Shown piece after piece: positions 1 through 64,000 of a DNA stretch of 64,000 nucleotides. Each line of letters opens with the position of its first letter. Within the stretch, counting starts at the first letter, position 1. Source of the stretch: an uncultured virus (IMG/VR IMGVR_UViG_3300009378_000005). Lineage: Duplodnaviria; Heunggongvirae; Uroviricota; Caudoviricetes. The position numbers and the translations under genes were made by a program. The notes under the pieces were generated by a model, which did no database searches, was not told where the DNA came from, and worked only from the letters and a program-made list of their open reading frames with translations. Location: the IMG/VR virus record IMGVR_UViG_3300009378_000005, positions 1-64,000 of that record. One strand, written 5' to 3'.

Positions 1-3000
1 CTACCTGCAGCGAGGTATGATGTTCCATTAGATAGATTCTGTAACGAACCAGACAAGCCAGACGATGCAACAACATTTCCTGAGAATGTTGTTCCTGAAA
101 CAGTTGCGACGACACTGTCGTCTATGCTAAATGTTGTGCTAGAAAGATCTAACCCTGTGCCAGCTGTGTAGGTGGTGTTTGTGTCTGTTGATGCAATTGT
201 GACCTGACCTGTTGACCCTGTAGAAATAGTTACGTTGCTACCTGCTGCAAGGTATGAAGTTCCATCTGTCAATCTTGTTAGTGATCCAGAAAGACCCTGT
301 GTGTGCTTTGTCACTCCTGTAAATGATGATCCCGATATTGTTGCAACTGTACTATCGTTTATGTTGAGTGTTACTGCCCCAGACGTTCCGCCACCGGTCA
401 ATCCAGTTCCTGCAGTAACGGATGATATGTCTCCAACTGTTCCGTCATTTGTGATTGTTAGTGCACCGCTAGAACCCGTTGAGATAGAAATTCCAGATCC
501 AGCAATGAGATATTCAGTTCCATCAGTCAGAGCTGTAAGTGATCCGCTTAATCCGGATGTAAATCTGGCCGTTCCCGTAACTGACATGTCAGACACAGAA
601 CCTGAAAAGTGTACGTTGTCTGTAAATGTTGTTCCAGATGAAACTTGAGCTACGACATTAGTGTTTATTGCAACGGTTATAGATGATCCCACACCAGCAT
701 CAGATATTGTCAGACCAGAGCCTGCTGCAAGAACTCTTTCATTTTGAAGAGACCCTGTTGATGATAGCACAACATATGACGCTGCATCATCAGCACCTCC
801 AGCTGCTGCTGTAACAGTAACGTTTCCAGACGATCCTGTTGATAGTGTTATGTTTTTTCCTGCAACTAAGTACGGTGATCCGTCAGCTAGTGTTGTTAAT
901 GATCCACTAAGACTATCTGCAAAAACAGATCCTGACAGATAAATGCTGTTATCTATCTTTGTTGAATCAGATGAGATGTGAACCTGTGGTCCCTTAATTG
1001 ATCCCGTTAACGTAAAATCTGAAACAGATCCTGACAAATACACATCATTGCTAAATTTAACTCCTCCTGTAAAATTGCTTCCTGAAACTGTCGCAACAAC
1101 ACTATCATCGATATTTAACGTTACTGCACCAGATGTTCCTCCTCCTGAGAGACCTGTTCCTGCTGTTACAGCTGTTATATCTCCAACTGTTCCATCATTA
1201 GTGATTGTCAGAGAGCCATCTGTGCCTGTTGAAATTGAGATTCCAGAACCGGCTATAAGATATTCTGATCCGTCAGACAATGTCGTTAGTGATCCGCTAA
1301 GACCACTATTGAACCTAGCTGTTCCTGTTGCAACAAACGATGACACAGATCCGTGAAAATAAACTCCGGCAGGATCTATCGAAAACAACTGTGTTCCGGC
1401 ATTTTGAAGAGAGACACCCGTCTGTCCGTCAATCGTTACCTTTCCTGACTTTGTCTCTATCTCTGTTGCAACTGATGACTCAATTATCTTTGAAGCAGAG
1501 CTTTTTATTGTCCCTGTTAGAGTAAAATCTGATACAGATCCTGAGAGATGTATACTTCCAGATCCAACATATACGCTTCCTGTCGTTGCAATGATTACAT
1601 CTGTTCCGCCCTGCTTGATCTTTATTCCATCTCGTCCATCTAGAGTTAAAAATCCTCCTGCTGTCTCTATCTCTGTTGCAACTGATGACTCAATTATCTT
1701 TGAGACATTACTTTTAATTGTTCCTGTTAATGAGAAGTCAGACACTGATCCTGATAGGTGTATATTATCATCAAACTTTGCACCCTTGTCAAACTCTGCC
1801 TGATTATCAAATCTCACATATCCATCAAATTCGACGTCTGGATCACTTGTCGATCCTCCGGTATTTGCAAACCAAACATCTCCTTGATTTTCAAACTTAA
1901 CATCTCTGCTATCCTGAACAGAGATAACAGCAACTCCTCCCTCATGAATCGACACGCCTGTCTTTCCATCAAGAACTAGCTTCCCTGCTGACGTCTCTAT
2001 CTCTGTTGCAACTGATGACTCAATAATCTTTGAAGCTGAACTCTTTATCGTTCCTGTTAGTGCGAAGTCAGACACTGATCCTGAAAGGTGAACACTACCA
2101 CTATGCTGTACTGGACCGTTAAAATATGAATTAGATGATACCTCTAATCCAGAGCTTGCCTTTATTGTTCCGGTTGCTGTGAAATCAGAAACTGTTGCAG
2201 AAAGATATAGATTATTTTCAATCTTAGTTGCATCTGATGTTACATGAAGAGAAGGTCCTCGTATGGCTCCGGTCAAAATAAAACCCGAGACGCTTCCTGA
2301 CATGTGAACAGCATCATTAAAATATGATGATCCGGTTACTTGTATTCCTGAGCTTGCCTTTATTGTTCCGGTTGCTGTGAAATCAGAAACAGATCCTGAG
2401 AAGTGTACGTTGTCTGTGAACGTTGTACCTGATACCAGTTTTGCGACGACATTTTCATTAATTCTTAAAAGGTATGTTCCACCAGCGCCGCCATCCGTCG
2501 CCCTAAGGCCGTTATCTAGTCCTAATAATCTCTCATTTGGCAAAGAGCTCGTCAGGCCTAAAACTACAAACTTTGCATCTTTATCAGCGCCTCCTGCACC
2601 CGCTGAGGGAGCTGAAATGATTACCTGGCCGGCTGCATCTGAACCAGAATCAATCGTGATATTATCACCTGCGCTAAGATAGCTCCTTCCATCTATTAAC
2701 CTGTGTAAGGATCCTGTCATTCCTGTTTGAAATTTTGCTGAACCCGTTGCCTCAAACGCTGATATTGACTGTGAAAAATGAACCCTGCTATCAAACAGCG
2801 TCGATGAAGCAGATACATGAAACTGTGCACCTCTTATCGAACCTGTTAAGTTGAAACCAGATACATTTCCAAACAGGTATGTATTGCTCTCCATAGTCAC
2901 ATCAGACTTAAAGATGCTTGCTGATGAAACAAACGCTAAGTCATTTGTATTTGCAGCAATCGTTATATTTCCGCCAGCGCCTCCATCATTAAATGTTAGA

Positions 3001-3377
3001 CCTGCGCCGGCTGCAAGGACCCTCTCGGCATTTAATGACCCTGTTGCCTCAAGAACAACAAATGTTGCGTCTCTATCTCCTTTTCCGCTACCAACATTCG
3101 CTTTTATGTGTATTGATCCTTTTGATCCAGTCGTAACAATAATATTGTCTCCGCCCTGAATAAAGTCTGATCCGTCAATTAGCTTTGTAATTGATCCAGT
3201 TATTCCTCCAGATGCAACTAAAACACCCTTTGTAGTTAATTGACTTTTAAATGCGTCTGAGTCTAGTCCAACCTGAAAGCTGTTTGGAGAGATAATTCTA
3301 TCAACTCTTTCAGAGAGTTTCTTTTGGAGAACTATAAAGTCACTCTTTTTTATATCACTCTTTCTACTAGACGACAT
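1..3377 (-). CDS. Long repetitive tail fibre/structural protein, runs off the left edge of the window (>1100 aa)
   Basis: Missing from the ORF track because it has no stop in the window. ATG at 3377 gives MSSRKSDIKKSDFIVLQKK...; the same frame reads ...NGTSYLAAG at the left edge. Recurrent G/S/T-rich units (SGSLTxLxDGxxYLxAG; YVVLxxTGSLxNERVLAAG). I checked the frame at both ends and in places, not codon by codon. Confidence 0.75.
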   Translation of the reverse strand, partial: MSSSRKSDIKKSDFIVLQKKLSERVDRIISPNSFQVGLDSDAFKSQLTTKGVLVASGGITGSITKLIDGSDFIQGGDNIIVTTGSKGSIHIKANVGSGKGDRDATFVVLEATGSLNAERVLAAGAGLTFNDGGAGGNITIAANTNDLAFVSSASIFKSDVTMESNTYLFGNVSGFNLTGSIRGAQFHVSASSTLFDSRVHFSQSISAFEATGSAKFQTGMTGSLHRLIDGRSYLSAGDNITIDSGSDAAGQVIISAPSAGAGGADKDAKFVVLGLTSSLPNERLLGLDNGLRATDGGAGGTYLLRINENVVAKLVSGTTFTDNVHFSGSVSDFTATGTIKASSGIQVTGSSYFNDAVHMSGSVSGFILTGAIRGPSLHVTSDATKIENNLYLSATVSDFTATGTIKASSGLEVSSNSYFNGPVQHSGSVHLSGSVSDFALTGTIKSSASKIIESSVATEIETSAGKLVLDGKTGVSIHEGGVAVISVQDSRDVKFENQGDVWFANTGGSTSDPDVEFDGYVRFDNQAEFDKGAKFDDNIHLSGSVSDFSLTGTIKSNVSKIIESSVATEIETAGGFLTLDGRDGIKIKQGGTDVIIATTGSVYVGSGSIHLSGSVSDFTLTGTIKSSASKIIESSVATEIETKSGKVTIDGQTGVSLQNAGTQLFSIDPAGVYFHGSVSSFVATGTARFNSGLSGSLTTLSDGSEYLIAGSGISISTGTDGSLTITNDGTVGDITAVTAGTGLSGGGTSGAVTLNIDDSVVATVSGSNFTGGVKFSNDVYLSGSVSDFTLTGSIKGPQVHISSDSTKIDNSIYLSGSVFADSLSGSLTTLADGSPYLVAGKNITLSTGSSGNVTVTAAAGGADDAASYVVLSSTGSLQNERVLAAGSGLTISDAGVGSSITVAINTNVVAQVSSGTTFTDNVHFSGSVSDMSVTGTARFTSGLSGSLTALTDGTEYLIAGSGISISTGSSGALTITNDGTVGDISSVTAGTGLTGGGTSGAVTLNINDSTVATISGSSFTGVTKHTQGLSGSLTRLTDGTSYLAAGSNVTISTGSTGQVTIASTDTNTTYTAGTGLDLSSTTFSIDDSVVATVSGTTFSGNVVASSGLSGSLQNLSNGTSYLAAG
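1453..2033. repeat. Three near-identical ~41-nt intragenic repeats in the tail fibre gene
   Basis: gtctctatctctgttgcaactgatgactcaat(t/a)atctttga at ~1453, ~1663 and ~1993; spacings of 210 and 330 nt preserve frame. Confidence 0.85.
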
Positions 3378-3519
3378 CTGTAACTCTTAACATAGATAGT
3401 TTCACTTAAAGCACACTCATCCAACAATAAATATAGTTGTTATGAAGAGTAAGCCAGTTGATTTTAATCAACAGCGATATTTTATAAGGCGACTTACTGT
3501 CATAGATTAATTAAAATAG

Positions 3520-4476
3520 CTAGCTTTTTGTAAGTGTTTCGATGTATATCAAATCAGTGCCGTCAAATGTTACACCAGTATTTTCATAGCCGTATGTTGC
3601 ACCCTCAATTCTTCCATTCATGTACACCTCACCAATAACCTCTTTTGCATTAAGTGTAAACGTATGTGTTCCCGATGCGAGGCCTTCAAGATACCATATA
3701 ATTTCTGATGTGTCTGCACAGTTGTTCCATATGTACCTTGCGCCATAAAATATTGGGCTTAATGACCCATTGCTACCGCTAAACTGATAAACAGCGCCGC
3801 CGGCCGAAGCCTCAGCTATCTGTGATGGATAAAACATCATTTTAACATCTGACGTTTCTGTTAGTGTTATACTGGCACTAACAATACCTTGCATCGTATT
3901 TGTAAGAGAAATTTCTTTATTGTTTGTGCCACTAGCAAATAATATATTTTTGGACACCATTTCTGTAACAGCAACACCAGATATTTTTCCAACCCTCGTT
4001 AGCGCACGATTAACTGTCTCAGCCCATATAATATCAAAACCTTTTCCATTTGTGTCATTGTTTGCATAGTGATTACATGTAATTTGTCCTGCAAGAGGTT
4101 TTCCTTTAAAGTAAAACGTATGTGATCCAGTGGGTACATTTTCAAAAACATGCATACATGAAAGACTTTGTGCAACATATTGTGTACTTTTGCTAAAAGT
4201 TATATATTCCGGACCTGTTTCATCATAGCTTGTGCTAAACTGTCCCAATGCCGATCCACCATTTTCTTCATATGCAATGCTGGGACAAAATGTCACTTTA
4301 ACATCTGAGACTGTGTCAAGCGTCAACTCAGTACTGACAATTGTCTTGTATGGCTTTCCTGATCCGGGTAGGTCTAGCCACGTAGTTCCCTCGTTAGCCC
4401 CGCTTGAAAATAAAACATTTGAACCGTCTGATGATGTGATAAATGTTACACCTGTAATTTTTTTTATATTTGACAT
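3520..4476 (-). CDS. Tail fibre-associated protein with two tandem beta-sandwich-like domains
   Basis: Internal duplication: STELTLDTVSDVK..GSHTFYFKGK and SASITLTETSDVK..GTHTFTLNAK; lies in the fibre cluster. Confidence 0.55.
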   Translation of the reverse strand: MSNIKKITGVTFITSSDGSNVLFSSGANEGTTWLDLPGSGKPYKTIVSTELTLDTVSDVKVTFCPSIAYEENGGSALGQFSTSYDETGPEYITFSKSTQYVAQSLSCMHVFENVPTGSHTFYFKGKPLAGQITCNHYANNDTNGKGFDIIWAETVNRALTRVGKISGVAVTEMVSKNILFASGTNNKEISLTNTMQGIVSASITLTETSDVKMMFYPSQIAEASAGGAVYQFSGSNGSLSPIFYGARYIWNNCADTSEIIWYLEGLASGTHTFTLNAKEVIGEVYMNGRIEGATYGYENTGVTFDGTDLIYIETLTKS

Positions 4477-4956
4477 TTATCTGTTTATTGTTTCAATATA
4501 AAGTACATCTCTTCCTTCGTTGACGCCGTCGACGCCAGCTACACGATTCATTTTTACCTCACCATTAATTGATTTGACCATCAGCGTAAATGTTTGTGTT
4601 CCAGACGGAACATCTGAAAAAATCCACTGGAAACCTGCAGAGTGTGTTTCCCATGACCACCCACCACGTGTAAAATACCATTCAGGGCTGTTTTCAATTG
4701 TTCCGTCACTACAGCTAATGTATGCAAGCCCACGGCCTTGAGCTACATCTTCACGAATTCGAGAAGGAGACCAATAAGCTTTTACATCGGAAGTAGTTGT
4801 AAGAGCCAGACTTGCGCTAACATGTGACACATAGCTACTTCCAATATCAACATCATCAAATAGCTCATATGTTCCAGATGAAAATAGTTTTGGTAGCTCG
4901 TCTACAGGGCTGCTGCTAGTTGTAAACGTAGCACCGCTAAAGACAATTGCACCCAT
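4477..4956 (-). CDS. Single-domain paralog of the adjacent fibre-associated protein
   Basis: SASLALTTTSDVK..VPSGTQTFTLMVK..LYIET matches both domains of 3520..4476. Confidence 0.55.
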   Translation of the reverse strand: MGAIVFSGATFTTSSSPVDELPKLFSSGTYELFDDVDIGSSYVSHVSASLALTTTSDVKAYWSPSRIREDVAQGRGLAYISCSDGTIENSPEWYFTRGGWSWETHSAGFQWIFSDVPSGTQTFTLMVKSINGEVKMNRVAGVDGVNEGRDVLYIETINR

Positions 4957-4960
4957 TGTT

Positions 4961-5908
4961 TTATCCTAGCTCAACCCAGTCGCCGCTGGGATTAAAGTAG
5001 AATACGTTTGCTGTATCTGTGCACCAACCCACAACACGAACGAAATTACCAGCAGTAGAAGGAGCTGTTGTATCAACTTTTCCCGCTGTTGTACTTACAA
5101 ATATAGCCTCTCCCTTTATAAAATTATTTAGTTCTGTTGTTCCGTCAAAAAATCCCCTAATCAACAATCCATTTGCAACAGTTGTTCCTAGCGCAATTGC
5201 TATCATTTGTGAGCTTCCTGATGTAATTATATTTGCATCTGCATATTTCCATATGCCGCCTGAGTCTAGGCACATTAACTTTCCTGCAGCAAGTGTATCA
5301 GTTACGTCTTCTGTGCCGAATGTTATAACTTCGCCGCCGCCAGTATCATTTGCCAAACTAGAAGGATCATGATGCACATCTAATCCAACCTTTGGAGATG
5401 TTGTTCCAATCCCAACAATGTTATTTGTGTCATCATAAAAAATTCCAGATGTGCCACCAAAAGAGCTATTATTGTTATACTGAATTTGACCATCTGATCC
5501 ACCTGGGCTTCCTCCTCCTCCTCCGGATCCAGATGTCAAATCTGTTTCTGCAACATCAAAAGATTGCCAGTAAATTTTTCCGTCTGTCTTTGTATAAAGC
5601 CAGCCTTCTCCGTCACCTGGCGCGGATGGTGTCGAACCTTGCTCAGACGTAATTGCTATTTTCCCAGATACATCTAATAATGATATTGGTGTTGATGAGC
5701 CTACTCCCACACGATCGTTTGCGCCGTCGACAAATAACATGTGTGCGTTACTATCGCTTTCAACCCTAAAATCATGTATAGACCCCTCTTCGTTGAATAT
5801 TGCTGCTCCAGAAACTATCAGCGTTGCATATGTCGTACCTTCAGACCCAGAGACAATAATTCCTTCATTGAACTTAACAGTTCCTGCACCGTAATTCTTA
5901 ACTGCCAC
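4961..5908 (-). CDS. Fibre-like structural protein
   Basis: RVGVGSSTP..LDV and VGIGTTSP..LDV fibre repeats; GGSDGQIQYNN motif; Gly linker. Confidence 0.65.
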   Translation of the reverse strand: MAVKNYGAGTVKFNEGIIVSGSEGTTYATLIVSGAAIFNEEGSIHDFRVESDSNAHMLFVDGANDRVGVGSSTPISLLDVSGKIAITSEQGSTPSAPGDGEGWLYTKTDGKIYWQSFDVAETDLTSGSGGGGGSPGGSDGQIQYNNNSSFGGTSGIFYDDTNNIVGIGTTSPKVGLDVHHDPSSLANDTGGGEVITFGTEDVTDTLAAGKLMCLDSGGIWKYADANIITSGSSQMIAIALGTTVANGLLIRGFFDGTTELNNFIKGEAIFVSTTAGKVDTTAPSTAGNFVRVVGWCTDTANVFYFNPSGDWVELG

Positions 5909-5956
5909 ACTTTCTCCCGATAGATAACCTATAATCTAACTATCAAAGAAATACTG

Positions 5957-6895
5957 CTATTGTCTCCTGTCAAGACAGTATACAGGTGTTTGTTTAACTT
6001 CTTCTAGCAAAGAATCAAGATCAAGACCAGCACAATCAATTTTATTTTTTGTGAAGTTGTAGTGGTTGCAGAATCCATTGAACCTTCCTTTTGCTACGTC
6101 ATCATTCATCGTTGTGTCAAGAACACCTTGGGAATTTTTTGGGAACTCAAGCGGGATACCAAGGCCGACATGGATCGCCTTCCAGAGAGCCTTAAGCGCC
6201 TCGATCTGAACTGGGTAGAAATCTAAAAATGGCTTTTTCTTATTACCGTGCACCCATCCTTCTGTCTGAAGCGGCCGCTCTCCGAAGCCATTCTTGACAT
6301 ACCAGTCCTGATATTTTGTATAGTACGCATCAGAAATTTCAACTCCGATACCTTTCTTGTTTCCGTGTCGATTTCCTGCATGCCAGGCGCCATGCTGTGT
6401 GTCAAGAAGCTGGTATATCGTTCCGTCATTATCGATGCAAAAGTGAATTGATATTCCCCGATTATTTAGAACCTTTGCACAAGACTCTGAGCTGAGACAC
6501 ACGTCCCAGTGGTTGACAAAGTGTGTCGGCTGTCTGTCCTCTTTGCTGCTATTATCATAGTATGTTCCTGGATTCATCTTTAACCCGCCTGGCTCATCCC
6601 AAAGCACAACCTTGTCCCACTCAATTGAAATAAAATGACTATTGTGAACTATGTGCTTAGACCCCTGACGGTGAGGAACAGATCTCGGCTTGTAGTCTGA
6701 GATGTTAGACTGTCTTTCCGTCCATATCCTTCTATGCGTCATCGGACCGACAAGCCCGTCAGACTTTAGATCATTCTCTCTCTGCCACTTTCTTACAGCC
6801 TTTAGAAGATCATCGTCAAAATATTCAGCCCCGAACCAGGAGGGATCCCAATCGAGGCTGTCTGCGCTTGACTTATTGTAAAATATTTTATCCAT
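5957..6895 (-). CDS. Modular endolysin: peptidoglycan-binding domain plus N-acetylmuramoyl-L-alanine amidase (Amidase_2-like)
   Basis: AVRKWQRENDLKSDGLVGPMT (PG-binding); VNHWD, SIHFCIDNDGTIYQL, AWHAG, IGVEI, NHY..KIDC (amidase Zn ligands). Confidence 0.85.
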   Translation of the reverse strand: MDKIFYNKSSADSLDWDPSWFGAEYFDDDLLKAVRKWQRENDLKSDGLVGPMTHRRIWTERQSNISDYKPRSVPHRQGSKHIVHNSHFISIEWDKVVLWDEPGGLKMNPGTYYDNSSKEDRQPTHFVNHWDVCLSSESCAKVLNNRGISIHFCIDNDGTIYQLLDTQHGAWHAGNRHGNKKGIGVEISDAYYTKYQDWYVKNGFGERPLQTEGWVHGNKKKPFLDFYPVQIEALKALWKAIHVGLGIPLEFPKNSQGVLDTTMNDDVAKGRFNGFCNHYNFTKNKIDCAGLDLDSLLEEVKQTPVYCLDRRQ

Positions 6896-7307
6896 CGCTT
6901 TCCTTTATCTCTCCTTCTAGCTTCTTCCACCTCCCTTTACCAGAGAATCTTGTAATTCCATGCGGACGAGGTTCATCAAATTCATCTAGTGATACAAATA
7001 TAATCTTATCAACTGACAATAGTATCTTTTTTGTTCTTTTATTTCTTACTTCCATCTTTAGTGTTATTGATGTTGTTCCAAATTTAACTATATCAGTTCC
7101 AAACTCAACAACGTCTCCCAGCCTGGCAGGATATCTAAAGTTTATTTCTGACATGTGAACTGTTGCAATATTTCTAGTTCCAAGCTGGCAAAAACAAAAT
7201 ATTGATGCCTCTTCATCACACCACTCAAGAAGTCTTCCTCCAAATAGTGTCCCTCTCGCATTGAGATCTTCAGACTTTATAAGCCTTCTAGCTCTATATT
7301 CTATCAT
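6888..7307 (-). CDS. Acyl-CoA thioesterase (hotdog fold, YciA-like)
   Basis: DLNARGTLFGGRLLEWCDEEA motif; FRYPARLGD; GTTSI; FVSLDE..PRP. Confidence 0.85.
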   Translation of the reverse strand: MIEYRARRLIKSEDLNARGTLFGGRLLEWCDEEASIFCFCQLGTRNIATVHMSEINFRYPARLGDVVEFGTDIVKFGTTSITLKMEVRNKRTKKILLSVDKIIFVSLDEFDEPRPHGITRFSGKGRWKKLEGEIKESDG

Positions 7308-7912
7308 TCAAAATCGATATCTGCGGTAATTGTAATATTGAGCTTAGGCACTCTTAACTGATTTGCAAGCCCATGCTTTTTAGCCTCTTCAGAATCTAAA
7401 AACCAATCTGCGTGACCTTTTTTATGAACTAGCTTCAAAAAATAATCATCCCTTTTTCCGCAGTTTCTTGCCATCATCTTATAAATGATCTGATTTAATC
7501 TCTCAGTCTCCTCTGCAGAAGCCTTAATCTCTTCCACCTTTCCCCGTTCCATTGAAGACACATCATGGATCATCAGCGTGGCATCAGGATCCATGAACCG
7601 CAATCCATCCGCTCCAAATGAAAAAAGAATGGCGCCACATGACATTGCCTTACCTTCAACAATTGTAGCAACAGGTAACTCAGAATGTTTTATAGCTGAA
7701 ATCATTGACATCAAACTGTAAACCTGTCCTCCATATGAGTCTATGGTGATCGGAATAACTTTTTGACCTGTGTTATGAGCTTGTGCAACTGATTCATGAA
7801 ATTCTTTTGCGGATTTCTCATCAAACTTATTTACTCTCACTATTACAGGATTCTTTCTCAGCTCAAATTCTTTAAGCAAGGGTGATATTTTTGTCGTCCA
7901 CTTCATACACAA
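7304..7912 (-). CDS. clpP: ClpP-like serine protease
   Basis: IDSYGG, GKAMSCG (Ser), LMIHD (His), DWFLDSEEAKKHGL (Asp). Confidence 0.85.
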   Translation of the reverse strand: MCMKWTTKISPLLKEFELRKNPVIVRVNKFDEKSAKEFHESVAQAHNTGQKVIPITIDSYGGQVYSLMSMISAIKHSELPVATIVEGKAMSCGAILFSFGADGLRFMDPDATLMIHDVSSMERGKVEEIKASAEETERLNQIIYKMMARNCGKRDDYFLKLVHKKGHADWFLDSEEAKKHGLANQLRVPKLNITITADIDFE

Positions 7913-7944
7913 TACCTATAGAAGAAATATTTTTTTTTATTTAA

Positions 7945-10398
7945 CTAACACTTGCTATATCCGCATGATTTACATGCGACACATCCTTCCTGATATGCCA
8001 GGCTATTCTCAGACCCACAACTAGAACACGACTTATTTCCTCCGGGCTCTAAGCCATCAATAATGTAATTTTTAAGAACTCTTGCAACAACCTTTGAGAA
8101 TGAAAATAGATCAGCATCTCGATCACCCTTCTGAAGCTGCTCACAGATATAGTGAACGGGTGCGCCGTGACGAAGAGCAAGAGATATCGTCCTTGTAAAA
8201 GATGTATGATTTGGATTATCAAACACCTTCACAATATTCTTAATAACAACCTCATCTCCATTCTCACCAAATCTTAAATCATATATTGAATTCATCGTCT
8301 TTCTTAGATGCTTTACAATAATGCCTTTTCGATATTTTCTGGGAATTTCAATATACTCAGACAGACCGCCCAGAATTTCGTAAGGCTTGCTATTCATCAG
8401 ACCTATGAGTATTGTCCACTTCTCACCCTTAATTGACACATGATGAATGTCACACTCAAGATCATTTGGTCTCTTTGGCGCAGAATGTGTTGTAAACGTT
8501 TCGTTGTTATTTTTCTTATCAACTAGAACGCCTGCACGAGAACCCTCTCTATACACTGTGAAACCCTTGCAACCTGATTCCCACGCCTTCTCGTAGATCT
8601 CTCTAACAGCTTCCTTTGACACGTTAGCAGGAAGGTTGCAGGTGCTTGCTATTGAGTGATCTATCCACTTTTGTGCTGCAGCTTGGATCTCAACCCTCCG
8701 CAGCCAGTCAATTTCTGAAGCCGTTGCTTCCCAATACGGTGATTCCTCAATATTATCGTTTTCTGTTACGTCAACCCATCTCTGGACACCGTGATGATGA
8801 ACGTCATACTCGACCCACTTATCACCCATGTCGTCGACGAAGCTTGCCTCAACATTTTCACCATGAGTTATCTTTCTTCTACGAGTGTATGTTAACATAA
8901 AAACCGGCTCAATTCCTGATGATGTTTGGGTTAAAGTTGAAACTGAACCAGCGGGCGCCGTTGTAGTAAGCGCAATATTTCTCCTACCGTTTCTTTCATA
9001 TAGATCATAAAGCTCATCGCTTGATCGCAAGAGCTTTTCAAGATGTGGGTTACCTGACTCACTCGCATGAGAGAAGACAGGAAATGTACCTCTCTCTCCA
9101 GCCATTATACACGATGAGATGTGAGAATTGACGCCGAGGTTTTTGTAGATCTTTTCAACAACCTTGACAGATTTCTCTGATCCGTATCTGATGCCTAGCA
9201 TCGCAAGAGTGTCGGCGACACCTGTAACACCCAAGCCTGTTCGACGGCCTCGTAGTGCCTGTCGCTTGACTCCCTTCCATAGGTCGATCTCAATTCTCTT
9301 AATGTTTTCAGGCTCAGGATCGTTAGCTATCTTATCTATTATCTTATCAACCTGCTCTACCTCAAGATCGATCAGATCATCCATTAGCCTCTGGGACTTC
9401 TGAACAACTGTTGCAAACTTTGTCCAATTGAACCTAGCATGAGTCTCAAACGGCTTCTGAACAAACTTTGTGAGGTTCACAACCATCAACCGGCAACTGT
9501 CGCGCGGGCTCAAAATTATCTCTCCGCACGGGTTACTTGACACTGTTTTAAAGCCTACATCTGCATAGCAGTCAGGAATTGAGTTATTGATCACATTATC
9601 CCAGAAAAATATTCCAGGTTCGGCCATTGACCACGCTGAATCTACAATCTGATCCCAGACTTCTGACGCTCTTACAGTTTTTGTGATTGCTGGATTATCA
9701 GAATCAACTGGCCATTGAAGCTGATATTCTTCGTCGTTTTTGGCGGCGATCATAAATTCATCATTCAAACGAATTGAAATATTGGCACCGGTTACCTTCT
9801 TGAGATCGCGTTTTATATTGATGAACGTTTCGATCTCAGGATGACGGCAATCGATCGAAATTAATAAGGCTCCGCGTCGTCCGCCCTGGGCTACTTCTCT
9901 CGTAGAGTTTGAAAAGCGCTCCATGAAGATGCCGATGCCGTCAGTTGTTCGAGCAGCATTTGACGTTGCGAGGCCCTTTGGTCTGATATTCGAGATGTCA
10001 AAACCCACTCCTCCGCGGCGTTTCATTATCTGGACCTGCTCCTGATCAGTGTGAAGAATTCCTGCATATGAGTCAGAAGGAGAGTCGATGACAAAACAGT
10101 TTGATAATGACTGTAGCTGGTGATCATTTCCAATTCCAGACATGGGTGAACCTTGCGGAACCACCTGCCACGTCGAGAGAAGGTCATAGATCTCATCCTC
10201 AGTCATTGGGTTGGGATAATTTGACTCAATCCTTGCAAACTCAGAAGCCAGTCTTCGATGCATATCGTCTGGCGTTAACTCAAGAACATCTCCATTGCTG
10301 TCTGTTAGCGCATATTTTGTGGCAAAAACTGTTGCTGCTAAGTGATCTCCGCTAAAATAATCAACACTAGCATCAATCACTTTATCAACTTTTGCCAT
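7945..10398 (-). CDS. nrdJ: Class II (adenosylcobalamin-dependent) ribonucleotide reductase
   Basis: LSNCF, GGVGFD, QGGRRGA, NPCGEI, TAPAGSVS, KGFTVYREGSR; C-terminal accessory domain and CxxC..EGC..CxxCGYSKC ribbon; no nrdB partner seen. Confidence 0.9.
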   Translation of the reverse strand: MAKVDKVIDASVDYFSGDHLAATVFATKYALTDSNGDVLELTPDDMHRRLASEFARIESNYPNPMTEDEIYDLLSTWQVVPQGSPMSGIGNDHQLQSLSNCFVIDSPSDSYAGILHTDQEQVQIMKRRGGVGFDISNIRPKGLATSNAARTTDGIGIFMERFSNSTREVAQGGRRGALLISIDCRHPEIETFINIKRDLKKVTGANISIRLNDEFMIAAKNDEEYQLQWPVDSDNPAITKTVRASEVWDQIVDSAWSMAEPGIFFWDNVINNSIPDCYADVGFKTVSSNPCGEIILSPRDSCRLMVVNLTKFVQKPFETHARFNWTKFATVVQKSQRLMDDLIDLEVEQVDKIIDKIANDPEPENIKRIEIDLWKGVKRQALRGRRTGLGVTGVADTLAMLGIRYGSEKSVKVVEKIYKNLGVNSHISSCIMAGERGTFPVFSHASESGNPHLEKLLRSSDELYDLYERNGRRNIALTTTAPAGSVSTLTQTSSGIEPVFMLTYTRRRKITHGENVEASFVDDMGDKWVEYDVHHHGVQRWVDVTENDNIEESPYWEATASEIDWLRRVEIQAAAQKWIDHSIASTCNLPANVSKEAVREIYEKAWESGCKGFTVYREGSRAGVLVDKKNNNETFTTHSAPKRPNDLECDIHHVSIKGEKWTILIGLMNSKPYEILGGLSEYIEIPRKYRKGIIVKHLRKTMNSIYDLRFGENGDEVVIKNIVKVFDNPNHTSFTRTISLALRHGAPVHYICEQLQKGDRDADLFSFSKVVARVLKNYIIDGLEPGGNKSCSSCGSENSLAYQEGCVACKSCGYSKC

Positions 10399-10415
10399 AG
10401 TGAGCTCCTGTCGGC

Positions 10416-11819
10416 CTATTTGTCATTAATTTCCTTCCATTTACTTCTAAGAAGCCCTTTCATAGATGCATTGTCTGACGCCATCACCTCGTCAATAGAT
10501 AATTCATCGCTACCTTCTACAATAACAAATTTTGACATAGACGTATCTAGTTTGACAGGAAATAATATTCCATCCTTTCCCGCCCTGTTTTTTGCAACAA
10601 ACAACCTACCCTCTCCAGATGCCTTCTCAGATGACTTCCTTGAGAGAGATAAAACAATATCTGACACCATCGCCTTGCCATAGGCTTCAGACATATTTTC
10701 AAGACCTATGATTGATGAATTCGCCGATTCTCTATGGGCTTGGCTTGCGGTCCAGACAGGTACGTTTAGGTCCATTGCAAAATTTCTTATCTCTTCATAG
10801 ATTGATTTTAACTCGTGCCTTAGACTTTCATGCTTTCTTGATGATCTCATGATATCAGCATAGTCAATTATGATGAGACTTGGAATAAATGACCTAAGCA
10901 ATAATTTTTCTAAGTGATTTCTTATAGTCATGATCGTTGCTGAACCTGTTGGGAATGACTTTATGATCAGCCTTCCAAGATCCATCCCCTCATACATAGA
11001 TAAGATCTCATCCTTTCTATCTATCACATCATTATTTGGTATATTACAGAGGTTTGAATCATATCTAAGACCCACACATGCTTCAGACAGCTCAAATGTA
11101 TAGTGAACAACATTTTTTCCTATTCTTAATGCCTCTGAACCCACATGAACGAGAAAATGTGACTTTCCTCCTCCTGTGCTTGCAATGATGACGCCTATCT
11201 CTCCTCTTCCCAGCCCTCCATTCAGAACGCTCTTTTTATCAAGCTGCTTAATTCCAGTCGGACATGTTGATCTCGCAGTCTTAGAAAATCTAACGTTTGC
11301 ATCGTCAAAAAAATCATGACCGATAGATGATGGTGTTCCGACAGAAAGGGCATCTTTTATTACATCAATAACAGACTCATATCTATCTGTTGATATAAGC
11401 TCAACAGCCTTTTCTAGAGCATCTTTTAAAGCCTGCTTTTTGCAAAAGTCAAGCGTCTTATCCTTGACAAACTGTAGATCTCCCATATCAGGATTTGTCT
11501 TAACCCTGTGAAGAAACTCAATTATCTGATCTCGCAAAAGAACATCGTGACCTTCACGCAGCTCGTCTCTAATAATTGTTATAAGTAGAGACAATGTTGG
11601 AAATGACTTATACGTCTCATGATAGTCAAAATATTTTCCCGTTAGATACTTTAGATATCTTACATCAAAATAGTCAGGTGTCATCACCTCAGATAGCTGT
11701 GATGCCCACTGTTTATCTGTCAATAAGCACTGAAATATTTTCTCCTGAAACTGTTTTCCATACTGTTTAAAGCATGCTGTGTCTATCTCAGTGCTCACTT
11801 TTTCTCCAGGTTTCTGCAT
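10416..11819 (-). CDS. Replicative helicase, DnaB/T4 gp41-like
   Basis: Walker A ASTGGGKS, YTFELSE, IIIDYAD, VWTASQ, VAKNRAG. Confidence 0.9.
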   Translation of the reverse strand: MQKPGEKVSTEIDTACFKQYGKQFQEKIFQCLLTDKQWASQLSEVMTPDYFDVRYLKYLTGKYFDYHETYKSFPTLSLLITIIRDELREGHDVLLRDQIIEFLHRVKTNPDMGDLQFVKDKTLDFCKKQALKDALEKAVELISTDRYESVIDVIKDALSVGTPSSIGHDFFDDANVRFSKTARSTCPTGIKQLDKKSVLNGGLGRGEIGVIIASTGGGKSHFLVHVGSEALRIGKNVVHYTFELSEACVGLRYDSNLCNIPNNDVIDRKDEILSMYEGMDLGRLIIKSFPTGSATIMTIRNHLEKLLLRSFIPSLIIIDYADIMRSSRKHESLRHELKSIYEEIRNFAMDLNVPVWTASQAHRESANSSIIGLENMSEAYGKAMVSDIVLSLSRKSSEKASGEGRLFVAKNRAGKDGILFPVKLDTSMSKFVIVEGSDELSIDEVMASDNASMKGLLRSKWKEINDK

Positions 11820-12766
11820 GCTAAAAACATTCTATCAACATTAAACGTCTGAATTCCCTCTCTAATAAAAATTCTCATCATTTTCATCTTGTTTCTTGTA
11901 GGATCAAACATATCAATACTGTCATTTATCTTCTTTATCTGACTTGCAGATAAGTTGTTCGTGTCAAGTAGTATTAGTTTCCAATTTCTTCTAATTACAC
12001 CTTCTAAATTAAGAATGTTCAAGTATGCTTTTACTTTACTTCCAGACTCAACCATGTCACGTGAGTGCCTGATGACGTCATCAATCAAAACATCAGACTT
12101 TTCACTCATCATTGGAAACCTATTGGCAAGAGTTTTAAATCCAACACCTTGCACTCCGTCAATATTGTCTGCCGGATCTCCGCAAACTGACTTTGCAAGA
12201 CAAAAATTTTGTGGAGATATTTTAAACTTTTCTCTTACCTCTTTTGACGTCACTAATTTTTTCCAGGTTGGTGAAAATATTATTGTACTTTTATCTAGAA
12301 GCTGATAAAAATCTTTATCTGATGAAATTATTAGCTTTTTATTATCTGCATATTTGTATTTACAGATATATCCGATTACGTCATCTGCTTCACAGTCTGG
12401 AACATATATCTGACACACAGGAGTGTTATTTAACAGCTCTATGATGAGAGAAACCTGACTGTTTCTATTATTAACAGTATCTGGAAGTTCATCACCATAG
12501 AATCTATTTAGCTTTGCCGGTCTTCGCTTCTGTTTATACTCAGAGTAGATTGATCTTTTTCTAGACGACCCACCCGACTCCCAGGCAACAATTACTTTTT
12601 TAGGGTTGTATTTTTCAACCATTCCTATCATTGAATATAGAAATCCTACGACACCACCTACCTGTTCACCTGTCGATGACACAGCAGGATTTGCAACAAA
12701 GTGACGAGTAAACAGATTTAATCCATCAATAATCAGAATTAAATCACGAGACCCTGAGCCTTGCAA
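11795..12766 (-). CDS. 5'-3' exonuclease/flap endonuclease (T4 RNase H-like)
   Basis: IIDGLNL, YSEYKQKR, EADDVIG, SSDKDFYQL, GDPADNIDGVQGVGFKT. Confidence 0.9.
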   Translation of the reverse strand: MQGSGSRDLILIIDGLNLFTRHFVANPAVSSTGEQVGGVVGFLYSMIGMVEKYNPKKVIVAWESGGSSRKRSIYSEYKQKRRPAKLNRFYGDELPDTVNNRNSQVSLIIELLNNTPVCQIYVPDCEADDVIGYICKYKYADNKKLIISSDKDFYQLLDKSTIIFSPTWKKLVTSKEVREKFKISPQNFCLAKSVCGDPADNIDGVQGVGFKTLANRFPMMSEKSDVLIDDVIRHSRDMVESGSKVKAYLNILNLEGVIRRNWKLILLDTNNLSASQIKKINDSIDMFDPTRNKMKMMRIFIREGIQTFNVDRMFLACRNLEKK

Positions 12767-12769
12767 AGC

Positions 12770-13267
12770 TTAATCCTCTGGATCAACAATTAAAACGTCT
12801 TCAGATAGAGATTTCATCTCTTCATACGACTCTAAGTCAATGCTAGCTTCATCTATGCTGAATTGTTTTACCATCGCTATCTCAAGAATGTCATCGACAT
12901 ACTGGCTATATTCTGTGTTTCTCATGATATCGCAAAATTCATTTTTTCTAAATTTTTTATCTATGACGATCTCACCTGTCTTTACATCTGTTACACTCAT
13001 GGTCTTCCATCCACCTGTGCCTGCTAGCAAGATCTCCTTTCCATTAACAGTCTCAGGCCCGTGCTTTCTCAAAAGATCAAAAATTTGCTCGTGCTCTTTA
13101 ATTCCCACACCAAAGTGAATCTCAAAATTTATTTTTCTAAATGGAGGGGCAACCTTATTTTTAATTGTCTTTGCAGACACATGAATTCCGATGACATCAT
13201 CACCATCCTTTATCTGCTGTCCAGCTCCTAGCTTTATTCTAGTTGAAGCATGAAAAGGTATTGCTCT
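12770..13267 (-). CDS. recA: RecA/UvsX final exon (3' of the group I intron)
   Basis: Frame extends upstream of the annotated ORF: RAIPFHASTRIKLGAGQQIKDGDDVIGIHVSAKTIKNKVAPPFR; joins TTPGG in frame once the intron is removed. Confidence 0.9.
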   Translation of the reverse strand, partial: RAIPFHASTRIKLGAGQQIKDGDDVIGIHVSAKTIKNKVAPPFRKINFEIHFGVGIKEHEQIFDLLRKHGPETVNGKEILLAGTGGWKTMSVTDVKTGEIVIDKKFRKNEFCDIMRNTEYSQYVDDILEIAMVKQFSIDEASIDLESYEEMKSLSEDVLIVDPED

Positions 13268-14375
13268 CTTGCTAATCTACTACTTTCGTAGCAGTATGGA
13301 CTATATCTTCAAAAATTTTATTGTGTGAAATAATTTTTAGTTCGCTTTCCCAATATCTTATAACTCTAAATCCGCTTTCTTCGATTACACTTGTTTTCTT
13401 TTTATCATATTCCCATATTTCTTTTGCAAGCAGTTTCTTTCCACCAATTAAATCTTCAGAAGAAAACTTAGATGGATTTGCATGCCAATAATCACCATCG
13501 ATCTCAACAATGGTATTATACTTGGGAATATAAAAATCACAAACATATCTTTTTACAGATTTTTGAGTTTCATATTGAATATTAATCGCAACTAAAATAC
13601 TAGCAAACATTTGTTCAGGCTTTGTATTCTTAGAACATGATGGCAATATATTTTTGCTATGCCAGTTCTCCTGACGCTTGTCTGCTTCTTCAACACCATA
13701 TCTAATTACCCATCTTTCATAATTTGACTTTTTCATCCAGTCAGTCACACCTTTCTTTCCAATAAACAATCGTGGAAAGCTTTCTGGTGATTCACTAATC
13801 TTTTTCTTCATTAGTTTTGACTGTGATTCTCTATACTCTTTGCTTTGAGTGGCTTTACGACAGCTTTTCGCCTTTCTTTCTCGTATTTCTTTTGTCCCGT
13901 AAACTTTATCTGCCATTTTTTGACAGTTTTGCCTATTTTCTTCAGAATTTCGCCAATCAGAAAATCTATCAAAATTACCCATTATTGATTCTGGAAATTT
14001 TGATTTGTAGTCGGTTGTTGTCATATTATGTTTTTTAAGATGAGTATTTGTTATGGCCTTGAAGGTTTTACCGCATACTTCACACTTGTATTTTTGTCCC
14101 GCGCTCATAGGTGTTTTCTCCTTACATGTATAAATATTATGAAACGGTAAAGCTTTACCATAAAATTTATTTCTTTGTAAGGTTAATAACACTAGTCTCT
14201 GAACCTTTGACCTGTCACCAGGAAACTTGGCTGCTGATTACCCAATCCTACTTCTTTTTGACATTCACGCTCGCAATTACTCGCCACGTTGTAGTGAAGT
14301 CGGCTCTTAGGGCGTCCCAGACAATTCACGGGATGAATTTGCATTTTATACTCGTGCTTGGGAGGCAAGCATTTC
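13268..14375 (-). mobile_element. Group I self-splicing intron (IA-like, 1108 nt) in recA
   Basis: Exon ends ...GGGUGGU, which pairs with intron GCCUCCC (P1, U-G at the splice site). Core elements: P AAUUGUCUGGGA, Q AAUCAGCAG, R UCAGAGACUA, S AAGAUAUAGUCC; P3 UCCCGUG/CGCGGGA; P9 CUGCUAC-GAAA-GUAGUAG; terminal G at 13268; P10 UGCUU/GAGCA. Removal restores TTPGG|RAIPF. Confidence 0.93.
13272..14108 (-). CDS. Intron-encoded homing endonuclease (zinc finger plus Vsr/DUF559/EDxHD-like nuclease)
   Basis: AAGGAG RBS before ATG at 14108; CEVC..HLKKH finger; TKPE..CDFYIP..VEIDGDYWH..GFRVIRYWE; its 3' end overlaps the intron S/P9 elements. Confidence 0.85.
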   Translation of the reverse strand: MSAGQKYKCEVCGKTFKAITNTHLKKHNMTTTDYKSKFPESIMGNFDRFSDWRNSEENRQNCQKMADKVYGTKEIRERKAKSCRKATQSKEYRESQSKLMKKKISESPESFPRLFIGKKGVTDWMKKSNYERWVIRYGVEEADKRQENWHSKNILPSCSKNTKPEQMFASILVAINIQYETQKSVKRYVCDFYIPKYNTIVEIDGDYWHANPSKFSSEDLIGGKKLLAKEIWEYDKKKTSVIEESGFRVIRYWESELKIISHNKIFEDIVHTATKVVD

Positions 14376-14738
14376 ACCACCCGGAGTTGTGTTGTGATTA
14401 ATATGGCCATTAGCAATATAAGCATTTCCATCTGGAACTGAAACATCTACTACATTCATTTTTCCTTGTAGTTGTTTTGCATCAGGATTGTCTTTTAGCT
14501 TCGTCCACTCTCCGTCGACAAGTGTTCTATGAACTGACGTTGCATTTAAATCACCAAGCATATACGATGTATCCACTGCTGGCTTCACTACGAAATTAGT
14601 CATTGGCTTAAAGCCATCTGGACCTTCAATCATAGTACCAACATCGGAAAGATCATATTCACAAGGTGTTTCGAAATCATCAATCCCTAAAATACTTGCG
14701 TATTCAGAAAAAGTCATCTCTCTTTCAATTTGTGCCAT
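14376..14738 (-). CDS. recA: Split intein C-fragment (116 aa) plus 5-codon RecA mini-exon TTPGG
   Basis: AAGGAGA RBS then ATG at 14738; block B-like NATSVHR; block F/G VVDVSVPDGNAYIANGHINHN followed by Thr+1. Confidence 0.88.
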
Positions 14739-15483
14739 TATTATCTCCTTTGGCGTTATATTCACGGAACCTCTCCGCGAAAAGTGAGTTTTCGTCGTAA
14801 CGAATTTTAATTTTTGTTGTTTCTGGGTTTACGCAATCTGGATCTCCATAGAGAACACCTATCTTTGTTCTGACCTGATTTAATATAACAAACAGCACAT
14901 TTTGATTTGCAATCACACCTGTGATCTTTCTCATTCCTTTTGAAATTGCTCGTGCTTGAAGGCCTATTGATTCTTTATCATAGTCACCCAGAAGTTCTGC
15001 CTTTGGAGAAGAAGCAGCAACAGAATCCCACACAATAGTAACAGGAATGTCTTTATTCATTGCCTTTGCTTTCATTATTGTTGATTCAGCAATTGACAAA
15101 ACCTCTTCAGTACAATGAGTGTCAACATATACAAATCGTTTTGATACATCAACTCCAAGCATTCCTAGATTTTCAACACTTGTTGCATTCTCTGTGTCAA
15201 TATACACAACAATACCGCCCATCTTTTGAGTCGATGCAGCAATCTGTGTAGCAATATGTGACTTACCGATTGATGGCGGCCCAAATATCTCTATGATCCT
15301 CCCCTCAGGGATGCCACCGTCTCGTCTATTTGAGCATATATAGTCTAAAAGCCTTGAGCCCGTAGAGATCCATCTCTTGACATGAGTTGGTGACTCATCA
15401 CATGAAAGATTATAAGCGACTCTAGAGCCATGCTCCTTGTTGAGGGCACTTATGAGGTCAGATGTAAAGTCTTGTTTTGACAT
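14725..15483 (-). CDS. recA: RecA/UvsX N-terminal part (216 aa) fused to a short split-intein N-fragment (36 aa)
   Basis: ISTGS..GRIIEIFGPPSIGKS, YIDTEN, VWDSVAA, IGLQARAISKGMRK, NQVRTKIGVLYGDPD, then CVNPETTKIKIR (intein block A, Cys codon 14833-14835) and a stop. Confidence 0.92.
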   Translation of the reverse strand: MSKQDFTSDLISALNKEHGSRVAYNLSCDESPTHVKRWISTGSRLLDYICSNRRDGGIPEGRIIEIFGPPSIGKSHIATQIAASTQKMGGIVVYIDTENATSVENLGMLGVDVSKRFVYVDTHCTEEVLSIAESTIMKAKAMNKDIPVTIVWDSVAASSPKAELLGDYDKESIGLQARAISKGMRKITGVIANQNVLFVILNQVRTKIGVLYGDPDCVNPETTKIKIRYDENSLFAERFREYNAKGDNNGTN

Positions 15484-15522
15484 TTATCTTCCTAAGAATA
15501 AGTCCGGTATTGCCGGAACAAA

Positions 15523-16290
15523 CTATTCATCATCAATTAGATCAGCAAATGCCTCATCAATAGACCCATATCGAGTTGAATCTGCTGTTGCCGTTGCTGT
15601 TGTATCACTATTATCTGATGTCTCGTCAGACTCATCATCTTCACCCAGCCAATCATTGATAATCTTTGACAGCTCGTCGTATGACTTGCACTGAAACATA
15701 TCAGACGGATCTGGCATGTCTGTTAGCCAGGTGTTTGCCTGTGCTGAATCTGTCGACAGCATCGACTCCTTTCCTCTAGGCCTTACCTCTGTCATTGACC
15801 ACTGTCTTCCAGGCTGCTTTGTACATGTAACCTTGATATCACGACCCGTCTGCGGATCTGTAATATCTCCGTAGTCCTCGTCAAGCATCAGACCCAGAAG
15901 ATTCTGATAAACTGTCTTTCCAAATCCCCAGATCTGGACACCTTTATCTTCTTCTCCTCTGACAACTACAGGTGCATATGTTCTCATCTTCGGGTATAGC
16001 TTCTTTGCTAGCTCGTATGACTCCTTTGTGCCGTCTTCTCTAAGCTTTGTGATAAGCTCTTGGATAGGATCTGGATCGTCAAATTGGTATGGTGAAAGTA
16101 ACCCTCGTTCACTCCCAATGTTATAGTAGAACCACAGCTCCTTAAACGGTTGGCCGTCATTATCAGGAAATGATAGAAGCCTAACAGTGTGCTCCTCTCC
16201 CTCTTGTGGTCTCCAAGTTCTAGACCTGTTTTTATTTGTTCCGCTTAATCTCTCAAGCTTCTTGCGAATCGCATCAAAATCAACTGACAT
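15523..16290 (-). CDS. Single-stranded DNA-binding protein (T4 gp32-like)
   Basis: VRLLSFPD, VVVRGEEDKGVQIWGFGK, GDITDPQTGRDI, acidic C-terminal tail; AAGGAG RBS. Confidence 0.85.
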   Translation of the reverse strand: MSVDFDAIRKKLERLSGTNKNRSRTWRPQEGEEHTVRLLSFPDNDGQPFKELWFYYNIGSERGLLSPYQFDDPDPIQELITKLREDGTKESYELAKKLYPKMRTYAPVVVRGEEDKGVQIWGFGKTVYQNLLGLMLDEDYGDITDPQTGRDIKVTCTKQPGRQWSMTEVRPRGKESMLSTDSAQANTWLTDMPDPSDMFQCKSYDELSKIINDWLGEDDESDETSDNSDTTATATADSTRYGSIDEAFADLIDDE

Positions 16291-16395
16291 TTTTTAACTC
16301 CTTAATGTTTAATGTTCAATGTTTGCATAGTGCAATTTAATATTATTGTGCTAATGATAAGTGTTTAAATTTTTATATTATAATATCTTGTTCAT

Positions 16396-17958
16396 CTATT
16401 TTGCTTGGTTTTTTTTGGGCTTTCTAACAACTCCCTTTGCAAATTTTTCAGCTGCTGTATAATCTCTCTTAGGAGAGTCTGGATCTGCAAGACTTCCTCC
16501 GCCAAAAAATTTCGCTGATGTTTTTGCTCTTTTGACGTGACTATCTCTACTATCTCGTCTTCCAGAGGAATCTGTCCCCAAGGGTGTTATTGCACCAGAG
16601 ATTCCTCCAACTACGCTAAACTCGTCGATCTCATCGTCATCACTTTTTTCAATCTCTGAAATTGATTCTCTAATAAACGTTCTAATTTCACTTAGTCCAA
16701 GATATGATGGATCTTTAGTTGAAACTGCCATAAATACGTCACCCGCTGTTATGTTTCCGGTGTCTATTTCTCGACCTATGTTAGAAAGCACATGTTTAAC
16801 CTCTTCAGAATCGATATCAGCCGCCTCTAGCCCTTTCTCTTTTTTCTCTATGTCATCTCTATCAGGCTTTTTTGCATACATTGAACATGGGTTATCATCT
16901 GCGTGCGTTGCATTTAATATTATTCCATATCTTGACACCATCGCCGTTGCTGCAATTCCTCGAAAAGGAAGGCTGCCTATTCTTTTCACAAAAAGCCCAA
17001 CATACGATGGACCGATAAAGTTATTTAAAATTCTTTCAACGCCTGTAATTGTTGTCAGCTTACTTAGAATTTCTCCAAACAGATTAACAACGCTGTCTGG
17101 TGTTAGCTTTACAGTTAGAGACATCTTTCCAGCACCAGGCCACATAGCTATTATCTCACTTACAACAGGTCGAAGGGTATCTGTTACGTCATCTATTTCC
17201 TTTCTTAGATCAGCCCTTGCATCAAAATCTAACTCACAGATCTTCCCTATCAGCTCTTTAAACCCATCCTCATCAAGCTGGCCTGCCTCTGCAAGAGAAA
17301 CACCCGTGTGCATCTTTAAAGCGGCGCCAGCCTCATTATTTTCAGACATGAAATCCTGACCATCAAAGAAAAGCAAGATCGTTGATATGATAGAAACAAA
17401 TGTTTGAACAGCTGGGTTTGGAATAAGGTCTAGAACAGACGTAACACCACCTACCACACCGCGAATTGCAGTTTCAATGCTTATCTCATTTAAAAAATCA
17501 ATATCTCCTGGATCAGTATCATATATCTCAATCATCGAAGGAAGATTGTTCTCTCTAATTCTAAGATATGACTTTGGTTTTGAAAGCTTTCTTGTTCTCA
17601 GCGGTGTTACATCATCAACGTGAGTATCGTCATATTCTTCATTGTAATGCTGGCTGCATGAAACTTGATCTTGGTCTGGAAACATCGTCCTGTCAAACTC
17701 CTCAGGATCATATCCTCCTGCATTCTGACCTAACAAAGATGAAAAATTTGCATCAGCCGACTGTGTCGGTGATCCCATATCACCCTGATAATAAGGTCTC
17801 CTATTTCTACCTATCTTATAGTAATAGTCATCTCCTCCGCCTATTGCACCTCCGACCGGAATTGCTGTTCCACGAGAAGACCAGACGCCGTCACCTGATA
17901 CGTTTCTCATAGATGAGGAATATTTCTTTTTAAATTCTTTTGACTTTAAACGTGACAT
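16396..17958 (-). CDS. Hypothetical 520-aa protein, possibly virion-internal
   Basis: Long ORF; internal LSEIRTFIRES resembles the motif of the head-region proteins; variant of the late motif upstream. Confidence 0.5.
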   Translation of the reverse strand: MSRLKSKEFKKKYSSSMRNVSGDGVWSSRGTAIPVGGAIGGGDDYYYKIGRNRRPYYQGDMGSPTQSADANFSSLLGQNAGGYDPEEFDRTMFPDQDQVSCSQHYNEEYDDTHVDDVTPLRTRKLSKPKSYLRIRENNLPSMIEIYDTDPGDIDFLNEISIETAIRGVVGGVTSVLDLIPNPAVQTFVSIISTILLFFDGQDFMSENNEAGAALKMHTGVSLAEAGQLDEDGFKELIGKICELDFDARADLRKEIDDVTDTLRPVVSEIIAMWPGAGKMSLTVKLTPDSVVNLFGEILSKLTTITGVERILNNFIGPSYVGLFVKRIGSLPFRGIAATAMVSRYGIILNATHADDNPCSMYAKKPDRDDIEKKEKGLEAADIDSEEVKHVLSNIGREIDTGNITAGDVFMAVSTKDPSYLGLSEIRTFIRESISEIEKSDDDEIDEFSVVGGISGAITPLGTDSSGRRDSRDSHVKRAKTSAKFFGGGSLADPDSPKRDYTAAEKFAKGVVRKPKKNQAK

Positions 17959-17990
17959 CGCTTAAATAAATAGGCTGTCACAATTCAACA

Positions 17991-18566
17991 TCACTGCCTT
18001 TCTATGTGATAGACAATATTTCTTGCCTGTTGCAATGCTAGAGCTACTGTTGGTTCATGACCCACATAGAATCTATTCTCTTCAAAGTGTGATCCCTGTG
18101 CAAGTTGTATTGCAACCCACTCCTCTCGAGATAGATTCACATTAAAGTGTTGCAACAGATATAGAGCCCTATGTGACACAGACATCTTATCAATATTTTC
18201 ATTAAACTTATAGTGCTGACCCAACTTTTCTCGATGCCAGTCGCTATCTTGATCAACAAGACTAGGGCCTGTGAGATCCCCTATCTTTCCAAGATTATGA
18301 AAAAGTCCCACTTTTATAATTGACGTAACATCTAGACCCATGCTAAATGTCTCATTAAGAGTCTTCATTGCCATTGTTACATCAAGACTATTTTCAATTA
18401 ACCCACCAGGATAGCATCCCGGCTGATCATTTTTCACTGAGAGAGGGCACATAATAATTCTCTCTCCTATTTCGTTTAGCAGTCTATTAACATTATCATC
18501 TTTTAAACGAATACAAAGCTTTTCAAATTTCTTCCAGTTTGATTCAACAATTTCAGGTGTTAACAT
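17991..18566 (-). CDS. HD-domain-like protein with degenerate metal ligands
   Basis: YPGGLIENSLDV, LFHNLGKIG, HRALYLLQHF..LSREEWVAI resemble phage HD hydrolases, but His/Asp ligands are replaced. Confidence 0.7.
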   Translation of the reverse strand: MLTPEIVESNWKKFEKLCIRLKDDNVNRLLNEIGERIIMCPLSVKNDQPGCYPGGLIENSLDVTMAMKTLNETFSMGLDVTSIIKVGLFHNLGKIGDLTGPSLVDQDSDWHREKLGQHYKFNENIDKMSVSHRALYLLQHFNVNLSREEWVAIQLAQGSHFEENRFYVGHEPTVALALQQARNIVYHIERQ

Positions 18567-18584
18567 TTATACCTCTATGATATT

Positions 18585-19766
18585 TTACACAAAATTCTCA
18601 ATCTTTACAGGAAACTTTTGTGATATTCCCCTTATCTTTACTCCCTCAGATGCGATTTTTTCTATTTTAGCTACACTTTTTTCAGGTGCATCAATAATCA
18701 TTGCATCATGAATTACAAACACTGGCAATAGATTCACATTCATGTTCTTACATCTTTCTAACAGGTATCTAAATCCAAGAAGAGACGCATCAACACCAGT
18801 AGACTGTAAATAATGATTTACATGAGATGAATCAGATAAAATTTTTCTTCCATATAGATTTTCTATAAATCCATTCTGATCATAAAAGGATTTTAGGCCC
18901 CTCTCAAGATTTCTAATTTTAAAGTATGATTTAATGGATGATAATATCATATCAGCATCGTTGTCTGGAGGAAGCTTAAGTGAAAGATTCTTTGATGTCA
19001 TTCCGTATAGGCAGCAAATTGTTGATATTTTTGATATATCTCTTGATATCTTACCATCGAATATGTTCTTGCTAATGTCATCATAGATATCATTTGGTGC
19101 TGCAATACCAGCTACGTCCAAAGCAATTCTCGGTTCAAGCGATACAAAATCAACCTGTAACAATCTCCCATCATGAAATCTAGATGAAAAAATAGACCTA
19201 TTTTCTTTTTTTAGCGTCAAGATGTTTGGACCGCTTTTTACAGTTAGCCTTCCTGTAGTTGATTTTGACTGATCGTATCTTATTTGTTGAATTAATCCAT
19301 CGATCTTTGGTCTAAATTTAAAAAGAGAGGAATGAAGATCATCTATATTCTGTAATCGACTTTTATTTACTTTTGCTCTTTTTAAATCCGTCAGAAGCTT
19401 TCTATTTTCAACAAATACATCATCGTAATACGATCCACTTATTTCATCAATTATCTTATATGCACTTCTTTTAATTCTAAAAATATGATTCTTAAATTGG
19501 TCACACGAAATAGAATATGCCCATGGAACATAGGACCTATCACTATCTTTTCTCAGAGTCTGCCACATGTTTTTTTGGCTTTCTGTGTCGAACAATGTCA
19601 GGCTTTTATCTAGCGCCAGTGCAACAGCAGAAAGATCTCGTGATCTATCATTGTCTCCCAAAGACCATACATTATCTGGAATTATCGATATCCACGAAAA
19701 GCTATCACCATCACAAAGAAGATGTCTATCTGTTCCCATCACCTTTGAAGAGATTGCAAGCTTCAT
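18585..19766 (-). CDS. Short family A DNA polymerase-like protein (polymerase motifs only)
   Basis: TTGRL..PNI, motif A DFVSLEPRI, motif B RDISKISTICCLYG, NHYLQSTG, motif C VIHDAMIID. Confidence 0.8.
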   Translation of the reverse strand: MKLAISSKVMGTDRHLLCDGDSFSWISIIPDNVWSLGDNDRSRDLSAVALALDKSLTLFDTESQKNMWQTLRKDSDRSYVPWAYSISCDQFKNHIFRIKRSAYKIIDEISGSYYDDVFVENRKLLTDLKRAKVNKSRLQNIDDLHSSLFKFRPKIDGLIQQIRYDQSKSTTGRLTVKSGPNILTLKKENRSIFSSRFHDGRLLQVDFVSLEPRIALDVAGIAAPNDIYDDISKNIFDGKISRDISKISTICCLYGMTSKNLSLKLPPDNDADMILSSIKSYFKIRNLERGLKSFYDQNGFIENLYGRKILSDSSHVNHYLQSTGVDASLLGFRYLLERCKNMNVNLLPVFVIHDAMIIDAPEKSVAKIEKIASEGVKIRGISQKFPVKIENFV

Positions 19767-19792
19767 ATAATGATTGTAATCTTTACAATAGA

Positions 19793-22765
19793 CTATGTAT
19801 CGATATTTGTAGACTGAGACATTAACTTAGGTAGCACGCTTGAAAGGGTATTTCTAAATGTGTTTACTGTTCCGTTTGAAACAAACGTTAAGTTGAAACT
19901 TGTTTCAAATTTTCCACTTGATAAAGCGTGACTTATATTTGTCACTGTATAGAGGTTATCTGCTGTTGTACCGGTATTTAAATCAAGAAAAAACTGCTGT
20001 CCATACTCTATGATTGGACATCCAAGCATTGTAACACGAACAGATGCAGGAATTACCTTGACGTCTTCAATTGCAGCAGCTTGAGATGTTGATGATTGTG
20101 GATCTTTATCAACTAATGAGTTAAGTAATAGAGCATCGCCAACCGCGCCGCCTGTGTTTGCACTAAGTGTTACACTTTTTAATGCTGTAAACTGTGATCC
20201 AAAGTTTATATTGGGAACCGTTTGCTTAATAAGACGCTTAATATTTTCAGGATTAGTTTTTGATATAATCATATTATAGTCTGTTAAATTTTCACCTTTA
20301 GATGGTGACTCAACGTGGTTTTCATCCTGACTTCTTGACAAGACGTTTCTACTCTGGCCAGGATCGATTCCAACATTAGTAGCATCCATTTCTGACGTCG
20401 AAGAATCTGCGCCCTTTATTAGGCTTGATATCTCTGAGTCATTAAGTGCTGACAGTAGAAATAATTGATCTGCATGAGGCGTTGCACTCTGATCAAACAC
20501 ATGAATTCTAAGAATTACCTTATTATTATCACCAACTGCAGGAAGAGAATCCATGTAAAATTTAACAACCGGTAGTCTAAATTCTCCTGAAGCTGTGCCG
20601 CAATTGTCACTTGTGTATATTTCCTTGAGCCTTTCTTCAATTTCTTTATTTATTTTTTCAATGCTTTTTTGGGCTTCTTCACCCTGATTTGATGACTCAG
20701 AAGCTGTAGCCTTTCGCCTATATAAAGATGTTAGCCCGTAGTTCACATTAGAAGGATTTGACACGATATCTTTTATTAGAGATAAAAACCCATTAACTGT
20801 TAACGATGGATTACTTCTAATCTTATTAAGCATCTTTATGCGAAATTCCTCTATATTGACAACAAACTGTGATATGTCAAGCCTTCTAGCCGCAGCAGCC
20901 TGTGAATTAAACCTATAAAAGAACACCTGTGTCTCATCAAATCTACCTGACGAAGCAAGAGGATATCCTACAAAGCTCATTATCAGCTTTCCAAGAGAGA
21001 CAAACTCATTATTCTGAAGACCTGATTTTACACCTGGAAAAATCTCATCTGTTATCATTCTGTCATCAGGTAAAAACGGATCAGTCGCATCTTCGTGCCT
21101 CAGGGCGGCTATTTTCCCCTTTAATTCAGATTTTAGTGATTGATTTGACTCATTTAATGAAATTAGCTCTCCACCGTTACCGTCCTCTCCTATTAGCTTT
21201 GTTATGACGTTTGTCAATGCTTTTGTGCTTGTTGACGTGTTTATGTCTGCCTGTGGAGACAATATATTGTGAAATTCTTCAAATAACTCTCTTGATATCA
21301 CAGATGATGTTGATGATGCATTTCTTAAGTTTACTGTCACCTGATTTCTTATGTCTCTTAGCTGATTATCGGCAGCGTCTGTAATATCTTGAAGCTTTTT
21401 AGATAATATTGACGTCAATATTGGCTTAAATATAGAAACAGGCACAACATCTCCTGTGGCAACAGGAACATTAATCGAATCTGTTCCTCCTCGAGAGGCT
21501 AATCTTAAAGTTATTTTTACAGTTCCATCATTTCCCATTGAGTAGTTTGATGAAACTGTATGGAAAAGATTTTTTGTCTTCATGCTGTTTAAAAACTTAC
21601 CTATGGGATTATTTGAACCAGACCCACCTTCAGGATGATTCCAACCCCATTCAATTAAAACATTCGTTGTTCCAAATAGATCAATTGCAACAATTGGAGC
21701 GATATCAGCAAGCCTTGACCTATCATGAAGAGTTATATCAACTGTTGCTGTCTTTGAACTAAGCAGTGCTCTTCCCAGCCCTTCAATCTTTATATTGATT
21801 CCGTTTAATGTCATAAGAGGTTTAAACGGATCGAGAATATTTCCTGCCCGTCCTGAAAAATCTCCTCTATTAATATCAGCATTGATTAACGTCTGCGGGC
21901 TCGTAAATAGCTCCATTCCTGCCGTCGATACAGATGGGTTTATTCCAAGATCATCTCCTGCAACTCCGGCAGAAATTGTTCCAAAGAACTCATCTTTTGC
22001 ACCATCATCAAAAATCGAATTATTCATTCCAATTGAATCATTAGGATCATTTTTTGAATTCATTCCAAGAAATCTTAAGAGAGATAGCTGTCTTGTCCTT
22101 TCTCCCAAGGCTGTAGGGACAACAGACATAAACCTAAGATTTATATACGGAACACATCTTGACATCTCAACAGTTGAAATAGCATTAGAAAATAAAGTGA
22201 TGCTATCTGTATTTCTTGTGGGTATTCCCAATCTAAGATTCGGAAATACAAATGCTGACAGTGTTGGACTTTTAAATCTATCAGGTGATGATGTTGATGT
22301 GTTAACGACAGACACACCCAGCTGTGTCTCATTGCTTGATAAGCCGTCATCTGTGCTTATGATTTCTGATCGTGTCATATTCTTAACACTATCATTATCA
22401 CCCTCCATAAAAAAGGATTTTGGTGTTTTTGCTGCGCCTTTCTCAAAATAGACCTTTATAAAATTTTCTATATCACTGTCTTCACTATTTAGCTGCTCTC
22501 CGATTGTATTAAGAATATCCTTTGTAAAAAATGAGCCTTCAGTTGTATCACACAGGGCTTGCTGCAGCAGAGATACTAATTCTGTGTCTGCTTGTGATAT
22601 ATTTGACGTTCCTCCAGTTGCTATATTTGCTGCGCTTAGAATTGCTGCAGCTTGTTGATCTGAAGAAGACCCTTTTGTCATCAGAGATATGATGTCATCT
22701 CTTCCTGTTGAGGCAAAATACTTTAAAAGACCCTCAGTTGCTTCGCTTAAATAACTTATTGCCAC
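19793..22765 (-). CDS. Baseplate hub-like protein (gp27/gpD-type)
   Basis: Position in the baseplate cluster; VLIEWGW; C-terminal VTMLGCPIIEYGQQFF..LYTVTNISHALSSGKFETSFNL. Confidence 0.6.
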   Translation of the reverse strand: MAISYLSEATEGLLKYFASTGRDDIISLMTKGSSSDQQAAAILSAANIATGGTSNISQADTELVSLLQQALCDTTEGSFFTKDILNTIGEQLNSEDSDIENFIKVYFEKGAAKTPKSFFMEGDNDSVKNMTRSEIISTDDGLSSNETQLGVSVVNTSTSSPDRFKSPTLSAFVFPNLRLGIPTRNTDSITLFSNAISTVEMSRCVPYINLRFMSVVPTALGERTRQLSLLRFLGMNSKNDPNDSIGMNNSIFDDGAKDEFFGTISAGVAGDDLGINPSVSTAGMELFTSPQTLINADINRGDFSGRAGNILDPFKPLMTLNGINIKIEGLGRALLSSKTATVDITLHDRSRLADIAPIVAIDLFGTTNVLIEWGWNHPEGGSGSNNPIGKFLNSMKTKNLFHTVSSNYSMGNDGTVKITLRLASRGGTDSINVPVATGDVVPVSIFKPILTSILSKKLQDITDAADNQLRDIRNQVTVNLRNASSTSSVISRELFEEFHNILSPQADINTSTSTKALTNVITKLIGEDGNGGELISLNESNQSLKSELKGKIAALRHEDATDPFLPDDRMITDEIFPGVKSGLQNNEFVSLGKLIMSFVGYPLASSGRFDETQVFFYRFNSQAAAARRLDISQFVVNIEEFRIKMLNKIRSNPSLTVNGFLSLIKDIVSNPSNVNYGLTSLYRRKATASESSNQGEEAQKSIEKINKEIEERLKEIYTSDNCGTASGEFRLPVVKFYMDSLPAVGDNNKVILRIHVFDQSATPHADQLFLLSALNDSEISSLIKGADSSTSEMDATNVGIDPGQSRNVLSRSQDENHVESPSKGENLTDYNMIISKTNPENIKRLIKQTVPNINFGSQFTALKSVTLSANTGGAVGDALLLNSLVDKDPQSSTSQAAAIEDVKVIPASVRVTMLGCPIIEYGQQFFLDLNTGTTADNLYTVTNISHALSSGKFETSFNLTFVSNGTVNTFRNTLSSVLPKLMSQSTNIDT

Positions 22766-22768
22766 TTA

Positions 22769-23065
22769 TCACCTTATCAGCCTAAATACATCGTTTATAT
22801 TCGTAGGAATTTTTATTATTGTTCCAGGAGGAACCTGCAACCCCCATCCTATTCCACTTGCCGCGGCAATAACCCACCACAGATCAGACGACCCATACAT
22901 TCTTCCTGATATCTGATCAAGCCTCTGGCCTTCCTTTAATGTTGTTGTTGTAAACTCAAGGACACCAGACTCAATTGCTTTAAAGATCCTAGATGATGAT
23001 ACGCTGGTTGCATATAGCTTTCTACCAAGAATCTTCGGTGTAAATGCATATCTTCCTGTTGACAT
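22769..23065 (-). CDS. Baseplate wedge LysM-like protein (gp53/tail X-like)
   Basis: GQRLDQISGRMYGSSDLWWVIAAASGI..PGTIIKIP. Confidence 0.8.
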   Translation of the reverse strand: MSTGRYAFTPKILGRKLYATSVSSSRIFKAIESGVLEFTTTTLKEGQRLDQISGRMYGSSDLWWVIAAASGIGWGLQVPPGTIIKIPTNINDVFRLIR

Positions 23066-23072
23066 TTATCTA

Positions 23073-26000
23073 TTAATCCTTTGCTGACTTGATTGCACGT
23101 CCCGCTGCCCTAACTAGTGCTCCCTTTTTTCCTTCACCTGTATATTCAAGTCGAGACGATGCGCCTCCATCATCATACACATCTCCTGCTATGTGCTCCA
23201 TCGCACCCCCAACATTGTAAATAGGAGCCCTGTTGAAGCCAGCATGGTCAAGACCGGGAGGTAGATCGTGAATCACATCAAGCGATAATGTAACCTTGCA
23301 CGCCATGGGAGCCCTGGCATTCCAGTCAATCTCCCATGGAAACTCCATCCAGTTAAAGTCTAATGATGTAATTGCACCTGCAAGCCCACGGCCCTTGGAT
23401 GAGTTAAATGACTTAACTATCGGATTATTTTTTTCATTCATAAAGCTGGCTGCAGATGTTTGTGAAATGTTAATCATGTCAGCAGGCAATCCAAGGGCTA
23501 AAGATGCCTCTTTTACAAGAGCATCGGCGGCTGCCTGAGCTGTGAGTGCTCCTAAACCTATAGTCGAAAGAACAGCTGAATTGAATAGGTACGATGGATT
23601 TGGCATAATGTCTGCATGGGTAACGGCCAGTCTCTTTCCTATCATGTTCAAGTCTACGCCTGAGTCAATTATAACAACACTGTAAATTGTCTTCGTTCGT
23701 GTTGTGCTTGACGATGGACCAGAAAATGTTCTGCTGTCTCCATTTTTTCCTATGGGTATCTGTGAAGATACTGTTCTTGTTCCTGCTAGCTTATTATTTG
23801 ATTTCGAAGATGGTGAACCAGACGTCTGACCATCAATCCACACCTTTATTGGTCTCGTTATTCTAAATCGAATAGCAGAATCATCCTCTACTATGTATCC
23901 ATCATTATGTGACGCCTTGAGATAGTGTATCTCAGACTTCCTATATCCCTTTGTTGACCATCCGCGATCAGAAATTCCTATCTTTGATGCTGTTTCAGAA
24001 ATTTTCTCAGACAACGTATCTGACCATGTTGAATTCTTTGGATTATCTGGGTCTTTCATCCTATCAAGAATTAGCTCTAACCCAAGAGGATTTGCAAAGC
24101 CATTGATTAAAAATTGAGATGTAAATGTCTTTGCTGCGACACCTGCACCGCCACCAATGTTTGACAAGCTAAGATTTCCTAATGATAATGCTAACGGCGA
24201 ACCAAATAAAGAGTAAAACACCTTTATCATTGACTTAGACATGTTTGCAACAGAATCGTTTACACTATTAACTGTCGAACTAATACTTGACAATCCATCG
24301 CCTGTAACCTTTGGGCTTATGCCTGTATCTCCAATTCCAAATATTCTTGCCAGATTAAACTTTGAATAGTTTCCCTTTATAACATCACCAACTCTCATTC
24401 GAATAATCGGAGATGCACCAAGAACTTGAGAAAACGGCTGAATAAACGTACTATCATCAACAGACACCTTGTCACCCTGTGTCCACTTTGGATAAACTAA
24501 TGTTGTTAGCTTATTTATTTTCCACCACATCTCATCAAAATCTTCTTTCGATGTTGAGATAACATAGAATGTTGTTGACACAGTTCGTCTAGTTCCACTA
24601 TATGACTTAACAGCATCCATTCTACCATAGCCGCTTGAATCTCCAGAATATCCCGGGCTGTATCGATCTGTCAGCGTCTCGACAAATGCATGAAATGCAA
24701 CTATTTCATTTGTTCTTAAATCATGAAAATAAAACGGAACATACTCTGAATCGAGCATGTTCTCCAGCCTCTCAATCACTGCTCCAGGTATTCTAGAATC
24801 CCCGCCTACCATATTTTCATCAATATATGCTTTCGTAGCAATAGATGTCCCTAATATCCCCTTTAGAGGATTTGTACCGTCTGACATTGTTCCCATTTCA
24901 AGTGCAGTATTGATTATATTAGCTGGAACAAGATATGCAGAAGGAATTGAATTTCCTCTCCATGCTAGTGACATCGATGTGTTTCCATCGTTGCTTCTAC
25001 TTTTAGATACCCTTGTTGCAGGACCATCCTCAAGCTCATCAACATTCCATGGGTTAACACTGTCATTAATTGAATCAAATTCTAAATTTCCACCTGTCAT
25101 CTTAAAGCTAATGTTTCCAATTGTCGCTGCGACGTTTAAGAAACCAATAATCTTATTGCGACCCAGAGTCATAAATAAGCTTGATGTAACAGATGAATCA
25201 TCATCTCCAATATCACCTATCTCATTTGCTGCCCTTAGAACAGATCTTGCGATAGATAGCCAGAAGCCTGGTGCCTCCTGAATATGCTGATGCTTGACAA
25301 CTGTTGACTTGTCAGATGCTAACACGCCGTCAGATGTCGGACTTTTATCATCTGTAAATAGAACTCTAATTCCTCTATTAACACATTTATCATAAGGATA
25401 GTCAGTTGGAACTATTACAAGACGCTTAAGTAGCTCAAATCTTGAATTTAACGCAAGGTTTGGACCTTTTCCAGACATATACGGTCCAGGATACATCGCA
25501 AGATTGTCTGATATACTCTCACCAATAATTGACATTAGCATCTTTGATGCCTCTAGCAATGCAACTATTGCTGCTGCTGCCTGAGCCTTGACTATCTTTC
25601 TTGACCCTCGTGAGTCAAACATAGAGGAATCTGTATATGTTGACCCATATGATCGACTATTACTACTGTCATGTGATATAAAGCTGCCCCTACCGTGTCT
25701 ATATGAGTAACCTTCAAGCTCTCCCTCAGAAATTTCCGGTCCGCCTTTTGCATTCATCGATCTAAGCAGAGAAAGGTCAACACCCCTAACACCATCAGAG
25801 ACATCATCGTTTCTATCATTAAGAAAATAATCTTCACCTATGTTACCTGGGCTCTGACTTTCACCCGGTATCGTCGAATCATCCCATCCTGCAGACTTTA
25901 ACAGGAGAGACAAGCCGACATTTTTTAGATTATCGTTTATTACCCGTGTAGATTCCTTATCATACTCTCCAAATGATCTTTGTGCTGTTGTTGTTCCGAG

Positions 26001-26648
26001 GTCATCTGATCCGGCATCAAGATCACTTGTAGCTGTTGGCGGTGGTGAAAAGGCCTTTTGATTTGCATGATTTGAGCTAAATCTATTTCTCTTTCCAACA
26101 ATCTGACTGACAGAATCCTCAATGCCTGATATATCCTGTTGATGTGTTGGAAATGTCAGCCCAGTCTTATCTGCATCCTTTCCAGATATTGATGATAGCA
26201 TTTCATGTGAATCTGACGAGGCACCTGTTTTATCAATTAAGCTAGATAGTGTATTTGATGTCTCGTCAAATTGACCGCTATTTGAATATCTCTCCATCTC
26301 TGCACCCAGAGTTGTCCCGTTTCTAGTAAATGTGTTCTCGACTCCTTGATCATCTGCAGGTACAATTACGTCTCCCCTATTAGATGACACGGCCTCTACA
26401 TTTCCACCTTTTACCTTATATGACACAGGCGGTCTTGACAAATCGACTATAAATCTTAGATAATCACCCAGAAGACCGTTTGTCTCATCGACAAGGTCCA
26501 GAAGCTCTTTCTGTGTTCCAGGATCAGCTCCTAAGTCATCCCCGATACCGACTGAACCGTTTCCATCATTATCTGATATGGTATATGATATAGACGTCTC
26601 TGCTGAGCCCTGTTGTGATAGAAAGTCTTTTAAAGTTTTTCTTGACAC
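23073..26648 (-). CDS. Large baseplate/tail tube-initiator-like protein
   Basis: GTG start at 26648 after AAGGAG; PFYFHDLRT..FHAF..YGRMDAVKSYSGTRR..KINKLTTLVYP..PIIRMRVGD and WEID..PMACKV tube-fold-like segments. Confidence 0.6.
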   Translation of the reverse strand: MSRKTLKDFLSQQGSAETSISYTISDNDGNGSVGIGDDLGADPGTQKELLDLVDETNGLLGDYLRFIVDLSRPPVSYKVKGGNVEAVSSNRGDVIVPADDQGVENTFTRNGTTLGAEMERYSNSGQFDETSNTLSSLIDKTGASSDSHEMLSSISGKDADKTGLTFPTHQQDISGIEDSVSQIVGKRNRFSSNHANQKAFSPPPTATSDLDAGSDDLGTTTAQRSFGEYDKESTRVINDNLKNVGLSLLLKSAGWDDSTIPGESQSPGNIGEDYFLNDRNDDVSDGVRGVDLSLLRSMNAKGGPEISEGELEGYSYRHGRGSFISHDSSNSRSYGSTYTDSSMFDSRGSRKIVKAQAAAAIVALLEASKMLMSIIGESISDNLAMYPGPYMSGKGPNLALNSRFELLKRLVIVPTDYPYDKCVNRGIRVLFTDDKSPTSDGVLASDKSTVVKHQHIQEAPGFWLSIARSVLRAANEIGDIGDDDSSVTSSLFMTLGRNKIIGFLNVAATIGNISFKMTGGNLEFDSINDSVNPWNVDELEDGPATRVSKSRSNDGNTSMSLAWRGNSIPSAYLVPANIINTALEMGTMSDGTNPLKGILGTSIATKAYIDENMVGGDSRIPGAVIERLENMLDSEYVPFYFHDLRTNEIVAFHAFVETLTDRYSPGYSGDSSGYGRMDAVKSYSGTRRTVSTTFYVISTSKEDFDEMWWKINKLTTLVYPKWTQGDKVSVDDSTFIQPFSQVLGASPIIRMRVGDVIKGNYSKFNLARIFGIGDTGISPKVTGDGLSSISSTVNSVNDSVANMSKSMIKVFYSLFGSPLALSLGNLSLSNIGGGAGVAAKTFTSQFLINGFANPLGLELILDRMKDPDNPKNSTWSDTLSEKISETASKIGISDRGWSTKGYRKSEIHYLKASHNDGYIVEDDSAIRFRITRPIKVWIDGQTSGSPSSKSNNKLAGTRTVSSQIPIGKNGDSRTFSGPSSSTTRTKTIYSVVIIDSGVDLNMIGKRLAVTHADIMPNPSYLFNSAVLSTIGLGALTAQAAADALVKEASLALGLPADMINISQTSAASFMNEKNNPIVKSFNSSKGRGLAGAITSLDFNWMEFPWEIDWNARAPMACKVTLSLDVIHDLPPGLDHAGFNRAPIYNVGGAMEHIAGDVYDDGGASSRLEYTGEGKKGALVRAAGRAIKSAKD

Positions 26649-26649
26649 C

Positions 26650-26865
26650 CTACTTCTCCTTCGAGAGCATTTCATTTAACTCATCAAAAAACTTTTCTCT
26701 TTTTTCCTCACTTAAAAGAACTGATCCGATCTTATCATTTATTTCTTGAAGCTTTATAACAAAATACTCGACATCAGACTCTACTTTTGCCCTATCATCT
26801 TCAGATAGCTCGCTCAAGGCATCCTCATAAAACATATTTTTTTTAATCTTATCTAGTAGTGTCAT
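26650..26865 (-). CDS. Small hypothetical protein
   Basis: 71-aa ORF overlapping the tape measure stop (ATGA coupling). Confidence 0.6.
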   Translation of the reverse strand: MTLLDKIKKNMFYEDALSELSEDDRAKVESDVEYFVIKLQEINDKIGSVLLSEEKREKFFDELNEMLSKEK

Positions 26866-29153
26866 GATATCTGCGATGTAACAATTGTAATATTGTCAGT
26901 TCCAACTGGGTTTTGTATTATTGCATCGGCCAAAATACGAGAATCTAACTCAACAGTGATATTTATTGGCCTCCCGGACATTGCAGACGTAACTGCCTCA
27001 GCTGTTCTAGATATCACCTCTGTTGTTCCCTGTGTGGGCATTTCAGACTCACCCACATCCACGGCCTCTTCACCGGCTCCAAGAAGAGCCTGTGTTCTTC
27101 TGCCGACAGAGCTTGCAACAACAGTCTCAGCGCTATCAGGCCCAGCGAGTGCTGATGATATTTCCTCTCTTGTCAACCCAGTCTTCTCCATCATATCATT
27201 TATCGCAGACTCATTCAGCTGGTCAAACCTGACCTGATCACTGATCCAAATGTCAAGCATCTCTGATGCGAAATCTGCCTGACTTCTTATAGCCCTTGCT
27301 CTTCTTCCAGCATCAGAGCTTTCAAGAATTCCTAACTGTTCTTCTGTAAATGATGTAATGTCATCAGACCTAGAGATTAGATCATCAAGTGCGTCTCTAC
27401 CGTGTGCTGCAAGAGTTATTGCTGCATCTCTAATTGCAGACCCTTGAACATTTACCCCCTCTCTTGTTCTTTCTTCAATATACCTCAGCGTGTCATCAAA
27501 TTGAGATCTCTTCTCCTCATCTAGCTCACCTATCTCACCCTGGAGCCTTTGTAATGCACCTGAGGTGCCCATGATGCTGTCTATCCTGGCTCTTTCAACA
27601 TCAGCTGCAGCTGCTTCACCTGCCTCAGCTAGGTTTTTAATATGATCTAAGCTTGTCTCAAGCTCTGCTGCTGTTAGCCCAGCCAATCTTTCCTCTATAA
27701 GCTCACCGGTTTCAGATACATATTGACCGCCTTGCTTGCTCATATATTCTTCTAGGGCTTCAGAGCCTGCATTCACTAGCTCTCCAGTGCTTACACCTAC
27801 TATACGAGCTAGCTCAAGCCTTGTATCTGCAAGACCCTTTGCCATATCTTTCGACGCAATGTTCAAGAGGTTATCATTAAATCTTTCCAAAATTCTCGAT
27901 GCATTGTCCATCGGTCTGATGCTTTCAACCATCTCAGAAAGATTGTCCTTTATTAAGCTAGGATCACTTGCTGCCTGGAGATCCTCAAATGACGTTACAA
28001 CATTGCTTGGATCAAGGAATCTTTCAACTGCACCGATGTCCTGGAACCCTAGCTGAGTCTTGAGAAGATTCTTCTCAGCTATCGTCATTGACTCCCAGTC
28101 TTTTCCTGCTCCAAGAAGCTGCTCTCTCATCCTGACTAGGAACTGTTCCTGATCAGTGTTTGCCAGCTCCATCATCTCCATGGCATCCATGTGAATTCCA
28201 AACACAGACGTGAGGTTTCCAACAGCAGTTGCAGCATCCTCATAGCTCTGGAACTTGCCAACGGCTCCTGACAGATCCTCATATCTTATTCCGACCTCGA
28301 TGAGAGCTGCACTGATTCTTGATGCCTCAGACGTTGATACATTTCCAAACCTCTCTGTATCACGAATTATAAGCTCAATATTTCCAGCTATTCTCTTAGA
28401 TGCTATTCCTGTTTCCTTTCCGACGGCATTAGAAAATGCAACAACCTCACGTAGCATCTGCCCTGTAGCCTCACCAGTTAGATCGACTTCTCTAGCGATA
28501 AGAGTCTCAAGCTGTTGCTGGTTAAAGCCCAATTCTTTCTGAGTCAATGCCATGTCAAGGGCGATATTTTCATTTGAGCTTCGAAGCAGATCATATGCCT
28601 CTGTCCCTCTATCAGCCACGGCCTTATAGAAGCTCTCCATCATCTGTTCTGAATTTTCAAATATTGTGAACAGACTAGACCCTTGAATCTTCACAGCCTC
28701 ATCAGAAAAGTCATAAAACTGCGATATGATTCTCTGTGTTGTGTCAACCATCTGTTGTGACTCTAGCGTCGTAGCATTGTTGATAAAGTCTATTCCACCA
28801 CCGAAGTCATCAAGAATCTTAAGAAATTGCTCACTATGATATCGAGTTAACGTATCAACTGCATCTATGGCATCTGATGCGATACCTAGAGGCTTACCAA
28901 GGACATCAAATACCTTTCCAGCAGAACCTGCTAGAGAATCAACTGTTGATCCAATCCTACCCGAAGATCTTTCAGCACGATCTAATGATGCACCCAACCC
29001 TCTGGCTTGCTCTCTAATATCGTCGACGCTATTTCCAGTCGCCTCAGCAATTAAAAGCTGATACTCTAACTGCGTGCTTAGCTTTTGATTTATCTGGCCA
29101 AGAGTTACATTTATCTCTCTTGTTGTTTTATTTTGATCGCCAAAGTCAGCCAT
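26862..29153 (-). CDS. Probable tape measure protein
   Basis: Helical Ala/Glu/Leu-rich 763 aa; located after tube and chaperone genes and before the baseplate genes. Confidence 0.65.
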   Translation of the reverse strand: MADFGDQNKTTREINVTLGQINQKLSTQLEYQLLIAEATGNSVDDIREQARGLGASLDRAERSSGRIGSTVDSLAGSAGKVFDVLGKPLGIASDAIDAVDTLTRYHSEQFLKILDDFGGGIDFINNATTLESQQMVDTTQRIISQFYDFSDEAVKIQGSSLFTIFENSEQMMESFYKAVADRGTEAYDLLRSSNENIALDMALTQKELGFNQQQLETLIAREVDLTGEATGQMLREVVAFSNAVGKETGIASKRIAGNIELIIRDTERFGNVSTSEASRISAALIEVGIRYEDLSGAVGKFQSYEDAATAVGNLTSVFGIHMDAMEMMELANTDQEQFLVRMREQLLGAGKDWESMTIAEKNLLKTQLGFQDIGAVERFLDPSNVVTSFEDLQAASDPSLIKDNLSEMVESIRPMDNASRILERFNDNLLNIASKDMAKGLADTRLELARIVGVSTGELVNAGSEALEEYMSKQGGQYVSETGELIEERLAGLTAAELETSLDHIKNLAEAGEAAAADVERARIDSIMGTSGALQRLQGEIGELDEEKRSQFDDTLRYIEERTREGVNVQGSAIRDAAITLAAHGRDALDDLISRSDDITSFTEEQLGILESSDAGRRARAIRSQADFASEMLDIWISDQVRFDQLNESAINDMMEKTGLTREEISSALAGPDSAETVVASSVGRRTQALLGAGEEAVDVGESEMPTQGTTEVISRTAEAVTSAMSGRPINITVELDSRILADAIIQNPVGTDNITIVTSQIS

Positions 29154-29195
29154 CTACACGTACTCCACACGTAATAAGTATTCAGAACGCAGATA

Positions 29196-29450
29196 TCAAC
29201 CGAAACGTTTGGGACCTATTTCTCCCATTGGAACATCCCTGCTAACACTCCTTGATGTTGATCTATTTTCAGACAACTTCTTCTTCTTCTTGAAATCTTC
29301 AACAAGTCGATCTATAAACCATCGCCTATATGGAATCGGAAGAGATCTCACGTCAGAATAGCTCATTCCGAGATGTCTCTGCAGTAGAAAGGCCTCCTCT
29401 AGAAACGCCTCTCTCCACTCACTCCGTGGGCCAAAAAAACTCTGACCCAA
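29196..29450 (-). CDS. Small tail assembly chaperone C-terminal ORF (gp51/gpT-like), likely reached by frameshift
   Basis: FLLQRHLGMSYSDVRSLPIPYRRWFIDRL; overlaps the upstream gene across a T7 run; no convincing start of its own. Confidence 0.65.
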   Translation of the reverse strand: MGQSFFGPRSEWREAFLEEAFLLQRHLGMSYSDVRSLPIPYRRWFIDRLVEDFKKKKKLSENRSTSRSVSRDVPMGEIGPKRFG

Positions 29451-30252
29451 GGGGAAGTGACACCCGCGAGTTCGTCCCGCAATGCTGACAGTTCATCTGC
29501 ACCCTCATATCAATCCCAGGTTCATTCTGATCAATGTATGTTCTTAGCTTTCTAGAATCCTGTGCAGGCATGCTTTTAACAAACATTCCGATCTTATTTT
29601 TATCAGTTATACCATCGATTGACATTATCTGGTATGCTAAACGTGTTGTTATCATGTTGTCAGTTGAGCTATCAGTCATCTTTTTCATTCTCTCAGACAT
29701 CACAGATATCTCCGACTCATCCTTTCCTGTTAGGAATTTAAAATGAATATCCTTCTTTGTTACAGGTAGTCTAAAGTGGAAAAGATTTTCTCCCGGCGCC
29801 ACTGGATCAATCTCAAGACGTCGTATTTCAAGTGATGCTAGATCAAAATCATGATTGCTTCCCTTGCCGCACGATCTACAGCTAACATCAGCACTATATC
29901 TTGATCCATAACCTGTCACCCTTATTGCAACCATTAGAGCATTTTTATCCCCTAATAGCAATTCATCAACATTAACCGACTTATCAATTAAGCACGATTT
30001 AATAAGATGCGATATTACAGATCCTTGCCTGATTAACGCACGAGACGTAAGGATATCTTCCTCCTGTGCTGTCATTGCCTTTATCTCGAGAATAGACCTT
30101 CCATGCAATGCTGAATTGACAGAATATACCTTTCCCTCTGACGGGACTGGGACGGCTTCAACCGGAACCTCCCAATTAAAATCTTCCTGCATTACATTTC
30201 TTGTCTGAATCTCTGGATGTGAATCTTGAAAAAATTCAGAATTGTCTGACAC
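29419..30252 (-). CDS. T4 gp26-like baseplate hub assembly protein/tail chaperone
   Basis: VPSEGKVY, MTAQEEDIL, LLLGDKNALMVAIRVTGYG, CxxC twice, C-terminal FFWP; AAGGAG RBS before GTG. Confidence 0.75.
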   Translation of the reverse strand: MSDNSEFFQDSHPEIQTRNVMQEDFNWEVPVEAVPVPSEGKVYSVNSALHGRSILEIKAMTAQEEDILTSRALIRQGSVISHLIKSCLIDKSVNVDELLLGDKNALMVAIRVTGYGSRYSADVSCRSCGKGSNHDFDLASLEIRRLEIDPVAPGENLFHFRLPVTKKDIHFKFLTGKDESEISVMSERMKKMTDSSTDNMITTRLAYQIMSIDGITDKNKIGMFVKSMPAQDSRKLRTYIDQNEPGIDMRVQMNCQHCGTNSRVSLPLGSEFFWPTE

Positions 30253-30452
30253 TTGCTATCTCCTTGCACACATAAGAATTTTAGACATATAATATGTATG
30301 CGTAAATCAAAAGATCTCGCGAATATCAGAGAACGCTATGGGCGAATTCTACAGAAACTGATGCGTCTTCTCTGTCCATATTTCAAATGAATATCTACTT
30401 TAACCACTATGAAGGCGACTATAAGCTAATGTTGTGCTATCGAATTGTAAAA

Positions 30453-30944
30453 TCAGAATTGAAGTACAGCATTATCAAATCTAAGCGATAGTGAAATCTC
30501 TACCGGCTCTGTGTCATTTTCATATGTCAGAGTATTAAAGTTTGCATTCGTAATAAATGCACCCTTAACATCCCACAGCTCCACAACTGTTCCAATAGGA
30601 TCAAGAAGCTTTAACTGGATATCTCTCTTATAGAAATCAGCATATCCTGCTCGACCAGACACAGACTCATAATGTGTTCTAACCCACTCCATTACCTGCT
30701 GAGCCCCTGATGGTGCAATGGGATCATGAAGTGTAATTGACATTTCGCTAAATGTCATTCTTCCAGCAAGATATCTCTTGGCATTGATAAAAGGAATTTC
30801 TTTCATTGCAATAGCCATCTGAGGTCTGGCTGACGTCTTCATGAGAAAGGCGTCAACTCCTTCTATGGCAAACAGCCACCTAAATTGTCTTTTGGGTTCG
30901 AATTTATTTGGTAACATGTCTGTAACAGATAGTGTCTCAGCCAT
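30453..30944 (-). CDS. Tail tube protein (gp19-like)
   Basis: FEPKRQFRW, LHDPIAPSGAQQVMEWVR, GYADFYKRDI..LDPIG.VVE.W..KGAF. Confidence 0.9.
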   Translation of the reverse strand: MAETLSVTDMLPNKFEPKRQFRWLFAIEGVDAFLMKTSARPQMAIAMKEIPFINAKRYLAGRMTFSEMSITLHDPIAPSGAQQVMEWVRTHYESVSGRAGYADFYKRDIQLKLLDPIGTVVELWDVKGAFITNANFNTLTYENDTEPVEISLSLRFDNAVLQF

Positions 30945-31062
30945 AATATTCTCCTTTATAAAGCTGCTGCTTACTTACTAAATATGTTCGCACTAAGTTT
31001 ATTCTTTTAAAGAAGTGATATATAGTTTAAGAGGTAATTTAAGGTTTAGCTGGGTTCTAAGA

Positions 31063-32718
31063 ATGAAAACGTCAAAAAGATATAAATGTCCCATATGCTC
31101 ATTTACGTGTGGAAGAAAAAATGACTTTAATACTCATGTTGTAGACTTCCACAATTTTTTGTCAACTCAAGATGCATATAATAAAGTTATATTAAAAACA
31201 TCAAAAAATTTAACTTGTGCTTGTGGCTGTGAAGAAGAGTTAAAATTTGAAAGCTGGAATGTAGGATACTCATCTAAGTTTAAGCTAGGTCACAATGGAT
31301 CAATATACTCAATCTACGATGAAAAGCGAGCAAAAGAGATTTCAAATAAACGGTCTTTATCGCTAAAGGGAAAGGAAGGATGGTCAAAAGGACTTACAAA
31401 AGAAACAGACGATAGAATCTTAAGAAGATCTAAAAAGATAAAATCAACGCTACAGGCAAAAAGCAAAAGAGGTGAAATAGCATCATGGTCAAAAGGTCTT
31501 ACAAAAGAAACAGATGATCGTCTTTTAAAATTATCAAAAAAATTAAGCGACAAGTATAGATCAGGTGAATTGATCCCATGGGCAAAAGGCCTTACAAAAG
31601 AAACAGATAACAGAGTGCTAGAAATGTCCCTTAATGTTGCAGAAACACTAAATAACAAAAAGATAAGAGATGTGCTAGATTCTAAAAAAAGGCTTTCAGA
31701 AGATGAAGTTATTAAAAGACTAAACATTAATGCACCCAAGCTAAAGTTAATATCTAAAATTGACAGCTATAAGCGCGATAAAATAAAAAATCTTATATTT
31801 GAATGTCGAAACTGCCACAAACAACAAACTAAGAGCCTGATTCAGGCTATGAGCAATAGATGTGAAGACTGTGATCCACACGGGTCAAAGCATCAGATAG
31901 AAATAAATGACTTTATAAGGAGTTTAGGCAAAGAAACTATTATGTGTGACAGATCGACAATAAGACCATATGAGATAGACATTCTTGTCAAAGAGTGTAG
32001 ATTAGGAATAGAGTATAACGGTCTTTATTTCCACAGTGAAGAGTTTAAGGATAAAAACTATCATAAGAGAAAGTCAGAATTATCACTCGAGCAGAACATC
32101 AAGCTAATACATGTCTTTGAAGATGAGTGGGAAGAAAAAAGAAGCATTGTTAAATCAATGATACGTCACAGGTTAGGAATGACGAAGATAAAGATTCCTG
32201 CAAGAAAATGCAAAATTATAGATGTTGCCTATAGCGATAGAAAAAAGTTTTTTAATGAAAATCACATAGACGGTGACACAAAATCAAGCTGGGCGCTAGG
32301 GCTTGTTTATAATAAAGAGATTGTTGCATGCATATCTGTTAGAAAACCCTTTCATAAAAAATATAAAGGATACATAGAAATTGCTAGATTTGCAAATAAA
32401 ATAGACGTTGTTATTCAGGGCGGCCTAAGCAAGCTGATAAAGCATGTAAAGGCTAGGGCCAAAAAAGACAGATATCAAAAAATTATGACGTATGTGGACC
32501 TAAGACATGGTCTTGGTGAATCATATTTAAAGTCTGGATTTTTAATACGTCAAAAGACAATTAATCGATTTTGGTGGACTGACGGTAAGACACGAATCAA
32601 TAGGTTTAAAATAAAAGCAGATCCAACAAGAAACATGTCTGAAAAAGAGGTATCAGAAGAAGTTGGTGTTGTTAAAATATGGGGCTGTCCAAATATTATA
32701 CTAGAAGTTGATATTTAA
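31063..32718 (+). CDS. Free-standing homing endonuclease-like protein (zinc finger, 3x WxKGLTKETD repeats, Vsr-like nuclease, Hef-like C-terminal domain)
   Basis: Only convincing plus-strand gene; AT-rich; CPIC..H..H, CACGC, repeats, EIDI..GIEYNGLYFH..LIHVFEDEW, FFNENHIDG..EIARFA..GGLSKL..YVDLR. Confidence 0.8.
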   Translation: MKTSKRYKCPICSFTCGRKNDFNTHVVDFHNFLSTQDAYNKVILKTSKNLTCACGCEEELKFESWNVGYSSKFKLGHNGSIYSIYDEKRAKEISNKRSLSLKGKEGWSKGLTKETDDRILRRSKKIKSTLQAKSKRGEIASWSKGLTKETDDRLLKLSKKLSDKYRSGELIPWAKGLTKETDNRVLEMSLNVAETLNNKKIRDVLDSKKRLSEDEVIKRLNINAPKLKLISKIDSYKRDKIKNLIFECRNCHKQQTKSLIQAMSNRCEDCDPHGSKHQIEINDFIRSLGKETIMCDRSTIRPYEIDILVKECRLGIEYNGLYFHSEEFKDKNYHKRKSELSLEQNIKLIHVFEDEWEEKRSIVKSMIRHRLGMTKIKIPARKCKIIDVAYSDRKKFFNENHIDGDTKSSWALGLVYNKEIVACISVRKPFHKKYKGYIEIARFANKIDVVIQGGLSKLIKHVKARAKKDRYQKIMTYVDLRHGLGESYLKSGFLIRQKTINRFWWTDGKTRINRFKIKADPTRNMSEKEVSEEVGVVKIWGCPNIILEVDI

Positions 32719-35700
32719 ACTTCTGCACCAGCATTCGACACCATGAAATCAAGTGCAACAAACTCTGCTGTTCTTGTAGGTTGAACGTATATTTTTCCTC
32801 TAAGTGTATTATTTTCGATGTCAGCCTGTGTCGTCGTTGATGTATCAATTACAACCTTGTACCTGTCAACACCGCTCTTCTCCTGAATGCCTTGAAGAAT
32901 AGGAGTTACAAGAGCATTAAATCTATCAAGCGTTTCACTTCTATTCGGTTCAAACAGAAGTGAATTTGCAACTGCCCTGACAGACCTTCTTATCTCGATC
33001 AAAAGACGTCTAACATTTACCCTATCAAGCGATGACTGTGATGATAAAAGCGTCTTTTGACCCCATACAACGAGCCCTGTTCCTGGGAATGTTGTGATGG
33101 GATTTATATCTGCATCATATAATTCATCAAGGTTTGCCCTCTTTAAAGGTAATGCAGATCTTTCTGCGCTAAGAGAGCCTCTCGTAAATCCTGCCGGTGC
33201 AAACCACGGATGACCAATTCTATCATTCTTAGCAAATGCTCCAAGAACGCTAACTGAAGGTGGCACCTGAACATTTGTCAAAGTTGTTGGATCTCTAACA
33301 ATCGTATCAGGGAAGTATGCTGCAGCAAACGATGTGTCAAGAGCTCGATTCTTAAATGCTGCAACTGTGTATCCCACATTAACATTCTGGAGAGATCCTG
33401 TGACTATCTGATCTGTGTTATCTCTTTCCTCAATGTCCATGATATATAGCGCATCAAATCTATCCTCTACTGCATCAACTGCATAGTCTGTAACTGAACT
33501 ATGTCTTATTCCTGGAATTGCAAGAAGCTTAATGTCGACATCAGATTTTGTTTCCATGATGTCAACTGCCTTTCTATATGCTGCAACAGTTGGACCATCA
33601 GTTGCACCTTGATTTGATGAGTCATCCATTTCCCACATACATGAGTTGTTTAGCAGATCACTCTTGCTCTTGTTAAAGATATTTACTCCGTCAAAACCAC
33701 CCTGGAGGAAGAATGTAAACTTAGCAAAGTTTCTATTGCCGCTATTCTTAAGGTCATCCACCTTGAATGCTCTAGTCTTTGTTGTTTCGTTTGCTGTAAT
33801 TCCACCCTGTCTGGCATATGATGCGCTCACCCACTGCCTGGGATCTGCCAGACCATTCGATCCTGTTCTAACCTTGACTCTTTCAAGAGTAAACATGTTA
33901 TTGTTAAATCTATCTGCATCAAGAACGGTTCCATTAGAGTCTGCTGCCCCAGCATTGTCTCCAACTGACACATTTCTTACATCATCTCTAAATGTTGGGA
34001 AGTACTTGGCAAAGCTATCAAGTGTGTTGTCGTGAAGACCTATCTTGTTTGGTTCTGTGATACTTTCCTTTCTTGTAAATTGAACTCCCCAGTAGAGATA
34101 TGACTTTGCCCTATCATTTGGATACACACCTACACTAACTGATTCTCTTAGCGGAGTAGGAGGCTCAACAATATGATGTAACAAGTCTGTAGATCCGGCC
34201 CATAGCTGACCCTGAGTCGCTGTGCCTACACCGTGCAACGGCTGACTACCAGATGTTACTAGATGATGATGTCCTCTTGATCCGAGAGGTAATGCCTCAT
34301 CAGGAACAGCACCATCTTTCAAAATTTTACTTTGTTCAATTCTAATAAGATTTGATTGAACCGGATGATCTCCTTCAACAACAAGTCGCTGTGATCCATC
34401 ATTTCTATCAAAATCATAAAATGTTCTCTGGTCACCTATAACCCTGGCAATAAATCTATCAGACGATGGGTTGAGACTTAATCCTCTATATTGTTCAAGA
34501 ACGACCTTCTCATCATCTGAGTCATAAAAGTCTCTTACAATTAGGTCAAATGATCCAAAAAAGCTTGTATCTGACGTTGATTTCTGTATATTCTCAATTG
34601 AAATCTTAAACCTTGTGCTTACTCCTGCACCATCATCAGTTGCATGAACTCTAAACAAATCATACTTTGTTCCACCAAAATCCTGTGATATTACATAGGG
34701 AGACTTTGCTGTCGAAAATCTTGTTTCAAAGCTTTCATAATCTGGAGTTCCTGCAGTTCCTGCATTTCTTCCGTGTGATCCTGTCGTAATAAACGCGACA
34801 GGTTCAAGTGTTGGACCTCCTGTACCGCCTAGCTGAGTACCGCTTCCAGGATATACATACCCAGCACCTGTAATTACAGCTAAGGATGGATGAATGTCAT
34901 AGCTAGAATATAAGTAGTGACCGCTTTCCTCAATCTTAAAAGGGTCTGTGTTAAGAACATCAGCAAAATAATTAGATGATCTTAGATCAAATGAACAGGT
35001 TAGCGTGTTTGGATAGCTATCAGTATCTTTATGACCGTTTAACAGTAGCACAAATTCCTGATTTGATAGATTAACAGCACCTGTTATGCATCCCTGGAGG
35101 CTAGCACCGTGATTACCTGCAATTGCAGGAGACGTATTTGATGGCTTGCTATTTGATCCCGTTGCATGCTCTGTAGATGCTGACAGCAGAGGTATTACGC
35201 CCGATGCTGCCATCAAAATACCCCTTAGAATTGGAATACATCCATCTCCATTTAGCTCATATTCTGCGCTTGATGCCGACATCGCCCAGTGAGACAGACC
35301 TGCATCACTAAACACTGTTGAACCGGCTGATTCAGACATGTAGCATCCGAAAAAGTGCGTTCTTCCAAGATCACCGTTTGGAACTGCATATGTGTTAACA
35401 CCTACATTTCCATTTGTCTGTGGGAGCTTTTGTCCGACAACAAATCCTGCATTTGTCACCTTGCCCGTCGTAGAATTTTTCTTTTTTCCGTCTCCAACAC
35501 CTAAGACTCTAATATATGTTAATGCCTGTGCAGCCTTTAACCATTCATTTACCGCCAGCGGACCAAATCTTTCACCGTCTGTGTTTCCAAACACGCTTGC
35601 AAAATCTTTATAGCTAGCAACTGTTACAGGAACAAATGCTGGACCATCTTCTGCTGTTCCAACTACACCGGCAGGTATGCCAATAGGTCCTGTAGATGTC

Positions 35701-35765
35701 TTACGACTAGACACATCGATTTCTCGTGTGCTTACTCCTGCGCTTCTAAAAACTATTTCAGCCAT
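32715..35765 (-). CDS. Tail sheath protein, paralog 2 (gp18-like)
   Basis: SAGVSTREID, GPAFVPVTV, PWFAPAGFTRG, INPITTFPG..VWGQKTL..LDRVNVRRLL. Confidence 0.93.
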   Translation of the reverse strand: MAEIVFRSAGVSTREIDVSSRKTSTGPIGIPAGVVGTAEDGPAFVPVTVASYKDFASVFGNTDGERFGPLAVNEWLKAAQALTYIRVLGVGDGKKKNSTTGKVTNAGFVVGQKLPQTNGNVGVNTYAVPNGDLGRTHFFGCYMSESAGSTVFSDAGLSHWAMSASSAEYELNGDGCIPILRGILMAASGVIPLLSASTEHATGSNSKPSNTSPAIAGNHGASLQGCITGAVNLSNQEFVLLLNGHKDTDSYPNTLTCSFDLRSSNYFADVLNTDPFKIEESGHYLYSSYDIHPSLAVITGAGYVYPGSGTQLGGTGGPTLEPVAFITTGSHGRNAGTAGTPDYESFETRFSTAKSPYVISQDFGGTKYDLFRVHATDDGAGVSTRFKISIENIQKSTSDTSFFGSFDLIVRDFYDSDDEKVVLEQYRGLSLNPSSDRFIARVIGDQRTFYDFDRNDGSQRLVVEGDHPVQSNLIRIEQSKILKDGAVPDEALPLGSRGHHHLVTSGSQPLHGVGTATQGQLWAGSTDLLHHIVEPPTPLRESVSVGVYPNDRAKSYLYWGVQFTRKESITEPNKIGLHDNTLDSFAKYFPTFRDDVRNVSVGDNAGAADSNGTVLDADRFNNNMFTLERVKVRTGSNGLADPRQWVSASYARQGGITANETTKTRAFKVDDLKNSGNRNFAKFTFFLQGGFDGVNIFNKSKSDLLNNSCMWEMDDSSNQGATDGPTVAAYRKAVDIMETKSDVDIKLLAIPGIRHSSVTDYAVDAVEDRFDALYIMDIEERDNTDQIVTGSLQNVNVGYTVAAFKNRALDTSFAAAYFPDTIVRDPTTLTNVQVPPSVSVLGAFAKNDRIGHPWFAPAGFTRGSLSAERSALPLKRANLDELYDADINPITTFPGTGLVVWGQKTLLSSQSSLDRVNVRRLLIEIRRSVRAVANSLLFEPNRSETLDRFNALVTPILQGIQEKSGVDRYKVVIDTSTTTQADIENNTLRGKIYVQPTRTAEFVALDFMVSNAGAEV

Positions 35766-35800
35766 TTAGAGTTTCTCCACAAATCATAGATAAATATTTC

Positions 35801-38800
35801 TTACTCAAAACTTACCCCAGCTGACGTAATGATAAAGTCTATTGCGATAAATTCAACAGCTCTAGTTGGAACTAGAACAATTCTACCGTTTAGTCGATTT
35901 TGTTCCACGTCTTCAATTGTATTATTAGAACTATCCATTACAACCTTAAATTGATCAATTCCCTGCTGTGTCTGAATAAGAGATAGCAACGGTGTCACCT
36001 GTGAGACAAATCTTGCCCTTGTCTCTGGCGTGTTTTGCTCAAAGACTATCTTGCTTGCTACGTCAGATATTATTCTCTTTGCCTCTAGGAGCATTCTTCT
36101 AACGTTAACCCTGTCAAGAGACGTCTTTGCCTGCTGCAAGGTTTTTTGACCAAAAATAACAAATCCTGCATTTGGGAATGTTGCGATGGGATTTATCTTA
36201 GCCTCATAGAGGTCATTCTTATCGCTTGCATTTAATCTAGCCTTTGTATTCACGACAAAGTCAAGAGCTGCCCTATTAAATCCTGCGGGAGCAAACCATG
36301 GGTATGCTACATTGTCATTAAACCCTAGCGCTCCTAGCGCTGCTATGCTTGCAGGCACCTCAACAGACCTGTTGTTTACAGGATCATTAATTGATACATC
36401 TGGGAAATATGTTGCAACATAATTACTGTCAAGCGCTCTAGCGCTAAATTTCTCTATTGTCTTTTCAACATCAGGTCTTCCCGTGCTATCATAGAATAGC
36501 CTGTTATTATCGCCATCGTAAGCAGGAGTATCGATGATATAGATAGCCTTTCCGTAGTCTTCAACTAGGTCTGTGACATAATCTGTAACATGACTATCTC
36601 TTATTCCAGGAATGACAATAATGTTAACTCGTGATGACATCTCATCTGTCAAAATCTCAGCTGCAGCCCTATATGATCTAACTGTGCTATTGTCCTTACC
36701 TGAGCCCACTGTCATATTTGTTGACAAGCCAATGTTCAATGGATTTCCATCAGTGCTTGATAGATTAGATTCTGACGCCTTTCCTGTGCTATCTGATGAG
36801 CTTGCTCTGTCGTTTAATCGTGACATATCTCTATCAAGAATATTGACACCGTCAAACCCACCGTAGAAGAAGTTTGTAAATTTAGCATAGTTGGTAAACT
36901 TATTAAAGTGCGTAGATCCTGTCAGTGAAATGAGTGACGCAAATGTCAGCCTATCATTTGCTGTTCCATCAGATACAACGTATGTTGTCCCTTTTGGCAC
37001 GCCGTTTCTAATATAACATGCCTCAAGCATGTGATCTTTTGCCGTTCCTGTTATCTGGCTTTCGACCGTCTGATTTAGGCCAGGTCTTCCGCTTCCTGTC
37101 AATGCATCAGATATAACATTTCCTAATGCTACACGAGCCAGTGTAAATTTATTATTATTAAACTCATCAGCACCTGCACCAGTTACAACAAGATCCATCT
37201 TGGAGATTCCAAGAAGCTTGGCATAATTTTCAATAAGCGGGTTTGGCGTGCTTGACACATTAGCATTGAGAATTGACTCATCAAGCGATGAGCTTCTAGG
37301 AACTATCTCAAACTTAGTTCCCCAGTAGAATCTTGCATCAACTCTCTCACTATTTCCTGGTGATCCAGCAAGACCAGATGTCGCAACATTTCCACGAGTC
37401 ACCTTGAACCTATATGGGACAGGAGGTAAAATTGATCCTGACAAGAGAGACTCTGCACCTGCAGCAGCAACACTGCTTCCAGATGATTTTCTAGGAGTGA
37501 ATGCCAGTCTTGACCCAGGATTTCCAAGATTCTGACCCAGTGACGATGTCAACCCTGTAACAGAATTATCTGCTAGCGTCTCAGTTGTCTTTAGTGACGG
37601 AAACCCTCTAAACCCAAAGGGCAAAGCATCTACAGGTACATTTCCATTCTCAGCATCTACATGCATCACGATTCGAACTCTAGATGACACGTTTGCATAC
37701 TTTCCAGACATCAAAAGTCGACGCTCATCTGATGTCTCTGCATCAAAGTTATACGACACCTTTAGATCACCTATCTTTTTAGCAACATAATTTTCATCAC
37801 TGGGATCTAGCGTACATAGAGGGTACTGTTCTAAGACTGACGGATTTGTATCTGTATCACTAAATGATCTTACCTCTACTGTGAAAGTTCCATTCTTATT
37901 TTTAGAGTCTGTAGATTTTCTAATATTAGAGATCGATACCTTGAATTTTGTATTTGCAGATGCTCCGTCAGATAAAGTTTCAAAATGAAATAGATCATAT
38001 TCCTTCTCACCATATGGCTGTGAGATGAACATTGTTGTTCTTGGAGTTGAATATCTTGTGTCAAATCTTCCAAATGCATCTCTAAAGCCCTGATTTGCGG
38101 GATTGTCTGATGAAACAGCGGCTGTACCAGATACAACTGCTACAGAGTATCTGTGATCTGAAACAGGTGCAATCTCATCTTCAACAGGAAAGTGAGAGTA
38201 TAGAAGGTGTTGTTCTTCCTGGAATCTCTCTGGATCTGTATTTAGGACATTTGAAATATAGCTAGGTAGAGACGGATCTAGCGATGCAGTTAACATCTTT
38301 ACGCCTGGTGATCCATCGTGATTGGCAAACTGTGTTGCTGACGATGATATCGCTATCTTGAACGTCTTAAATCTGCTGTCTCCGGTTCCGCTATATACTG
38401 TAGCTGTATCTGCAAAAGCCTCTGCAGTTGAATATGACGAAGTCGCATGTAGAACCTGGATTCTTGTACCTGTGGCACACATTATCATTCCACGAACTAG
38501 ATAGACATAGTCATCACCGCTACTAATTCCATAGCTATCGTTGTCTGTAAAGACAGGAAAGCCTACTGTTTCTCTTGATGCAGAAACAAAATGTCTTGCA
38601 ACCAAAAATTGAACAGCACCTTGATGCCTTGTGTCTCCGGGCGTTCCACCTAGCGCTGAACCCTGTATAACAAATCCGGCGTTCTTAACTACACCCTGCT
38701 GCTCTGTCTTGTATATGTCAGTCGTTGAATCGTTAGACCCAGCACCAAGAACTCTAACAAACGTCAATGCGCTTCTATTCTTTAGAAATTCTCTAACAGC

Positions 38801-39004
38801 ATACGGTCCAAACTTTTTATGATCAAGTGTTCCAAAGCGAGACTTGAAATCACTAAATGAACCAACTGTTACAGGGACAAATGCCGGACCCATCTCTGAC
38901 GTACCTGCAACACCGGCAGGAACACCGACTGTCTCCGCTTCCCTCTGGGATAGATCGACTTCGCGTTCAAAGAATCCGGGCGACTTAAAGATCTGCTCAG
39001 CCAT
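35801..39004 (-). CDS. Tail sheath protein, paralog 1 (gp18-like)
   Basis: SPGFFEREVDLS, GPAFVPVTV, PWFAPAGFNR, INPIATFP..FGQKTLQ..LDRVNVRRML. Confidence 0.93.
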   Translation of the reverse strand: MAEQIFKSPGFFEREVDLSQREAETVGVPAGVAGTSEMGPAFVPVTVGSFSDFKSRFGTLDHKKFGPYAVREFLKNRSALTFVRVLGAGSNDSTTDIYKTEQQGVVKNAGFVIQGSALGGTPGDTRHQGAVQFLVARHFVSASRETVGFPVFTDNDSYGISSGDDYVYLVRGMIMCATGTRIQVLHATSSYSTAEAFADTATVYSGTGDSRFKTFKIAISSSATQFANHDGSPGVKMLTASLDPSLPSYISNVLNTDPERFQEEQHLLYSHFPVEDEIAPVSDHRYSVAVVSGTAAVSSDNPANQGFRDAFGRFDTRYSTPRTTMFISQPYGEKEYDLFHFETLSDGASANTKFKVSISNIRKSTDSKNKNGTFTVEVRSFSDTDTNPSVLEQYPLCTLDPSDENYVAKKIGDLKVSYNFDAETSDERRLLMSGKYANVSSRVRIVMHVDAENGNVPVDALPFGFRGFPSLKTTETLADNSVTGLTSSLGQNLGNPGSRLAFTPRKSSGSSVAAAGAESLLSGSILPPVPYRFKVTRGNVATSGLAGSPGNSERVDARFYWGTKFEIVPRSSSLDESILNANVSSTPNPLIENYAKLLGISKMDLVVTGAGADEFNNNKFTLARVALGNVISDALTGSGRPGLNQTVESQITGTAKDHMLEACYIRNGVPKGTTYVVSDGTANDRLTFASLISLTGSTHFNKFTNYAKFTNFFYGGFDGVNILDRDMSRLNDRASSSDSTGKASESNLSSTDGNPLNIGLSTNMTVGSGKDNSTVRSYRAAAEILTDEMSSRVNIIVIPGIRDSHVTDYVTDLVEDYGKAIYIIDTPAYDGDNNRLFYDSTGRPDVEKTIEKFSARALDSNYVATYFPDVSINDPVNNRSVEVPASIAALGALGFNDNVAYPWFAPAGFNRAALDFVVNTKARLNASDKNDLYEAKINPIATFPNAGFVIFGQKTLQQAKTSLDRVNVRRMLLEAKRIISDVASKIVFEQNTPETRARFVSQVTPLLSLIQTQQGIDQFKVVMDSSNNTIEDVEQNRLNGRIVLVPTRAVEFIAIDFIITSAGVSFE

Positions 39005-39067
39005 TAATTATTCTCCCATGCACAAATCACTACAGTTTATAAATATCATTCAAAAACCTAAAAGACC

Positions 39068-40285
39068 TTACTCAAATTCTCTGATTAGCTCAATTATTAC
39101 CCTCGAATTTGCAACGGTCTCTCCTTTTCTCTGATTGCGCATAAGAACTGGAACAGTTTTCTGAATTTCCTTACCTGTAAATGGATCATTTATCGTCTCA
39201 ATTATCTGGACATTTGACTGTCCCCTTCTACTCTGCTCATCACCTGACTTATCAAGAAGGCTAGTATCGCTAAGGGTAAATTTATTGATATCTCCATCTG
39301 AATTGCCACCTTTAGACCTTAAGACTACGGGTGACTTTGACTCATAAATTCCAAAATCTATCTGGGGAGCAGATAGAGTCCTTCTAAACGGACTAGACAG
39401 CCCAGGGTGCTGTGGGGCTAAAATATATGCAGGTACAACCATCTTAAACGTATATCTGACAATTCTCTCATCTGATGAAAAATCTGAAAAGTTGTCTGCT
39501 GTCCCTAGAGGTGACTTCAAGTAAGCAACAAACTGATAACCCGAGTCTGTTTCAATTAGAAAATCATGACCCTGTCCTGTAAATCTTGCCATCATCGACT
39601 CAATGATCTGATTCATCTGAGTCATATATTGTGTCCAGAATGTTATATCATACTCCAAAGTGACAAACGTAGGATATGGAACAGTTATCACCTCAAAAAT
39701 ATTATCCCCTATTTTCTCTGCAAGAAGATCACCCTTAGAATTTTTAATTGCACTATTTGATTTACTTCTTCGAGATGCAACCCTTCCTTCAATGCTTCCG
39801 CTGTGTGGAAACGATGAGATATTTTCAAAATTATTTTTTGATGCAACGTTTTTTTGGTTTAGAAGACCTAGCTTATTAATAATATTCTGATAATCTCTAT
39901 CATTCTTGCTCAACCTTCTTTTAACAATATAGCTCTGTTGATCCTTATGTGAGATAGGTGTTCCATATCCTGACTGTGATGGATCATGTGATATGCTTGT
40001 TCTCTTAATTGATATTATTGGTAAAATTATTGCGTTATTCTTGTCTCTTATCGGCTGATTTCTTCTAGTTAATGCAAATCTTTCACCTGTTGAGAATACG
40101 ACAGGAACGCGCGTTGCCTGATTGTCAACCTCAATTTCAAATGACAGGCGCTTATCAAACAGATGAAATAGAGCTCTATCAGCATCTTCAATTCCAACAG
40201 GAGGAATTAAGAAATCTTCAGGTACACTCGTACCTTCATATGGGTCAGCAATTCCAGAGCGTGATTTCACATCATTAGACATCAT
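39068..40285 (-). CDS. Tail terminator/sheath stabiliser (gp15-like)
   Basis: VPVVFSTGERF, LPIISIKRT, PTFVTLEYDITFWTQYMTQMNQIIE; lies between neck and sheath genes. Confidence 0.7.
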   Translation of the reverse strand: MMSNDVKSRSGIADPYEGTSVPEDFLIPPVGIEDADRALFHLFDKRLSFEIEVDNQATRVPVVFSTGERFALTRRNQPIRDKNNAIILPIISIKRTSISHDPSQSGYGTPISHKDQQSYIVKRRLSKNDRDYQNIINKLGLLNQKNVASKNNFENISSFPHSGSIEGRVASRRSKSNSAIKNSKGDLLAEKIGDNIFEVITVPYPTFVTLEYDITFWTQYMTQMNQIIESMMARFTGQGHDFLIETDSGYQFVAYLKSPLGTADNFSDFSSDERIVRYTFKMVVPAYILAPQHPGLSSPFRRTLSAPQIDFGIYESKSPVVLRSKGGNSDGDINKFTLSDTSLLDKSGDEQSRRGQSNVQIIETINDPFTGKEIQKTVPVLMRNQRKGETVANSRVIIELIREFE

Positions 40286-40950
40286 TAACTCTCATCGTAA
40301 AATGACGATCCAGCTCCAGTGCTGTCTCCCTTAGATGAGACCTCTGACGGACCTGAGATTGGCTTTTCAAGAACACCCTTTTTCTGTAAGTCTCTAGAGT
40401 CAGCAGTCTCGCCTAATCTATTAGATGGGAGTCCTCGTTGCTGAACAAATGTATTTTGAATGGCATCTGAATCTGAATTCATCTCGTCTGTTGGTCCAAA
40501 CACCTTTGAAATGAACTGTCCCTTTCTTGACTGCTTACCTGTTATCGTGACATATGACTTAAATTCGATCTCTCCATATATTGTGCTAGAGTCTGGCACC
40601 TGAACCACTTCAAAAAATACTGATCCGTAGCTAAAAAAGTCACCCTCTCGTATCTGAATCCCTTTATCGTTTAGATCCTTCTTTTGAATGTATGCCTCAA
40701 TGGTATAATATTCCTCGCTACCAAAAATATTTGATCTAATATCTTGCGGCTGATACTTTACAACAGCCTCTATCTCAATTGGATTGTCAAACACCTTGTT
40801 TGGAGACTCCTCATAGACGTCATGAACATCAGACTTGATCTTAGAGATTGGAAAAAAGTATATCTTTTGACCGATCACATCCTTGACAATCTCTTTTCCA
40901 ATGTCATTTATAAAATCTATCTCTCTTTTTGTTATGAATAGCCTAGACAT
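40285..40950 (-). CDS. Neck/head-closure protein (gp14-like)
   Basis: GQKIYFF..VYEESPNKVFDNPIEI..REGDFF; synteny. Confidence 0.7.
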   Translation of the reverse strand: MSRLFITKREIDFINDIGKEIVKDVIGQKIYFFPISKIKSDVHDVYEESPNKVFDNPIEIEAVVKYQPQDIRSNIFGSEEYYTIEAYIQKKDLNDKGIQIREGDFFSYGSVFFEVVQVPDSSTIYGEIEFKSYVTITGKQSRKGQFISKVFGPTDEMNSDSDAIQNTFVQQRGLPSNRLGETADSRDLQKKGVLEKPISGPSEVSSKGDSTGAGSSFYDES

Positions 40951-40953
40951 CTA

Positions 40954-42129
40954 TTACCCCATAAAAATTGCTAAACCGTTTGGCATAGGAACATACTTCA
41001 ACTGTTTCTGAATGGCCTCTGCACGTGCTGCAGCAACTTCCATTAGCTTATCATACGTCATCGTATCAAGCATCTCTCTTAATTGTGTCTTTAACTTATC
41101 CTTATCTTCTCTTCCTTGTGAAACTAAGCCTTCTCCATTTAATTTTAGATCTGATCCTGGGACTGGGATTGATCCGAACTTTGATCTAATTAGTCCTAAT
41201 TGTTCTCTGCTTAATGCAAGAGCAAACTGTCTTATCCACTGTCTTCCTATGCTGTTGATATTGTCATACCTTAAATTTCCAAACGGAATGTCTCCAAGAT
41301 TAGACACTCCGTCTATGGTTTCATCTTTATACGCAGGATTGAGGGGATCAGAAAAGAATCTAACTCGTAGAAATAGCTTCTTAGGATCATCCTTTGTTGG
41401 TTTTGGAAAAATTCTTATCTTTGTTCCAATCACCTCATATGAGTAATTTGACCTTCTAACCCTGTTAGATAGATCTAGCTGTCCAGCACGAAGAATATCT
41501 TCAAAAACAGGAAGAACATAAAATATAGTCTCAGGTGTGAACGATTCAAATGAAAACTCATTATTGAGATAGTTTATCGCTGATGTTGTATCAAAAAATC
41601 TATATGCTGCCTGGGGAGATACATGAAACACCTCACTTATCTGGACCTTACTTCTAGGGCTAGAGTTCATGCTAGATGAAAATACTAGGTTTCCGGCATA
41701 ATCCTTTAGCTCATCATAGATGTCATAGTCTTGGCGACCTTTCTCAAGGTCGATAGACCCAGATAGCATATTATATGATCCTCCGACGCCTGCCTCAAAC
41801 GAGTATGGCTCTGCGAATCTTGTCAGATAGTCAAGATTTTCCCTTGGGTATTTTTGCTCAGATCCAGACATAATGCTGCCTGTTGGCATTCCAAGAAATT
41901 GAACAAGCTGTGACTTAGCCTGATACTGATTTAATATTGATCCATACTCTAGCAGAGACTCCTCAAGATTTCCCCATATCTGCTTCTTCGTTAGCTCGAC
42001 ACTAAGAACATCATCACCCAGCTTTCTCTTTACAAATGTTACAACACTGTCAGCTTCCGTCTGGAAGTCTGACTCACTATCAAAGAAACCAAAAGGAGTA
42101 GGATTTGATGTTTGTGAAAATGTTGCCAC
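40954..42129 (-). CDS. Neck/head-tail adaptor (gp13-like)
   Basis: KRKLGDDVLSVELT, WIRQFALALSREQLGLIRSKFGSIPVPG..LNG. Confidence 0.85.
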   Translation of the reverse strand: MATFSQTSNPTPFGFFDSESDFQTEADSVVTFVKRKLGDDVLSVELTKKQIWGNLEESLLEYGSILNQYQAKSQLVQFLGMPTGSIMSGSEQKYPRENLDYLTRFAEPYSFEAGVGGSYNMLSGSIDLEKGRQDYDIYDELKDYAGNLVFSSSMNSSPRSKVQISEVFHVSPQAAYRFFDTTSAINYLNNEFSFESFTPETIFYVLPVFEDILRAGQLDLSNRVRRSNYSYEVIGTKIRIFPKPTKDDPKKLFLRVRFFSDPLNPAYKDETIDGVSNLGDIPFGNLRYDNINSIGRQWIRQFALALSREQLGLIRSKFGSIPVPGSDLKLNGEGLVSQGREDKDKLKTQLREMLDTMTYDKLMEVAAARAEAIQKQLKYVPMPNGLAIFMG

Positions 42130-42228
42130 TTTTTAGCTCTCTATTGATGAACGCACTTCTATTATTAATTATCTACACGACATGAACGATTCCTAAAACA
42201 GCGTGGTCATTTACTAAAAACTTAACGC

Positions 42229-42260
42229 AAAGAAAGCTCGGACGTTATCATTCCGAGCTC
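42229..42260 (-). terminator. Probable intrinsic terminator
   Basis: AGCUCGGA-9 nt loop-UCCGAGCU followed by UUCUUU. Confidence 0.6.
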
Positions 42261-42351
42261 TCAGTCAGCTTCTGTTTATCACCACAACTAATATCTGATG
42301 TAAACCATTGCTTTGCTATTAAGGTAGATCTGTGTTAAATCTACATAAATA

Positions 42352-42807
42352 TTAGTTTGCTGCTGTATTGACGAATGTCAGTGTTCCGCTAGATGCTAGA
42401 ACCTGATACTGACGACCGTCACATAGCAGTGTAACTGCTGCACCAACAGTTCCTGTTAGCTTTAACTGACCACCATCTAGACGATGGTCAGGAAGACTTC
42501 CGCTACCCTCTCTGGCTCCAAGCCCTGAGGCGCAGAAAATTGACCTTCCATCGACATCAGAGCCAGTTAAACTGTGAACTGGGCTTGTGAGTGACCTAAA
42601 CGTCCACAGTGAGCCTGGTACATCAGCTGCCTTTGGCAGTGTTGCAGTTAGTGGTGATGTTGAGTTAAATGTATAAACACCACCTCTAGATACTGTGGCA
42701 TTTGCTGTTAGTGACGTTACGTCATAGACGGGAGCCTCTGCAAATTCTATTCCTGACCCTGGCTCTTGGACCAAACCTTTGCTATTTGTTACTTTAACCT
42801 TAGGCAT
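42352..42807 (-). CDS. Probable virion structural protein
   Basis: Beta-rich, G/S/T-rich 151 aa upstream of the neck genes. Confidence 0.5.
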   Translation of the reverse strand: MPKVKVTNSKGLVQEPGSGIEFAEAPVYDVTSLTANATVSRGGVYTFNSTSPLTATLPKAADVPGSLWTFRSLTSPVHSLTGSDVDGRSIFCASGLGAREGSGSLPDHRLDGGQLKLTGTVGAAVTLLCDGRQYQVLASSGTLTFVNTAAN

Positions 42808-42812
42808 GATAA

Positions 42813-43100
42813 TTAATTCCTTTTATTTTTCTTATTTTTTGAGGTGACGCTACCCAACATATCACTAACTGATTTCTTCTTAGGTTTTTCAGCTACAACA
42901 GACCTCTTTTGTGAGACAGGTTTTGCGGGCGTCGGCTTCGCGACAGGTTTCACAACCTTTACCTCAGGAGCATCTTGCTTCAACTCTTGAACAACAGTTC
43001 TTGGCTTTTCATCCGCAGAGACATCATTCTTTACCGGCATTCCATTCTTGTCAACCTTTGTAACCTTACCAAATACCTTTCTTATGGCCCTAATGCCCAT
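42813..43100 (-). CDS. Lys/Pro-rich low-complexity protein
   Basis: GAGGA RBS; late motif upstream; KPVAKPTPAKP. Confidence 0.6.
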   Translation of the reverse strand: MGIRAIRKVFGKVTKVDKNGMPVKNDVSADEKPRTVVQELKQDAPEVKVVKPVAKPTPAKPVSQKRSVVAEKPKKKSVSDMLGSVTSKNKKNKRN

Positions 43101-43194
43101 CTTAACATCCTCACTCTATTGAGATTATTTCATCAAATATAAATATACAGATATTGGCAAACTGATCAGTAGAGGATACCACTTTAATAAAATA

Positions 43195-43530
43195 TTAGTG
43201 AATTACGATCTCTCTCACCTTGTCTCTCATATTATATCTCTCCATCGACATAACTGCACCGTAGGCACCTGCATTCTCAATCAGGATGACATCTCCGGGC
43301 CTTGTCTCAGGCATCAATCTATTAAATCCCATCACATCTCCGCTCTCACATATGGGACCAACGATCTGATATCTGCTGGCAGGTTCATCATTGAGCCTTG
43401 ACAGGTTAAAGATCTCGTGATGCGCCTCATACATCGCTGGGCGGATGAGCGTGTGCATGCCGGCATCAATTCCAATGAACCTGAGGTTGTTCTTCTTTCT
43501 TACCTGAGCCCACACTGTGTCCGAGACCAA
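43195..43530 (-). pseudogene. lysA: C-terminal fragment of diaminopimelate decarboxylase (LysA-like)
   Basis: IDAGMHTLIRPAMYEAHH, IVGPICESGDV, GDVILIENAGAYG..YN; the N-terminal PLP barrel is absent. Confidence 0.8.
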
Positions 43531-43978
43531 ATGCTGCGTGCGGATCTATGCTTCCCAAATCAGAAATGCTTATTTGACCTGTAGCTTTCCAGCTATCATG
43601 AGACTCACGAGGGTGTGCTTCATCGCATGATTGTCCTTCATGATCGCTGTGAAGTACTTCCATCCCAGTATCATTATCATAATCTTCATATTCTTGCTCA
43701 CCAGAAAGACTATCAACAACACCTTCAAGAGCAGATCTAGTAGCTGGACAAGACGTATCATTTGCTATAGCCATGACAGCCTTAAGCGCCTCTTGTCTAG
43801 TAAGTGGTGATCCAGGTCCATCATCAGGTAGCACATCTGGTGAAACTCTAGACATAAGACTGACCTCACCATGTCCAGGGTCTTCAGCTCCAGCTGCACA
43901 AGGTCCGCACATCTCTATCAAGATATTATTAACTTCGTTCAGTATTAGATTTTTGAACTGTCTTTTAGTTATTCTCAC
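43466..43978 (-). CDS. Acidic hypothetical protein with N-terminal MRITKRQFKNLILNE motif
   Basis: Motif shared with neighbours; 3' end runs out of frame into the lysA remnant. Confidence 0.65.
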   Translation of the reverse strand: MRITKRQFKNLILNEVNNILIEMCGPCAAGAEDPGHGEVSLMSRVSPDVLPDDGPGSPLTRQEALKAVMAIANDTSCPATRSALEGVVDSLSGEQEYEDYDNDTGMEVLHSDHEGQSCDEAHPRESHDSWKATGQISISDLGSIDPHAAFGLGHSVGSGKKEEQPQVHWN

Positions 43979-44252
43979 GATCTCTCCAGCTTAATGATCC
44001 ACCAGGAATTTTTCTTGATCCTGGAAAAGGCTCTGTTATAAATTCTTCTTTTTCTTCTTCGCTTGGTCTATATGACCCGGGATTAAGTATATCAGCAGCA
44101 TAAACTATAATCTTATATGCCTCTTCTTTGCTCCACTCAGATGATAACGTTGATGCGAGATTCTCAGATGCCTGAAGGATTTCATATTCTTTATCCGAAT
44201 CCTCATAAACCTCTTTAATGATTCTTTGAAGCATTTTTTGTGAGACTTTCAT
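43965..44252 (-). CDS. Hypothetical protein with N-terminal MKVSQKMLQRIIKE motif
   Basis: Shared leader motif suggests the start is at 44252. Confidence 0.6.
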   Translation of the reverse strand: MKVSQKMLQRIIKEVYEDSDKEYEILQASENLASTLSSEWSKEEAYKIIVYAADILNPGSYRPSEEEKEEFITEPFPGSRKIPGGSLSWRDRENN

Positions 44253-44259
44253 GATATGA

Positions 44260-44667
44260 TTATATTTCTCCCTCATCATACCCTAGTACGGTTCTATGAA
44301 TCATGCTACTGAGCGCTGTGTCGAATCCCTCTTGTATCTCTATTTCTCTAGGCCATGATTCTTCACCAGTACTTGATGAGTGAACAATATGTCTGACCTT
44401 CATATATGCCCTCGCTATTGGATCAATTGAGCTTCTAGCCTCTGACTGAAGAATGTTCATAGTTACATTAAAAGCTTCATCAGATAGCGCTCCCCATTTT
44501 TCTCTGGATCGTTTTTCTTCTTCTCGTCTTTCTAGTGATCGTATCGCTTCAGGTTCTGGTGCATCAAATATACTAGCACTTTCAGACTCACCTGCGACCT
44601 CTTCACTCTCTATTTCTTCAAATGCCTCTAGAATGATTTTCCTAAGTTCATTTTTTGTGACTCTCAC
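44260..44667 (-). CDS. Hypothetical protein with N-terminal MRVTKNELRKIILE motif
   Basis: GGAG RBS before GTG at 44667; shared leader motif; late motif upstream. Confidence 0.65.
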   Translation of the reverse strand: MRVTKNELRKIILEAFEEIESEEVAGESESASIFDAPEPEAIRSLERREEEKRSREKWGALSDEAFNVTMNILQSEARSSIDPIARAYMKVRHIVHSSSTGEESWPREIEIQEGFDTALSSMIHRTVLGYDEGEI

Positions 44668-44833
44668 AGCTATCTCCAAAAAGTAATTCAGATATAACTA
44701 TTTACTTCACAATGAAATAATATGATGTCAATATGCTTATTGTACCATTATACAGCTAGTGATTGTGACAGCCCACGATATGAAAAGTATTGTACCAAGA
44801 ACAGCTGCAAATAGAGACTCACTATCAACTTTT

Positions 44834-45157
44834 TTATCGTGTGTGTCTGTGATGACTATGTCCCTGCCTGTGGTGGTTGTGTCCCTGTCTGTGATAATGT
44901 CGATTAGCTGGCGGACCCTGCTTATGTGTTCTATATGATTTACCAAGTGACTTGTGATTCCAATAGCCCCCGTTCCATCTATATTTTCTAACGATAGTGT
45001 TTTTTCCTACACCGTATTTTAGATATGACCAGTAACCAGGAACCCAGATCCACCCGGATTGAACGCTGACTGAAACTCCACTTCTAGCTGATGTGTGAGC
45101 GTGTGCTGAACAGCTAGTTCCAAAAAAACTAAGGGCAGCTAATAGCATAAACTTCAT
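44834..45157 (-). CDS. Exported or lipoprotein-like WXXGXW-repeat protein with His-rich tail
   Basis: Signal peptide ending near FGTSC; WIWVPGYW and RWNGGYW; HRQGHNHHRQGHSHH; AGGAG RBS. Confidence 0.7.
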   Translation of the reverse strand: MKFMLLAALSFFGTSCSAHAHTSARSGVSVSVQSGWIWVPGYWSYLKYGVGKNTIVRKYRWNGGYWNHKSLGKSYRTHKQGPPANRHYHRQGHNHHRQGHSHHRHTR

Positions 45158-45197
45158 GTTAAACTCCTATATATGATGCTTACATATATTATAAGCT

Positions 45198-45425
45198 TTA
45201 GGGCTGCCTTTCATTCAATTTTTTATTAAAAAAGTTTATTTTTTCTTCTTCAAGCCTGTCTGCTAGCCTTATAACATTAGTAGAAAATGTTTCTGTAAAC
45301 AGAAATGGAACTATTGCGTGAATCACGCTAACAAAAAGCATCATTGCTGACCACACAGCAAATCCAAAAGATCTGTAGAAGTGTCCTAGATATGTCATGT
45401 CCGTATCTTTTAAATGTTTAAACAA
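45198..45425 (-). CDS. Small membrane protein (DUF6356-like)
   Basis: HLKDTDMTYLGHF..IHAIVPFLFTETFS pattern. Confidence 0.6.
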   Translation of the reverse strand: MFKHLKDTDMTYLGHFYRSFGFAVWSAMMLFVSVIHAIVPFLFTETFSTNVIRLADRLEEEKINFFNKKLNERQP

Positions 45426-45464
45426 AATTTTACCTTTTATTTTATAACTATTTCACTAAGATAT

Positions 45465-45492
45465 AAAAAGGGCCGGTCGAAAGACCGGCCCT
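45465..45492 (-). terminator. Intrinsic terminator closing the large ncRNA
   Basis: AGGGCCGGUC-UUUC-GACCGGCCCU followed by a U tract. Confidence 0.9.
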
Positions 45493-46165
45493 AGATGGGG
45501 GAAAAGCGCAGCATACCTCGCTTTTCATTCTCGTGACCCTCAACTCCGCTTGAATTCGAAGCTGTCCCTTTTGGTTAGAGGTGCACACACCGACCTGTAA
45601 AGCCGTTCACGAGCTTTCTCCCTGTTCTTAGGCTGTAATACCTACGGAACAGCACGCCCTACTATCGCCATGACATTCTGCGTTCTCTTGAGTGAGCTGT
45701 ACACTTCACCTCGTGATCGCGCGCCCTGCTTCCAAACCTTGGGAGCATATCCACAGGACCCCTTTCGGGACGGTGGTCTTGTTGCCAATTCCACCAGAGA
45801 GACTTCTGTCACCGACAGTTAGATTCTGAAGAGAGTTAACCCTTCTTCCCAAGACATCATAGCCTTTCGGCTTCTTGGATTGCCCTTGTCCCGTTTCCAC
45901 GATGAACCTACAAGTCCATGGATACCCTCGGTAGCACTTCCCTAGCGGAATAGGGACTCATACCTTAGGCCACTGAACGACTTCGAAAGTTCCACCTTCC
46001 TTAACTCGTCCCTCCTCTTAGTGAAGCGGCATGACGTAAGAACGTCACCTTCTCCATCGGAGTTTTCTCTATCCTAATACCAAAAGATATTAGATCCAGG
46101 AGCCAGTAACTCCACCTGGATTTTTGGACCCGAGAACATGGGTCACATAAATTTTCAAAGAACTA
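45465..46165 (-). ncRNA. Large (~690 nt) structured non-coding RNA of unassigned class
   Basis: GC-richer than its flanks with no credible ORF; at least 12 hairpins (e.g. AUCCAGG/CCUGGAU, CUAAUA/UAUUAG, UGACG/CGUCA, CCCUA/UAGGG, AGCC-GAAA-GGCU, CUGUC/GACAG, GGUGG/CCACC, CUGUUC/GAACAG, GAAAAGCG/CGCUUUUC); bounded by a promoter and a terminator. Confidence 0.8.
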
Positions 46166-46198
46166 TAGAAGTATATACCTTCTACTTCTGTTGTACAA
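46150..46198 (-). promoter_or_regulatory. Sigma70-like promoter followed by an rrn-type boxA-like sequence
   Basis: TTGTAC (46198-46193), 17 nt, TATACT (46175-46170), then AGTTCTTTGAAAA immediately after the predicted start. Confidence 0.65.
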
Positions 46199-46200
46199 AA

Positions 46201-46755
46201 TTATACATCTTGTCTCTGCGATGTTTTAATGCCCGCGATTCTTTGCTTTTCTCTATATTCTGGTGTTCTAAGTGTGGCACATCTCTCATCATAGTTATCC
46301 TTCCATCTCTTTTTTGCAGCTCGGCTATAGTTTTCTCTATGTGTGGCAGTTCTAACCTTTCCATAGTTTGGAGAATTAATTCCTTTTTTGCCATACATGC
46401 CGTTATTTTTACCTATTGATGAGTGGCCTGAAACGTATTTCGCGAAACCTCCTTTGTTATATCTTACTTTCTCTCCGCAGCCACACTTGCACACGGGCCA
46501 TTTGCCATCGTGATTAAACTTAACAATATAGTCTACAAACTCTACCTGATGTTCTTTTCTTACGTGTCTTGCGAGAACATTGTTTGTATTTGCAACTCGT
46601 TTATTGCAGATATTACAAGACAATTTAAACTCAACACTCTTGTCATATAGCTTTTCTGCAATATCCTTATGCCAATAACCGATATGCGACCCTATTGATC
46701 TTTTTGTATTGCTTAGCAGTTTATCGCAGTATTCACACTTTACTTTTTCTACCAT
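46201..46755 (-). CDS. Zinc-finger/NUMOD3 nucleic acid-binding protein with no recognisable nuclease domain
   Basis: CEYC..H..H, CNIC..H..H, CKCGCG..KYVSGH, GKNNGMYGKK, NSPNYGKVRT; GAGG RBS. Confidence 0.75.
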   Translation of the reverse strand: MVEKVKCEYCDKLLSNTKRSIGSHIGYWHKDIAEKLYDKSVEFKLSCNICNKRVANTNNVLARHVRKEHQVEFVDYIVKFNHDGKWPVCKCGCGEKVRYNKGGFAKYVSGHSSIGKNNGMYGKKGINSPNYGKVRTATHRENYSRAAKKRWKDNYDERCATLRTPEYREKQRIAGIKTSQRQDV

Positions 46756-46773
46756 ATTTACCTCTACATAGTA

Positions 46774-46802
46774 ATAATATAGTATGAATAGATTTTTGTA
46801 AA
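46774..46802 (-). promoter_or_regulatory. Sigma70-like promoter for the zinc-finger gene
   Basis: TTTACA, 17 nt, TATTAT directly after the capsid terminator. Confidence 0.5.
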
Positions 46803-46813
46803 CTACTTAAAAT

Positions 46814-46841
46814 AAAAAAGGAGGGAGCAAAAGCTCCCTCC
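46814..46841 (-). terminator. Intrinsic terminator after the major capsid gene
   Basis: GGAGGGAGC-UUUU-GCUCCCUCC followed by a U tract. Confidence 0.9.
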
Positions 46842-46863
46842 CCGTTCATTAGATGAACTTTTT

Positions 46864-48795
46864 CTAGATCACATTGAGATCAAGCACCGTCACAGTGCCG
46901 TAGAAGTCAGCACGAACCATCTTTTTGCCGTATCGAGTCATCACTCCCTTGCGAGGCGTGAAATCCTCTGGAGCAAAGATCGTCGGTGTGACAATTAATG
47001 GTACGTACGGAGCGTAAACGTATCCTGTCTCAAGGTAGCTACCGCCCTTATAACCAACAAGAACCTTGTTGCGTGGGAAGTAGGGGTCCTTATAGACCGT
47101 GAAACGGTTGCTCAGCGTACCGACCGGAGCTGCACCGAGTGTGAACGGATTACCAACCTGACCGTCGCCGTCAAGACTGTAGTTAGGCTTGTAAAGAACT
47201 GATGCCTCGAATACCGTTGACACCTCAGGTGAGCAAACGATGAAGTTTGCAGAACCGCGAAGAGTCTTACGGTGAATCTCATTAGCGACATCGATGATCG
47301 TCTCAACTAGCGTCTCATACCACTCACGGACCGTACCTGTGAAGCTAGGACCGGAAGCTAGAGTGCTAGAAAGAGTAGCCTCTGTACCGTTTGTCTTGTT
47401 AACGAACTTACCTGGCATGCGTGACCAGTAGTAGTTAGCACCTGCTGCCTCGACCAGGAGATCGTTTAGGATCTCACGGTCGATCTCAAGAGCTACCTGC
47501 TCAGAGAGGATCTGTGTTAGCTCGACCTCAGCATCCATGCTGTGGTAGGCGTTAAGATCCTGTGCGAGCTCTGGTGACCAGCGAGCACGTAGCTTGCGTG
47601 TCTGAGCTGTTACAGCGATTGACTCGATCTTGATGTCGATCTCAGGGATCGCCGGGGAGGGCGATGACGCGAAATCAGACTCAAACGATGGAATCGTGAG
47701 AGCAGAGCCGTCAGATGTATCGATGTCAAGTGACGCAGCCAATGCGTATGATGCAGTTAGGTTAGCAACACCAGCCGGATGGGCCTTGTGAGATCCTGTA
47801 ACAACAACAAGAAGAGCGGCATTTGCAGACGTTCTTCCAATGAGAGGATCTGACGTGAACTGACCGTTAGCATATGTTCCCACCTGGTTCAGACGTCTGA
47901 CGTTAACAAGGTTCTTGCCACCCTGAACTGACTCAGGTACGGCTGAAAGACCGTTTCCGCCTCCGCCTTGATCTGAACCGAGGTCAGCATCTGTGAACAG
48001 TGAGACATCCTTAGCCTGTGTTGTATCCATAGAGTTGAACACTGAGGAGGCTAGATCAAGAATCACGAACTGGAACTCACCAGTTGTGTTCTGTGCTGTG
48101 TCATCGTCAATGAGGTTTGTTAGCTGTGGATCGAACTGTAGAAGTCGACCGTCAGTACCCGTTGATGCACAGACGCGACCATCTTGTAACGTTGAGTTAC
48201 CCTGGAAGGCACCTGATGCCAAGACGTTTGATGTCTGAACAATAGATGAGCTGTGAACCTTGGTATACGATGTTCCAACTAGATCATACTGACCACCGAC
48301 AGCCAAAGATCCGCTTTGGACACCCTTGCCTGTGGGGTTGTTGTAGATCGACTGACCCTTACCGTATGTCTGCGCATTTGCTGCACCTGCGGCACCTGTC
48401 TGGAGATTTGAATCACCGCCGATGCGGGTTCCATATGTGTAATCCAGATAGAAGAGCAGACCAGAGGGAAGGCTCATAGGCTGAATTGATACCAACTCAT
48501 TAGATACGAGACCACCGAAGACCCTGCGGACGATCGGGAAGGCGATGTTTGTGAAACCACGAAGATCGCCAGATGTTGTCATGTTTGCTGCGCCTGTTGA
48601 CAGAGAGTTTTGCTCTCTTAACAGCTGTGCAGCCTGATTCTCAAGAAGTCGAGACATGATCTCTCTATTGTGATCAGCGAGACCACGAAGAAGACCTGTT
48701 CTAGACCACTTTTCAATCAGTCGTTGACCTTCAGCACCGACATTTCTCTGCCTGATGCCTTCTGTCAACTGTTCTAGTGTAAATGATTTTGCCAT
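46864..48795 (-). CDS. Major capsid protein (T4 gp23-like)
   Basis: LLENQA, FPIVRRVF..LVSIQPMSLPSGLLFYL, TRKLRARWSPELAQDLNAYH..AEVEL..EIDREI, YAPYVPL, FTPRKGVMTRYG. Confidence 0.97.
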   Translation of the reverse strand: MAKSFTLEQLTEGIRQRNVGAEGQRLIEKWSRTGLLRGLADHNREIMSRLLENQAAQLLREQNSLSTGAANMTTSGDLRGFTNIAFPIVRRVFGGLVSNELVSIQPMSLPSGLLFYLDYTYGTRIGGDSNLQTGAAGAANAQTYGKGQSIYNNPTGKGVQSGSLAVGGQYDLVGTSYTKVHSSSIVQTSNVLASGAFQGNSTLQDGRVCASTGTDGRLLQFDPQLTNLIDDDTAQNTTGEFQFVILDLASSVFNSMDTTQAKDVSLFTDADLGSDQGGGGNGLSAVPESVQGGKNLVNVRRLNQVGTYANGQFTSDPLIGRTSANAALLVVVTGSHKAHPAGVANLTASYALAASLDIDTSDGSALTIPSFESDFASSPSPAIPEIDIKIESIAVTAQTRKLRARWSPELAQDLNAYHSMDAEVELTQILSEQVALEIDREILNDLLVEAAGANYYWSRMPGKFVNKTNGTEATLSSTLASGPSFTGTVREWYETLVETIIDVANEIHRKTLRGSANFIVCSPEVSTVFEASVLYKPNYSLDGDGQVGNPFTLGAAPVGTLSNRFTVYKDPYFPRNKVLVGYKGGSYLETGYVYAPYVPLIVTPTIFAPEDFTPRKGVMTRYGKKMVRADFYGTVTVLDLNVI

Positions 48796-48839
48796 TATCT
48801 TTCCTTGTTAAGCAGTTGTTAAGTTATTTACCTGTTATT

Positions 48840-50258
48840 TTACTTTAACCCAGCAAGCTTAGCCCATCGTGAAACCTCTGTTGCCTCTGATAGCTGAGCT
48901 GATGCTCGTTTCGTCGGCCTTGAGGAAGCACCAAGTGTTCTTCTTGCTGTTGATTCTGATAGATTCTCTGACTTGCCTTTTGAAAGTGATTCCGTCAGGC
49001 TCTTGTATAGCAGCTTCACCTCTCTTAAGCTTCTCGCATCATCAAGAGACTCGATGATTGATTTCCTCTGTGTCGATGAGACATTTGGATTTTGAAGAAG
49101 CTTATTTACGTAAAGAAGCTTTGCGTTAAACAAATTCAGATCTGTCAACTGCTCACGAAGTGTTTCAACGGCACTTCTGTATTCGTTGAGCTTATTTTTA
49201 AGAGCTCGATTCTGACGGCTCTCATTGCTAAGACTGCGCTTTAATTTTCGCATCTCTTTTAGAACGTTAATATCCTTGTCACCTAGCTCGAGTGCATCCT
49301 TGCCGGCTTTGCCGCCGCCGAAGTGATGGGCCATTGCCTTGGCCTCGCCCTCAGAGAGCTGGTCACGTAATTTCTTTAGCTCAGATCGAAGAGCACCTTC
49401 ATCGATCTCATATAAGACATCATCCTCTTCCTCAAGATCAGGTAGGTCAGGTAGGTCAGGTAGATCATCCTCCTCTCCTTCCACATCTTCAGGTTCTTCA
49501 ACTGATTCAACATCACCATCCTCTCCTTCCTCATCCTCAACAACACTTACACTTGCTGTTGATAATGCATCACGAAGATCATCAGACAGCTCAACATCAC
49601 CAAGGTCTAGCTCAAGGCTCACCTCGTCTAAGCTGTTTTCTGTTAGGTTAAACTCCTTCTCAAGAGCGTTTAGGTCAATTTCATAAAGGACATCGTCATT
49701 TTTAGACATATCTTGATTCTCCATTTGTGAATCGTCTTGAATATTTATTACTTCACTGTTAAAAAGGTCAGCATTTTCATTAAATTTATTAGCAATAGCT
49801 AATAGCTTCTTTTTCTCATCATCGCATAAGCAGTCAAATGTCTCATTAACAGCAGATCTCATTGCATCTTCCGTCACATCAGAAGACATTGCCTCTGCGG
49901 CCTCATTGCCACCTAACAACTCAACTAAGGACATCAAGGCCGTCTCATCAAGAGAAACCTCATCTAGATCATCCTCATACACAGGAAGAGGCCTTGTTAT
50001 CTCATCAACATCGTCTCCGCCGCCTGGATTTTCAATAGAGTCGTCATCATCGTCAGATGAGCCTGTAAGAACATGGCTGTCATCATCATCAGAATCACTG
50101 TTCTCACTAACAAGCTGTTCCTCTATGAACTTTCTAATTTTTGGTGTAACAGCCTCGATAATAGCATTTTTTGCATTTTGTTCCGCTGTCTCACGGAGCA
50201 TTCTTGCCTCAGCTATTGCCTCATCGTAAAGTGACTTTGACATTTTTTCCCTCGTCAT
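48840..50258 (-). CDS. Prohead core/scaffold protein (gp22-like)
   Basis: Directly upstream of the capsid gene; highly acidic and coiled-coil; LNLFNAKLLYVNKL; ends RWAKLAGLK; many LxE motifs. Confidence 0.8.
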   Translation of the reverse strand: MTREKMSKSLYDEAIAEARMLRETAEQNAKNAIIEAVTPKIRKFIEEQLVSENSDSDDDDSHVLTGSSDDDDDSIENPGGGDDVDEITRPLPVYEDDLDEVSLDETALMSLVELLGGNEAAEAMSSDVTEDAMRSAVNETFDCLCDDEKKKLLAIANKFNENADLFNSEVINIQDDSQMENQDMSKNDDVLYEIDLNALEKEFNLTENSLDEVSLELDLGDVELSDDLRDALSTASVSVVEDEEGEDGDVESVEEPEDVEGEEDDLPDLPDLPDLEEEDDVLYEIDEGALRSELKKLRDQLSEGEAKAMAHHFGGGKAGKDALELGDKDINVLKEMRKLKRSLSNESRQNRALKNKLNEYRSAVETLREQLTDLNLFNAKLLYVNKLLQNPNVSSTQRKSIIESLDDARSLREVKLLYKSLTESLSKGKSENLSESTARRTLGASSRPTKRASAQLSEATEVSRWAKLAGLK

Positions 50259-50286
50259 TACTTAATTATTATGCAAATTAATAAAA

Positions 50287-50916
50287 TTACTCATCTTCAT
50301 CATCTAGAAGCATCAGTATTCTAATGTGTTGTTTTATTAATGATCTCTCATCATCACTCAAGATGTCAGATATTTCAAATGCACTTATGTCATCATCAAC
50401 AGGATCATTCACTGGTGCTCTTGATGTTCCATATACAGTGCCAGTTCTTTTTGGTGGGCCTGTTGTTCTAAATGCCTGACCTGAACCGCCTGTTCCGATT
50501 GGCGGGCCGCTGAAGCCTTTAGGATATAAAACGTTATGAGAGAACGGAGCTATTCCAGATGACGCCTTTGGCATTCCCTTTTCTGCAAGGGGTGCAAGAT
50601 CAAATCTCTGATTGGTTGCAAATGATGCTCTATCAGCCCTTCTGCTAGGATCGGCCCTGACATGGACTTGATTTATCTTTGATACGAAGTCATCGACATC
50701 GTCTAGATCATCAAACATCTCATCAAAGAACTCATCCTCCTCGTCATCATCAAACTCATATCTCGGAGGTTCGACATAGATTCCGCTTTCTCCAGATATC
50801 GGTCTTTCAGATCCCAGTCCGGTTCCCATGCTCGGGATCTTAGACTGAGACTTGCCGTAACCGTGGCCCTGTCTTGAGTCATAGTTTCCAGGATTATAAT
50901 AGCTCTGTTTAGGCAT
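50287..50916 (-). CDS. Hypothetical head-module protein
   Basis: 209-aa low-complexity ORF coupled to the upstream gene. Confidence 0.6.
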   Translation of the reverse strand: MPKQSYYNPGNYDSRQGHGYGKSQSKIPSMGTGLGSERPISGESGIYVEPPRYEFDDDEEDEFFDEMFDDLDDVDDFVSKINQVHVRADPSRRADRASFATNQRFDLAPLAEKGMPKASSGIAPFSHNVLYPKGFSGPPIGTGGSGQAFRTTGPPKRTGTVYGTSRAPVNDPVDDDISAFEISDILSDDERSLIKQHIRILMLLDDEDE

Positions 50917-51419
50917 CAGCCCTTGCCGTCTGAGCCCTGATATGACCTTCCAGAAATATACTGTCCGATTTTTTGTGACGCTATTCTTCCAGATGTATCA
51001 GAAGGTGACGTCTGGCCACCAAGACCAGATCCAAATTCAACACCGCTCTCAGGCAGGTCACCTTCAAAAGGCGCCTGATCGTTTGGAAATACACTACCTG
51101 GACCAGGGGATGTGATGTTTGGAACATACGGTGACGAAGGAAGTCCGCCGCCGCCTGTCTTGACATCACTAAGAACAGGAGTTGGATCATTTGATGTTCC
51201 AATGAAGTCCCTGTTAAATGAATTTGTTCCGAGGCCGTTTAGCACCTCACCATTCAATGCCAGGCTTTCATATTCCTCTCTTCTCTCGTCATCGGTGAGG
51301 TCACCGCTGTAAATAGGTGATGACGAAAATGACTTCTGCAAGTTATTCTCATTTCTGGCACCTAGCGGGCTCTTTGATGCAGGGGCTGCCTCAACTGTTA
51401 TCTGCTTAACCTCAGGCAT
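50916..51419 (-). CDS. Hypothetical Gly/Pro/Ser-rich head-module protein
   Basis: 167-aa ORF within the head operon. Confidence 0.6.
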   Translation of the reverse strand: MPEVKQITVEAAPASKSPLGARNENNLQKSFSSSPIYSGDLTDDERREEYESLALNGEVLNGLGTNSFNRDFIGTSNDPTPVLSDVKTGGGGLPSSPYVPNITSPGPGSVFPNDQAPFEGDLPESGVEFGSGLGGQTSPSDTSGRIASQKIGQYISGRSYQGSDGKG

Positions 51420-51420
51420 C

Positions 51421-51684
51421 TTATAGATCCTTCATGATCTGCGACTTGATCGCATTTCGAATTCGCCTGACACGCTTTAAGTTTTTGATTAATCTCGCCT
51501 CAGCCAATCCTAGCTTTTTGGCATGGTCAATCTTGTGAGATAGTGTTCCTGCAAGAGAATCAGCATCGACCTCTTTTGCATCGTCAGATGATGCGCCAGG
51601 AAGCCCAGACTCTTCTAACTTTCTCTTTTCATCAAGAACCATCTGCTTTAAAAGATCAGATGTTAGCTTCTTTACAGTTGACAT
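51421..51684 (-). CDS. Small head-module protein with KLTSDLLKQMVLDE leader
   Basis: AGGAG RBS; shared leader motif. Confidence 0.65.
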   Translation of the reverse strand: MSTVKKLTSDLLKQMVLDEKRKLEESGLPGASSDDAKEVDADSLAGTLSHKIDHAKKLGLAEARLIKNLKRVRRIRNAIKSQIMKDL

Positions 51685-51742
51685 GATAATTCTCCTAATA
51701 TATGCATGAAATACATATTCTAGAATTTAAAAACTATTATGT

Positions 51743-52198
51743 CTACCGTGACTTATTTGTGCTATCTGAAAATGCTAGTGCCGCCCAGTTTCCAGCTGAC
51801 TCACTAAACAGATCGAGGGGATCACTCTGTGCTGCAATCATCGAGGCCCTGTCGCTTGTCGGACCAGTTCTCGTTGACGATGCCTGCTCCTGGAGAGTTG
51901 TAAGAGCTGTATCTTTAAATATTGACGCCATGACAGGATCAGATGTCATCGCTGCTGCCGCTGATTCAGCAAGGACTGACTCATCCTGGCTGTCGTCTCT
52001 ATTTTGACCCCACTCTATTCTATCAAGTGACTGTGACCGACCTGACACCTTGGGCTCTTTTATCGTTGTCATCTGTGAACGATCTTCAACACGTGATGTC
52101 TGGATGATTGATGTCCCGCTAAGACCTTCTTGCAATATTTCAACAAGACATTCCTTGACGATTCCCTTTAAGTCACCCTTGCTTAATCTTTTACTCAT
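51743..52198 (-). CDS. Head-module protein with LSKGDLKGIVKE leader
   Basis: Directly downstream of the prohead protease; shared leader motif. Confidence 0.65.
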   Translation of the reverse strand: MSKRLSKGDLKGIVKECLVEILQEGLSGTSIIQTSRVEDRSQMTTIKEPKVSGRSQSLDRIEWGQNRDDSQDESVLAESAAAAMTSDPVMASIFKDTALTTLQEQASSTRTGPTSDRASMIAAQSDPLDLFSESAGNWAALAFSDSTNKSR

Positions 52199-52203
52199 CT
52201 TTT

Positions 52204-53874
52204 CTACCAGGATAAAATTTCATTAAAAATTCTATCAATCTTATCCGTCTTAGTAAAAATCCTATCTAGATCTTTTTGATCTATCTTTCTTGATTCACGA
52301 AGCATGAAAGCACCGGGCGTGCTTGGCTCAGATACCATATCAAAGCAGATTAATTGAAAATCTTCCTGGACGATCTGGCTATCTCCTTGCTGTCTTGTAG
52401 ACCCTACACCTCTAGATGAAATACCCAGAGTCACGCCAGATTCAACCAGGCTCTGTAAGATCTTTCCACTGGGTGTGTTAAGTAGCTCAATTGATCCAAC
52501 AACGGCGTCACCTTCCATCCTTGCCTCACGAATAATGTGAGATGCATTTTTTAACTCAACAACACTATGTTCTGGATGATCACAGTTACCTGTCCAAAAT
52601 TGCTTGCCGTTTCTTCGTGCCATCCAGTTTCCATTAGGTGTTGTAACACAGTAAACATTGCTATCATGATCAACTTCATCAATTTTCATGAATCTTAGGT
52701 CTAGACCAATGTGCTTTGCATGATTTTCAGATATCAGCCACATTGGCTTTGAATTCTCAGCAAGAATCATCCTTCCAGGCTCAATCTCTCTATCTTTTTG
52801 TAAATATGATCTCGTGTTGCTTCCAACTCCAAGCTTCATAAATAACTCACTCACATCTTGAGCAAGCTCAGGAGATGTAGTGCAATACTCTCTAACAAGC
52901 CTTCCTCTAATTACTCTATTTCTTCCATCACCTATCAAAAGCCACGTCATCAATGTTTCAAGATGCTCTTTAGACCACTCTAGAATCTCATCCGGTATTC
53001 TCTTTTGTGAACTATGCCCTAGCTCATAAAGATAGCTGTGCAAGCCTTTATGAGAGCATGTAAAGTCAATTGTTTCACCGTCTGCTCTAGCACATTCTCT
53101 CCACTCTAGCGGCATATCCCTAAGAAGATCACGAATCATCTTTACGTTCTCTGCCTTCTTTTGTGTTATCTGCACCTTATTAGAAGAAGAATAACCACTC
53201 TTTGTTCCAGCTGCACAGCCTTCAGAAATGTATATTCCCATAAAGCCCGCCCAGACGTGAGGATCGACATTTAAGTCAGTTCCAGGTATGTTATATATCT
53301 CTGGAGTTTCTCCAACCCATTCTGACCTGAAGCTTAAACCGCAGTGTGATAACCAGCTTGATTCCTCATTATACAGATCATAAACTGACTGTGCTGTCAT
53401 ATACGTCGGCTTATTGTTCCTGTCATATAACAGCACCTTGTGGTCAGGCGTTAACTTCATATCAAGAGATCTAGCATTGTAAAAATGAAGCATTTTTCCA
53501 CTATAGTGCTTATTTGTAATGTGAAGTATCTCTTGTTCTTTTAGCTCATTTGTTTCTGTATTTAATGTAAATACTCTATCATCTGGTCTTAGGTCTTTGA
53601 AGTTTAACCAGCCTCTCTTTGTAAAAATTTGAGTCTCTTCATCGACGCACTCACCCAAGGCCCTATTTTCCTTAATAAATTTTTGATAATTAAGAATCTC
53701 TCTCTCAAGAATCGATATAGGATATATCCTTCCGTTTTGGTTTACCGTATTTGCACGTTGCAAAACGCCCTTTAAAACAACCTTTCCGCCATTTCTATCT
53801 CTTGACTCTTTAATTGTCTGTGCACTATACTGTAGCGGAGTCCACTCAGTAAGAAGCTGTAGCTTATTTTCCAT
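52204..53874 (-). CDS. Prohead protease (T4 gp21-like), intein-containing; mature protein ~201 aa
   Basis: GVLQRA..NQNGRIYP..RALGE|CDHP..SH..LLNTPSGKIL..GISSRGVGS..FDMVSEPSTPGA. Confidence 0.93.
   Translation of the reverse strand: MENKLQLLTEWTPLQYSAQTIKESRDRNGGKVVLKGVLQRANTVNQNGRIYPISILEREILNYQKFIKENRALGECVDEETQIFTKRGWLNFKDLRPDDRVFTLNTETNELKEQEILHITNKHYSGKMLHFYNARSLDMKLTPDHKVLLYDRNNKPTYMTAQSVYDLYNEESSWLSHCGLSFRSEWVGETPEIYNIPGTDLNVDPHVWAGFMGIYISEGCAAGTKSGYSSSNKVQITQKKAENVKMIRDLLRDMPLEWRECARADGETIDFTCSHKGLHSYLYELGHSSQKRIPDEILEWSKEHLETLMTWLLIGDGRNRVIRGRLVREYCTTSPELAQDVSELFMKLGVGSNTRSYLQKDREIEPGRMILAENSKPMWLISENHAKHIGLDLRFMKIDEVDHDSNVYCVTTPNGNWMARRNGKQFWTGNCDHPEHSVVELKNASHIIREARMEGDAVVGSIELLNTPSGKILQSLVESGVTLGISSRGVGSTRQQGDSQIVQEDFQLICFDMVSEPSTPGAFMLRESRKIDQKDLDRIFTKTDKIDRIFNEILSW
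52585..53649 (-). mobile_element. Intein with LAGLIDADG endonuclease (355 aa) in the prohead protease
   Basis: CVDEETQIFT, LTPDH, FMGIYISEG and LMTWLLIGDG, VYCVTTPNG..WTGN|C. Confidence 0.92.
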
Positions 53875-54724
53875 TTAATTCCTCTACTATCTCATTCTTT
53901 AGCTGTGATATGACTAGGAATCTAGATATCACCTCATCAGAAACAGATTCTGTCTGTTCAGAACTAACCTTATCACTAACTGCATCGATCTTTTCAAGGA
54001 TTGTATTATTATCTGTGCTACGCTTAAGCCTATCAAGCTCACTAATCGTGTTGCTTTTAATCTCTAATAGCGTCTCACTTATTGACATACCGTTCCACCC
54101 GCTCTCAGATGAAAACACATATGACCTAATCAATGTCTTCTGATCGTTACTTAAAGAGCCGCCGTATCTCTTGTTGAACTTTTCTGTCATCAGCTTAATA
54201 ACTAGCTCATCCACATCGTTATTAATATTTTCCTCAATTGACTTCTCGACCTTTTCTGACAACAGCCACTCAACAACCTTTGACTCAAATTGAACAACCT
54301 TTGACAGATCTGATCTATCGCTTTTCCTCCACTCATTTAATAACGTCTGAATTGTGGCATACGTCGTATACTCTGGAATTCTCCTGTGATAGAAGCTCTT
54401 ATCGTCTAACGTGTGATTGATATCCCTTATGAGCATTGACTTCTCACGATCAAGACGCTTAGTGTTGCATCTTCTTGCAGCATACTTGGCCTCTGTTAGG
54501 ATGCTTGCTGCAACAGGTGTGTCACTAACAGTCGTCTTTGCAAGCGCGTTAAACAGCCTGAATTCCTTATATAGCTCCGTTGACTTGTGGAACCTTCTCT
54601 CAATTATATCAAGGGCCGTCTTTGCCGCTGCCTTGTCGCCTCTGATCAGTGAGTCAGATATGTTTCTGAGAAGAAGCTCATATATTATTCCGATGTTTCT
54701 CTTCTTATTATGAGATCTTGCCAT
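53864..54724 (-). CDS. Hypothetical head assembly protein between portal and protease
   Basis: HNKKRNIGIIYELL..ELYKEFRLF; helical; position in the head operon. Confidence 0.7.
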   Translation of the reverse strand: MARSHNKKRNIGIIYELLLRNISDSLIRGDKAAAKTALDIIERRFHKSTELYKEFRLFNALAKTTVSDTPVAASILTEAKYAARRCNTKRLDREKSMLIRDINHTLDDKSFYHRRIPEYTTYATIQTLLNEWRKSDRSDLSKVVQFESKVVEWLLSEKVEKSIEENINNDVDELVIKLMTEKFNKRYGGSLSNDQKTLIRSYVFSSESGWNGMSISETLLEIKSNTISELDRLKRSTDNNTILEKIDAVSDKVSSEQTESVSDEVISRFLVISQLKNEIVEELNGK

Positions 54725-54731
54725 TTTGGAA

Positions 54732-57700
54732 TCAATCCTCCTCTGATGAATTATCGTTCTCAGAGATCACCCTTCTACGATTACTTATGGTGTTCCCAAG
54801 AGATTTTAATGACGACCTTACGTCTGATGTCATTTTATTCTGCGTTTCTATCTTATCATCTATCATGTCCATAAACTCTGCATCATCCATCTCAGACAGG
54901 GTGGGAATTGAAACCCTCACAAGTCCTCTGAGGTCTGATCTGTCTTGATATCTCTTTTGTTTCATCCCAAATGGGTGTGTGATTGAGTCAGATGCGTTAT
55001 TTCTGTCATGTGAAACGATCCGAGAATGATCTGTGTCATTATTGTTTCTACCTCTTCTACGTTTTCTCTTCTCATCCTCAACTTCAGCCGGTGTCTTATC
55101 GTCGTCGTCATCATCGTCATCAACAACCTCAGAGAGCCTATCAACCGTTCCCTGTGCTGTTATCGGAGATGTCTCATCCCTAATTGATAGAGAGCCAAGA
55201 TCAATCTCGTCGAACTCCCTGACTCCAGAAGATGTTAGAAGGTCAAGTCCAGAGCTATTTCTGTCATCTCCCGCAAGGGCTAGATCAGCTACGGCAGGCT
55301 CCTCATCTTCAGGCTCCTCAGATTCTGGACCCATTGCTAGCTCATCTGCTCCCTCTGGCTCATCACCAGGTAGGTGGACAGCCTCGACCTTGAGATCCAT
55401 CAGCCTGTCACCGAACCTTCCCTTGGAGATCTTATCTATCTCATCGTCTGTCATGTTAAAGATGTTTCTTCTTAACCACTCTCTGTCAACAAGCCCTTCT
55501 ATTCCGGATGCTGACCCTGCGATCTCGAATCTTGACCTAAACAGCTCTAGCTTCTGCTGCTGTGCGATAGTGCTTGGGTTAGATAGCTGTAATGTGAAAT
55601 CTAGAAGATCCTCACCCTCAAACCCATTGCAGAACAGGTGAATGATAGCTATCTTATTCATCTCTGCAATTATTGTTCTCTGGATTCTTGCAATGGTTCT
55701 TGAAAAACGTATGTCTTCTTGAGAGTTATGAACAAATATTTCTGCAGCGAGAGCAAAGTTATGATGTGTGTCAACAGTTATGTCATAAACCAACTCTGGC
55801 TCATCTAGCTTTACTATCTCAATATTTGCAATCTTATGGTTGGAATTAATGTTATCTTCTAATAAATTGTCTTCACAATGTGTCATCGGGCTTTCACCAA
55901 TACTTAAGTCCTCTGCATTTGTGTATAGACCATCTTTCATTAAAAACGGGTGATTATCTGTGCATTCAACAATTTTGCCATTGTCGAGTGTAACTCTATA
56001 AAGCTCAGTGACCTCTTTTGTAGCCCACGCGTTTGTGATATTTCCGAATGTTGTTCTCTTATTATCATGATCATATGAATAAACTTTTAACTTTTTGCCA
56101 TCATTAAATTCATTTACAATATCCAGAATAGAAAGTTTTCTTCCGTCAACAAGGCATATTTCTGTATTTCCTCTCAGGCATAGTGTTGCCTTTGCACCCA
56201 GGCCTTCATCATAGCCTAGATATGCCTTAGGAATCTTTAACGCTGCAAATAGCTTCTTCTGGATGTATTCGACGTCCTCGATAGCTGTTGCATTTGCCCC
56301 GCCGGCAAGTGTATCGATCTTGGTGCCTGACTCTCCGCCGCGAACGGGAAGATAATAATCCTCATCGACCGAATTCTTAATAAAAACCCCAGATTCTATT
56401 CTCTGATCATCAGAAAAGCATCTAGAATCGCCCGGAGTTGCAAAGTTATGGTAACCTTCAATTGTTACTGCACCTACATTCTCAGTATGATCTAGAACCT
56501 CTACACATACAACTTTATGATTAGCATACGAAGCAGCTTGTTTCATCTCAGATCGTGTTTTTCCAGACATCCACGTCCAGTAACAATCTTGTGAGCAAAA
56601 TGTTTTATAGCTCTTTATATCTGTATCACAGCCCCGGCATGCAGAATTTGGCTTATTAAATTTTCCGCCAGATAGATAGGTTGTATCAAATGATTTACCA
56701 GTATACCCGTGCGACTGCAGTATTCTCATAAAATCATATCGACTTATTCCAAAATGCCTGATTATGTCATTTCTAGAAATGTTTATACTGTTACTAGCAT
56801 ATATTTCTATTTCTTTCCAAGGGGCACGTAATGAAGCATAATAATCTTTTACTTCTCTTAGATTCTTGAACCCATTTTTTCTAAGTTGCTGTATGAATTG
56901 ACCTTTTGACAATTTATCATTAAATCCATTTTCAAAATTTTCATTCAGAGACCTAAGATAAGAAGTAAAATTATTGTCATTATTTAACCAGGTTCTTACC
57001 TCATATTCTCTAGCAGACGTTGTTAGTTCATTTAATGCTTGGATTACATGGTGAATTAATTCAGAATTTGTTTTAAGAGTTAGAGCATTTACTCTTTTTT
57101 CTCTTATTTCACTATTTTGCCACATCTTTGTATAAATTTCTGGATTTAGCTTTCCAGCTTCCCAAAGATTGATCATGTTTTTTCTAGATGCTTTTCTTCC
57201 AGCGGACGACTTGTTTCTCTCTACGCAGTAATCTCCGTGAATCTTGTGATGTTCTTTCCATGTGCATGGATGCAAGTTATTAGGAGAGTTATTTGTTTTA
57301 TCGAAATCTACATGATGAACAACTTTTCCTTTAATTGCTTCAAAACCAGATTCAGCTATTATATTTGCTCGATGTGTATAAACATAATTTTGTGAATATG
57401 GATCATAGATCATTTCATATCCATCAATTACTCGCTTATCATCACCTTTCTTTGACCAGCGCTTGTATAGTGGCATCAATGCATCATTTTCGCTTAGATT
57501 CTGTGCTTCACAGTATTCTCCATTACGAAGCATGAATTTATGATCAGGAGTTACATCAAGCCATTTATTGTTATCTAAATGAACCCTTACTAATTTTGCA
57601 TTTTCTTTTGTTATCCCCGCCCACATTACGCGGCCAGGAGCTAATTTCTTTCCATCGCGATCAATAGAATATACCCATTGATCTTTTTGGCCGTTACTTC

Positions 57701-59696
57701 TTTCTTCAATTAGATCTCCAAGAGTAATGTTTCGTCCATCTTGCAGGAATAGAAGTGTGTTCAATGAGTTACAAAGCGGGTTGTAGCGCAAATCGACGCG
57801 CCCTGTGTCCTTGTCCACAACAGACGCCTTCTTTAGTGTCGACTGCACCTGCTCCATGTATGTGGGAATATCCTCTGGTGGGACATTTCCAACATCAACG
57901 TAGAAGACTCTTCTCTCAGGAGACCTAACGATCCTGTACACGAGCATCGCATCCTCAACAAGAATTAGCTGTCTCCAGATCCTTCTTGCAGACTCTAAAA
58001 CAGACGACCCGTAAGGAAGAAATGCATCATTTCCTAATAGTCTCATGTGTGAGACCTGCCAGTTCTCCAGCGCCTGGTTTCCCTGGGTTATCCACCTGAA
58101 TCTGACAGCTAGTGGGTCATCAGGATCATATCCCTCCTCCCTCTCGACCTCATTCACAGGCATCGGATATGCGTTGATAACACCGTGCTCAGGTGACACG
58201 TCATTAAAGAGAAAGAAGTCACCGTACTTGACAAGGCTCCTAACCCATGACGTCATGTTAAACTCAACATTCAAAGTATCGTAGAACAGCTCATGTAGTA
58301 GCTTCTTAATCGTCTGGTTGTCTGAGTGGATGTGTAGAACGTTTCCATGTTCATCTGCAGCAATTGACTCCTCAGAGTAGATATCCAGAGCTGAACTCAC
58401 CTCCGGTGTGTACTCCATTTCGCTGTTTGAAACAAAACACATCTCCTTTTTTGTACTTGTGTCACAGACAGCAAAATTGTGTGTTTTTGTTACAGTTATG
58501 TCAAATACCGGCTCTACTATGTGTGTATTAACTACATTTATGATCTTATGATTAACATACAATGATTCAAAATCATCAAATGACTTATATCCTTCCCATT
58601 TTAATCTATTTAAAACTTTATACTTAGATTGGTTAAGCTTTTTAGACAAAACCGTCAGTGTATCACCAGAAACATATTCATCATAAATATTTTGAGCTGT
58701 AAAAGATCTATCTGCATTTGCATTTTGTAACGCTTTTTGATCTTGCCTGCCTTTGTTTCCTGTACCGGGGGGGTTTGTTTTATTTCTAAGGATCGTTTCT
58801 GCAACATTTTTTCTATAACCGTCAGTTAGCTTTCTTTTCGCAAGATTTTCTTTTTGATTTTTACGAAGATCTCCTTCAAGAGACCATCTTAGTGTCATAT
58901 GGCTAGATTGCTTTTCTCTTTCTTTCGGATCTTCAAATCTTTTATTGTTGATTCTTGCATGCAATGCTAGGTGTTCCTTAGCATCCATTAGCTCAAGATT
59001 CTCTATTCTATTGTCTTCTTTTATAAAATTCTTATGATGAACATGTAATCCATCGGCCTTTTCTATTGAACGATTATTTGAATATTCTGCAACCAATACG
59101 TGCTCTGGCTTCCACCCCCTTGAAAAACCGTAAACCCAGCGATAATTTCCACCAGTTCTTTTAGAATCAAACTTCTTCCTGTAGAATGGCATAACAGCTG
59201 TATTGGGCTGGATCGCATCTGTTCGACAATACTCACCATTACGAAGCATAATCGGATGATTTCCCGTACATCTAAGTGTAGTACCATTATCAAACGTTAT
59301 TTCGTATATTTCATCTTCTACGGTTTGCCAGGCATTTTCTACAGGAGCTAATACAGTTGAATCTGTTTCTTTATCATATGAAAAGACACATACTGTTTCT
59401 CCATTTTCAAACTTAGATACAATATCTCGAATAGAGATTACACCTTCTTCAGTATTTGTTGCTATTAAAGTATCACCAGTCAAACAAAAATCCGAATACC
59501 TCGCCATTCTATCATACGTGCCATACGCAGACATTGCAGTGCTGTACACGTGACTCTGATTTCTTCGAAACATGTCAAATGCTGACGAGGTGCCGCTTCC
59601 GCTTTCAAAGTCCTTCACCCTTCTCTTGATTACAGGGCCGCTTCTAAATAGAAGTGTTAGCCTTCTAAATAGACTCTGTGAATTTTTATCAGCCAT
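54732..59696 (-). CDS. Portal protein (T4 gp20-like) with three inteins; mature protein ~681 aa
   Basis: SEMEYTPEVSSALDIY, LPYGSSVLE..WRQLILVEDAMLVYRIVRSPERRVFYVDVGN, EDYYLPVRG..IDTLAGG, KLFAALKIPKAYL, QEDIRFSRTI. Confidence 0.95.
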   Translation of the reverse strand: MADKNSQSLFRRLTLLFRSGPVIKRRVKDFESGSGTSSAFDMFRRNQSHVYSTAMSAYGTYDRMARYSDFCLTGDTLIATNTEEGVISIRDIVSKFENGETVCVFSYDKETDSTVLAPVENAWQTVEDEIYEITFDNGTTLRCTGNHPIMLRNGEYCRTDAIQPNTAVMPFYRKKFDSKRTGGNYRWVYGFSRGWKPEHVLVAEYSNNRSIEKADGLHVHHKNFIKEDNRIENLELMDAKEHLALHARINNKRFEDPKEREKQSSHMTLRWSLEGDLRKNQKENLAKRKLTDGYRKNVAETILRNKTNPPGTGNKGRQDQKALQNANADRSFTAQNIYDEYVSGDTLTVLSKKLNQSKYKVLNRLKWEGYKSFDDFESLYVNHKIINVVNTHIVEPVFDITVTKTHNFAVCDTSTKKEMCFVSNSEMEYTPEVSSALDIYSEESIAADEHGNVLHIHSDNQTIKKLLHELFYDTLNVEFNMTSWVRSLVKYGDFFLFNDVSPEHGVINAYPMPVNEVEREEGYDPDDPLAVRFRWITQGNQALENWQVSHMRLLGNDAFLPYGSSVLESARRIWRQLILVEDAMLVYRIVRSPERRVFYVDVGNVPPEDIPTYMEQVQSTLKKASVVDKDTGRVDLRYNPLCNSLNTLLFLQDGRNITLGDLIEERSNGQKDQWVYSIDRDGKKLAPGRVMWAGITKENAKLVRVHLDNNKWLDVTPDHKFMLRNGEYCEAQNLSENDALMPLYKRWSKKGDDKRVIDGYEMIYDPYSQNYVYTHRANIIAESGFEAIKGKVVHHVDFDKTNNSPNNLHPCTWKEHHKIHGDYCVERNKSSAGRKASRKNMINLWEAGKLNPEIYTKMWQNSEIREKRVNALTLKTNSELIHHVIQALNELTTSAREYEVRTWLNNDNNFTSYLRSLNENFENGFNDKLSKGQFIQQLRKNGFKNLREVKDYYASLRAPWKEIEIYASNSINISRNDIIRHFGISRYDFMRILQSHGYTGKSFDTTYLSGGKFNKPNSACRGCDTDIKSYKTFCSQDCYWTWMSGKTRSEMKQAASYANHKVVCVEVLDHTENVGAVTIEGYHNFATPGDSRCFSDDQRIESGVFIKNSVDEDYYLPVRGGESGTKIDTLAGGANATAIEDVEYIQKKLFAALKIPKAYLGYDEGLGAKATLCLRGNTEICLVDGRKLSILDIVNEFNDGKKLKVYSYDHDNKRTTFGNITNAWATKEVTELYRVTLDNGKIVECTDNHPFLMKDGLYTNAEDLSIGESPMTHCEDNLLEDNINSNHKIANIEIVKLDEPELVYDITVDTHHNFALAAEIFVHNSQEDIRFSRTIARIQRTIIAEMNKIAIIHLFCNGFEGEDLLDFTLQLSNPSTIAQQQKLELFRSRFEIAGSASGIEGLVDREWLRRNIFNMTDDEIDKISKGRFGDRLMDLKVEAVHLPGDEPEGADELAMGPESEEPEDEEPAVADLALAGDDRNSSGLDLLTSSGVREFDEIDLGSLSIRDETSPITAQGTVDRLSEVVDDDDDDDDKTPAEVEDEKRKRRRGRNNNDTDHSRIVSHDRNNASDSITHPFGMKQKRYQDRSDLRGLVRVSIPTLSEMDDAEFMDMIDDKIETQNKMTSDVRSSLKSLGNTISNRRRVISENDNSSEED
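55725..56180 (-). mobile_element. Portal intein 3, mini-intein (152 aa)
   Basis: KATL|CLRGNTEI..CTDNHPF..VYDITVDTHHNF..FVHN|SQED. Confidence 0.93.
56373..57773 (-). mobile_element. Portal intein 2 with HNH endonuclease (467 aa)
   Basis: YNPL|CNSLNT..VTPDHKF..THR..VHHVDFDKTNNSPNNL..YHNF..FIKN|SVDED. Confidence 0.9.
58425..59486 (-). mobile_element. Portal intein 1 with HNH endonuclease (354 aa)
   Basis: YSDF|CLTGDTLI..CTGNHPI..EHVLVAE..VHHKNFIKEDNRIENL..VFDITV..HNF..FVSN|SEMEY. Confidence 0.92.
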
Positions 59697-59710
59697 CTAT
59701 GTCCCTCTCT

Positions 59711-61336
59711 CTACTTATACACCCATTCCCACTCTGAGAGAATGTTTAGTTTCTTATTCCACTCACCTGACAGCTTGCTCTTTTTGAAGTCATCTGGCTG
59801 CACCTTTGGATCTCTTGTTGCAGAGCTATATGGCCTCCCTTCTGTGATCGCACCGGGCATGTCGTCGTATGTGTTTCTTGACACAGACATTGCCTTTAGC
59901 ATTGCGCTGTTAAGAGACGATGCTGTCTGACTGTACTCTGAAGATGCATCATATAGCCACATCGCGATGGCCATGCTCATAACTAGATCGTCATTGTACC
60001 CCTTCATCGCCTGTGCCTTTTGACCCTTCCACACGAACGTCTTTAGCTCGTCATAAAATCTCGTTGAGTAGATCTTTATCTGCTTATTCCTTATTACCTC
60101 TTCGAGTTTTGCAAGAATTAGATTTCTACTCTTTCCTGAGGTTGTGAATCCTGCGATATCACTATCCTTGCTGGGCACATAGTCCCCGACATACACTGCC
60201 TTTCTTCTCTTGTGATAAAGATTAGGATATTGCATTTCTTTTAGCTTTAAAACAGTTGCGTACCCATAGCTGTTATTTTCAGGGCATAGTAATGCCTTAT
60301 TATATCTGTGGCCGAACTCGTGTAAAAGCTCTGCAAACTTATCTGGGGGTATCTTTCCCTTATATTCTGCAACACACTCACCTTCTGTAACGTCTATCAC
60401 GTGAAATGTCGAATAGTCTCTTGAGTCACCTCTTGAGACGTCTGCAGATATGACATACTGATGCTCTGATAGCGGATATCTCCATATCCACACATTCATA
60501 TCATTGCCTGCCCTATCTATGGGAGGCTTGCACTCTAATCTTATCCAGTCTATCTCACTGTCTGACAGGAATGTCTCACCCGATGATGCGAAGTCACAGA
60601 GATACTCCTGAGAGATCTGTCTCTGCGATAGGTTTTTAGTTGTCTCATTAAACCACGTCTCATCTCTCTCTGGGTGGATGTTCCATGGAAGCTTTATCGA
60701 CCTGAACTCGTTTAATCCTGCCTCGGCATCAGTGTATAGCTTATAATACTGACCACCAACGCCATTGGGTGTTGATAGTATGATGACTCGACCACCTGTA
60801 GAGATCGTGGGATATAATCCCATCCACAGCTCATCAAAATTTCTAACGAATGCTGCCTCGTCGATGATGAGAAGAGATAGCGCCTCAGATCGACCGGCAT
60901 CGTCAGATGTCGGTATCGCCTTGATCGATGATCCGTGACTAAACTCTATCAGCTGCTTATTGTTTGTGACGATCTCAGGTAAGACTAACCACTTAGGCAG
61001 ACTTCTAATCATCGTCTTTACCTTGCTAATAAAATTTTGAGCAACTGATAATTTTGTTGCGATAATTAAAACATTCTTATCTTTCTGAAATAATGCCAGC
61101 CACACAGAGTAGGCTGCCACAAGAGTTGACATTCCTAGCTGTCTAGACTTAAGGATTATTGAAAATCTCTCATCAATAAATGTTTCAACACAGTCATCCT
61201 GAAACGGGTATGTGTCAAACTGTATTAGACCGCGAACAGGATGCTGTATTTTTAAATAGTTGTTAAAGAAGTATACAGGATCTTTACCAGACTTAACGAT
61301 CTCCTTTATCTGATTTGTCTTGTTTATTTTTGTCAT
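59711..61336 (-). CDS. terL: Terminase large subunit (T4 gp17-like)
   Basis: KSRQLGMST, LLIIDEAAF, LSTPNG, QEYLCDF, ISADVSRG, ENNSYG, NDDLVMS. Confidence 0.95.
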   Translation of the reverse strand: MTKINKTNQIKEIVKSGKDPVYFFNNYLKIQHPVRGLIQFDTYPFQDDCVETFIDERFSIILKSRQLGMSTLVAAYSVWLALFQKDKNVLIIATKLSVAQNFISKVKTMIRSLPKWLVLPEIVTNNKQLIEFSHGSSIKAIPTSDDAGRSEALSLLIIDEAAFVRNFDELWMGLYPTISTGGRVIILSTPNGVGGQYYKLYTDAEAGLNEFRSIKLPWNIHPERDETWFNETTKNLSQRQISQEYLCDFASSGETFLSDSEIDWIRLECKPPIDRAGNDMNVWIWRYPLSEHQYVISADVSRGDSRDYSTFHVIDVTEGECVAEYKGKIPPDKFAELLHEFGHRYNKALLCPENNSYGYATVLKLKEMQYPNLYHKRRKAVYVGDYVPSKDSDIAGFTTSGKSRNLILAKLEEVIRNKQIKIYSTRFYDELKTFVWKGQKAQAMKGYNDDLVMSMAIAMWLYDASSEYSQTASSLNSAMLKAMSVSRNTYDDMPGAITEGRPYSSATRDPKVQPDDFKKSKLSGEWNKKLNILSEWEWVYK

Positions 61337-61725
61337 TATTCACAGAGAAACCTTGTTGACCTTCTGTAATAGGCGACCTTCCTTGGTGTGTAAGGAGATG
61401 TTGTAATCATCTCGACACTGTCATCTGTATCCAGCTCTTTTAGCTTAAGAGATCTACTTACATCATTTTTGAATTCTTTTTTAATATTTTTGATGTATTC
61501 CTTGATTAACTTAACAGATTCTTCCTCAAAAACCTTAACCTGATCTCTCAGATTTCTTTCAGATGCTAGATGAACAACTGTGGTATATTTTAGTGTTAGT
61601 ACTTCTCCGGCGAGCGACCCTTTAATTGACATGGTTGGAGACTTTACAGTTGAGCTCTTGCCAAATGTGTCGTTTAAAATTTGTCCAATACAATTAGTTT
61701 CTTCAAAGTTTAGCATTATTATCAC
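61336..61725 (-). CDS. Hypothetical protein upstream of terminase
   Basis: ORF abuts the terL start; late motif upstream. Confidence 0.65.
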   Translation of the reverse strand: MIIMLNFEETNCIGQILNDTFGKSSTVKSPTMSIKGSLAGEVLTLKYTTVVHLASERNLRDQVKVFEEESVKLIKEYIKNIKKEFKNDVSRSLKLKELDTDDSVEMITTSPYTPRKVAYYRRSTRFLCE

Positions 61726-61747
61726 CCAATATAAGTATTTATCAAGT

Positions 61748-62026
61748 CTAGATTTGAAAACTAGGAGGAATTAGCTTTCTTTTTTTAATTTCCACATCTA
61801 GATCACGCTCTAACGGCCTCCAGCCTGCGATCCAGCGATCTCTATTTGGTTCGGCCCACTTGATAGCACAGTCTGAACAACATTTATATCTAGTGTAATA
61901 GACATCGTCATCAGAGTTATTCATCACAAATCTGCATACAGGACAGAATAAAGGGGTTATGTCTGACTCTCTTCCGTTAATGATGATAATTTCATCATCC
62001 ATGGAACACCATCGTATCCTTTTCAT
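61748..62026 (-). CDS. Small Cys-rich (zinc-binding) protein
   Basis: PLFCPVC..CCSDC..W...GWRP. Confidence 0.65.
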   Translation of the reverse strand: MKRIRWCSMDDEIIIINGRESDITPLFCPVCRFVMNNSDDDVYYTRYKCCSDCAIKWAEPNRDRWIAGWRPLERDLDVEIKKRKLIPPSFQI

Positions 62027-64000
62027 TTTTCAGTATCTCAAGAGAGTTATCAACAGCATCTTTTATCGCATCAACGTGTGATATAACTATGATATTCTTG
62101 AACCACTTCTTAAGAGACTCAAGTAATCTGCTACAGGCCTCAATGCTTGTCTCATCAAGCGCACCGAACCCCTCATCAATAATTAGCATATTTGTCTTTG
62201 GAAGAGAGCTAACGTTGATCAGTGCAACTCTCATTGCAAGTGATGCCATCATCTTTTCCATTCCAGATGCTAGCTCAATTATCCTCTTTGAGTCACCATA
62301 GTCAATAAAGATATCCATTGCATTAGATGCAGGATCTGCAACTAACTCAACTGTAAAACCTGTAACACCCTGGAGTATCTTTAATATCTCATCATTTATT
62401 AGGGGAAGCTGGGACATCATTATCTGGAGTGGGATTCCCTTTTTTGACATTGCCTGTATAAACATATCATACATCTTGAGATCCCTTCGTATCTTATTAA
62501 ATTCACTCTTTTCGCTCTTTAGCCTCGTTATCTCAACGTTGGCACGGGCTATCTCATTAGAACACGACAGCCTTTTTTCATCTAGGCGCTCTATCTCATC
62601 CCTTAGTGATGAAATGTTGCTTTTAAGTTTGATGCACTCTGATGATGACTCTTCGTCAACTACCCTTATAAGCATGTCATCTAAGATTTTTAAATTTTCA
62701 TCAACGATCCTTTCTGAATTTGATATCTTAGATTGCAACTCGCCCCTTTCAACTTCAAAGCTCGAAATTTTTCGAAGAATCTCGGCCTCCTTTTCAGAAA
62801 TCTTATCAAACTTTTTAATCTTATCTTCTACGTTCTCTAGCTTTATTTTTTCAAATGCTTTTGTTGCCTTGGTTAAATTTTTAGACATACTAGAGACAGC
62901 AAGCTTTTGTGACTCAATGCTCTTTTTATCCTTGTGAGAGTCTTTAATGAACTTACATGATGAAAACTCATCACCACACGGAACATCTAGTAGCTTTTTA
63001 ACAGATCGTTTCTGACGACTGAGTATGTTTTTTTGAACCTCGCACTCGTGCTCAAGTGAGAGCAAAGATTTTTCAAGAGACGTCTGTGATGCCAAACTCT
63101 CTCTAAGCTTCTTGATCGGAAAGTCATTCTTTACACACTTAATTCTTAGCATTCTTTCATTTTCTTTCTTTAGATTGTCACTTAAGACTCTTAGGTCTCT
63201 TTCATAACACTCTAGCTCATCTTTATTTTTGTTAACCTTCTCCCTGTGGTCTTTGACGTCAGACGGTGTAACAATATCAATTCCGCCTGTTGTTGCTAGC
63301 TCAATGCTTAGCCTCTCAAGGATTTCTCTTTTTGTCTTTATCGTACTCTCAGTATTCACAAGACTTTCTTTATTTTTTTCAATGATTGATGTTTGATCAT
63401 CAATTAACGAGTCCCAGTCCTCATGTTTCATCAGTCTGGCTTTTGATCGTGTATCAGATGAGTCATTTTTTGCAAAATCATGAAGCTTATCAAATATGTC
63501 TAGATCAAGAAAGTTTGTCAATATCATTTTTCTTGCAGTTGCCTTTTCTCTAATGAACGTATTCATCTGTCCCTGTGACGCAAGAGATGTCATTAAGAAA
63601 TCTTCTGATGTTCCTATCATATTTCTAACAATCTTTTCAGTGTTTCTTCGTTGCTCACCTGATAGGTCTGATACTATGTCGCCCGCGTCATCAATCTCAT
63701 ATAGGTAGAGGCTCGTTGTTGCATATGTGTCATTTTTTTTTGTTGTATTTTTGACAGTCTTTCTCTTTATTCTAAACTTTTTTCCATTCATGCTAAATTC
63801 AATTGTTGAGCTACAACTATTCTTTCTATTATTGATTACATGAATGTTTTTTATCGGACCTCTGTCTGTAGTGTTAAATAAACCATACATCAATGATCCA
63901 ATTATCGATGACTTTCCTTTTGTATTTTTTCCAAAGATTCCAGTTATTCCAGGAAGATTATCAAAATTTACCATATTTCCAGAACCGTATGCAAACGTAT
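61995..64000 (-). CDS. SbcC/Rad50/T4 gp46-like recombination ATPase (5' end outside the window)
   Basis: Walker A GKNTKGKSS, Q-loop SQG, coiled coils with a Cys hook, ASGME signature, IIDEGFGALD, VISH; frame stays open to the right edge. Confidence 0.92.
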   Translation of the reverse strand, partial: TFAYGSGNMVNFDNLPGITGIFGKNTKGKSSIIGSLMYGLFNTTDRGPIKNIHVINNRKNSCSSTIEFSMNGKKFRIKRKTVKNTTKKNDTYATTSLYLYEIDDAGDIVSDLSGEQRRNTEKIVRNMIGTSEDFLMTSLASQGQMNTFIREKATARKMILTNFLDLDIFDKLHDFAKNDSSDTRSKARLMKHEDWDSLIDDQTSIIEKNKESLVNTESTIKTKREILERLSIELATTGGIDIVTPSDVKDHREKVNKNKDELECYERDLRVLSDNLKKENERMLRIKCVKNDFPIKKLRESLASQTSLEKSLLSLEHECEVQKNILSRQKRSVKKLLDVPCGDEFSSCKFIKDSHKDKKSIESQKLAVSSMSKNLTKATKAFEKIKLENVEDKIKKFDKISEKEAEILRKISSFEVERGELQSKISNSERIVDENLKILDDMLIRVVDEESSSECIKLKSNISSLRDEIERLDEKRLSCSNEIARANVEITRLKSEKSEFNKIRRDLKMYDMFIQAMSKKGIPLQIMMSQLPLINDEILKILQGVTGFTVELVADPASNAMDIFIDYGDSKRIIELASGMEKMMASLAMRVALINVSSLPKTNMLIIDEGFGALDETSIEACSRLLESLKKWFKNIIVISHVDAIKDAVDNSLEILKNEKDTMVFHG

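Follow-up and report, generated by a model that had tools for sequence, protein, structure and literature searches.

The window, a stretch of 64,000 nucleotides from an uncultured marine phage (IMG/VR IMGVR_UViG_3300009378_000005), contains on its minus strand a recA gene in three coding pieces, recognized from the open reading frame list and the sequence. A putative split intein and, downstream of it, a putative group I intron both interrupt the part of recA that encodes the L2 loop (Table 1). Re-checking the sequence reproduced exactly, to the base, all of the coordinates and counts given in an earlier sequence-only reading of this region. The two cistrons overlap by 13 nt at the ATG of the second, with no gene between the intein halves.

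Table 1. Predicted features of the recA locus (window positions; strand as indicated).
Feature	Positions	Strand	Description	Basis
recA N-extein	14836..15483	-	216 codons, end GVLYGDPD	ORF list, sequence
IntN	14725..14835 (including TGA)	-	36 codons (14835..14728), Cys1 first; TGA at 14727..14725	
Shine-Dalgarno AAGGAGA of second cistron	14744..14750	-	5 nt ahead of ATG at 14738	
IntC	14391..14738	-	116 codons, ends HN	Sequence and 29 metagenomic homologues
TTPGG micro-exon	14376..14390	-	15 nt; last 7 nt form the P1 exon strand	
Group I intron (predicted)	13268..14375	-	1108 nt	blastn, homologues, covariation
P10 guide UGCUU	14367..14371	-	Pairs with exon 2 bases 13266..13262	Read off sequences
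Internal guide sequence GCCUCCC	14360..14366	-	Pairs with exon 14382..14376 (P1), U.G at 5' splice site	
In-frame TAA	14346..14348	-	9 codons inside intron; terminates translation of unspliced RNA	
Core element GUUCAGAGACUA, P7 5' strand	14193..14204	-	Partner GAAGAUAUAGUCC at 13310..13298	
Ribosome-site hairpin between P7 and P3'	14104..14192	-	AAGG, the start of the endonuclease's AAGGAG, pairs with CCUU	
Putative homing endonuclease ORF, 278 aa	13272..14108	-	In P8 loop	Pfam, PDB, phage relatives
P9 hairpin CUGCUAC-GAAA-GUAGUAG	13277..13294	-	Shortly before 3' splice site	
recA exon 2	12770..13267	-	165 codons and stop	ORF list, sequence

The N-extein matches the Pfam RecA profile at positions 7-202 (E 3.6e-43) and exon 2 matches it at positions 206-261 (E 7.3e-11), and the two matches thus abut on the profile. 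Joining the three pieces in silico gives the 386-aa RecA that had been claimed, which runs colinearly with the RecA of a relative (L027), 390 aa long and uninterrupted, and aligns with it free of gaps at both junctions; over the last 210 residues of the N-extein the amino acid identity to this protein is 94%. The exteins are intact, with neither stops nor frameshifts. The frame of exon 2 has no ATG, GTG or TTG in its first 29 codons, and the stop codon nine codons into the intron, which had been described as ending translation of the unspliced RNA, is present.

Between GDPD and TTPGG lies an element that, judged from its sequence, is a real, naturally split class-1 mini-intein, in which the IntN is far shorter than the IntC and the split is marked by a stop, a Shine-Dalgarno sequence and an ATG of its own. 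In searches with Pfam PF14890 (Intein_splicing) the IntC scored 13.7 bits and contiguous homologues 14.0 and 12.8 bits, all below the cutoff of 35.8, and a sequence search of the PDB found no intein. The assignment is based on the fold predicted for a homologue, together with motif residues. The IntN aligns with the contiguous inteins of L013 and L023 over approximately their first 36 residues, and the fold was assessed on the contiguous L013 intein (L013:3893-4336), 70% identical to the IntC of the phage, rather than on the two halves themselves. The AF2 model of this homologue (pLDDT 93.8, pTM 0.88) has the HINT fold expected of an intein: every Foldseek PDB match listed to rank 50 is an intein or a HINT-fold BIL domain, and the best of them is 6vgv, the atypically split VidaL (E 3e-5, TM 0.60). 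In the model the IntN region comprises strand 8-13 and helix 18-27, and the split position lies in a loop of low confidence that follows helix 1. Cys1 is invariant in all eight IntN rows, and the block B His, the block F Asp and the terminal His-Asn are invariant across a 35-row alignment; we take the block B His and block F Asp to be the catalytic residues known by these names. The first residue of TTPGG, Thr, occupies the +1 (nucleophile) position. The element would represent a family of atypically split inteins that is new and lacks annotation, with a 36-aa IntN and Thr at +1, and atypically split inteins of this sort are sought by protein chemists for semisynthesis and labelling. The IntN of some relatives is 17-18 aa long.

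The overlap of the two reading frames is such that one indel could fuse the cistrons, and contiguous relatives exist (L013/L014 and L023) in which the two halves form one intein. A contiguous mini-intein that splices in cis might thus have come to look like two cistrons, by artefact or by a recent frameshift. No single indel joining IntN and IntC, the case that the sequence-only reading had set against itself, is found in contigs X4 and X5, which come from other samples and span the same junction; their substitutions belong to a variant allele that is likewise split. Stand-alone IntC homologues form 29 metagenomic clusters, and the 23 that were aligned all end within nine residues past T[TS]PGG. 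Furthermore, relatives with 46-88% IntC identity retain the split through five different, unrelated junction designs (overlap, TAA-c-ATG, short spacers, TTG start, and an intervening endonuclease gene), each with a stop and a new start, and each of these five differently built junctions has its own ribosome site, AAGGAG or GGAGG, upstream of the start. A split in the loop after helix 1 also corresponds to the place where published atypical split inteins are cut, according to the accessible text of PMC13014065. The allele series in the relatives excludes an artefactual frameshift and establishes where each element begins and ends; a cis-splicing intein broken by an indel is hardly credible here, and the naturally split intein is the reading that we retain.

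The phage's own intron, which holds an 837-nt ORF in P8, was not reported by Rfam RF00028 at E <= 1 or at the gathering threshold, whereas its ORF-less homologues at the same site, L005 and L006, score 79.2 and 70.9 bits (cutoff 50). The intron core of the phage (first 186 nt plus last ~50) shares 90% and 87% identity with those of L005 and L006, respectively, and a blastn search matched it to phage group I introns already known, such as that of Twort nrdE. It is because of this homology to ORF-less relatives, together with covariation, that we consider the intervening sequence a real group I intron. The U.G pair formed at the 5' splice site by exon GGGUGGU and guide GCCUCCC is kept in all of nine introns compared, and the terminal intron base is G in the same nine. 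RNAalifold, applied to these nine introns after their ORFs had been excised and a GAAA loop put in their place, recovered P1, P2, P3, the P4-P6 domain, P8 and P9, with double compensatory changes in 23 of the 65 predicted pairs. In the P9 hairpin six of seven pairs show compensatory changes across the nine, and in P10 both strands are changed in L016 and L062 with the pairing preserved; the P7 strands, GUUCAGAGACUA and GAAGAUAUAGUCC, are invariant in 9/9 introns and hence carry no covariation information. The boundaries of the intron are fixed by L021, the intron-less sister of L015 (270/300 nt identical upstream and 230/300 nt downstream), which has exactly the predicted ligated exon junction, so that L015 differs from it by a clean insertion.

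The ORF in the P8 loop overlaps the intron core, its first codons coinciding with P3'/P8 and its last with P8'/P7'/P9. In the protein a C2H2/MucR-like zinc finger occupies the N-terminal part and a Vsr-like nuclease the C-terminal part. It matches DUF559 (39.1 bits, cutoff 20.6) and Vsr (33.5 bits, cutoff 27) in Pfam, and Vsr 1cw0 (E 1.9e-4) and 3r3p, a 'Mobile intron protein' (E 0.021), in the PDB; its phage relatives are annotated as 'group I intron-associated VSR homing endonuclease'. Its sequence is that of a putative homing endonuclease of the Vsr-like (EDxHD), I-Bth0305I type, placed inside what would be a mobile intron. The hairpin that holds its ribosome site has a minimum free energy of -18.5 kcal/mol (z -3.4), and the same two-stem architecture, with different stem sequences, was found in six of six introns folded separately, with weak z values in three of the six (-2.1, -1.4 and -0.6). 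Since the ribosome site lies in this hairpin and the start codon abuts P3', translation of the endonuclease and folding of the intron should exclude each other.

Taken together, the recA gene of this T4-like marine phage is very probably interrupted, in the region of the L2 loop, by two independent self-splicing mobile elements, a split intein and then an intron. The case is drawn from the anatomy of the locus, homology, RNA covariation, the fold of the contiguous homologue and natural empty-site alleles, and it is from these that we infer both splicing reactions, the translational coupling and the regulation of the endonuclease. The first cistron would be translated into the N-extein followed by the 36-aa IntN, and the overlapping second cistron, probably by translational coupling, into the 116-aa IntC and the remaining RecA. 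In the RNA the intron would fold, with P1 formed by the last exon bases and the guide GCCUCCC, and its splicing would join GGU to AGA, whereupon the ribosome could read IntC-TTPGG plus 165 aa; from unspliced RNA it would make only IntC-TTPGG plus nine residues. The IntN and IntC would then associate and trans-splice by means of Cys1, the block B His, the block F Asp, the terminal HN and Thr+1, to give RecA of 386 aa. Intact RecA should therefore need one RNA self-splicing and one protein trans-splicing step, and this reading, already put forward from the sequence, fits the anatomy, including the missing start codon of exon 2. Both elements are of known kinds; a spacing of only 15 bases between them is unusual. 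Over so short a distance ribosomes would reach the intron almost at once after the IntC, which might hinder its folding. The locus would be a natural example of a gene that should depend on two different self-splicing chemistries for its product, both within a span of five codons in the ssDNA-binding loop of RecA.

That some relatives have three interruptions within 12 codons might suggest a decaying pseudogene overrun by selfish elements, from which functional RecA is not made. We regard decay as very improbable, given the intact exteins, with an N part that is free of stops and frameshifts and closely similar to uninterrupted relatives, the invariance of all the catalytic residues of the intein, the compensatory changes that preserve the intron helices, and the persistence of the arrangement across many diverged phages. 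The C-terminal third of RecA could also be translated separately and join the rest non-covalently, making intron splicing unneeded: seven of the nine related introns end in ATG in frame with exon 2, and a split phage nrdA assembles through protein interaction domains (accessible text of PMC3045599). The intron of the phage, however, ends in CAAG and is followed by the long stretch of exon 2 without a start codon, the break would come within the L2 loop, with a stub of 5 residues remaining on the IntC, and a covarying, conserved catalytic core would be pointless if splicing were dispensable. A free C-terminal fragment is accordingly an extremely unlikely product, and we keep to a RecA matured by splicing of both RNA and protein.

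Relatives in marine viromes provide recA alleles with no insert, with a contiguous intein, with the split intein alone, with the intron alone and with both. Near-identical backgrounds include an empty allele (L103), one with the split intein (L021), one with the intron in addition (L015) and one with two split inteins and the intron (L016). The intron occurs at the same site without any intein in L110, L111 and L114 and with only a different, upstream intein in L106, so that four of 22 pattern hits have the intron without the studied intein. Conversely, five of 23 intein loci (L013/14, L021/22 and L023) have the intein without the intron, and in roughly 27 clusters the IntC is fused to the C-extein. 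Because each element is found without the other, the intein and the intron are, as far as these sequences indicate, independent neighbours rather than an obligate cassette. The window's gene for the RNR large subunit (7945..10398) is free of interruptions. The arrangement had been called nested, and both elements do lie at one locus; the link between them was overstated. The allelic series makes questions of homing testable, such as whether neighbouring elements interfere or cooperate and how genes become fractured.

An alternative is collaborative homing, in which a split intein devoid of an endonuclease is co-converted by the endonuclease of the intron and the two travel as one block. The overlapping intein halves with no endonuclease gene would suit such a passenger, and 18 of the 22 loci with the 5' junction of the intron also have the intein. 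The intron is present in none of 72 uninterrupted alleles as against 18 of 23 intein-bearing loci, the former taken from the N-extein-fetched collection only and the latter from two locus collections combined. On the N-extein tree the intein-bearing recA genes do not form one clade (at least six changes; p-AU 0.009). The micro-exon is near-invariant at synonymous sites in intron-bearing alleles (26 rows, 24 intein-bearing loci), whereas 65 uninterrupted alleles have 52 codon variants of it; this invariance is explained equally well by its role in P1. Against a single block stand the intron-only and intein-only alleles. Furthermore, no co-conversion tract is visible in the exon flanks right up to the inserts: the flanks of the phage match uninterrupted relatives at 43-46 and 48-51 of 60 nt, and other element-bearing alleles at fewer positions (39-42 and 37-46 of 60 nt). 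The intron core (71-99% nt identity) is also far more conserved than the intein (43-98% aa identity), which suggests separate histories or different constraint. Joint transfer is possible, and we think it rather doubtful; two independent neighbours remain our preferred account.

Group I introns and split inteins had each been said to be known in phage recA/uvsX genes. For the intron this is borne out by the accessible text of PMC2677866 and PMC3239194, which describes a group I intron that carries a Vsr-like endonuclease, I-Bth0305I, in recA of Bacillus phage 0305phi8-36, and the recA intron of B. anthracis/B. cereus as a comparable system; for a split intein in recA/uvsX it is unsupported, no description having been found in the literature searched. 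The 0305phi8-36 system shares with ours, as far as those texts go, the host gene, the L2-loop region, a group I intron and a Vsr-like homing endonuclease. It differs in that exon 1 of 0305phi8-36 (NC_009760) ends past the FGD codons, 21 nt upstream of the site studied here, and in that, by the accessible text of PMC2677866, the endonuclease ORF occupies the P1 loop, in contrast to the P8 loop, and the N-terminal region contains NUMOD motifs in place of the C2H2/MucR-like zinc finger. No intein accompanies the Bacillus recA intron.

Among atypically split inteins, the accessible text of PMC13014065 and PMC11766414 lists AceL-TerL (25/104), GOS-TerL (37/115), VidaL (16-aa IntN) and PolB16 (15 aa), and the former gives 15-37 aa as the published range for natural atypical IntNs. 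The recA intein (36/116) is nearly of GOS-TerL size, and its split after the first helix corresponds to the 'S2' position of PMC13014065 in that text. It shares with these inteins the Cys1-dependent class-1 residue set, and no sequence similarity to AceL-TerL, GOS-TerL, VidaL or PolB16 was detectable. Its host is RecA, whereas theirs, in the sources at hand, are terminase, helicase or polymerase; unlike them it has Thr at +1, a group I intron 15 nt later, and a trans-splicing activity that is so far a prediction.

In the fractured genes of marine metagenomes, split intein halves are separated by a free-standing endonuclease gene (Dassa et al. 2009, PMC2677866, accessible text). As in that account, DNA-metabolism genes of marine phages are intein-split and the Vsr-like endonuclease family is involved. 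The fractured layout itself, with a free-standing endonuclease gene between the intein halves at the same recA site, exists in relatives L016-L020 and L062; the phage studied here lacks it, and its overlapping cistrons correspond to the 'endonuclease lost' state of the paper. The accessible text of PMC2677866 does not name RecA among the fractured hosts, and mentions UvsX only as a neighbouring ORF. Differences from the fractured genes also include the atypical split position, with the block B His inside the IntC. The dual need for RNA and protein splicing is itself shared by the recA described here with a known essential gene. In that known case the inteins are contiguous, splice in cis and lie far from the introns. 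In contrast, the recA intein is divided over two cistrons, and 15 nt separate it from the intron.

A wider reading, which we offer tentatively and consider less than probable, is that the L2-loop region of recA is a three-site landing pad, where endonuclease-less split inteins ride on the homing of a neighbouring intron and stack. Intein 'a' would occupy the site that follows KIG, intein 'b' the one that follows GDPx, and the intron the one that follows TTPGG. If this is true, elements stack up to a natural gene of three polypeptides and four segments, the phage studied here is the two-step stage of a series, and maturation of RecA in L016-L020 would take RNA splicing and, in addition, two trans-splicing reactions orthogonal to each other. 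For protein ligation from three pieces the paired short-IntN inteins would then supply an orthogonal pair ready for use, and, provided that the second split intein, upstream in the relatives, is active and orthogonal, a natural template for joining three fragments in one pot. In some relatives two split inteins lie seven residues apart, together with the intron, and in L016-L020 IntC(a), a 7-residue extein and IntN(b) together make up a single 180-aa polypeptide.

The 76-kb IMG/VR virus record that contains the window belongs to a T4-like marine phage. Its genes include Gp23 capsid, Gp20 portal, sheath, gp32-like, DnaB-like, 5'-3' exonuclease and RNR, and nearly all genes of the window lie on the minus strand. 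The recA gene is in three coding pieces. The first cistron matches the Pfam RecA family (PF00154, E 3.6e-43) over profile positions 7-202; the similarity stops after GVLYGDPD and is followed by a 36-residue tail that begins with Cys and ends at a TGA codon. The ATG of the second cistron has an AAGGAGA sequence upstream, at a spacing of 5 nt. This cistron codes for 116 residues ending in HN, then for the RecA residues TTPGG (the micro-exon) and nine further codons before TAA. The micro-exon and exon 2 are 1108 nt apart, and the exon-2 frame has no start codon within its first 29 codons. When the three pieces are joined in silico, the resulting protein of 386 amino acids is colinear with the uninterrupted 390-aa RecA of a related viral locus (L027), gapless at both junctions. 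The sequence-only reading had proposed that such a RecA requires both RNA splicing and protein trans-splicing; every one of its coordinates and counts proved correct, and the analysis supports a recA gene interrupted by a split intein and a group I intron, both splicing steps being deduced from the anatomy.

Coordinates and layout of the features in the window and in related recA loci
Feature	Position	Strand	Description
recA first cistron	15483..14725	-	252-codon ORF, RecA start followed by intein tail
recA second cistron, start ATG	14738	-	13 bases before the TGA of the first cistron
Micro-exon	14390..14376	-	15 nt, between intein C-part and intron
Intron ORF	14108..13272	-	278 codons
recA exon 2	13267..12770	-	remaining RecA; Pfam RecA positions 206-261, E 7.3e-11
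Portal gene	54732-59696	-	single 1654-codon ORF
Gp23 major capsid ORF	46864-48795	-	643 aa
Polymerase-domain ORF	18585-19766	-	393 aa
Adjacent upstream ORF	19793-22765	-	990 aa
L016-L020 recA	L016:582-4884		four coding segments, same layout in L017-L020
L016-L020 segment 1			N-extein, ending after KIG into an 18-aa Cys-initiated IntN(a)
L016-L020 between intein(a) halves			free-standing 343-aa Vsr-like endonuclease gene
L016-L020 segment 2			180-aa ORF: IntC(a) ending SHN, TMYGDPT (7 RecA residues), IntN(b) of the window's intein type
L016-L020 segment 3			separate IntC(b)-TTPGG ORF, then intron with endonuclease
L016-L020 segment 4			exon 2, after the intron
Junction design 1 in relatives			overlapping frames
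Junction design 2 in relatives			TAA-c-ATG
Junction design 3 in relatives			short spacers with own GGAGG or AAGGG sites
Junction design 4 in relatives			TTG start
Junction design 5 in relatives			entire endonuclease gene separating the intein halves

The division of the intein into an N-part (IntN) and a C-part (IntC) could in principle reflect a single indel within one contiguous frame. DNA contigs from public runs of other samples (X4 and X5) span the IntN/IntC junction with zero indels, and their few substitutions mark a variant allele that is likewise split. A search of public sequencing runs for the window listed no RNA run. Searches of viral contigs gave 21 loci (46-100% identity) with the second cistron as query and 80 with the first, and the split persists across relatives through five junction designs. 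Unsplit homologues also occur, 148 aa long in L013 and L014 and 165 aa in L023, which shows that IntN and IntC make up a single intein. Protein databases contain 29 stand-alone relatives of the second cistron (120-151 aa); each is unnamed or labelled 'hypothetical', and all lack a Pfam domain. All 23 of them that were aligned terminate no more than nine residues after NHN-T[TS]PGG. A further search, run with no word index, recovered 77 related clusters at 50% identity, and 69 of these (all except the seven longest and P0014) were scanned with Pfam. In 57 of the 69 the intein interrupts RecA, at about profile positions 197-203; the other 12, without a RecA match, are short or truncated IntC-only ORFs and P0066 (300 aa). 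The split site varies as well: at L062 (1205-3334) IntN has just 17 aa, and a free-standing endonuclease gene precedes IntC. In protein P0048, a Vsr-like endonuclease shares one continuous frame with IntC and the C-extein.

Pfam Intein_splicing gave the window's IntC 13.7 bits (cutoff 35.8), and comparison of the intein sequence with PDB chains yielded chance lipoprotein matches only, with no intein among them. The contiguous intein of L013, a homologue 70% identical to the window's IntC, was modelled with AlphaFold2 from a 35-row alignment (pLDDT 93.8). Down to rank 50, the listed Foldseek matches of this model in the PDB consist entirely of inteins and BIL domains of the HINT fold. The top one is VidaL (6vgv, E 3e-5, TM 0.60), itself an atypically split intein; judged by the model, the intein fold of the family is clear. 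Cys1 is invariant across the aligned IntN rows, as are a His, an Asp and the C-terminal His-Asn pair in the IntC alignment, and the +1 residue after the intein is Thr. The natural split maps to residues ~28-40 of the model, the loop with its lowest confidence, immediately after the helix 18-27. A split after the first helix is the S2 position, which PMC13014065 assigns to AceL-TerL and GOS-TerL, and natural atypical IntN fragments span 15-37 aa according to the same paper. The 36/116 aa of the window's IntN/IntC nearly equal the 37/115 aa tabulated for GOS-TerL in PMC11766414. The window's intein belongs to an undescribed RecA family of atypically split inteins and adjoins a mobile intron; its halves would be joined by trans-splicing.

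An E-value search of positions 12000-16000 against Rfam returned a single chance sRNA match and no intron, and a gathering-threshold search of the whole window gave no match. Blastn relates the intron core to group I introns already known from phages, such as that of Twort nrdE (76.6% over 106 nt). L005 and L006 have ORF-less homologues at the same insertion site, which reach 79.2 and 70.9 bits, respectively, on RF00028 (cutoff 50). In all nine introns compared, the exon sequence GGGUGGU pairs with the guide GCCUCCC to form P1, with U.G at the splice site, and the terminal intron base is G. A 5-bp P10, read from the sequences, joins the 5' side of the guide to exon 2; its pairing is kept in L016 and L062 despite changes in both strands. 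RNAalifold on the nine introns, with ORFs excised, recovered P1, P2, P3, the P4-P6 domain, P8 and P9. Compensatory double changes were found in 23 of the 65 predicted pairs, including a C-G to U-A change in P3 in three lineages, two pairs of P8 in L007, and six of the seven pairs of P9. The boundaries were checked independently with L021, an intron-less sister allele of L015 (270/300 nt identical upstream and 230/300 downstream), which runs uninterrupted through GGTGGT-ATGGCA, the predicted ligated junction. One contig of the independent sample X4 links position 13330 directly to 14190, lacking 859 nt relative to the window; therefore, an ORF-less allele of the L005/L006 type coexists with the endonuclease-bearing allele in the same community. 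In seven of the nine introns (L005, L006, L007, L010, L015, L016 and L058) the last three bases are ATG, in frame with exon 2, so that unspliced RNA could in principle initiate a free C-fragment; those of the window and L062 end in CAAG.

The intron ORF encodes an endonuclease whose N-terminal part is a C2H2/MucR-like zinc finger and whose C-terminal part is a Vsr-type nuclease. Its Pfam matches to Vsr (33.5 bits) and DUF559 (39.1 bits) are both above cutoff, its PDB matches include Vsr 1cw0 (E 1.9e-4) and 3r3p (E 0.021), and cultured phages encode relatives that carry the annotation of a group I intron-associated VSR homing endonuclease. The ORF fills the P8 loop: its first codons double as the strands P3' and P8, its last ones as P8', P7' and P9. 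PMC2677866 reports this same habit when endonucleases invade introns. The Shine-Dalgarno AAGG of the endonuclease is paired with CCUU inside a two-stem hairpin, which is the minimum-free-energy fold in all six introns folded singly although their stem sequences differ; its z-score is -3.4 in the window and weak in three of the six. RNAalifold on a MAFFT alignment of the hairpin gave just a 4-pair inner stem with zero covariation, owing to a one-column misalignment of the 3' side.

Some relatives are interrupted further. In L016-L020 a second split intein sits seven residues upstream of the window-type intein. The proteins P0039 and P0047 have the upstream intein in split form and the downstream intein in one piece, and P0045 adds a P-loop intein.

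In the sample of loci fetched with the N-extein, the intron was present in none of the 72 uninterrupted alleles and in 18 of the 23 intein-bearing loci. These counts suggested an obligate intein-intron cassette, which was ruled out by scanning for the exon-intron junction as a pattern: 18 of the 22 loci so found also have this intein, in three (L110, L111 and L114) the intron is the sole interruption of recA, and in one (L106) it is accompanied solely by a different intein, farther upstream. Conversely, five loci have the intein without the intron, and about 27 database clusters, judged by length and Pfam, have IntC directly fused to the C-extein. An N-extein tree of 96 rows, built from tblastn coordinates and omitting L007, whose contig holds too little N-extein, requires at least six changes for intein presence and at least eight for intron presence. 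Monophyly of all intein-bearing rows was rejected on this weakly supported tree (three starred branches; p-AU 0.009). The window's exteins are nearest to uninterrupted relatives, being 94% and 67% identical to those of L027, versus 79-86% and 45-61% for other element-bearing loci. No co-conversion tracts were seen in an ungapped flank comparison, a weak test that fails beyond 60 nt downstream at several loci because of indels. The micro-exon is almost invariant in element-bearing alleles, compared with 52 codon variants among 65 empty alleles, a contrast for which its part in P1 accounts no less well than co-transfer would. In our reading, the intein and the intron are two independent mobile elements at adjoining sites, and it is possible that the intein, which lacks an endonuclease, hitch-hikes on intron homing. 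A natural allelic series lies within a single well-supported N-extein clade: L103 has no element, L021 the split intein only, L015 intein and intron, and L016 two inteins and the intron; the end branches of L103 and L015 have zero length.

Among Bacillus prophage reductase genes, examples with both introns and inteins are known. In the literature, the nearest parallel is the intron with I-Bth0305I in recA of Bacillus phage 0305phi8-36 (PMC2677866 and PMC3239194), which, unlike that of the window, is accompanied by no intein. In the recA record of that phage, the FGD codons are the last of exon 1, so that its intron lies 21 nt upstream of the site used in the window, and PMC2677866 places its endonuclease ORF in P1, in contrast to P8 in the window. 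The closest kin of the window's intein are the fractured genes of PMC2677866 and atypically split inteins. Full-text literature searches, of incomplete coverage, turned up no paper that describes a split intein together with a group I intron in recA or uvsX; the supplements of PMC2677866 may list more fractured hosts. The arrangement bears on intein and intron biology and on protein-ligation chemistry.

In the T4-like portal ORF of the window, Intein_splicing matches at three places (E 1.4e-45) and HNH_3 at two, which points to several contiguous inteins. The Gp23 ORF matches Pfam in two stretches, the best from residue 369, which suggests a large insert or an N-terminal extension. Of two neighbouring ORFs, only that of 393 aa shows the family A DNA polymerase domain, and the 990-aa ORF upstream of it matches no Pfam family even when E is relaxed to 0.01; together, these two ORFs may represent a split or very divergent polymerase.

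Follow-up and report, generated by a model that had tools for sequence, protein, structure and literature searches.

The window analyzed here, a stretch of 64,000 nucleotides (positions 1 to 64,000 of the uncultured virus record IMGVR_UViG_3300009378_000005), contains a single gap of at least 450 nt that is free of open reading frames (ORFs) of 70 aa or more, and we asked what this gap encodes. A sequence-only reading had proposed a self-contained structured noncoding RNA gene transcribed by host RNA polymerase, whose product would be either a diverged relative of GOLLD/ROOL or a large phage RNA of a new class. After collecting homologues and analyzing their covariation, we consider the locus almost certainly a member of a structured RNA gene family, and the RNA very probably belongs to a class not yet described. 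Its carriers are uncultured marine T4-like jumbo phages.

Organization of the locus

The RNA gene lies on the minus strand, running from 46198 to 45465, and begins with a sigma-70-like promoter and a boxA motif; some 660 nt in which no reading frame is conserved follow, and a strong terminator closes the unit. The parts and their neighbors are as follows.

46170..46198, minus strand: predicted sigma-70-like promoter, with -35 TTGTAC (46198-46193), a 17-nt spacer and -10 TATACT (46175-46170); overlapping the 3′ end of the 184-aa ORF that precedes it
46152..46163, minus strand: boxA-like antitermination motif GTTCTTTGAAAA, with which the conserved RNA starts
45497..46163, minus strand: conserved RNA body, about 667 nt in the window copy (homologues 613-680 nt, median 655)
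45465..45492, minus strand: extra, lineage-specific intrinsic terminator, AGGGCCGGUC-UUUC-GACCGGCCCU followed by UUUUU
46201..46755, minus strand: upstream neighbor outside the RNA, a 184-aa zinc-finger ORF (Pfam zf-BED, E 1.6e-4)
46864-48795: capsid gene, with its own terminator at 46843-46818

The promoter, the 5′ motif AGTTCTTTGAAAA, the GNRA loops and the terminator that the sequence-only reading had listed are all present; it had not recognized AGTTCTTTGAAAA, which by its sequence is a boxA element. A consensus scan lists the promoter as TGTACA-16-TATACT with 9 of 12 matches, and this match is weak by itself because the 2.2-kb region holds six promoter-like sites against 4.0 expected. In the alignments, several homologues that have no tRNA upstream carry a TATACT/TATAAT-like -10 at equal distance, and the element at 46170..46198 would serve as a promoter. 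The conserved stretch of the family alignment starts at boxA and ends just past the 3′ hairpin. The GNRA loops comprise GAAA in GCC-GAAA-GGC near 45868, GAAA in CCC-GAAA-GGG at 45766-45763 and GCAA at 45785-45782. The terminator hairpin (45492-45469) has 10 pairs, eight of them G-C, before TTTTT; L094 and L084, two close copies, share it, and L091 has it in altered form. GC content is 0.49 in the RNA region and 0.40 in the window, and against 20 shuffles the minus strand folds with z = -7.2 and the plus strand with z = -4.1.

The RNA had also been placed next to the capsid gene. The two are indeed near each other in the window, but the 184-aa ORF and the capsid gene's terminator intervene, and in complete relatives the RNA lies about 100 kb away; the capsid neighborhood is not conserved, and this closeness is incidental. 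Relatives of the zinc-finger ORF occur in 22 of 80 capsid-related loci, but other lineages lack this ORF next to the RNA. Two conserved structural genes bound the variable hot spot in which the RNA lies in the window, next to the mobile-looking zinc-finger ORF and a decarboxylase fragment.

Homologues and covariation across the family

Three DNA-pattern scans yielded more than 150 homologous loci, all on marine viral or metagenome contigs. True homologues made up 3/12, 11/11 and 25/25 of the IMG/VR pattern matches, all 120 listed among the at least 120 loci of the metagenome scan, and 3/3 loci on contigs labelled as metagenome-assembled genomes; the pattern GCTCCCAAGGTNTGGAAGCAGGG was too strict and returned only two loci. 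Pairwise identity among 67 distinct full-length copies is 52-94% (median 0.71), and 119 of 560 ungapped columns are invariant, some of this invariance arising by construction since members were recruited by exact motifs. The order of modules is identical in 67/67 copies. A covariance model built on the 3′ domain (R1) finds one copy per genome in all four RNA-bearing records.

The distribution of the RNA is patchy. Neither BLAST nor the covariance model found it in any of the 48 records of capsid-related phages, two of which are ≥90% complete, and the sole BLAST match over these whole records was 30 nt of the terminator; the RNA is therefore dispensable for that phage group. Likewise, nhmmer found no match in 80 capsid-related IMG/VR loci, and BLASTN with the window RNA and two divergent members found none in 50,697 GenBank phage records. 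Among deposited phages, R1 was additionally applied to the five closest (Flavobacterium phage immuto, Microcystis phage Mel-JY01, Rhodothermus phage RM378 and two uncultured huge phages). A 12-bit match inside an ORF of Mel-JY01 lacked the core hairpin and was judged to be noise.

The structure modelled with RNAalifold from the 67 sequences contains 134 base pairs in 27 helices (97.1% paired). Compensatory double changes occur at 101 of the 134 pairs, compared with 39-51 in slid controls. A further six helices are pseudoknots or kissing loops (98.9% paired), and 21 of their 37 pairs show such changes, compared with 1-8 when slid. Pairs were counted on the very MAFFT alignment that had yielded the structure and the pseudoknots, which favors them in the slid controls. 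In the shuffle control, pairing fell to 82.0%, and none of 500 shuffles reached any of the measures. The main elements, all on the minus strand, are listed below.

46127..46144: hairpin 1, GACCC/GGGUC
46136-46132 with 46069-46065: PK1, hairpin 1 loop UUCUC with GAGAA; double changes in 5/5 pairs, 99.7% of cells paired
46042-46037 with 46020-46015: PK2, hairpin loop UUCUUA with UAAGAG; double changes in 4/6 pairs, 98.2% paired
45995-45990 with 45950-45945: PK3, kissing loops of two adjacent hairpins, GUGGAA with UUCCGC; double changes in 2/6 pairs (22 and 3 sequences), 98.2% paired
45910-45904 with 45826-45820: PK4, UAGGUUC with GAAUCUA; double changes in 3/7 pairs, 99.6% paired
45853-45847 with 45744-45738: PK5, CUUGGGA with UCCCAAG, about 110 nt apart; double changes in 4/7 pairs, 99.4% paired
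45819-45813 with 45667-45661: long-range helix H16; four pairs double-changed, 98.9% paired
45810-45807 with 45675-45672: long-range helix H17; four pairs double-changed, 97.7% paired
45622..45652: H24, the most conserved hairpin, with a CUGUUC...GAACAG stem and a GGGAG flank; 7/11 pairs never vary
45529..45614: 3′ domain, in which H25 (45614-45608 with 45535-45529) encloses H26, H27 and a variable insert
45501..45526: conserved 3′-terminal hairpin
45516-45511 with 45588-45583: PK6, 3′-terminal hairpin loop with GUGUGC; double changes in 3/6 pairs, 24-30 sequences each

The 5′ third of the RNA is made of local hairpins, and H16 and H17 (45661..45819) seal off a central domain, about 150 nt long, with the GCAA and GAAA hairpins. 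The double changes of PK1 are confined to a few divergent copies, and compensating variants of the second PK3 hairpin also appear in contigs from RNA libraries. In the 3′ domain, five pairs of H25 and four each of H26 and H27 are double-changed; in many homologues the 3′-terminal hairpin and the U run that follows it in the alignments form the terminator. The invariance of H24 is partly by construction because two of the scans used its motif. Seven copies without the exact recruiting motif were obtained with an unrelated pattern, and the CUGUUC/GAACAG stem was intact in all five of them that were inspected. A helix between boxA (46161-46157) and GGGAG (45621-45617) showed no double change. Local hairpins at about 45818-45806 and 45675-45663, considered as a switch, were 91.8% paired, barely above the shuffles and weaker than H16/H17. 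An 11-nt GNRA receptor, a T-box-like GGUGGNACC and a T-loop-like UUCGAAU were look-alikes found by eye and are not kept across the family.

The statement that no credible ORF lies inside the RNA held up against the homologues as well. No stop-to-stop frame in the region exceeds 83 codons, and the longest stop-free stretch per copy (median 92 aa) is never conserved. A possible 11-codon ORF behind an SD-like GGGAG (GUG at about 45610) was rejected: the G-to-A change that creates ATG in one subgroup is compensated in H25, changes in H26 rewrite the peptide and one copy carries a 2-nt insert. An antisense open frame of 208 aa in copy L098 measures only 135 aa in its nearest relative.

Contigs from four marine RNA-library studies, 80 to >99% alike, match 45500-46199, with 3, 32, 131 and 96 records aligned per study on a 3-kb stretch; these records are assembled contigs that carry neither ends nor strand, and RNA libraries can hold DNA. 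The stretch is partly present in 6 RNA runs and 14 DNA runs, and in the RNA libraries contig depth adds up to hundreds. We infer that the RNA gene is transcribed. The RNA runs have no depth on 44600-45499 or on 46200-46899; most contigs derive from relatives with different flanks, and an uncovered part proves nothing, so the zero flank depth was not counted as evidence.

boxA, tRNA genes and known RNA families

The boxA identity can be set beside the rRNA operons of Escherichia coli. In rrnH, the boxA copies are TGCTCTTTAACAA in the leader and TGCTCTTTAAAAA in the spacer between tRNA-Ala and 23S, and these are the operon's only two matches to the loose pattern TCTTT-N-A-N-A. For GYTCTTTRAMAA, the 64-kb window has a single match, at the RNA 5′ end, compared with 0.11 expected, and a looser form stands at the equivalent position in 63/67 homologues. 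The boxA consensus match stands near the 5′ end of a long untranslated RNA, and the element appears somewhat likelier to be functional than to be inert. As described in the consulted part of PMC4807359, BoxA is bound by NusB/NusE and counters Rho. The arrangement shares with the rrn spacer both the motif and the order of tRNA, boxA and long structured untranslated RNA, but the RNA behind this boxA has no similarity to 16S or 23S rRNA and matches no rRNA model. The family HMM had no match in E. coli rrnH, a weak negative since zero residues passed any filter.

tRNA genes flank the RNA in 29 of the 67 loci, and all 69 of these tRNAs are on its strand. In 11 loci a tRNA ends at most 60 nt upstream; in L157 the RNA is sandwiched between tRNA-Met and tRNA-Gly with gaps of 6 and about 12 nt, and it follows tRNA-Met in L154 too. 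An obligatory link is weakened by G043, a tRNA-rich relative (14 tRNAs) that does without the RNA. In the window itself, ARAGORN found no tRNA or tmRNA. No neighboring protein family occurs in more than 13 of 68 loci, and no partner is therefore evident; the recurrent neighbors, an FKBP isomerase, a cytidylyltransferase-like protein and PIN-PhoH, are each found in only 8-11 loci. The tRNA cluster of T4 also contains stable RNAs (species 1 and 2, rnaC/rnaD), which are noncoding, of unknown function and cotranscribed with the tRNA genes, but they measure about 120-140 nt compared with about 660 nt for the multidomain RNA described here.

Searches with Rfam 15 returned no family, GOLLD, ROOL, OLE, RNase P and tmRNA included, at E ≤10 on window positions 45300-46400 or at E ≤0.5 on 14 diverse members. 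Over the whole window, no family reached its gathering score, and RNase P RNA, tmRNA, rRNA, SRP and 6S were not encountered. The sequence-only reading, too, had seen no hallmarks of RNase P, tmRNA or group I or II introns. For introns of both groups there was no match at E ≤10 in the region or at E ≤0.5 in the 14 members; RF01998 (group-II-D1D4-1) gave only a 12.6-bit match elsewhere in the record, and the RNA, bounded by a promoter and terminator of its own, is placed between genes or between tRNAs and does not interrupt a gene. As for the two families named at the outset, the GOLLD model RF02032 (416 positions, gathering score 150 bits) found nothing at E ≤1 in five RNA-bearing records including the window's own. 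The ROOL model RF03087 (574 positions, 99.1 bits) was equally without a match at E ≤1 in these five records, a weak negative because its control was silent in 14/14 control genomes. Of the two alternatives offered by the sequence-only reading, it is the new class that fits. Literature searches found no description of the RNA, and five motifs had no match in the six supplementary files of PMC10690425 that the motif search covered.

The resemblance to ROOL and GOLLD is one of context and scale. The consulted part of PMC12286853 describes both as phage-encoded, near tRNA islands, abundant and of unknown function, and ROOL as a phage or prophage RNA of about 580-660 nt with many pseudoknots, very high abundance and no known protein partner. 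Our RNA resembles ROOL in its length (613-680 nt), its neighboring tRNAs and its six covarying tertiary helices; it differs in starting with boxA, in lacking a ROOL-model match and in residing in marine T4-like jumbo phages, whereas ROOL belongs to rumen or Lactobacillales phages. With GOLLD it shares phage encoding near tRNA islands, but it has no GOLLD-model match, it is about 660 nt long compared with >800, and it is conserved over its whole length, from boxA to the 3′ hairpin, whereas GOLLD has a conserved 3′ half and a variable 5′ region. ROOL is an RNA-only homo-oligomeric nanocage; the new RNA has covarying loop-loop contacts, but covariation cannot separate contacts within one molecule from contacts between molecules; in GOLLD, kissing loops first seen by covariation proved intermolecular (PMC12286853, consulted part). 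OLE RNA (RF01071), according to the OLE sources as far as consulted, is an ornate, highly conserved RNA of about 600 nt in Bacillota, with an incompletely known function, that works as a ribonucleoprotein (RNP) with OapA/B/C proteins at the membrane; the new RNA differs in being phage-borne, in matching no Rfam family and in having no OapA/B/C-type genes nearby.

Alternative explanations and a putative mechanism

Several other readings of the locus were weighed. The RNA might be an RNP scaffold, or a decoy that holds host proteins such as ribosomal proteins, RNA polymerase or defence nucleases, like OLE or 6S RNA. The seven unvarying pairs of the CUGUUC/GAACAG helix suggest sequence-specific recognition, and the contig depth of hundreds and the action of OLE as an RNP in the sources consulted also count in its favor, but no neighboring protein gene is conserved beyond 13/68 loci, the three recurrent ones included, and we regard this reading as unlikely. 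A natural ribozyme that cuts, joins or modifies RNA, for example in maturing or repairing the adjoining phage tRNAs, seems less likely still. Its complexity (27 helices, 6 pseudoknots and 119 invariant columns, many of them unpaired) is in the range of RNase P and self-splicing introns, and the RNA is always on the strand of the tRNAs, often in the same transcription unit. Against this stand the absence of a match to any Rfam ribozyme family and of a conserved cleavage or ligation junction, the phage that keeps 14 tRNAs without the RNA, and ROOL and GOLLD, which are equally complex with no catalysis reported in the consulted part of PMC12286853.

The local hairpins of the 5′ third, and flanking tRNAs that imply active processing enzymes, could also point to a precursor of several small structured RNAs that share one boxA and are later cut apart. 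We find this improbable, as H16/H17 (about 150 nt), H25 (about 80 nt) and PK1/PK4/PK5 (67-115 nt) tie the parts together, the modules keep one order in every full-length copy and RNA-library contigs cross module borders (45564-45822 and 45795-46012, for instance). A true GOLLD or ROOL homologue too divergent for the Rfam models would share the ecology and context seen here: in the consulted part of PMC12286853, a marine GOLLD member lies downstream of tRNA-Met, as our RNA does in L157 and L154, and ROOL env-120 measures 659 nt. The model searches gave no match at any of the three thresholds (E ≤10 for the region, ≤0.5 for 14 members and ≤1 for five records, the last with a silent ROOL control), and we hold such kinship to be highly improbable. 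Finally, a decayed protein gene, intron or mobile-element remnant might be suspected in a variable hot spot beside a mobile-looking ORF and a decarboxylase fragment. This reading is already contradicted by covariation, the changes being compensatory in helices and not codon-periodic; moreover, no frame is conserved, no intron family matches, no gene is interrupted, the flanks vary between lineages and each genome has one copy, so that it can be practically dismissed.

Overall, the locus probably encodes an ornate phage RNA of a new class, comparable to but distinct from ROOL and GOLLD, that would be made by the host polymerase with rRNA-type antitermination. We propose a putative mechanism. 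The host sigma-70 RNA polymerase would start at the phage promoter; in relatives, it would arrive by read-through from a tRNA gene upstream. The initial 12 nt of the transcript would act as a boxA and, much as rRNA operons do, bring in the antitermination complex of NusB/NusE; this complex would render the untranslated transcript resistant to Rho and aid its folding during synthesis. The 3′ end would arise from the intrinsic terminator or, within tRNA arrays, from tRNA processing. The folded RNA would then accumulate as a compact particle acting in trans, like ROOL and GOLLD, some covarying loop contacts may link copies into a multimer, and the most likely site of action would be the translation and tRNA side of host takeover. 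By analogy, the RNA may be a self-assembling particle of the ROOL/GOLLD kind, a proposal that we hold only tentatively. A bolder version is more doubtful: that phages independently invented a third self-assembling RNA particle here, or alternatively a natural ribozyme of a new kind, ocean-wide, with some kissing loops between copies, acting on tRNAs or ribosomes during infection and produced by an rRNA-like antitermination complex that chaperones its folding.

Large, highly structured RNAs of unknown function are very few in bacteria and phages (OLE, GOLLD, ROOL and raiA), and each has opened new biology or revealed a novel RNA architecture; recent work found that ROOL and GOLLD assemble into RNA-only cages. 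The family described here is comparably complex, common in ocean metagenomes and matched by contigs in ocean RNA libraries, and because it corresponds to none of the RNA families described so far, it extends the small set of large phage RNAs to which GOLLD and ROOL belong. The alignment of 67 diverse sequences and the pseudoknot map make it an immediate target for cryo-EM and biochemistry. Since its context, but not its sequence, is common with ROOL and GOLLD, the role of giant phage RNAs beside tRNAs becomes testable by comparison. Additionally, the boxA start suggests that phages co-opt the antitermination machinery of rRNA operons to make RNAs other than those of the ribosome.

Anatomy of the RNA locus and its surroundings in the window

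The sequence-only reading had described a self-contained RNA gene with a promoter, the motif GTTCTTTGAAAA, about 650 nt of hairpins with GAAA, GAAA and GCAA loops, and a terminator, and we found all of these elements on the minus strand.

Features of the RNA locus, from sequence
46198-46193, minus strand: -35 element TTGTAC, 17 nt before the -10 element
46175-46170, minus strand: -10 element TATACT
46163-46152, minus strand: boxA motif GTTCTTTGAAAA
3′ of GTTCTTTGAAAA, minus strand: hairpin-rich stretch of about 650 nt
near 45868 and 45766-45763, minus strand: GAAA loops
45785-45782, minus strand: GCAA loop
45526-45501, minus strand: conserved terminal hairpin
45492-45465, minus strand: terminator of 10 pairs and a U run, 3′ of the terminal hairpin

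Elsewhere in the 64-kb window, no gap of 450 nt or longer lacks ORFs of at least 70 aa. The region has a GC content of 0.49 compared with 0.40 for the window, and the fold z-score relative to shuffles is -7.2 on the minus strand and -4.1 on the plus strand. The earlier statement that no credible ORF lies inside was borne out, as stop-to-stop frames reach at most 83 codons and none is conserved across copies. ARAGORN reported neither tRNAs nor a tmRNA for the window, where the RNA relies on a promoter of its own plus an additional terminator.

The window derives from an IMG/VR virus record of 76 kb, with an estimated completeness of 23%, and encodes a terminase, a portal, a protease, a major capsid protein of the gp23 type and a tail sheath. 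The closest deposited capsid relatives are far-T4 phages with at most 50% identity (Flavobacterium phage immuto, Microcystis phage Mel-JY01 and Rhodothermus phage RM378). The interval from the capsid gene to the head-tail adaptor (42130-46863) spans 4.7 kb here and 0.77-5.7 kb in relatives, with few contents in common, which marks it as a variable hot spot. A 184-aa ORF (46201-46755, minus strand) separates the capsid gene from the RNA and encodes a BED/C2H2-type zinc finger with Gly/Lys-rich repeats; it has relatives in 22 of 80 capsid-related loci, at times two per locus, and resembles a mobile gene for a DNA-binding protein. The gene immediately 3′ of the RNA (45198-45425, minus strand) codes for a 75-aa DUF6356 protein (E 7e-14), with no relative among the 80 capsid-related loci. 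Two overlapping ORFs occupy 43195-43978 (minus strand), where GC is raised (0.46-0.49); of an Orn/DAP/Arg decarboxylase, the first retains just the C-terminal sheet domain (E 1e-21), meaning that this gene has been split or has decayed. Within the 1654-aa portal ORF (54732-59696, minus strand), two stretches of HNH-endonuclease type and a piece resembling a helicase are suggestive of inteins or of homing elements that have been inserted, and the prohead protease ORF (52204-53874, minus strand) has a PhoH/helicase-like N-terminal part. Additionally, two tail-sheath paralogues, each about 1000 aa long, stand in tandem at 32715-39004 (minus strand), and the plus strand encodes a homing endonuclease at 31015-32718.

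Homologues and covariation

Sequence searches returned no homologues of the RNA in GenBank phages, in 80 capsid-related loci or in 48 whole related records, and after these searches among close kin the family was found through a lead from public sequencing runs. Part of the stretch was present in 20 runs from 13 studies, and six of these runs were RNA libraries. Four RNA runs from four studies yielded 3, 32, 131 and 96 contigs against 44600-47599, 80 to >99% alike; the RNA-library contigs cover 45500-46199 on the RNA, and two of the four runs gave low-depth cover of the capsid part as well. Many variants were present among these contigs; one hairpin region had indels, one segment was replaced, and hairpins with differing yet complementary arms were observed at contig loose ends. 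DNA search patterns were made from such conserved stretches. By nhmmer, 3 of 12, 11 of 11 and 25 of 25 IMG/VR pattern matches in three scans were full homologues. All 120 metagenome contigs among the matches listed were homologues (at least 120, therefore), as were all three matches in a genome collection, on contigs of 14-306 kb labelled MAGs, one of which is probably the same as an IMG/VR viral contig, given an equal length (101,404 bases) and an identical nhmmer match. All family sources look marine, to judge by the organism labels of the runs and by records named for TARA or other marine sets.

Among the family members, 67 distinct full-length copies are 613-680 nt long, with pairwise identities from 0.52 and a median of 0.71. 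Gathering homologues and checking covariation had been proposed by the sequence-only reading, and the outcome favoured a structured RNA: RNAalifold gave 134 pairs for the 67 copies, and 101 showed compensatory double changes (both partners altered, pairing kept), compared with 39-51 when partners were slid by 1-3 columns. In the nested structure, counted on the same MAFFT alignment from which it was derived, 97.1% of cells were paired compared with 82.0% after shuffling, and 0 of 500 shuffles reached any of five measures. A scan of all column pairs in that alignment proposed six more helices crossing the nested structure; tested alone on it, their 37 pairs were 98.9% paired, with double changes in 21 compared with 1-8 in the slid controls.

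Crossing helices, from covariation, and long-range helices
46136-46132 with 46069-46065, minus strand: crossing helix 1
46042-46037 with 46020-46015, minus strand: crossing helix 2
45995-45990 with 45950-45945, minus strand: crossing helix 3, kissing loops
45910-45904 with 45826-45820, minus strand: crossing helix 4
45853-45847 with 45744-45738, minus strand: crossing helix 5
45588-45583 with the 3′ hairpin loop 45516-45511, minus strand: crossing helix 6
45819-45813 with 45667-45661, 45810-45807 with 45675-45672, and 45614-45608 with 45535-45529, minus strand: long-range helices that close two domains

Two recruiting scans used an invariant hairpin motif; the stem CUGUUC/GAACAG was also unchanged in five inspected copies lacking the exact motif, which had been recruited by an unrelated pattern.

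Several other identities were considered for the locus. A string of separate small RNAs is opposed by the long-range helices and pseudoknots, by an order of parts that is constant in all 67 copies and by RNA-library contigs that bridge parts; we therefore argue for one molecule, which may still be processed. When the longest run without a stop codon is taken from each copy, the median is 92 aa, and all six frames of the 67 copies together contain just 24 such runs that reach 100 aa or more. None of these is conserved, so a protein gene was rejected for want of a conserved frame. A short ORF behind the SD-like GGGAG is contradicted by compensatory changes and an indel. An intron was likewise rejected, since intron models gave no match to the RNA and the unit was never found inside an interrupted gene.

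Genomic setting and boxA

tRNA genes occurred in the fetched flanks of 29 of 67 loci, with all 69 tRNAs on the strand of the RNA, and in 11 loci a tRNA ended no more than 60 nt upstream of it. No constant protein neighbour was found, the best family being common to at most 13 of 68 loci. Recurrent neighbours were an FKBP-type isomerase, found close to the RNA in 11 loci, and a cytidylyltransferase-like protein; one divergent subgroup also has a PIN-PhoH protein (RNA helicase plus nuclease type), which in 8 loci is encoded directly downstream on the same strand (for example, L127:1516-2982).

The sequence-only reading had placed the RNA next to the capsid gene. However, R1, a covariance model of the RNA 3′ domain, detected a single copy in every one of 4 RNA-bearing records and gave no hit in the 48 capsid-related records, of which two are at least 90% complete. 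In a complete 293-kb record (G056), some 100 kb separate the capsid genes from the RNA, which sits among tRNAs. Therefore, the capsid neighbourhood in the window is incidental. G056 also carries a tmRNA (72354) and two tandem capsid paralogues (176269-180147), each 67% identical to the window capsid protein. A complete 298-kb record without the RNA (G043) has 14 tRNAs, a 385-nt ORF-free gap at 111428-111812 (GC 0.54 compared with 0.43) and a 300-nt gap at 51491-51790 with a boxA-like site; these two gaps may be other non-coding RNAs.

The element AGTTCTTTGAAAA picked out by the sequence-only reading matches the boxA of rRNA operons, which binds NusB/NusE and counters Rho (PMC4807359). E. coli rrnH has only two matches to the loose pattern TCTTT-N-A-N-A, TGCTCTTTAACAA in the leader and TGCTCTTTAAAAA in the tRNA-Ala/23S spacer; a consensus spanning both and the RNA site occurs once in the window, at the RNA (0.11 expected). 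The motif is at the 5′ end in 63 of 67 copies, and relatives such as locus L157 mirror the rrn spacer order of tRNA, boxA and large structured RNA. RNAalifold also pairs the boxA UCUUU with GGGAG at 45621-45617, a candidate helix whose pairs show 0 double changes. A transcription logic can be inferred, in which the RNA would start at a sigma-70 promoter or by read-through from a tRNA, boxA antitermination would carry the polymerase through it, and a terminator or tRNA processing would form the 3′ end.

Relation to known RNA families

Rfam 15 gave 0 families at gathering score over the whole window, terminator look-alikes only over 45300-46400 with E up to 10, and only flanking tRNAs on 14 diverse family members. 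The scan that the earlier reading had suggested for GOLLD, ROOL, OLE, HEARO, RNase P and tmRNA therefore gave no known family at the RNA region. In five RNA-bearing phage records, the GOLLD model had 0 matches, as did the ROOL model, the latter a weak negative, since the ROOL control itself matched nowhere. The E. coli rrnH operon gave no match to the family HMM, another weak negative, as 0 residues got through the filters of that run. By sequence and model-based tests, the RNA belongs to neither ROOL nor GOLLD; of the two identities offered earlier, the divergent GOLLD/ROOL type is very unlikely, the Rfam models having no match, and the new class is favoured. No description of the family was found in the literature searched, and five of its motifs were absent from the searched part of the PMC10690425 supplements (10,006 candidate viral RNAs), with which a partial, unnamed overlap is possible.

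By context, size, complexity and abundance, ROOL and GOLLD are the closest known things to this RNA. Both are phage-borne, lie near tRNA islands and have no known function, and recent work showed that each assembles into cages made of RNA alone (PMC12286853). Overall, we consider it very likely that the RNA represents a new class of ornate phage RNA, with three live options for its role: an RNA particle that assembles itself, a scaffold for an RNP, or a ribozyme.
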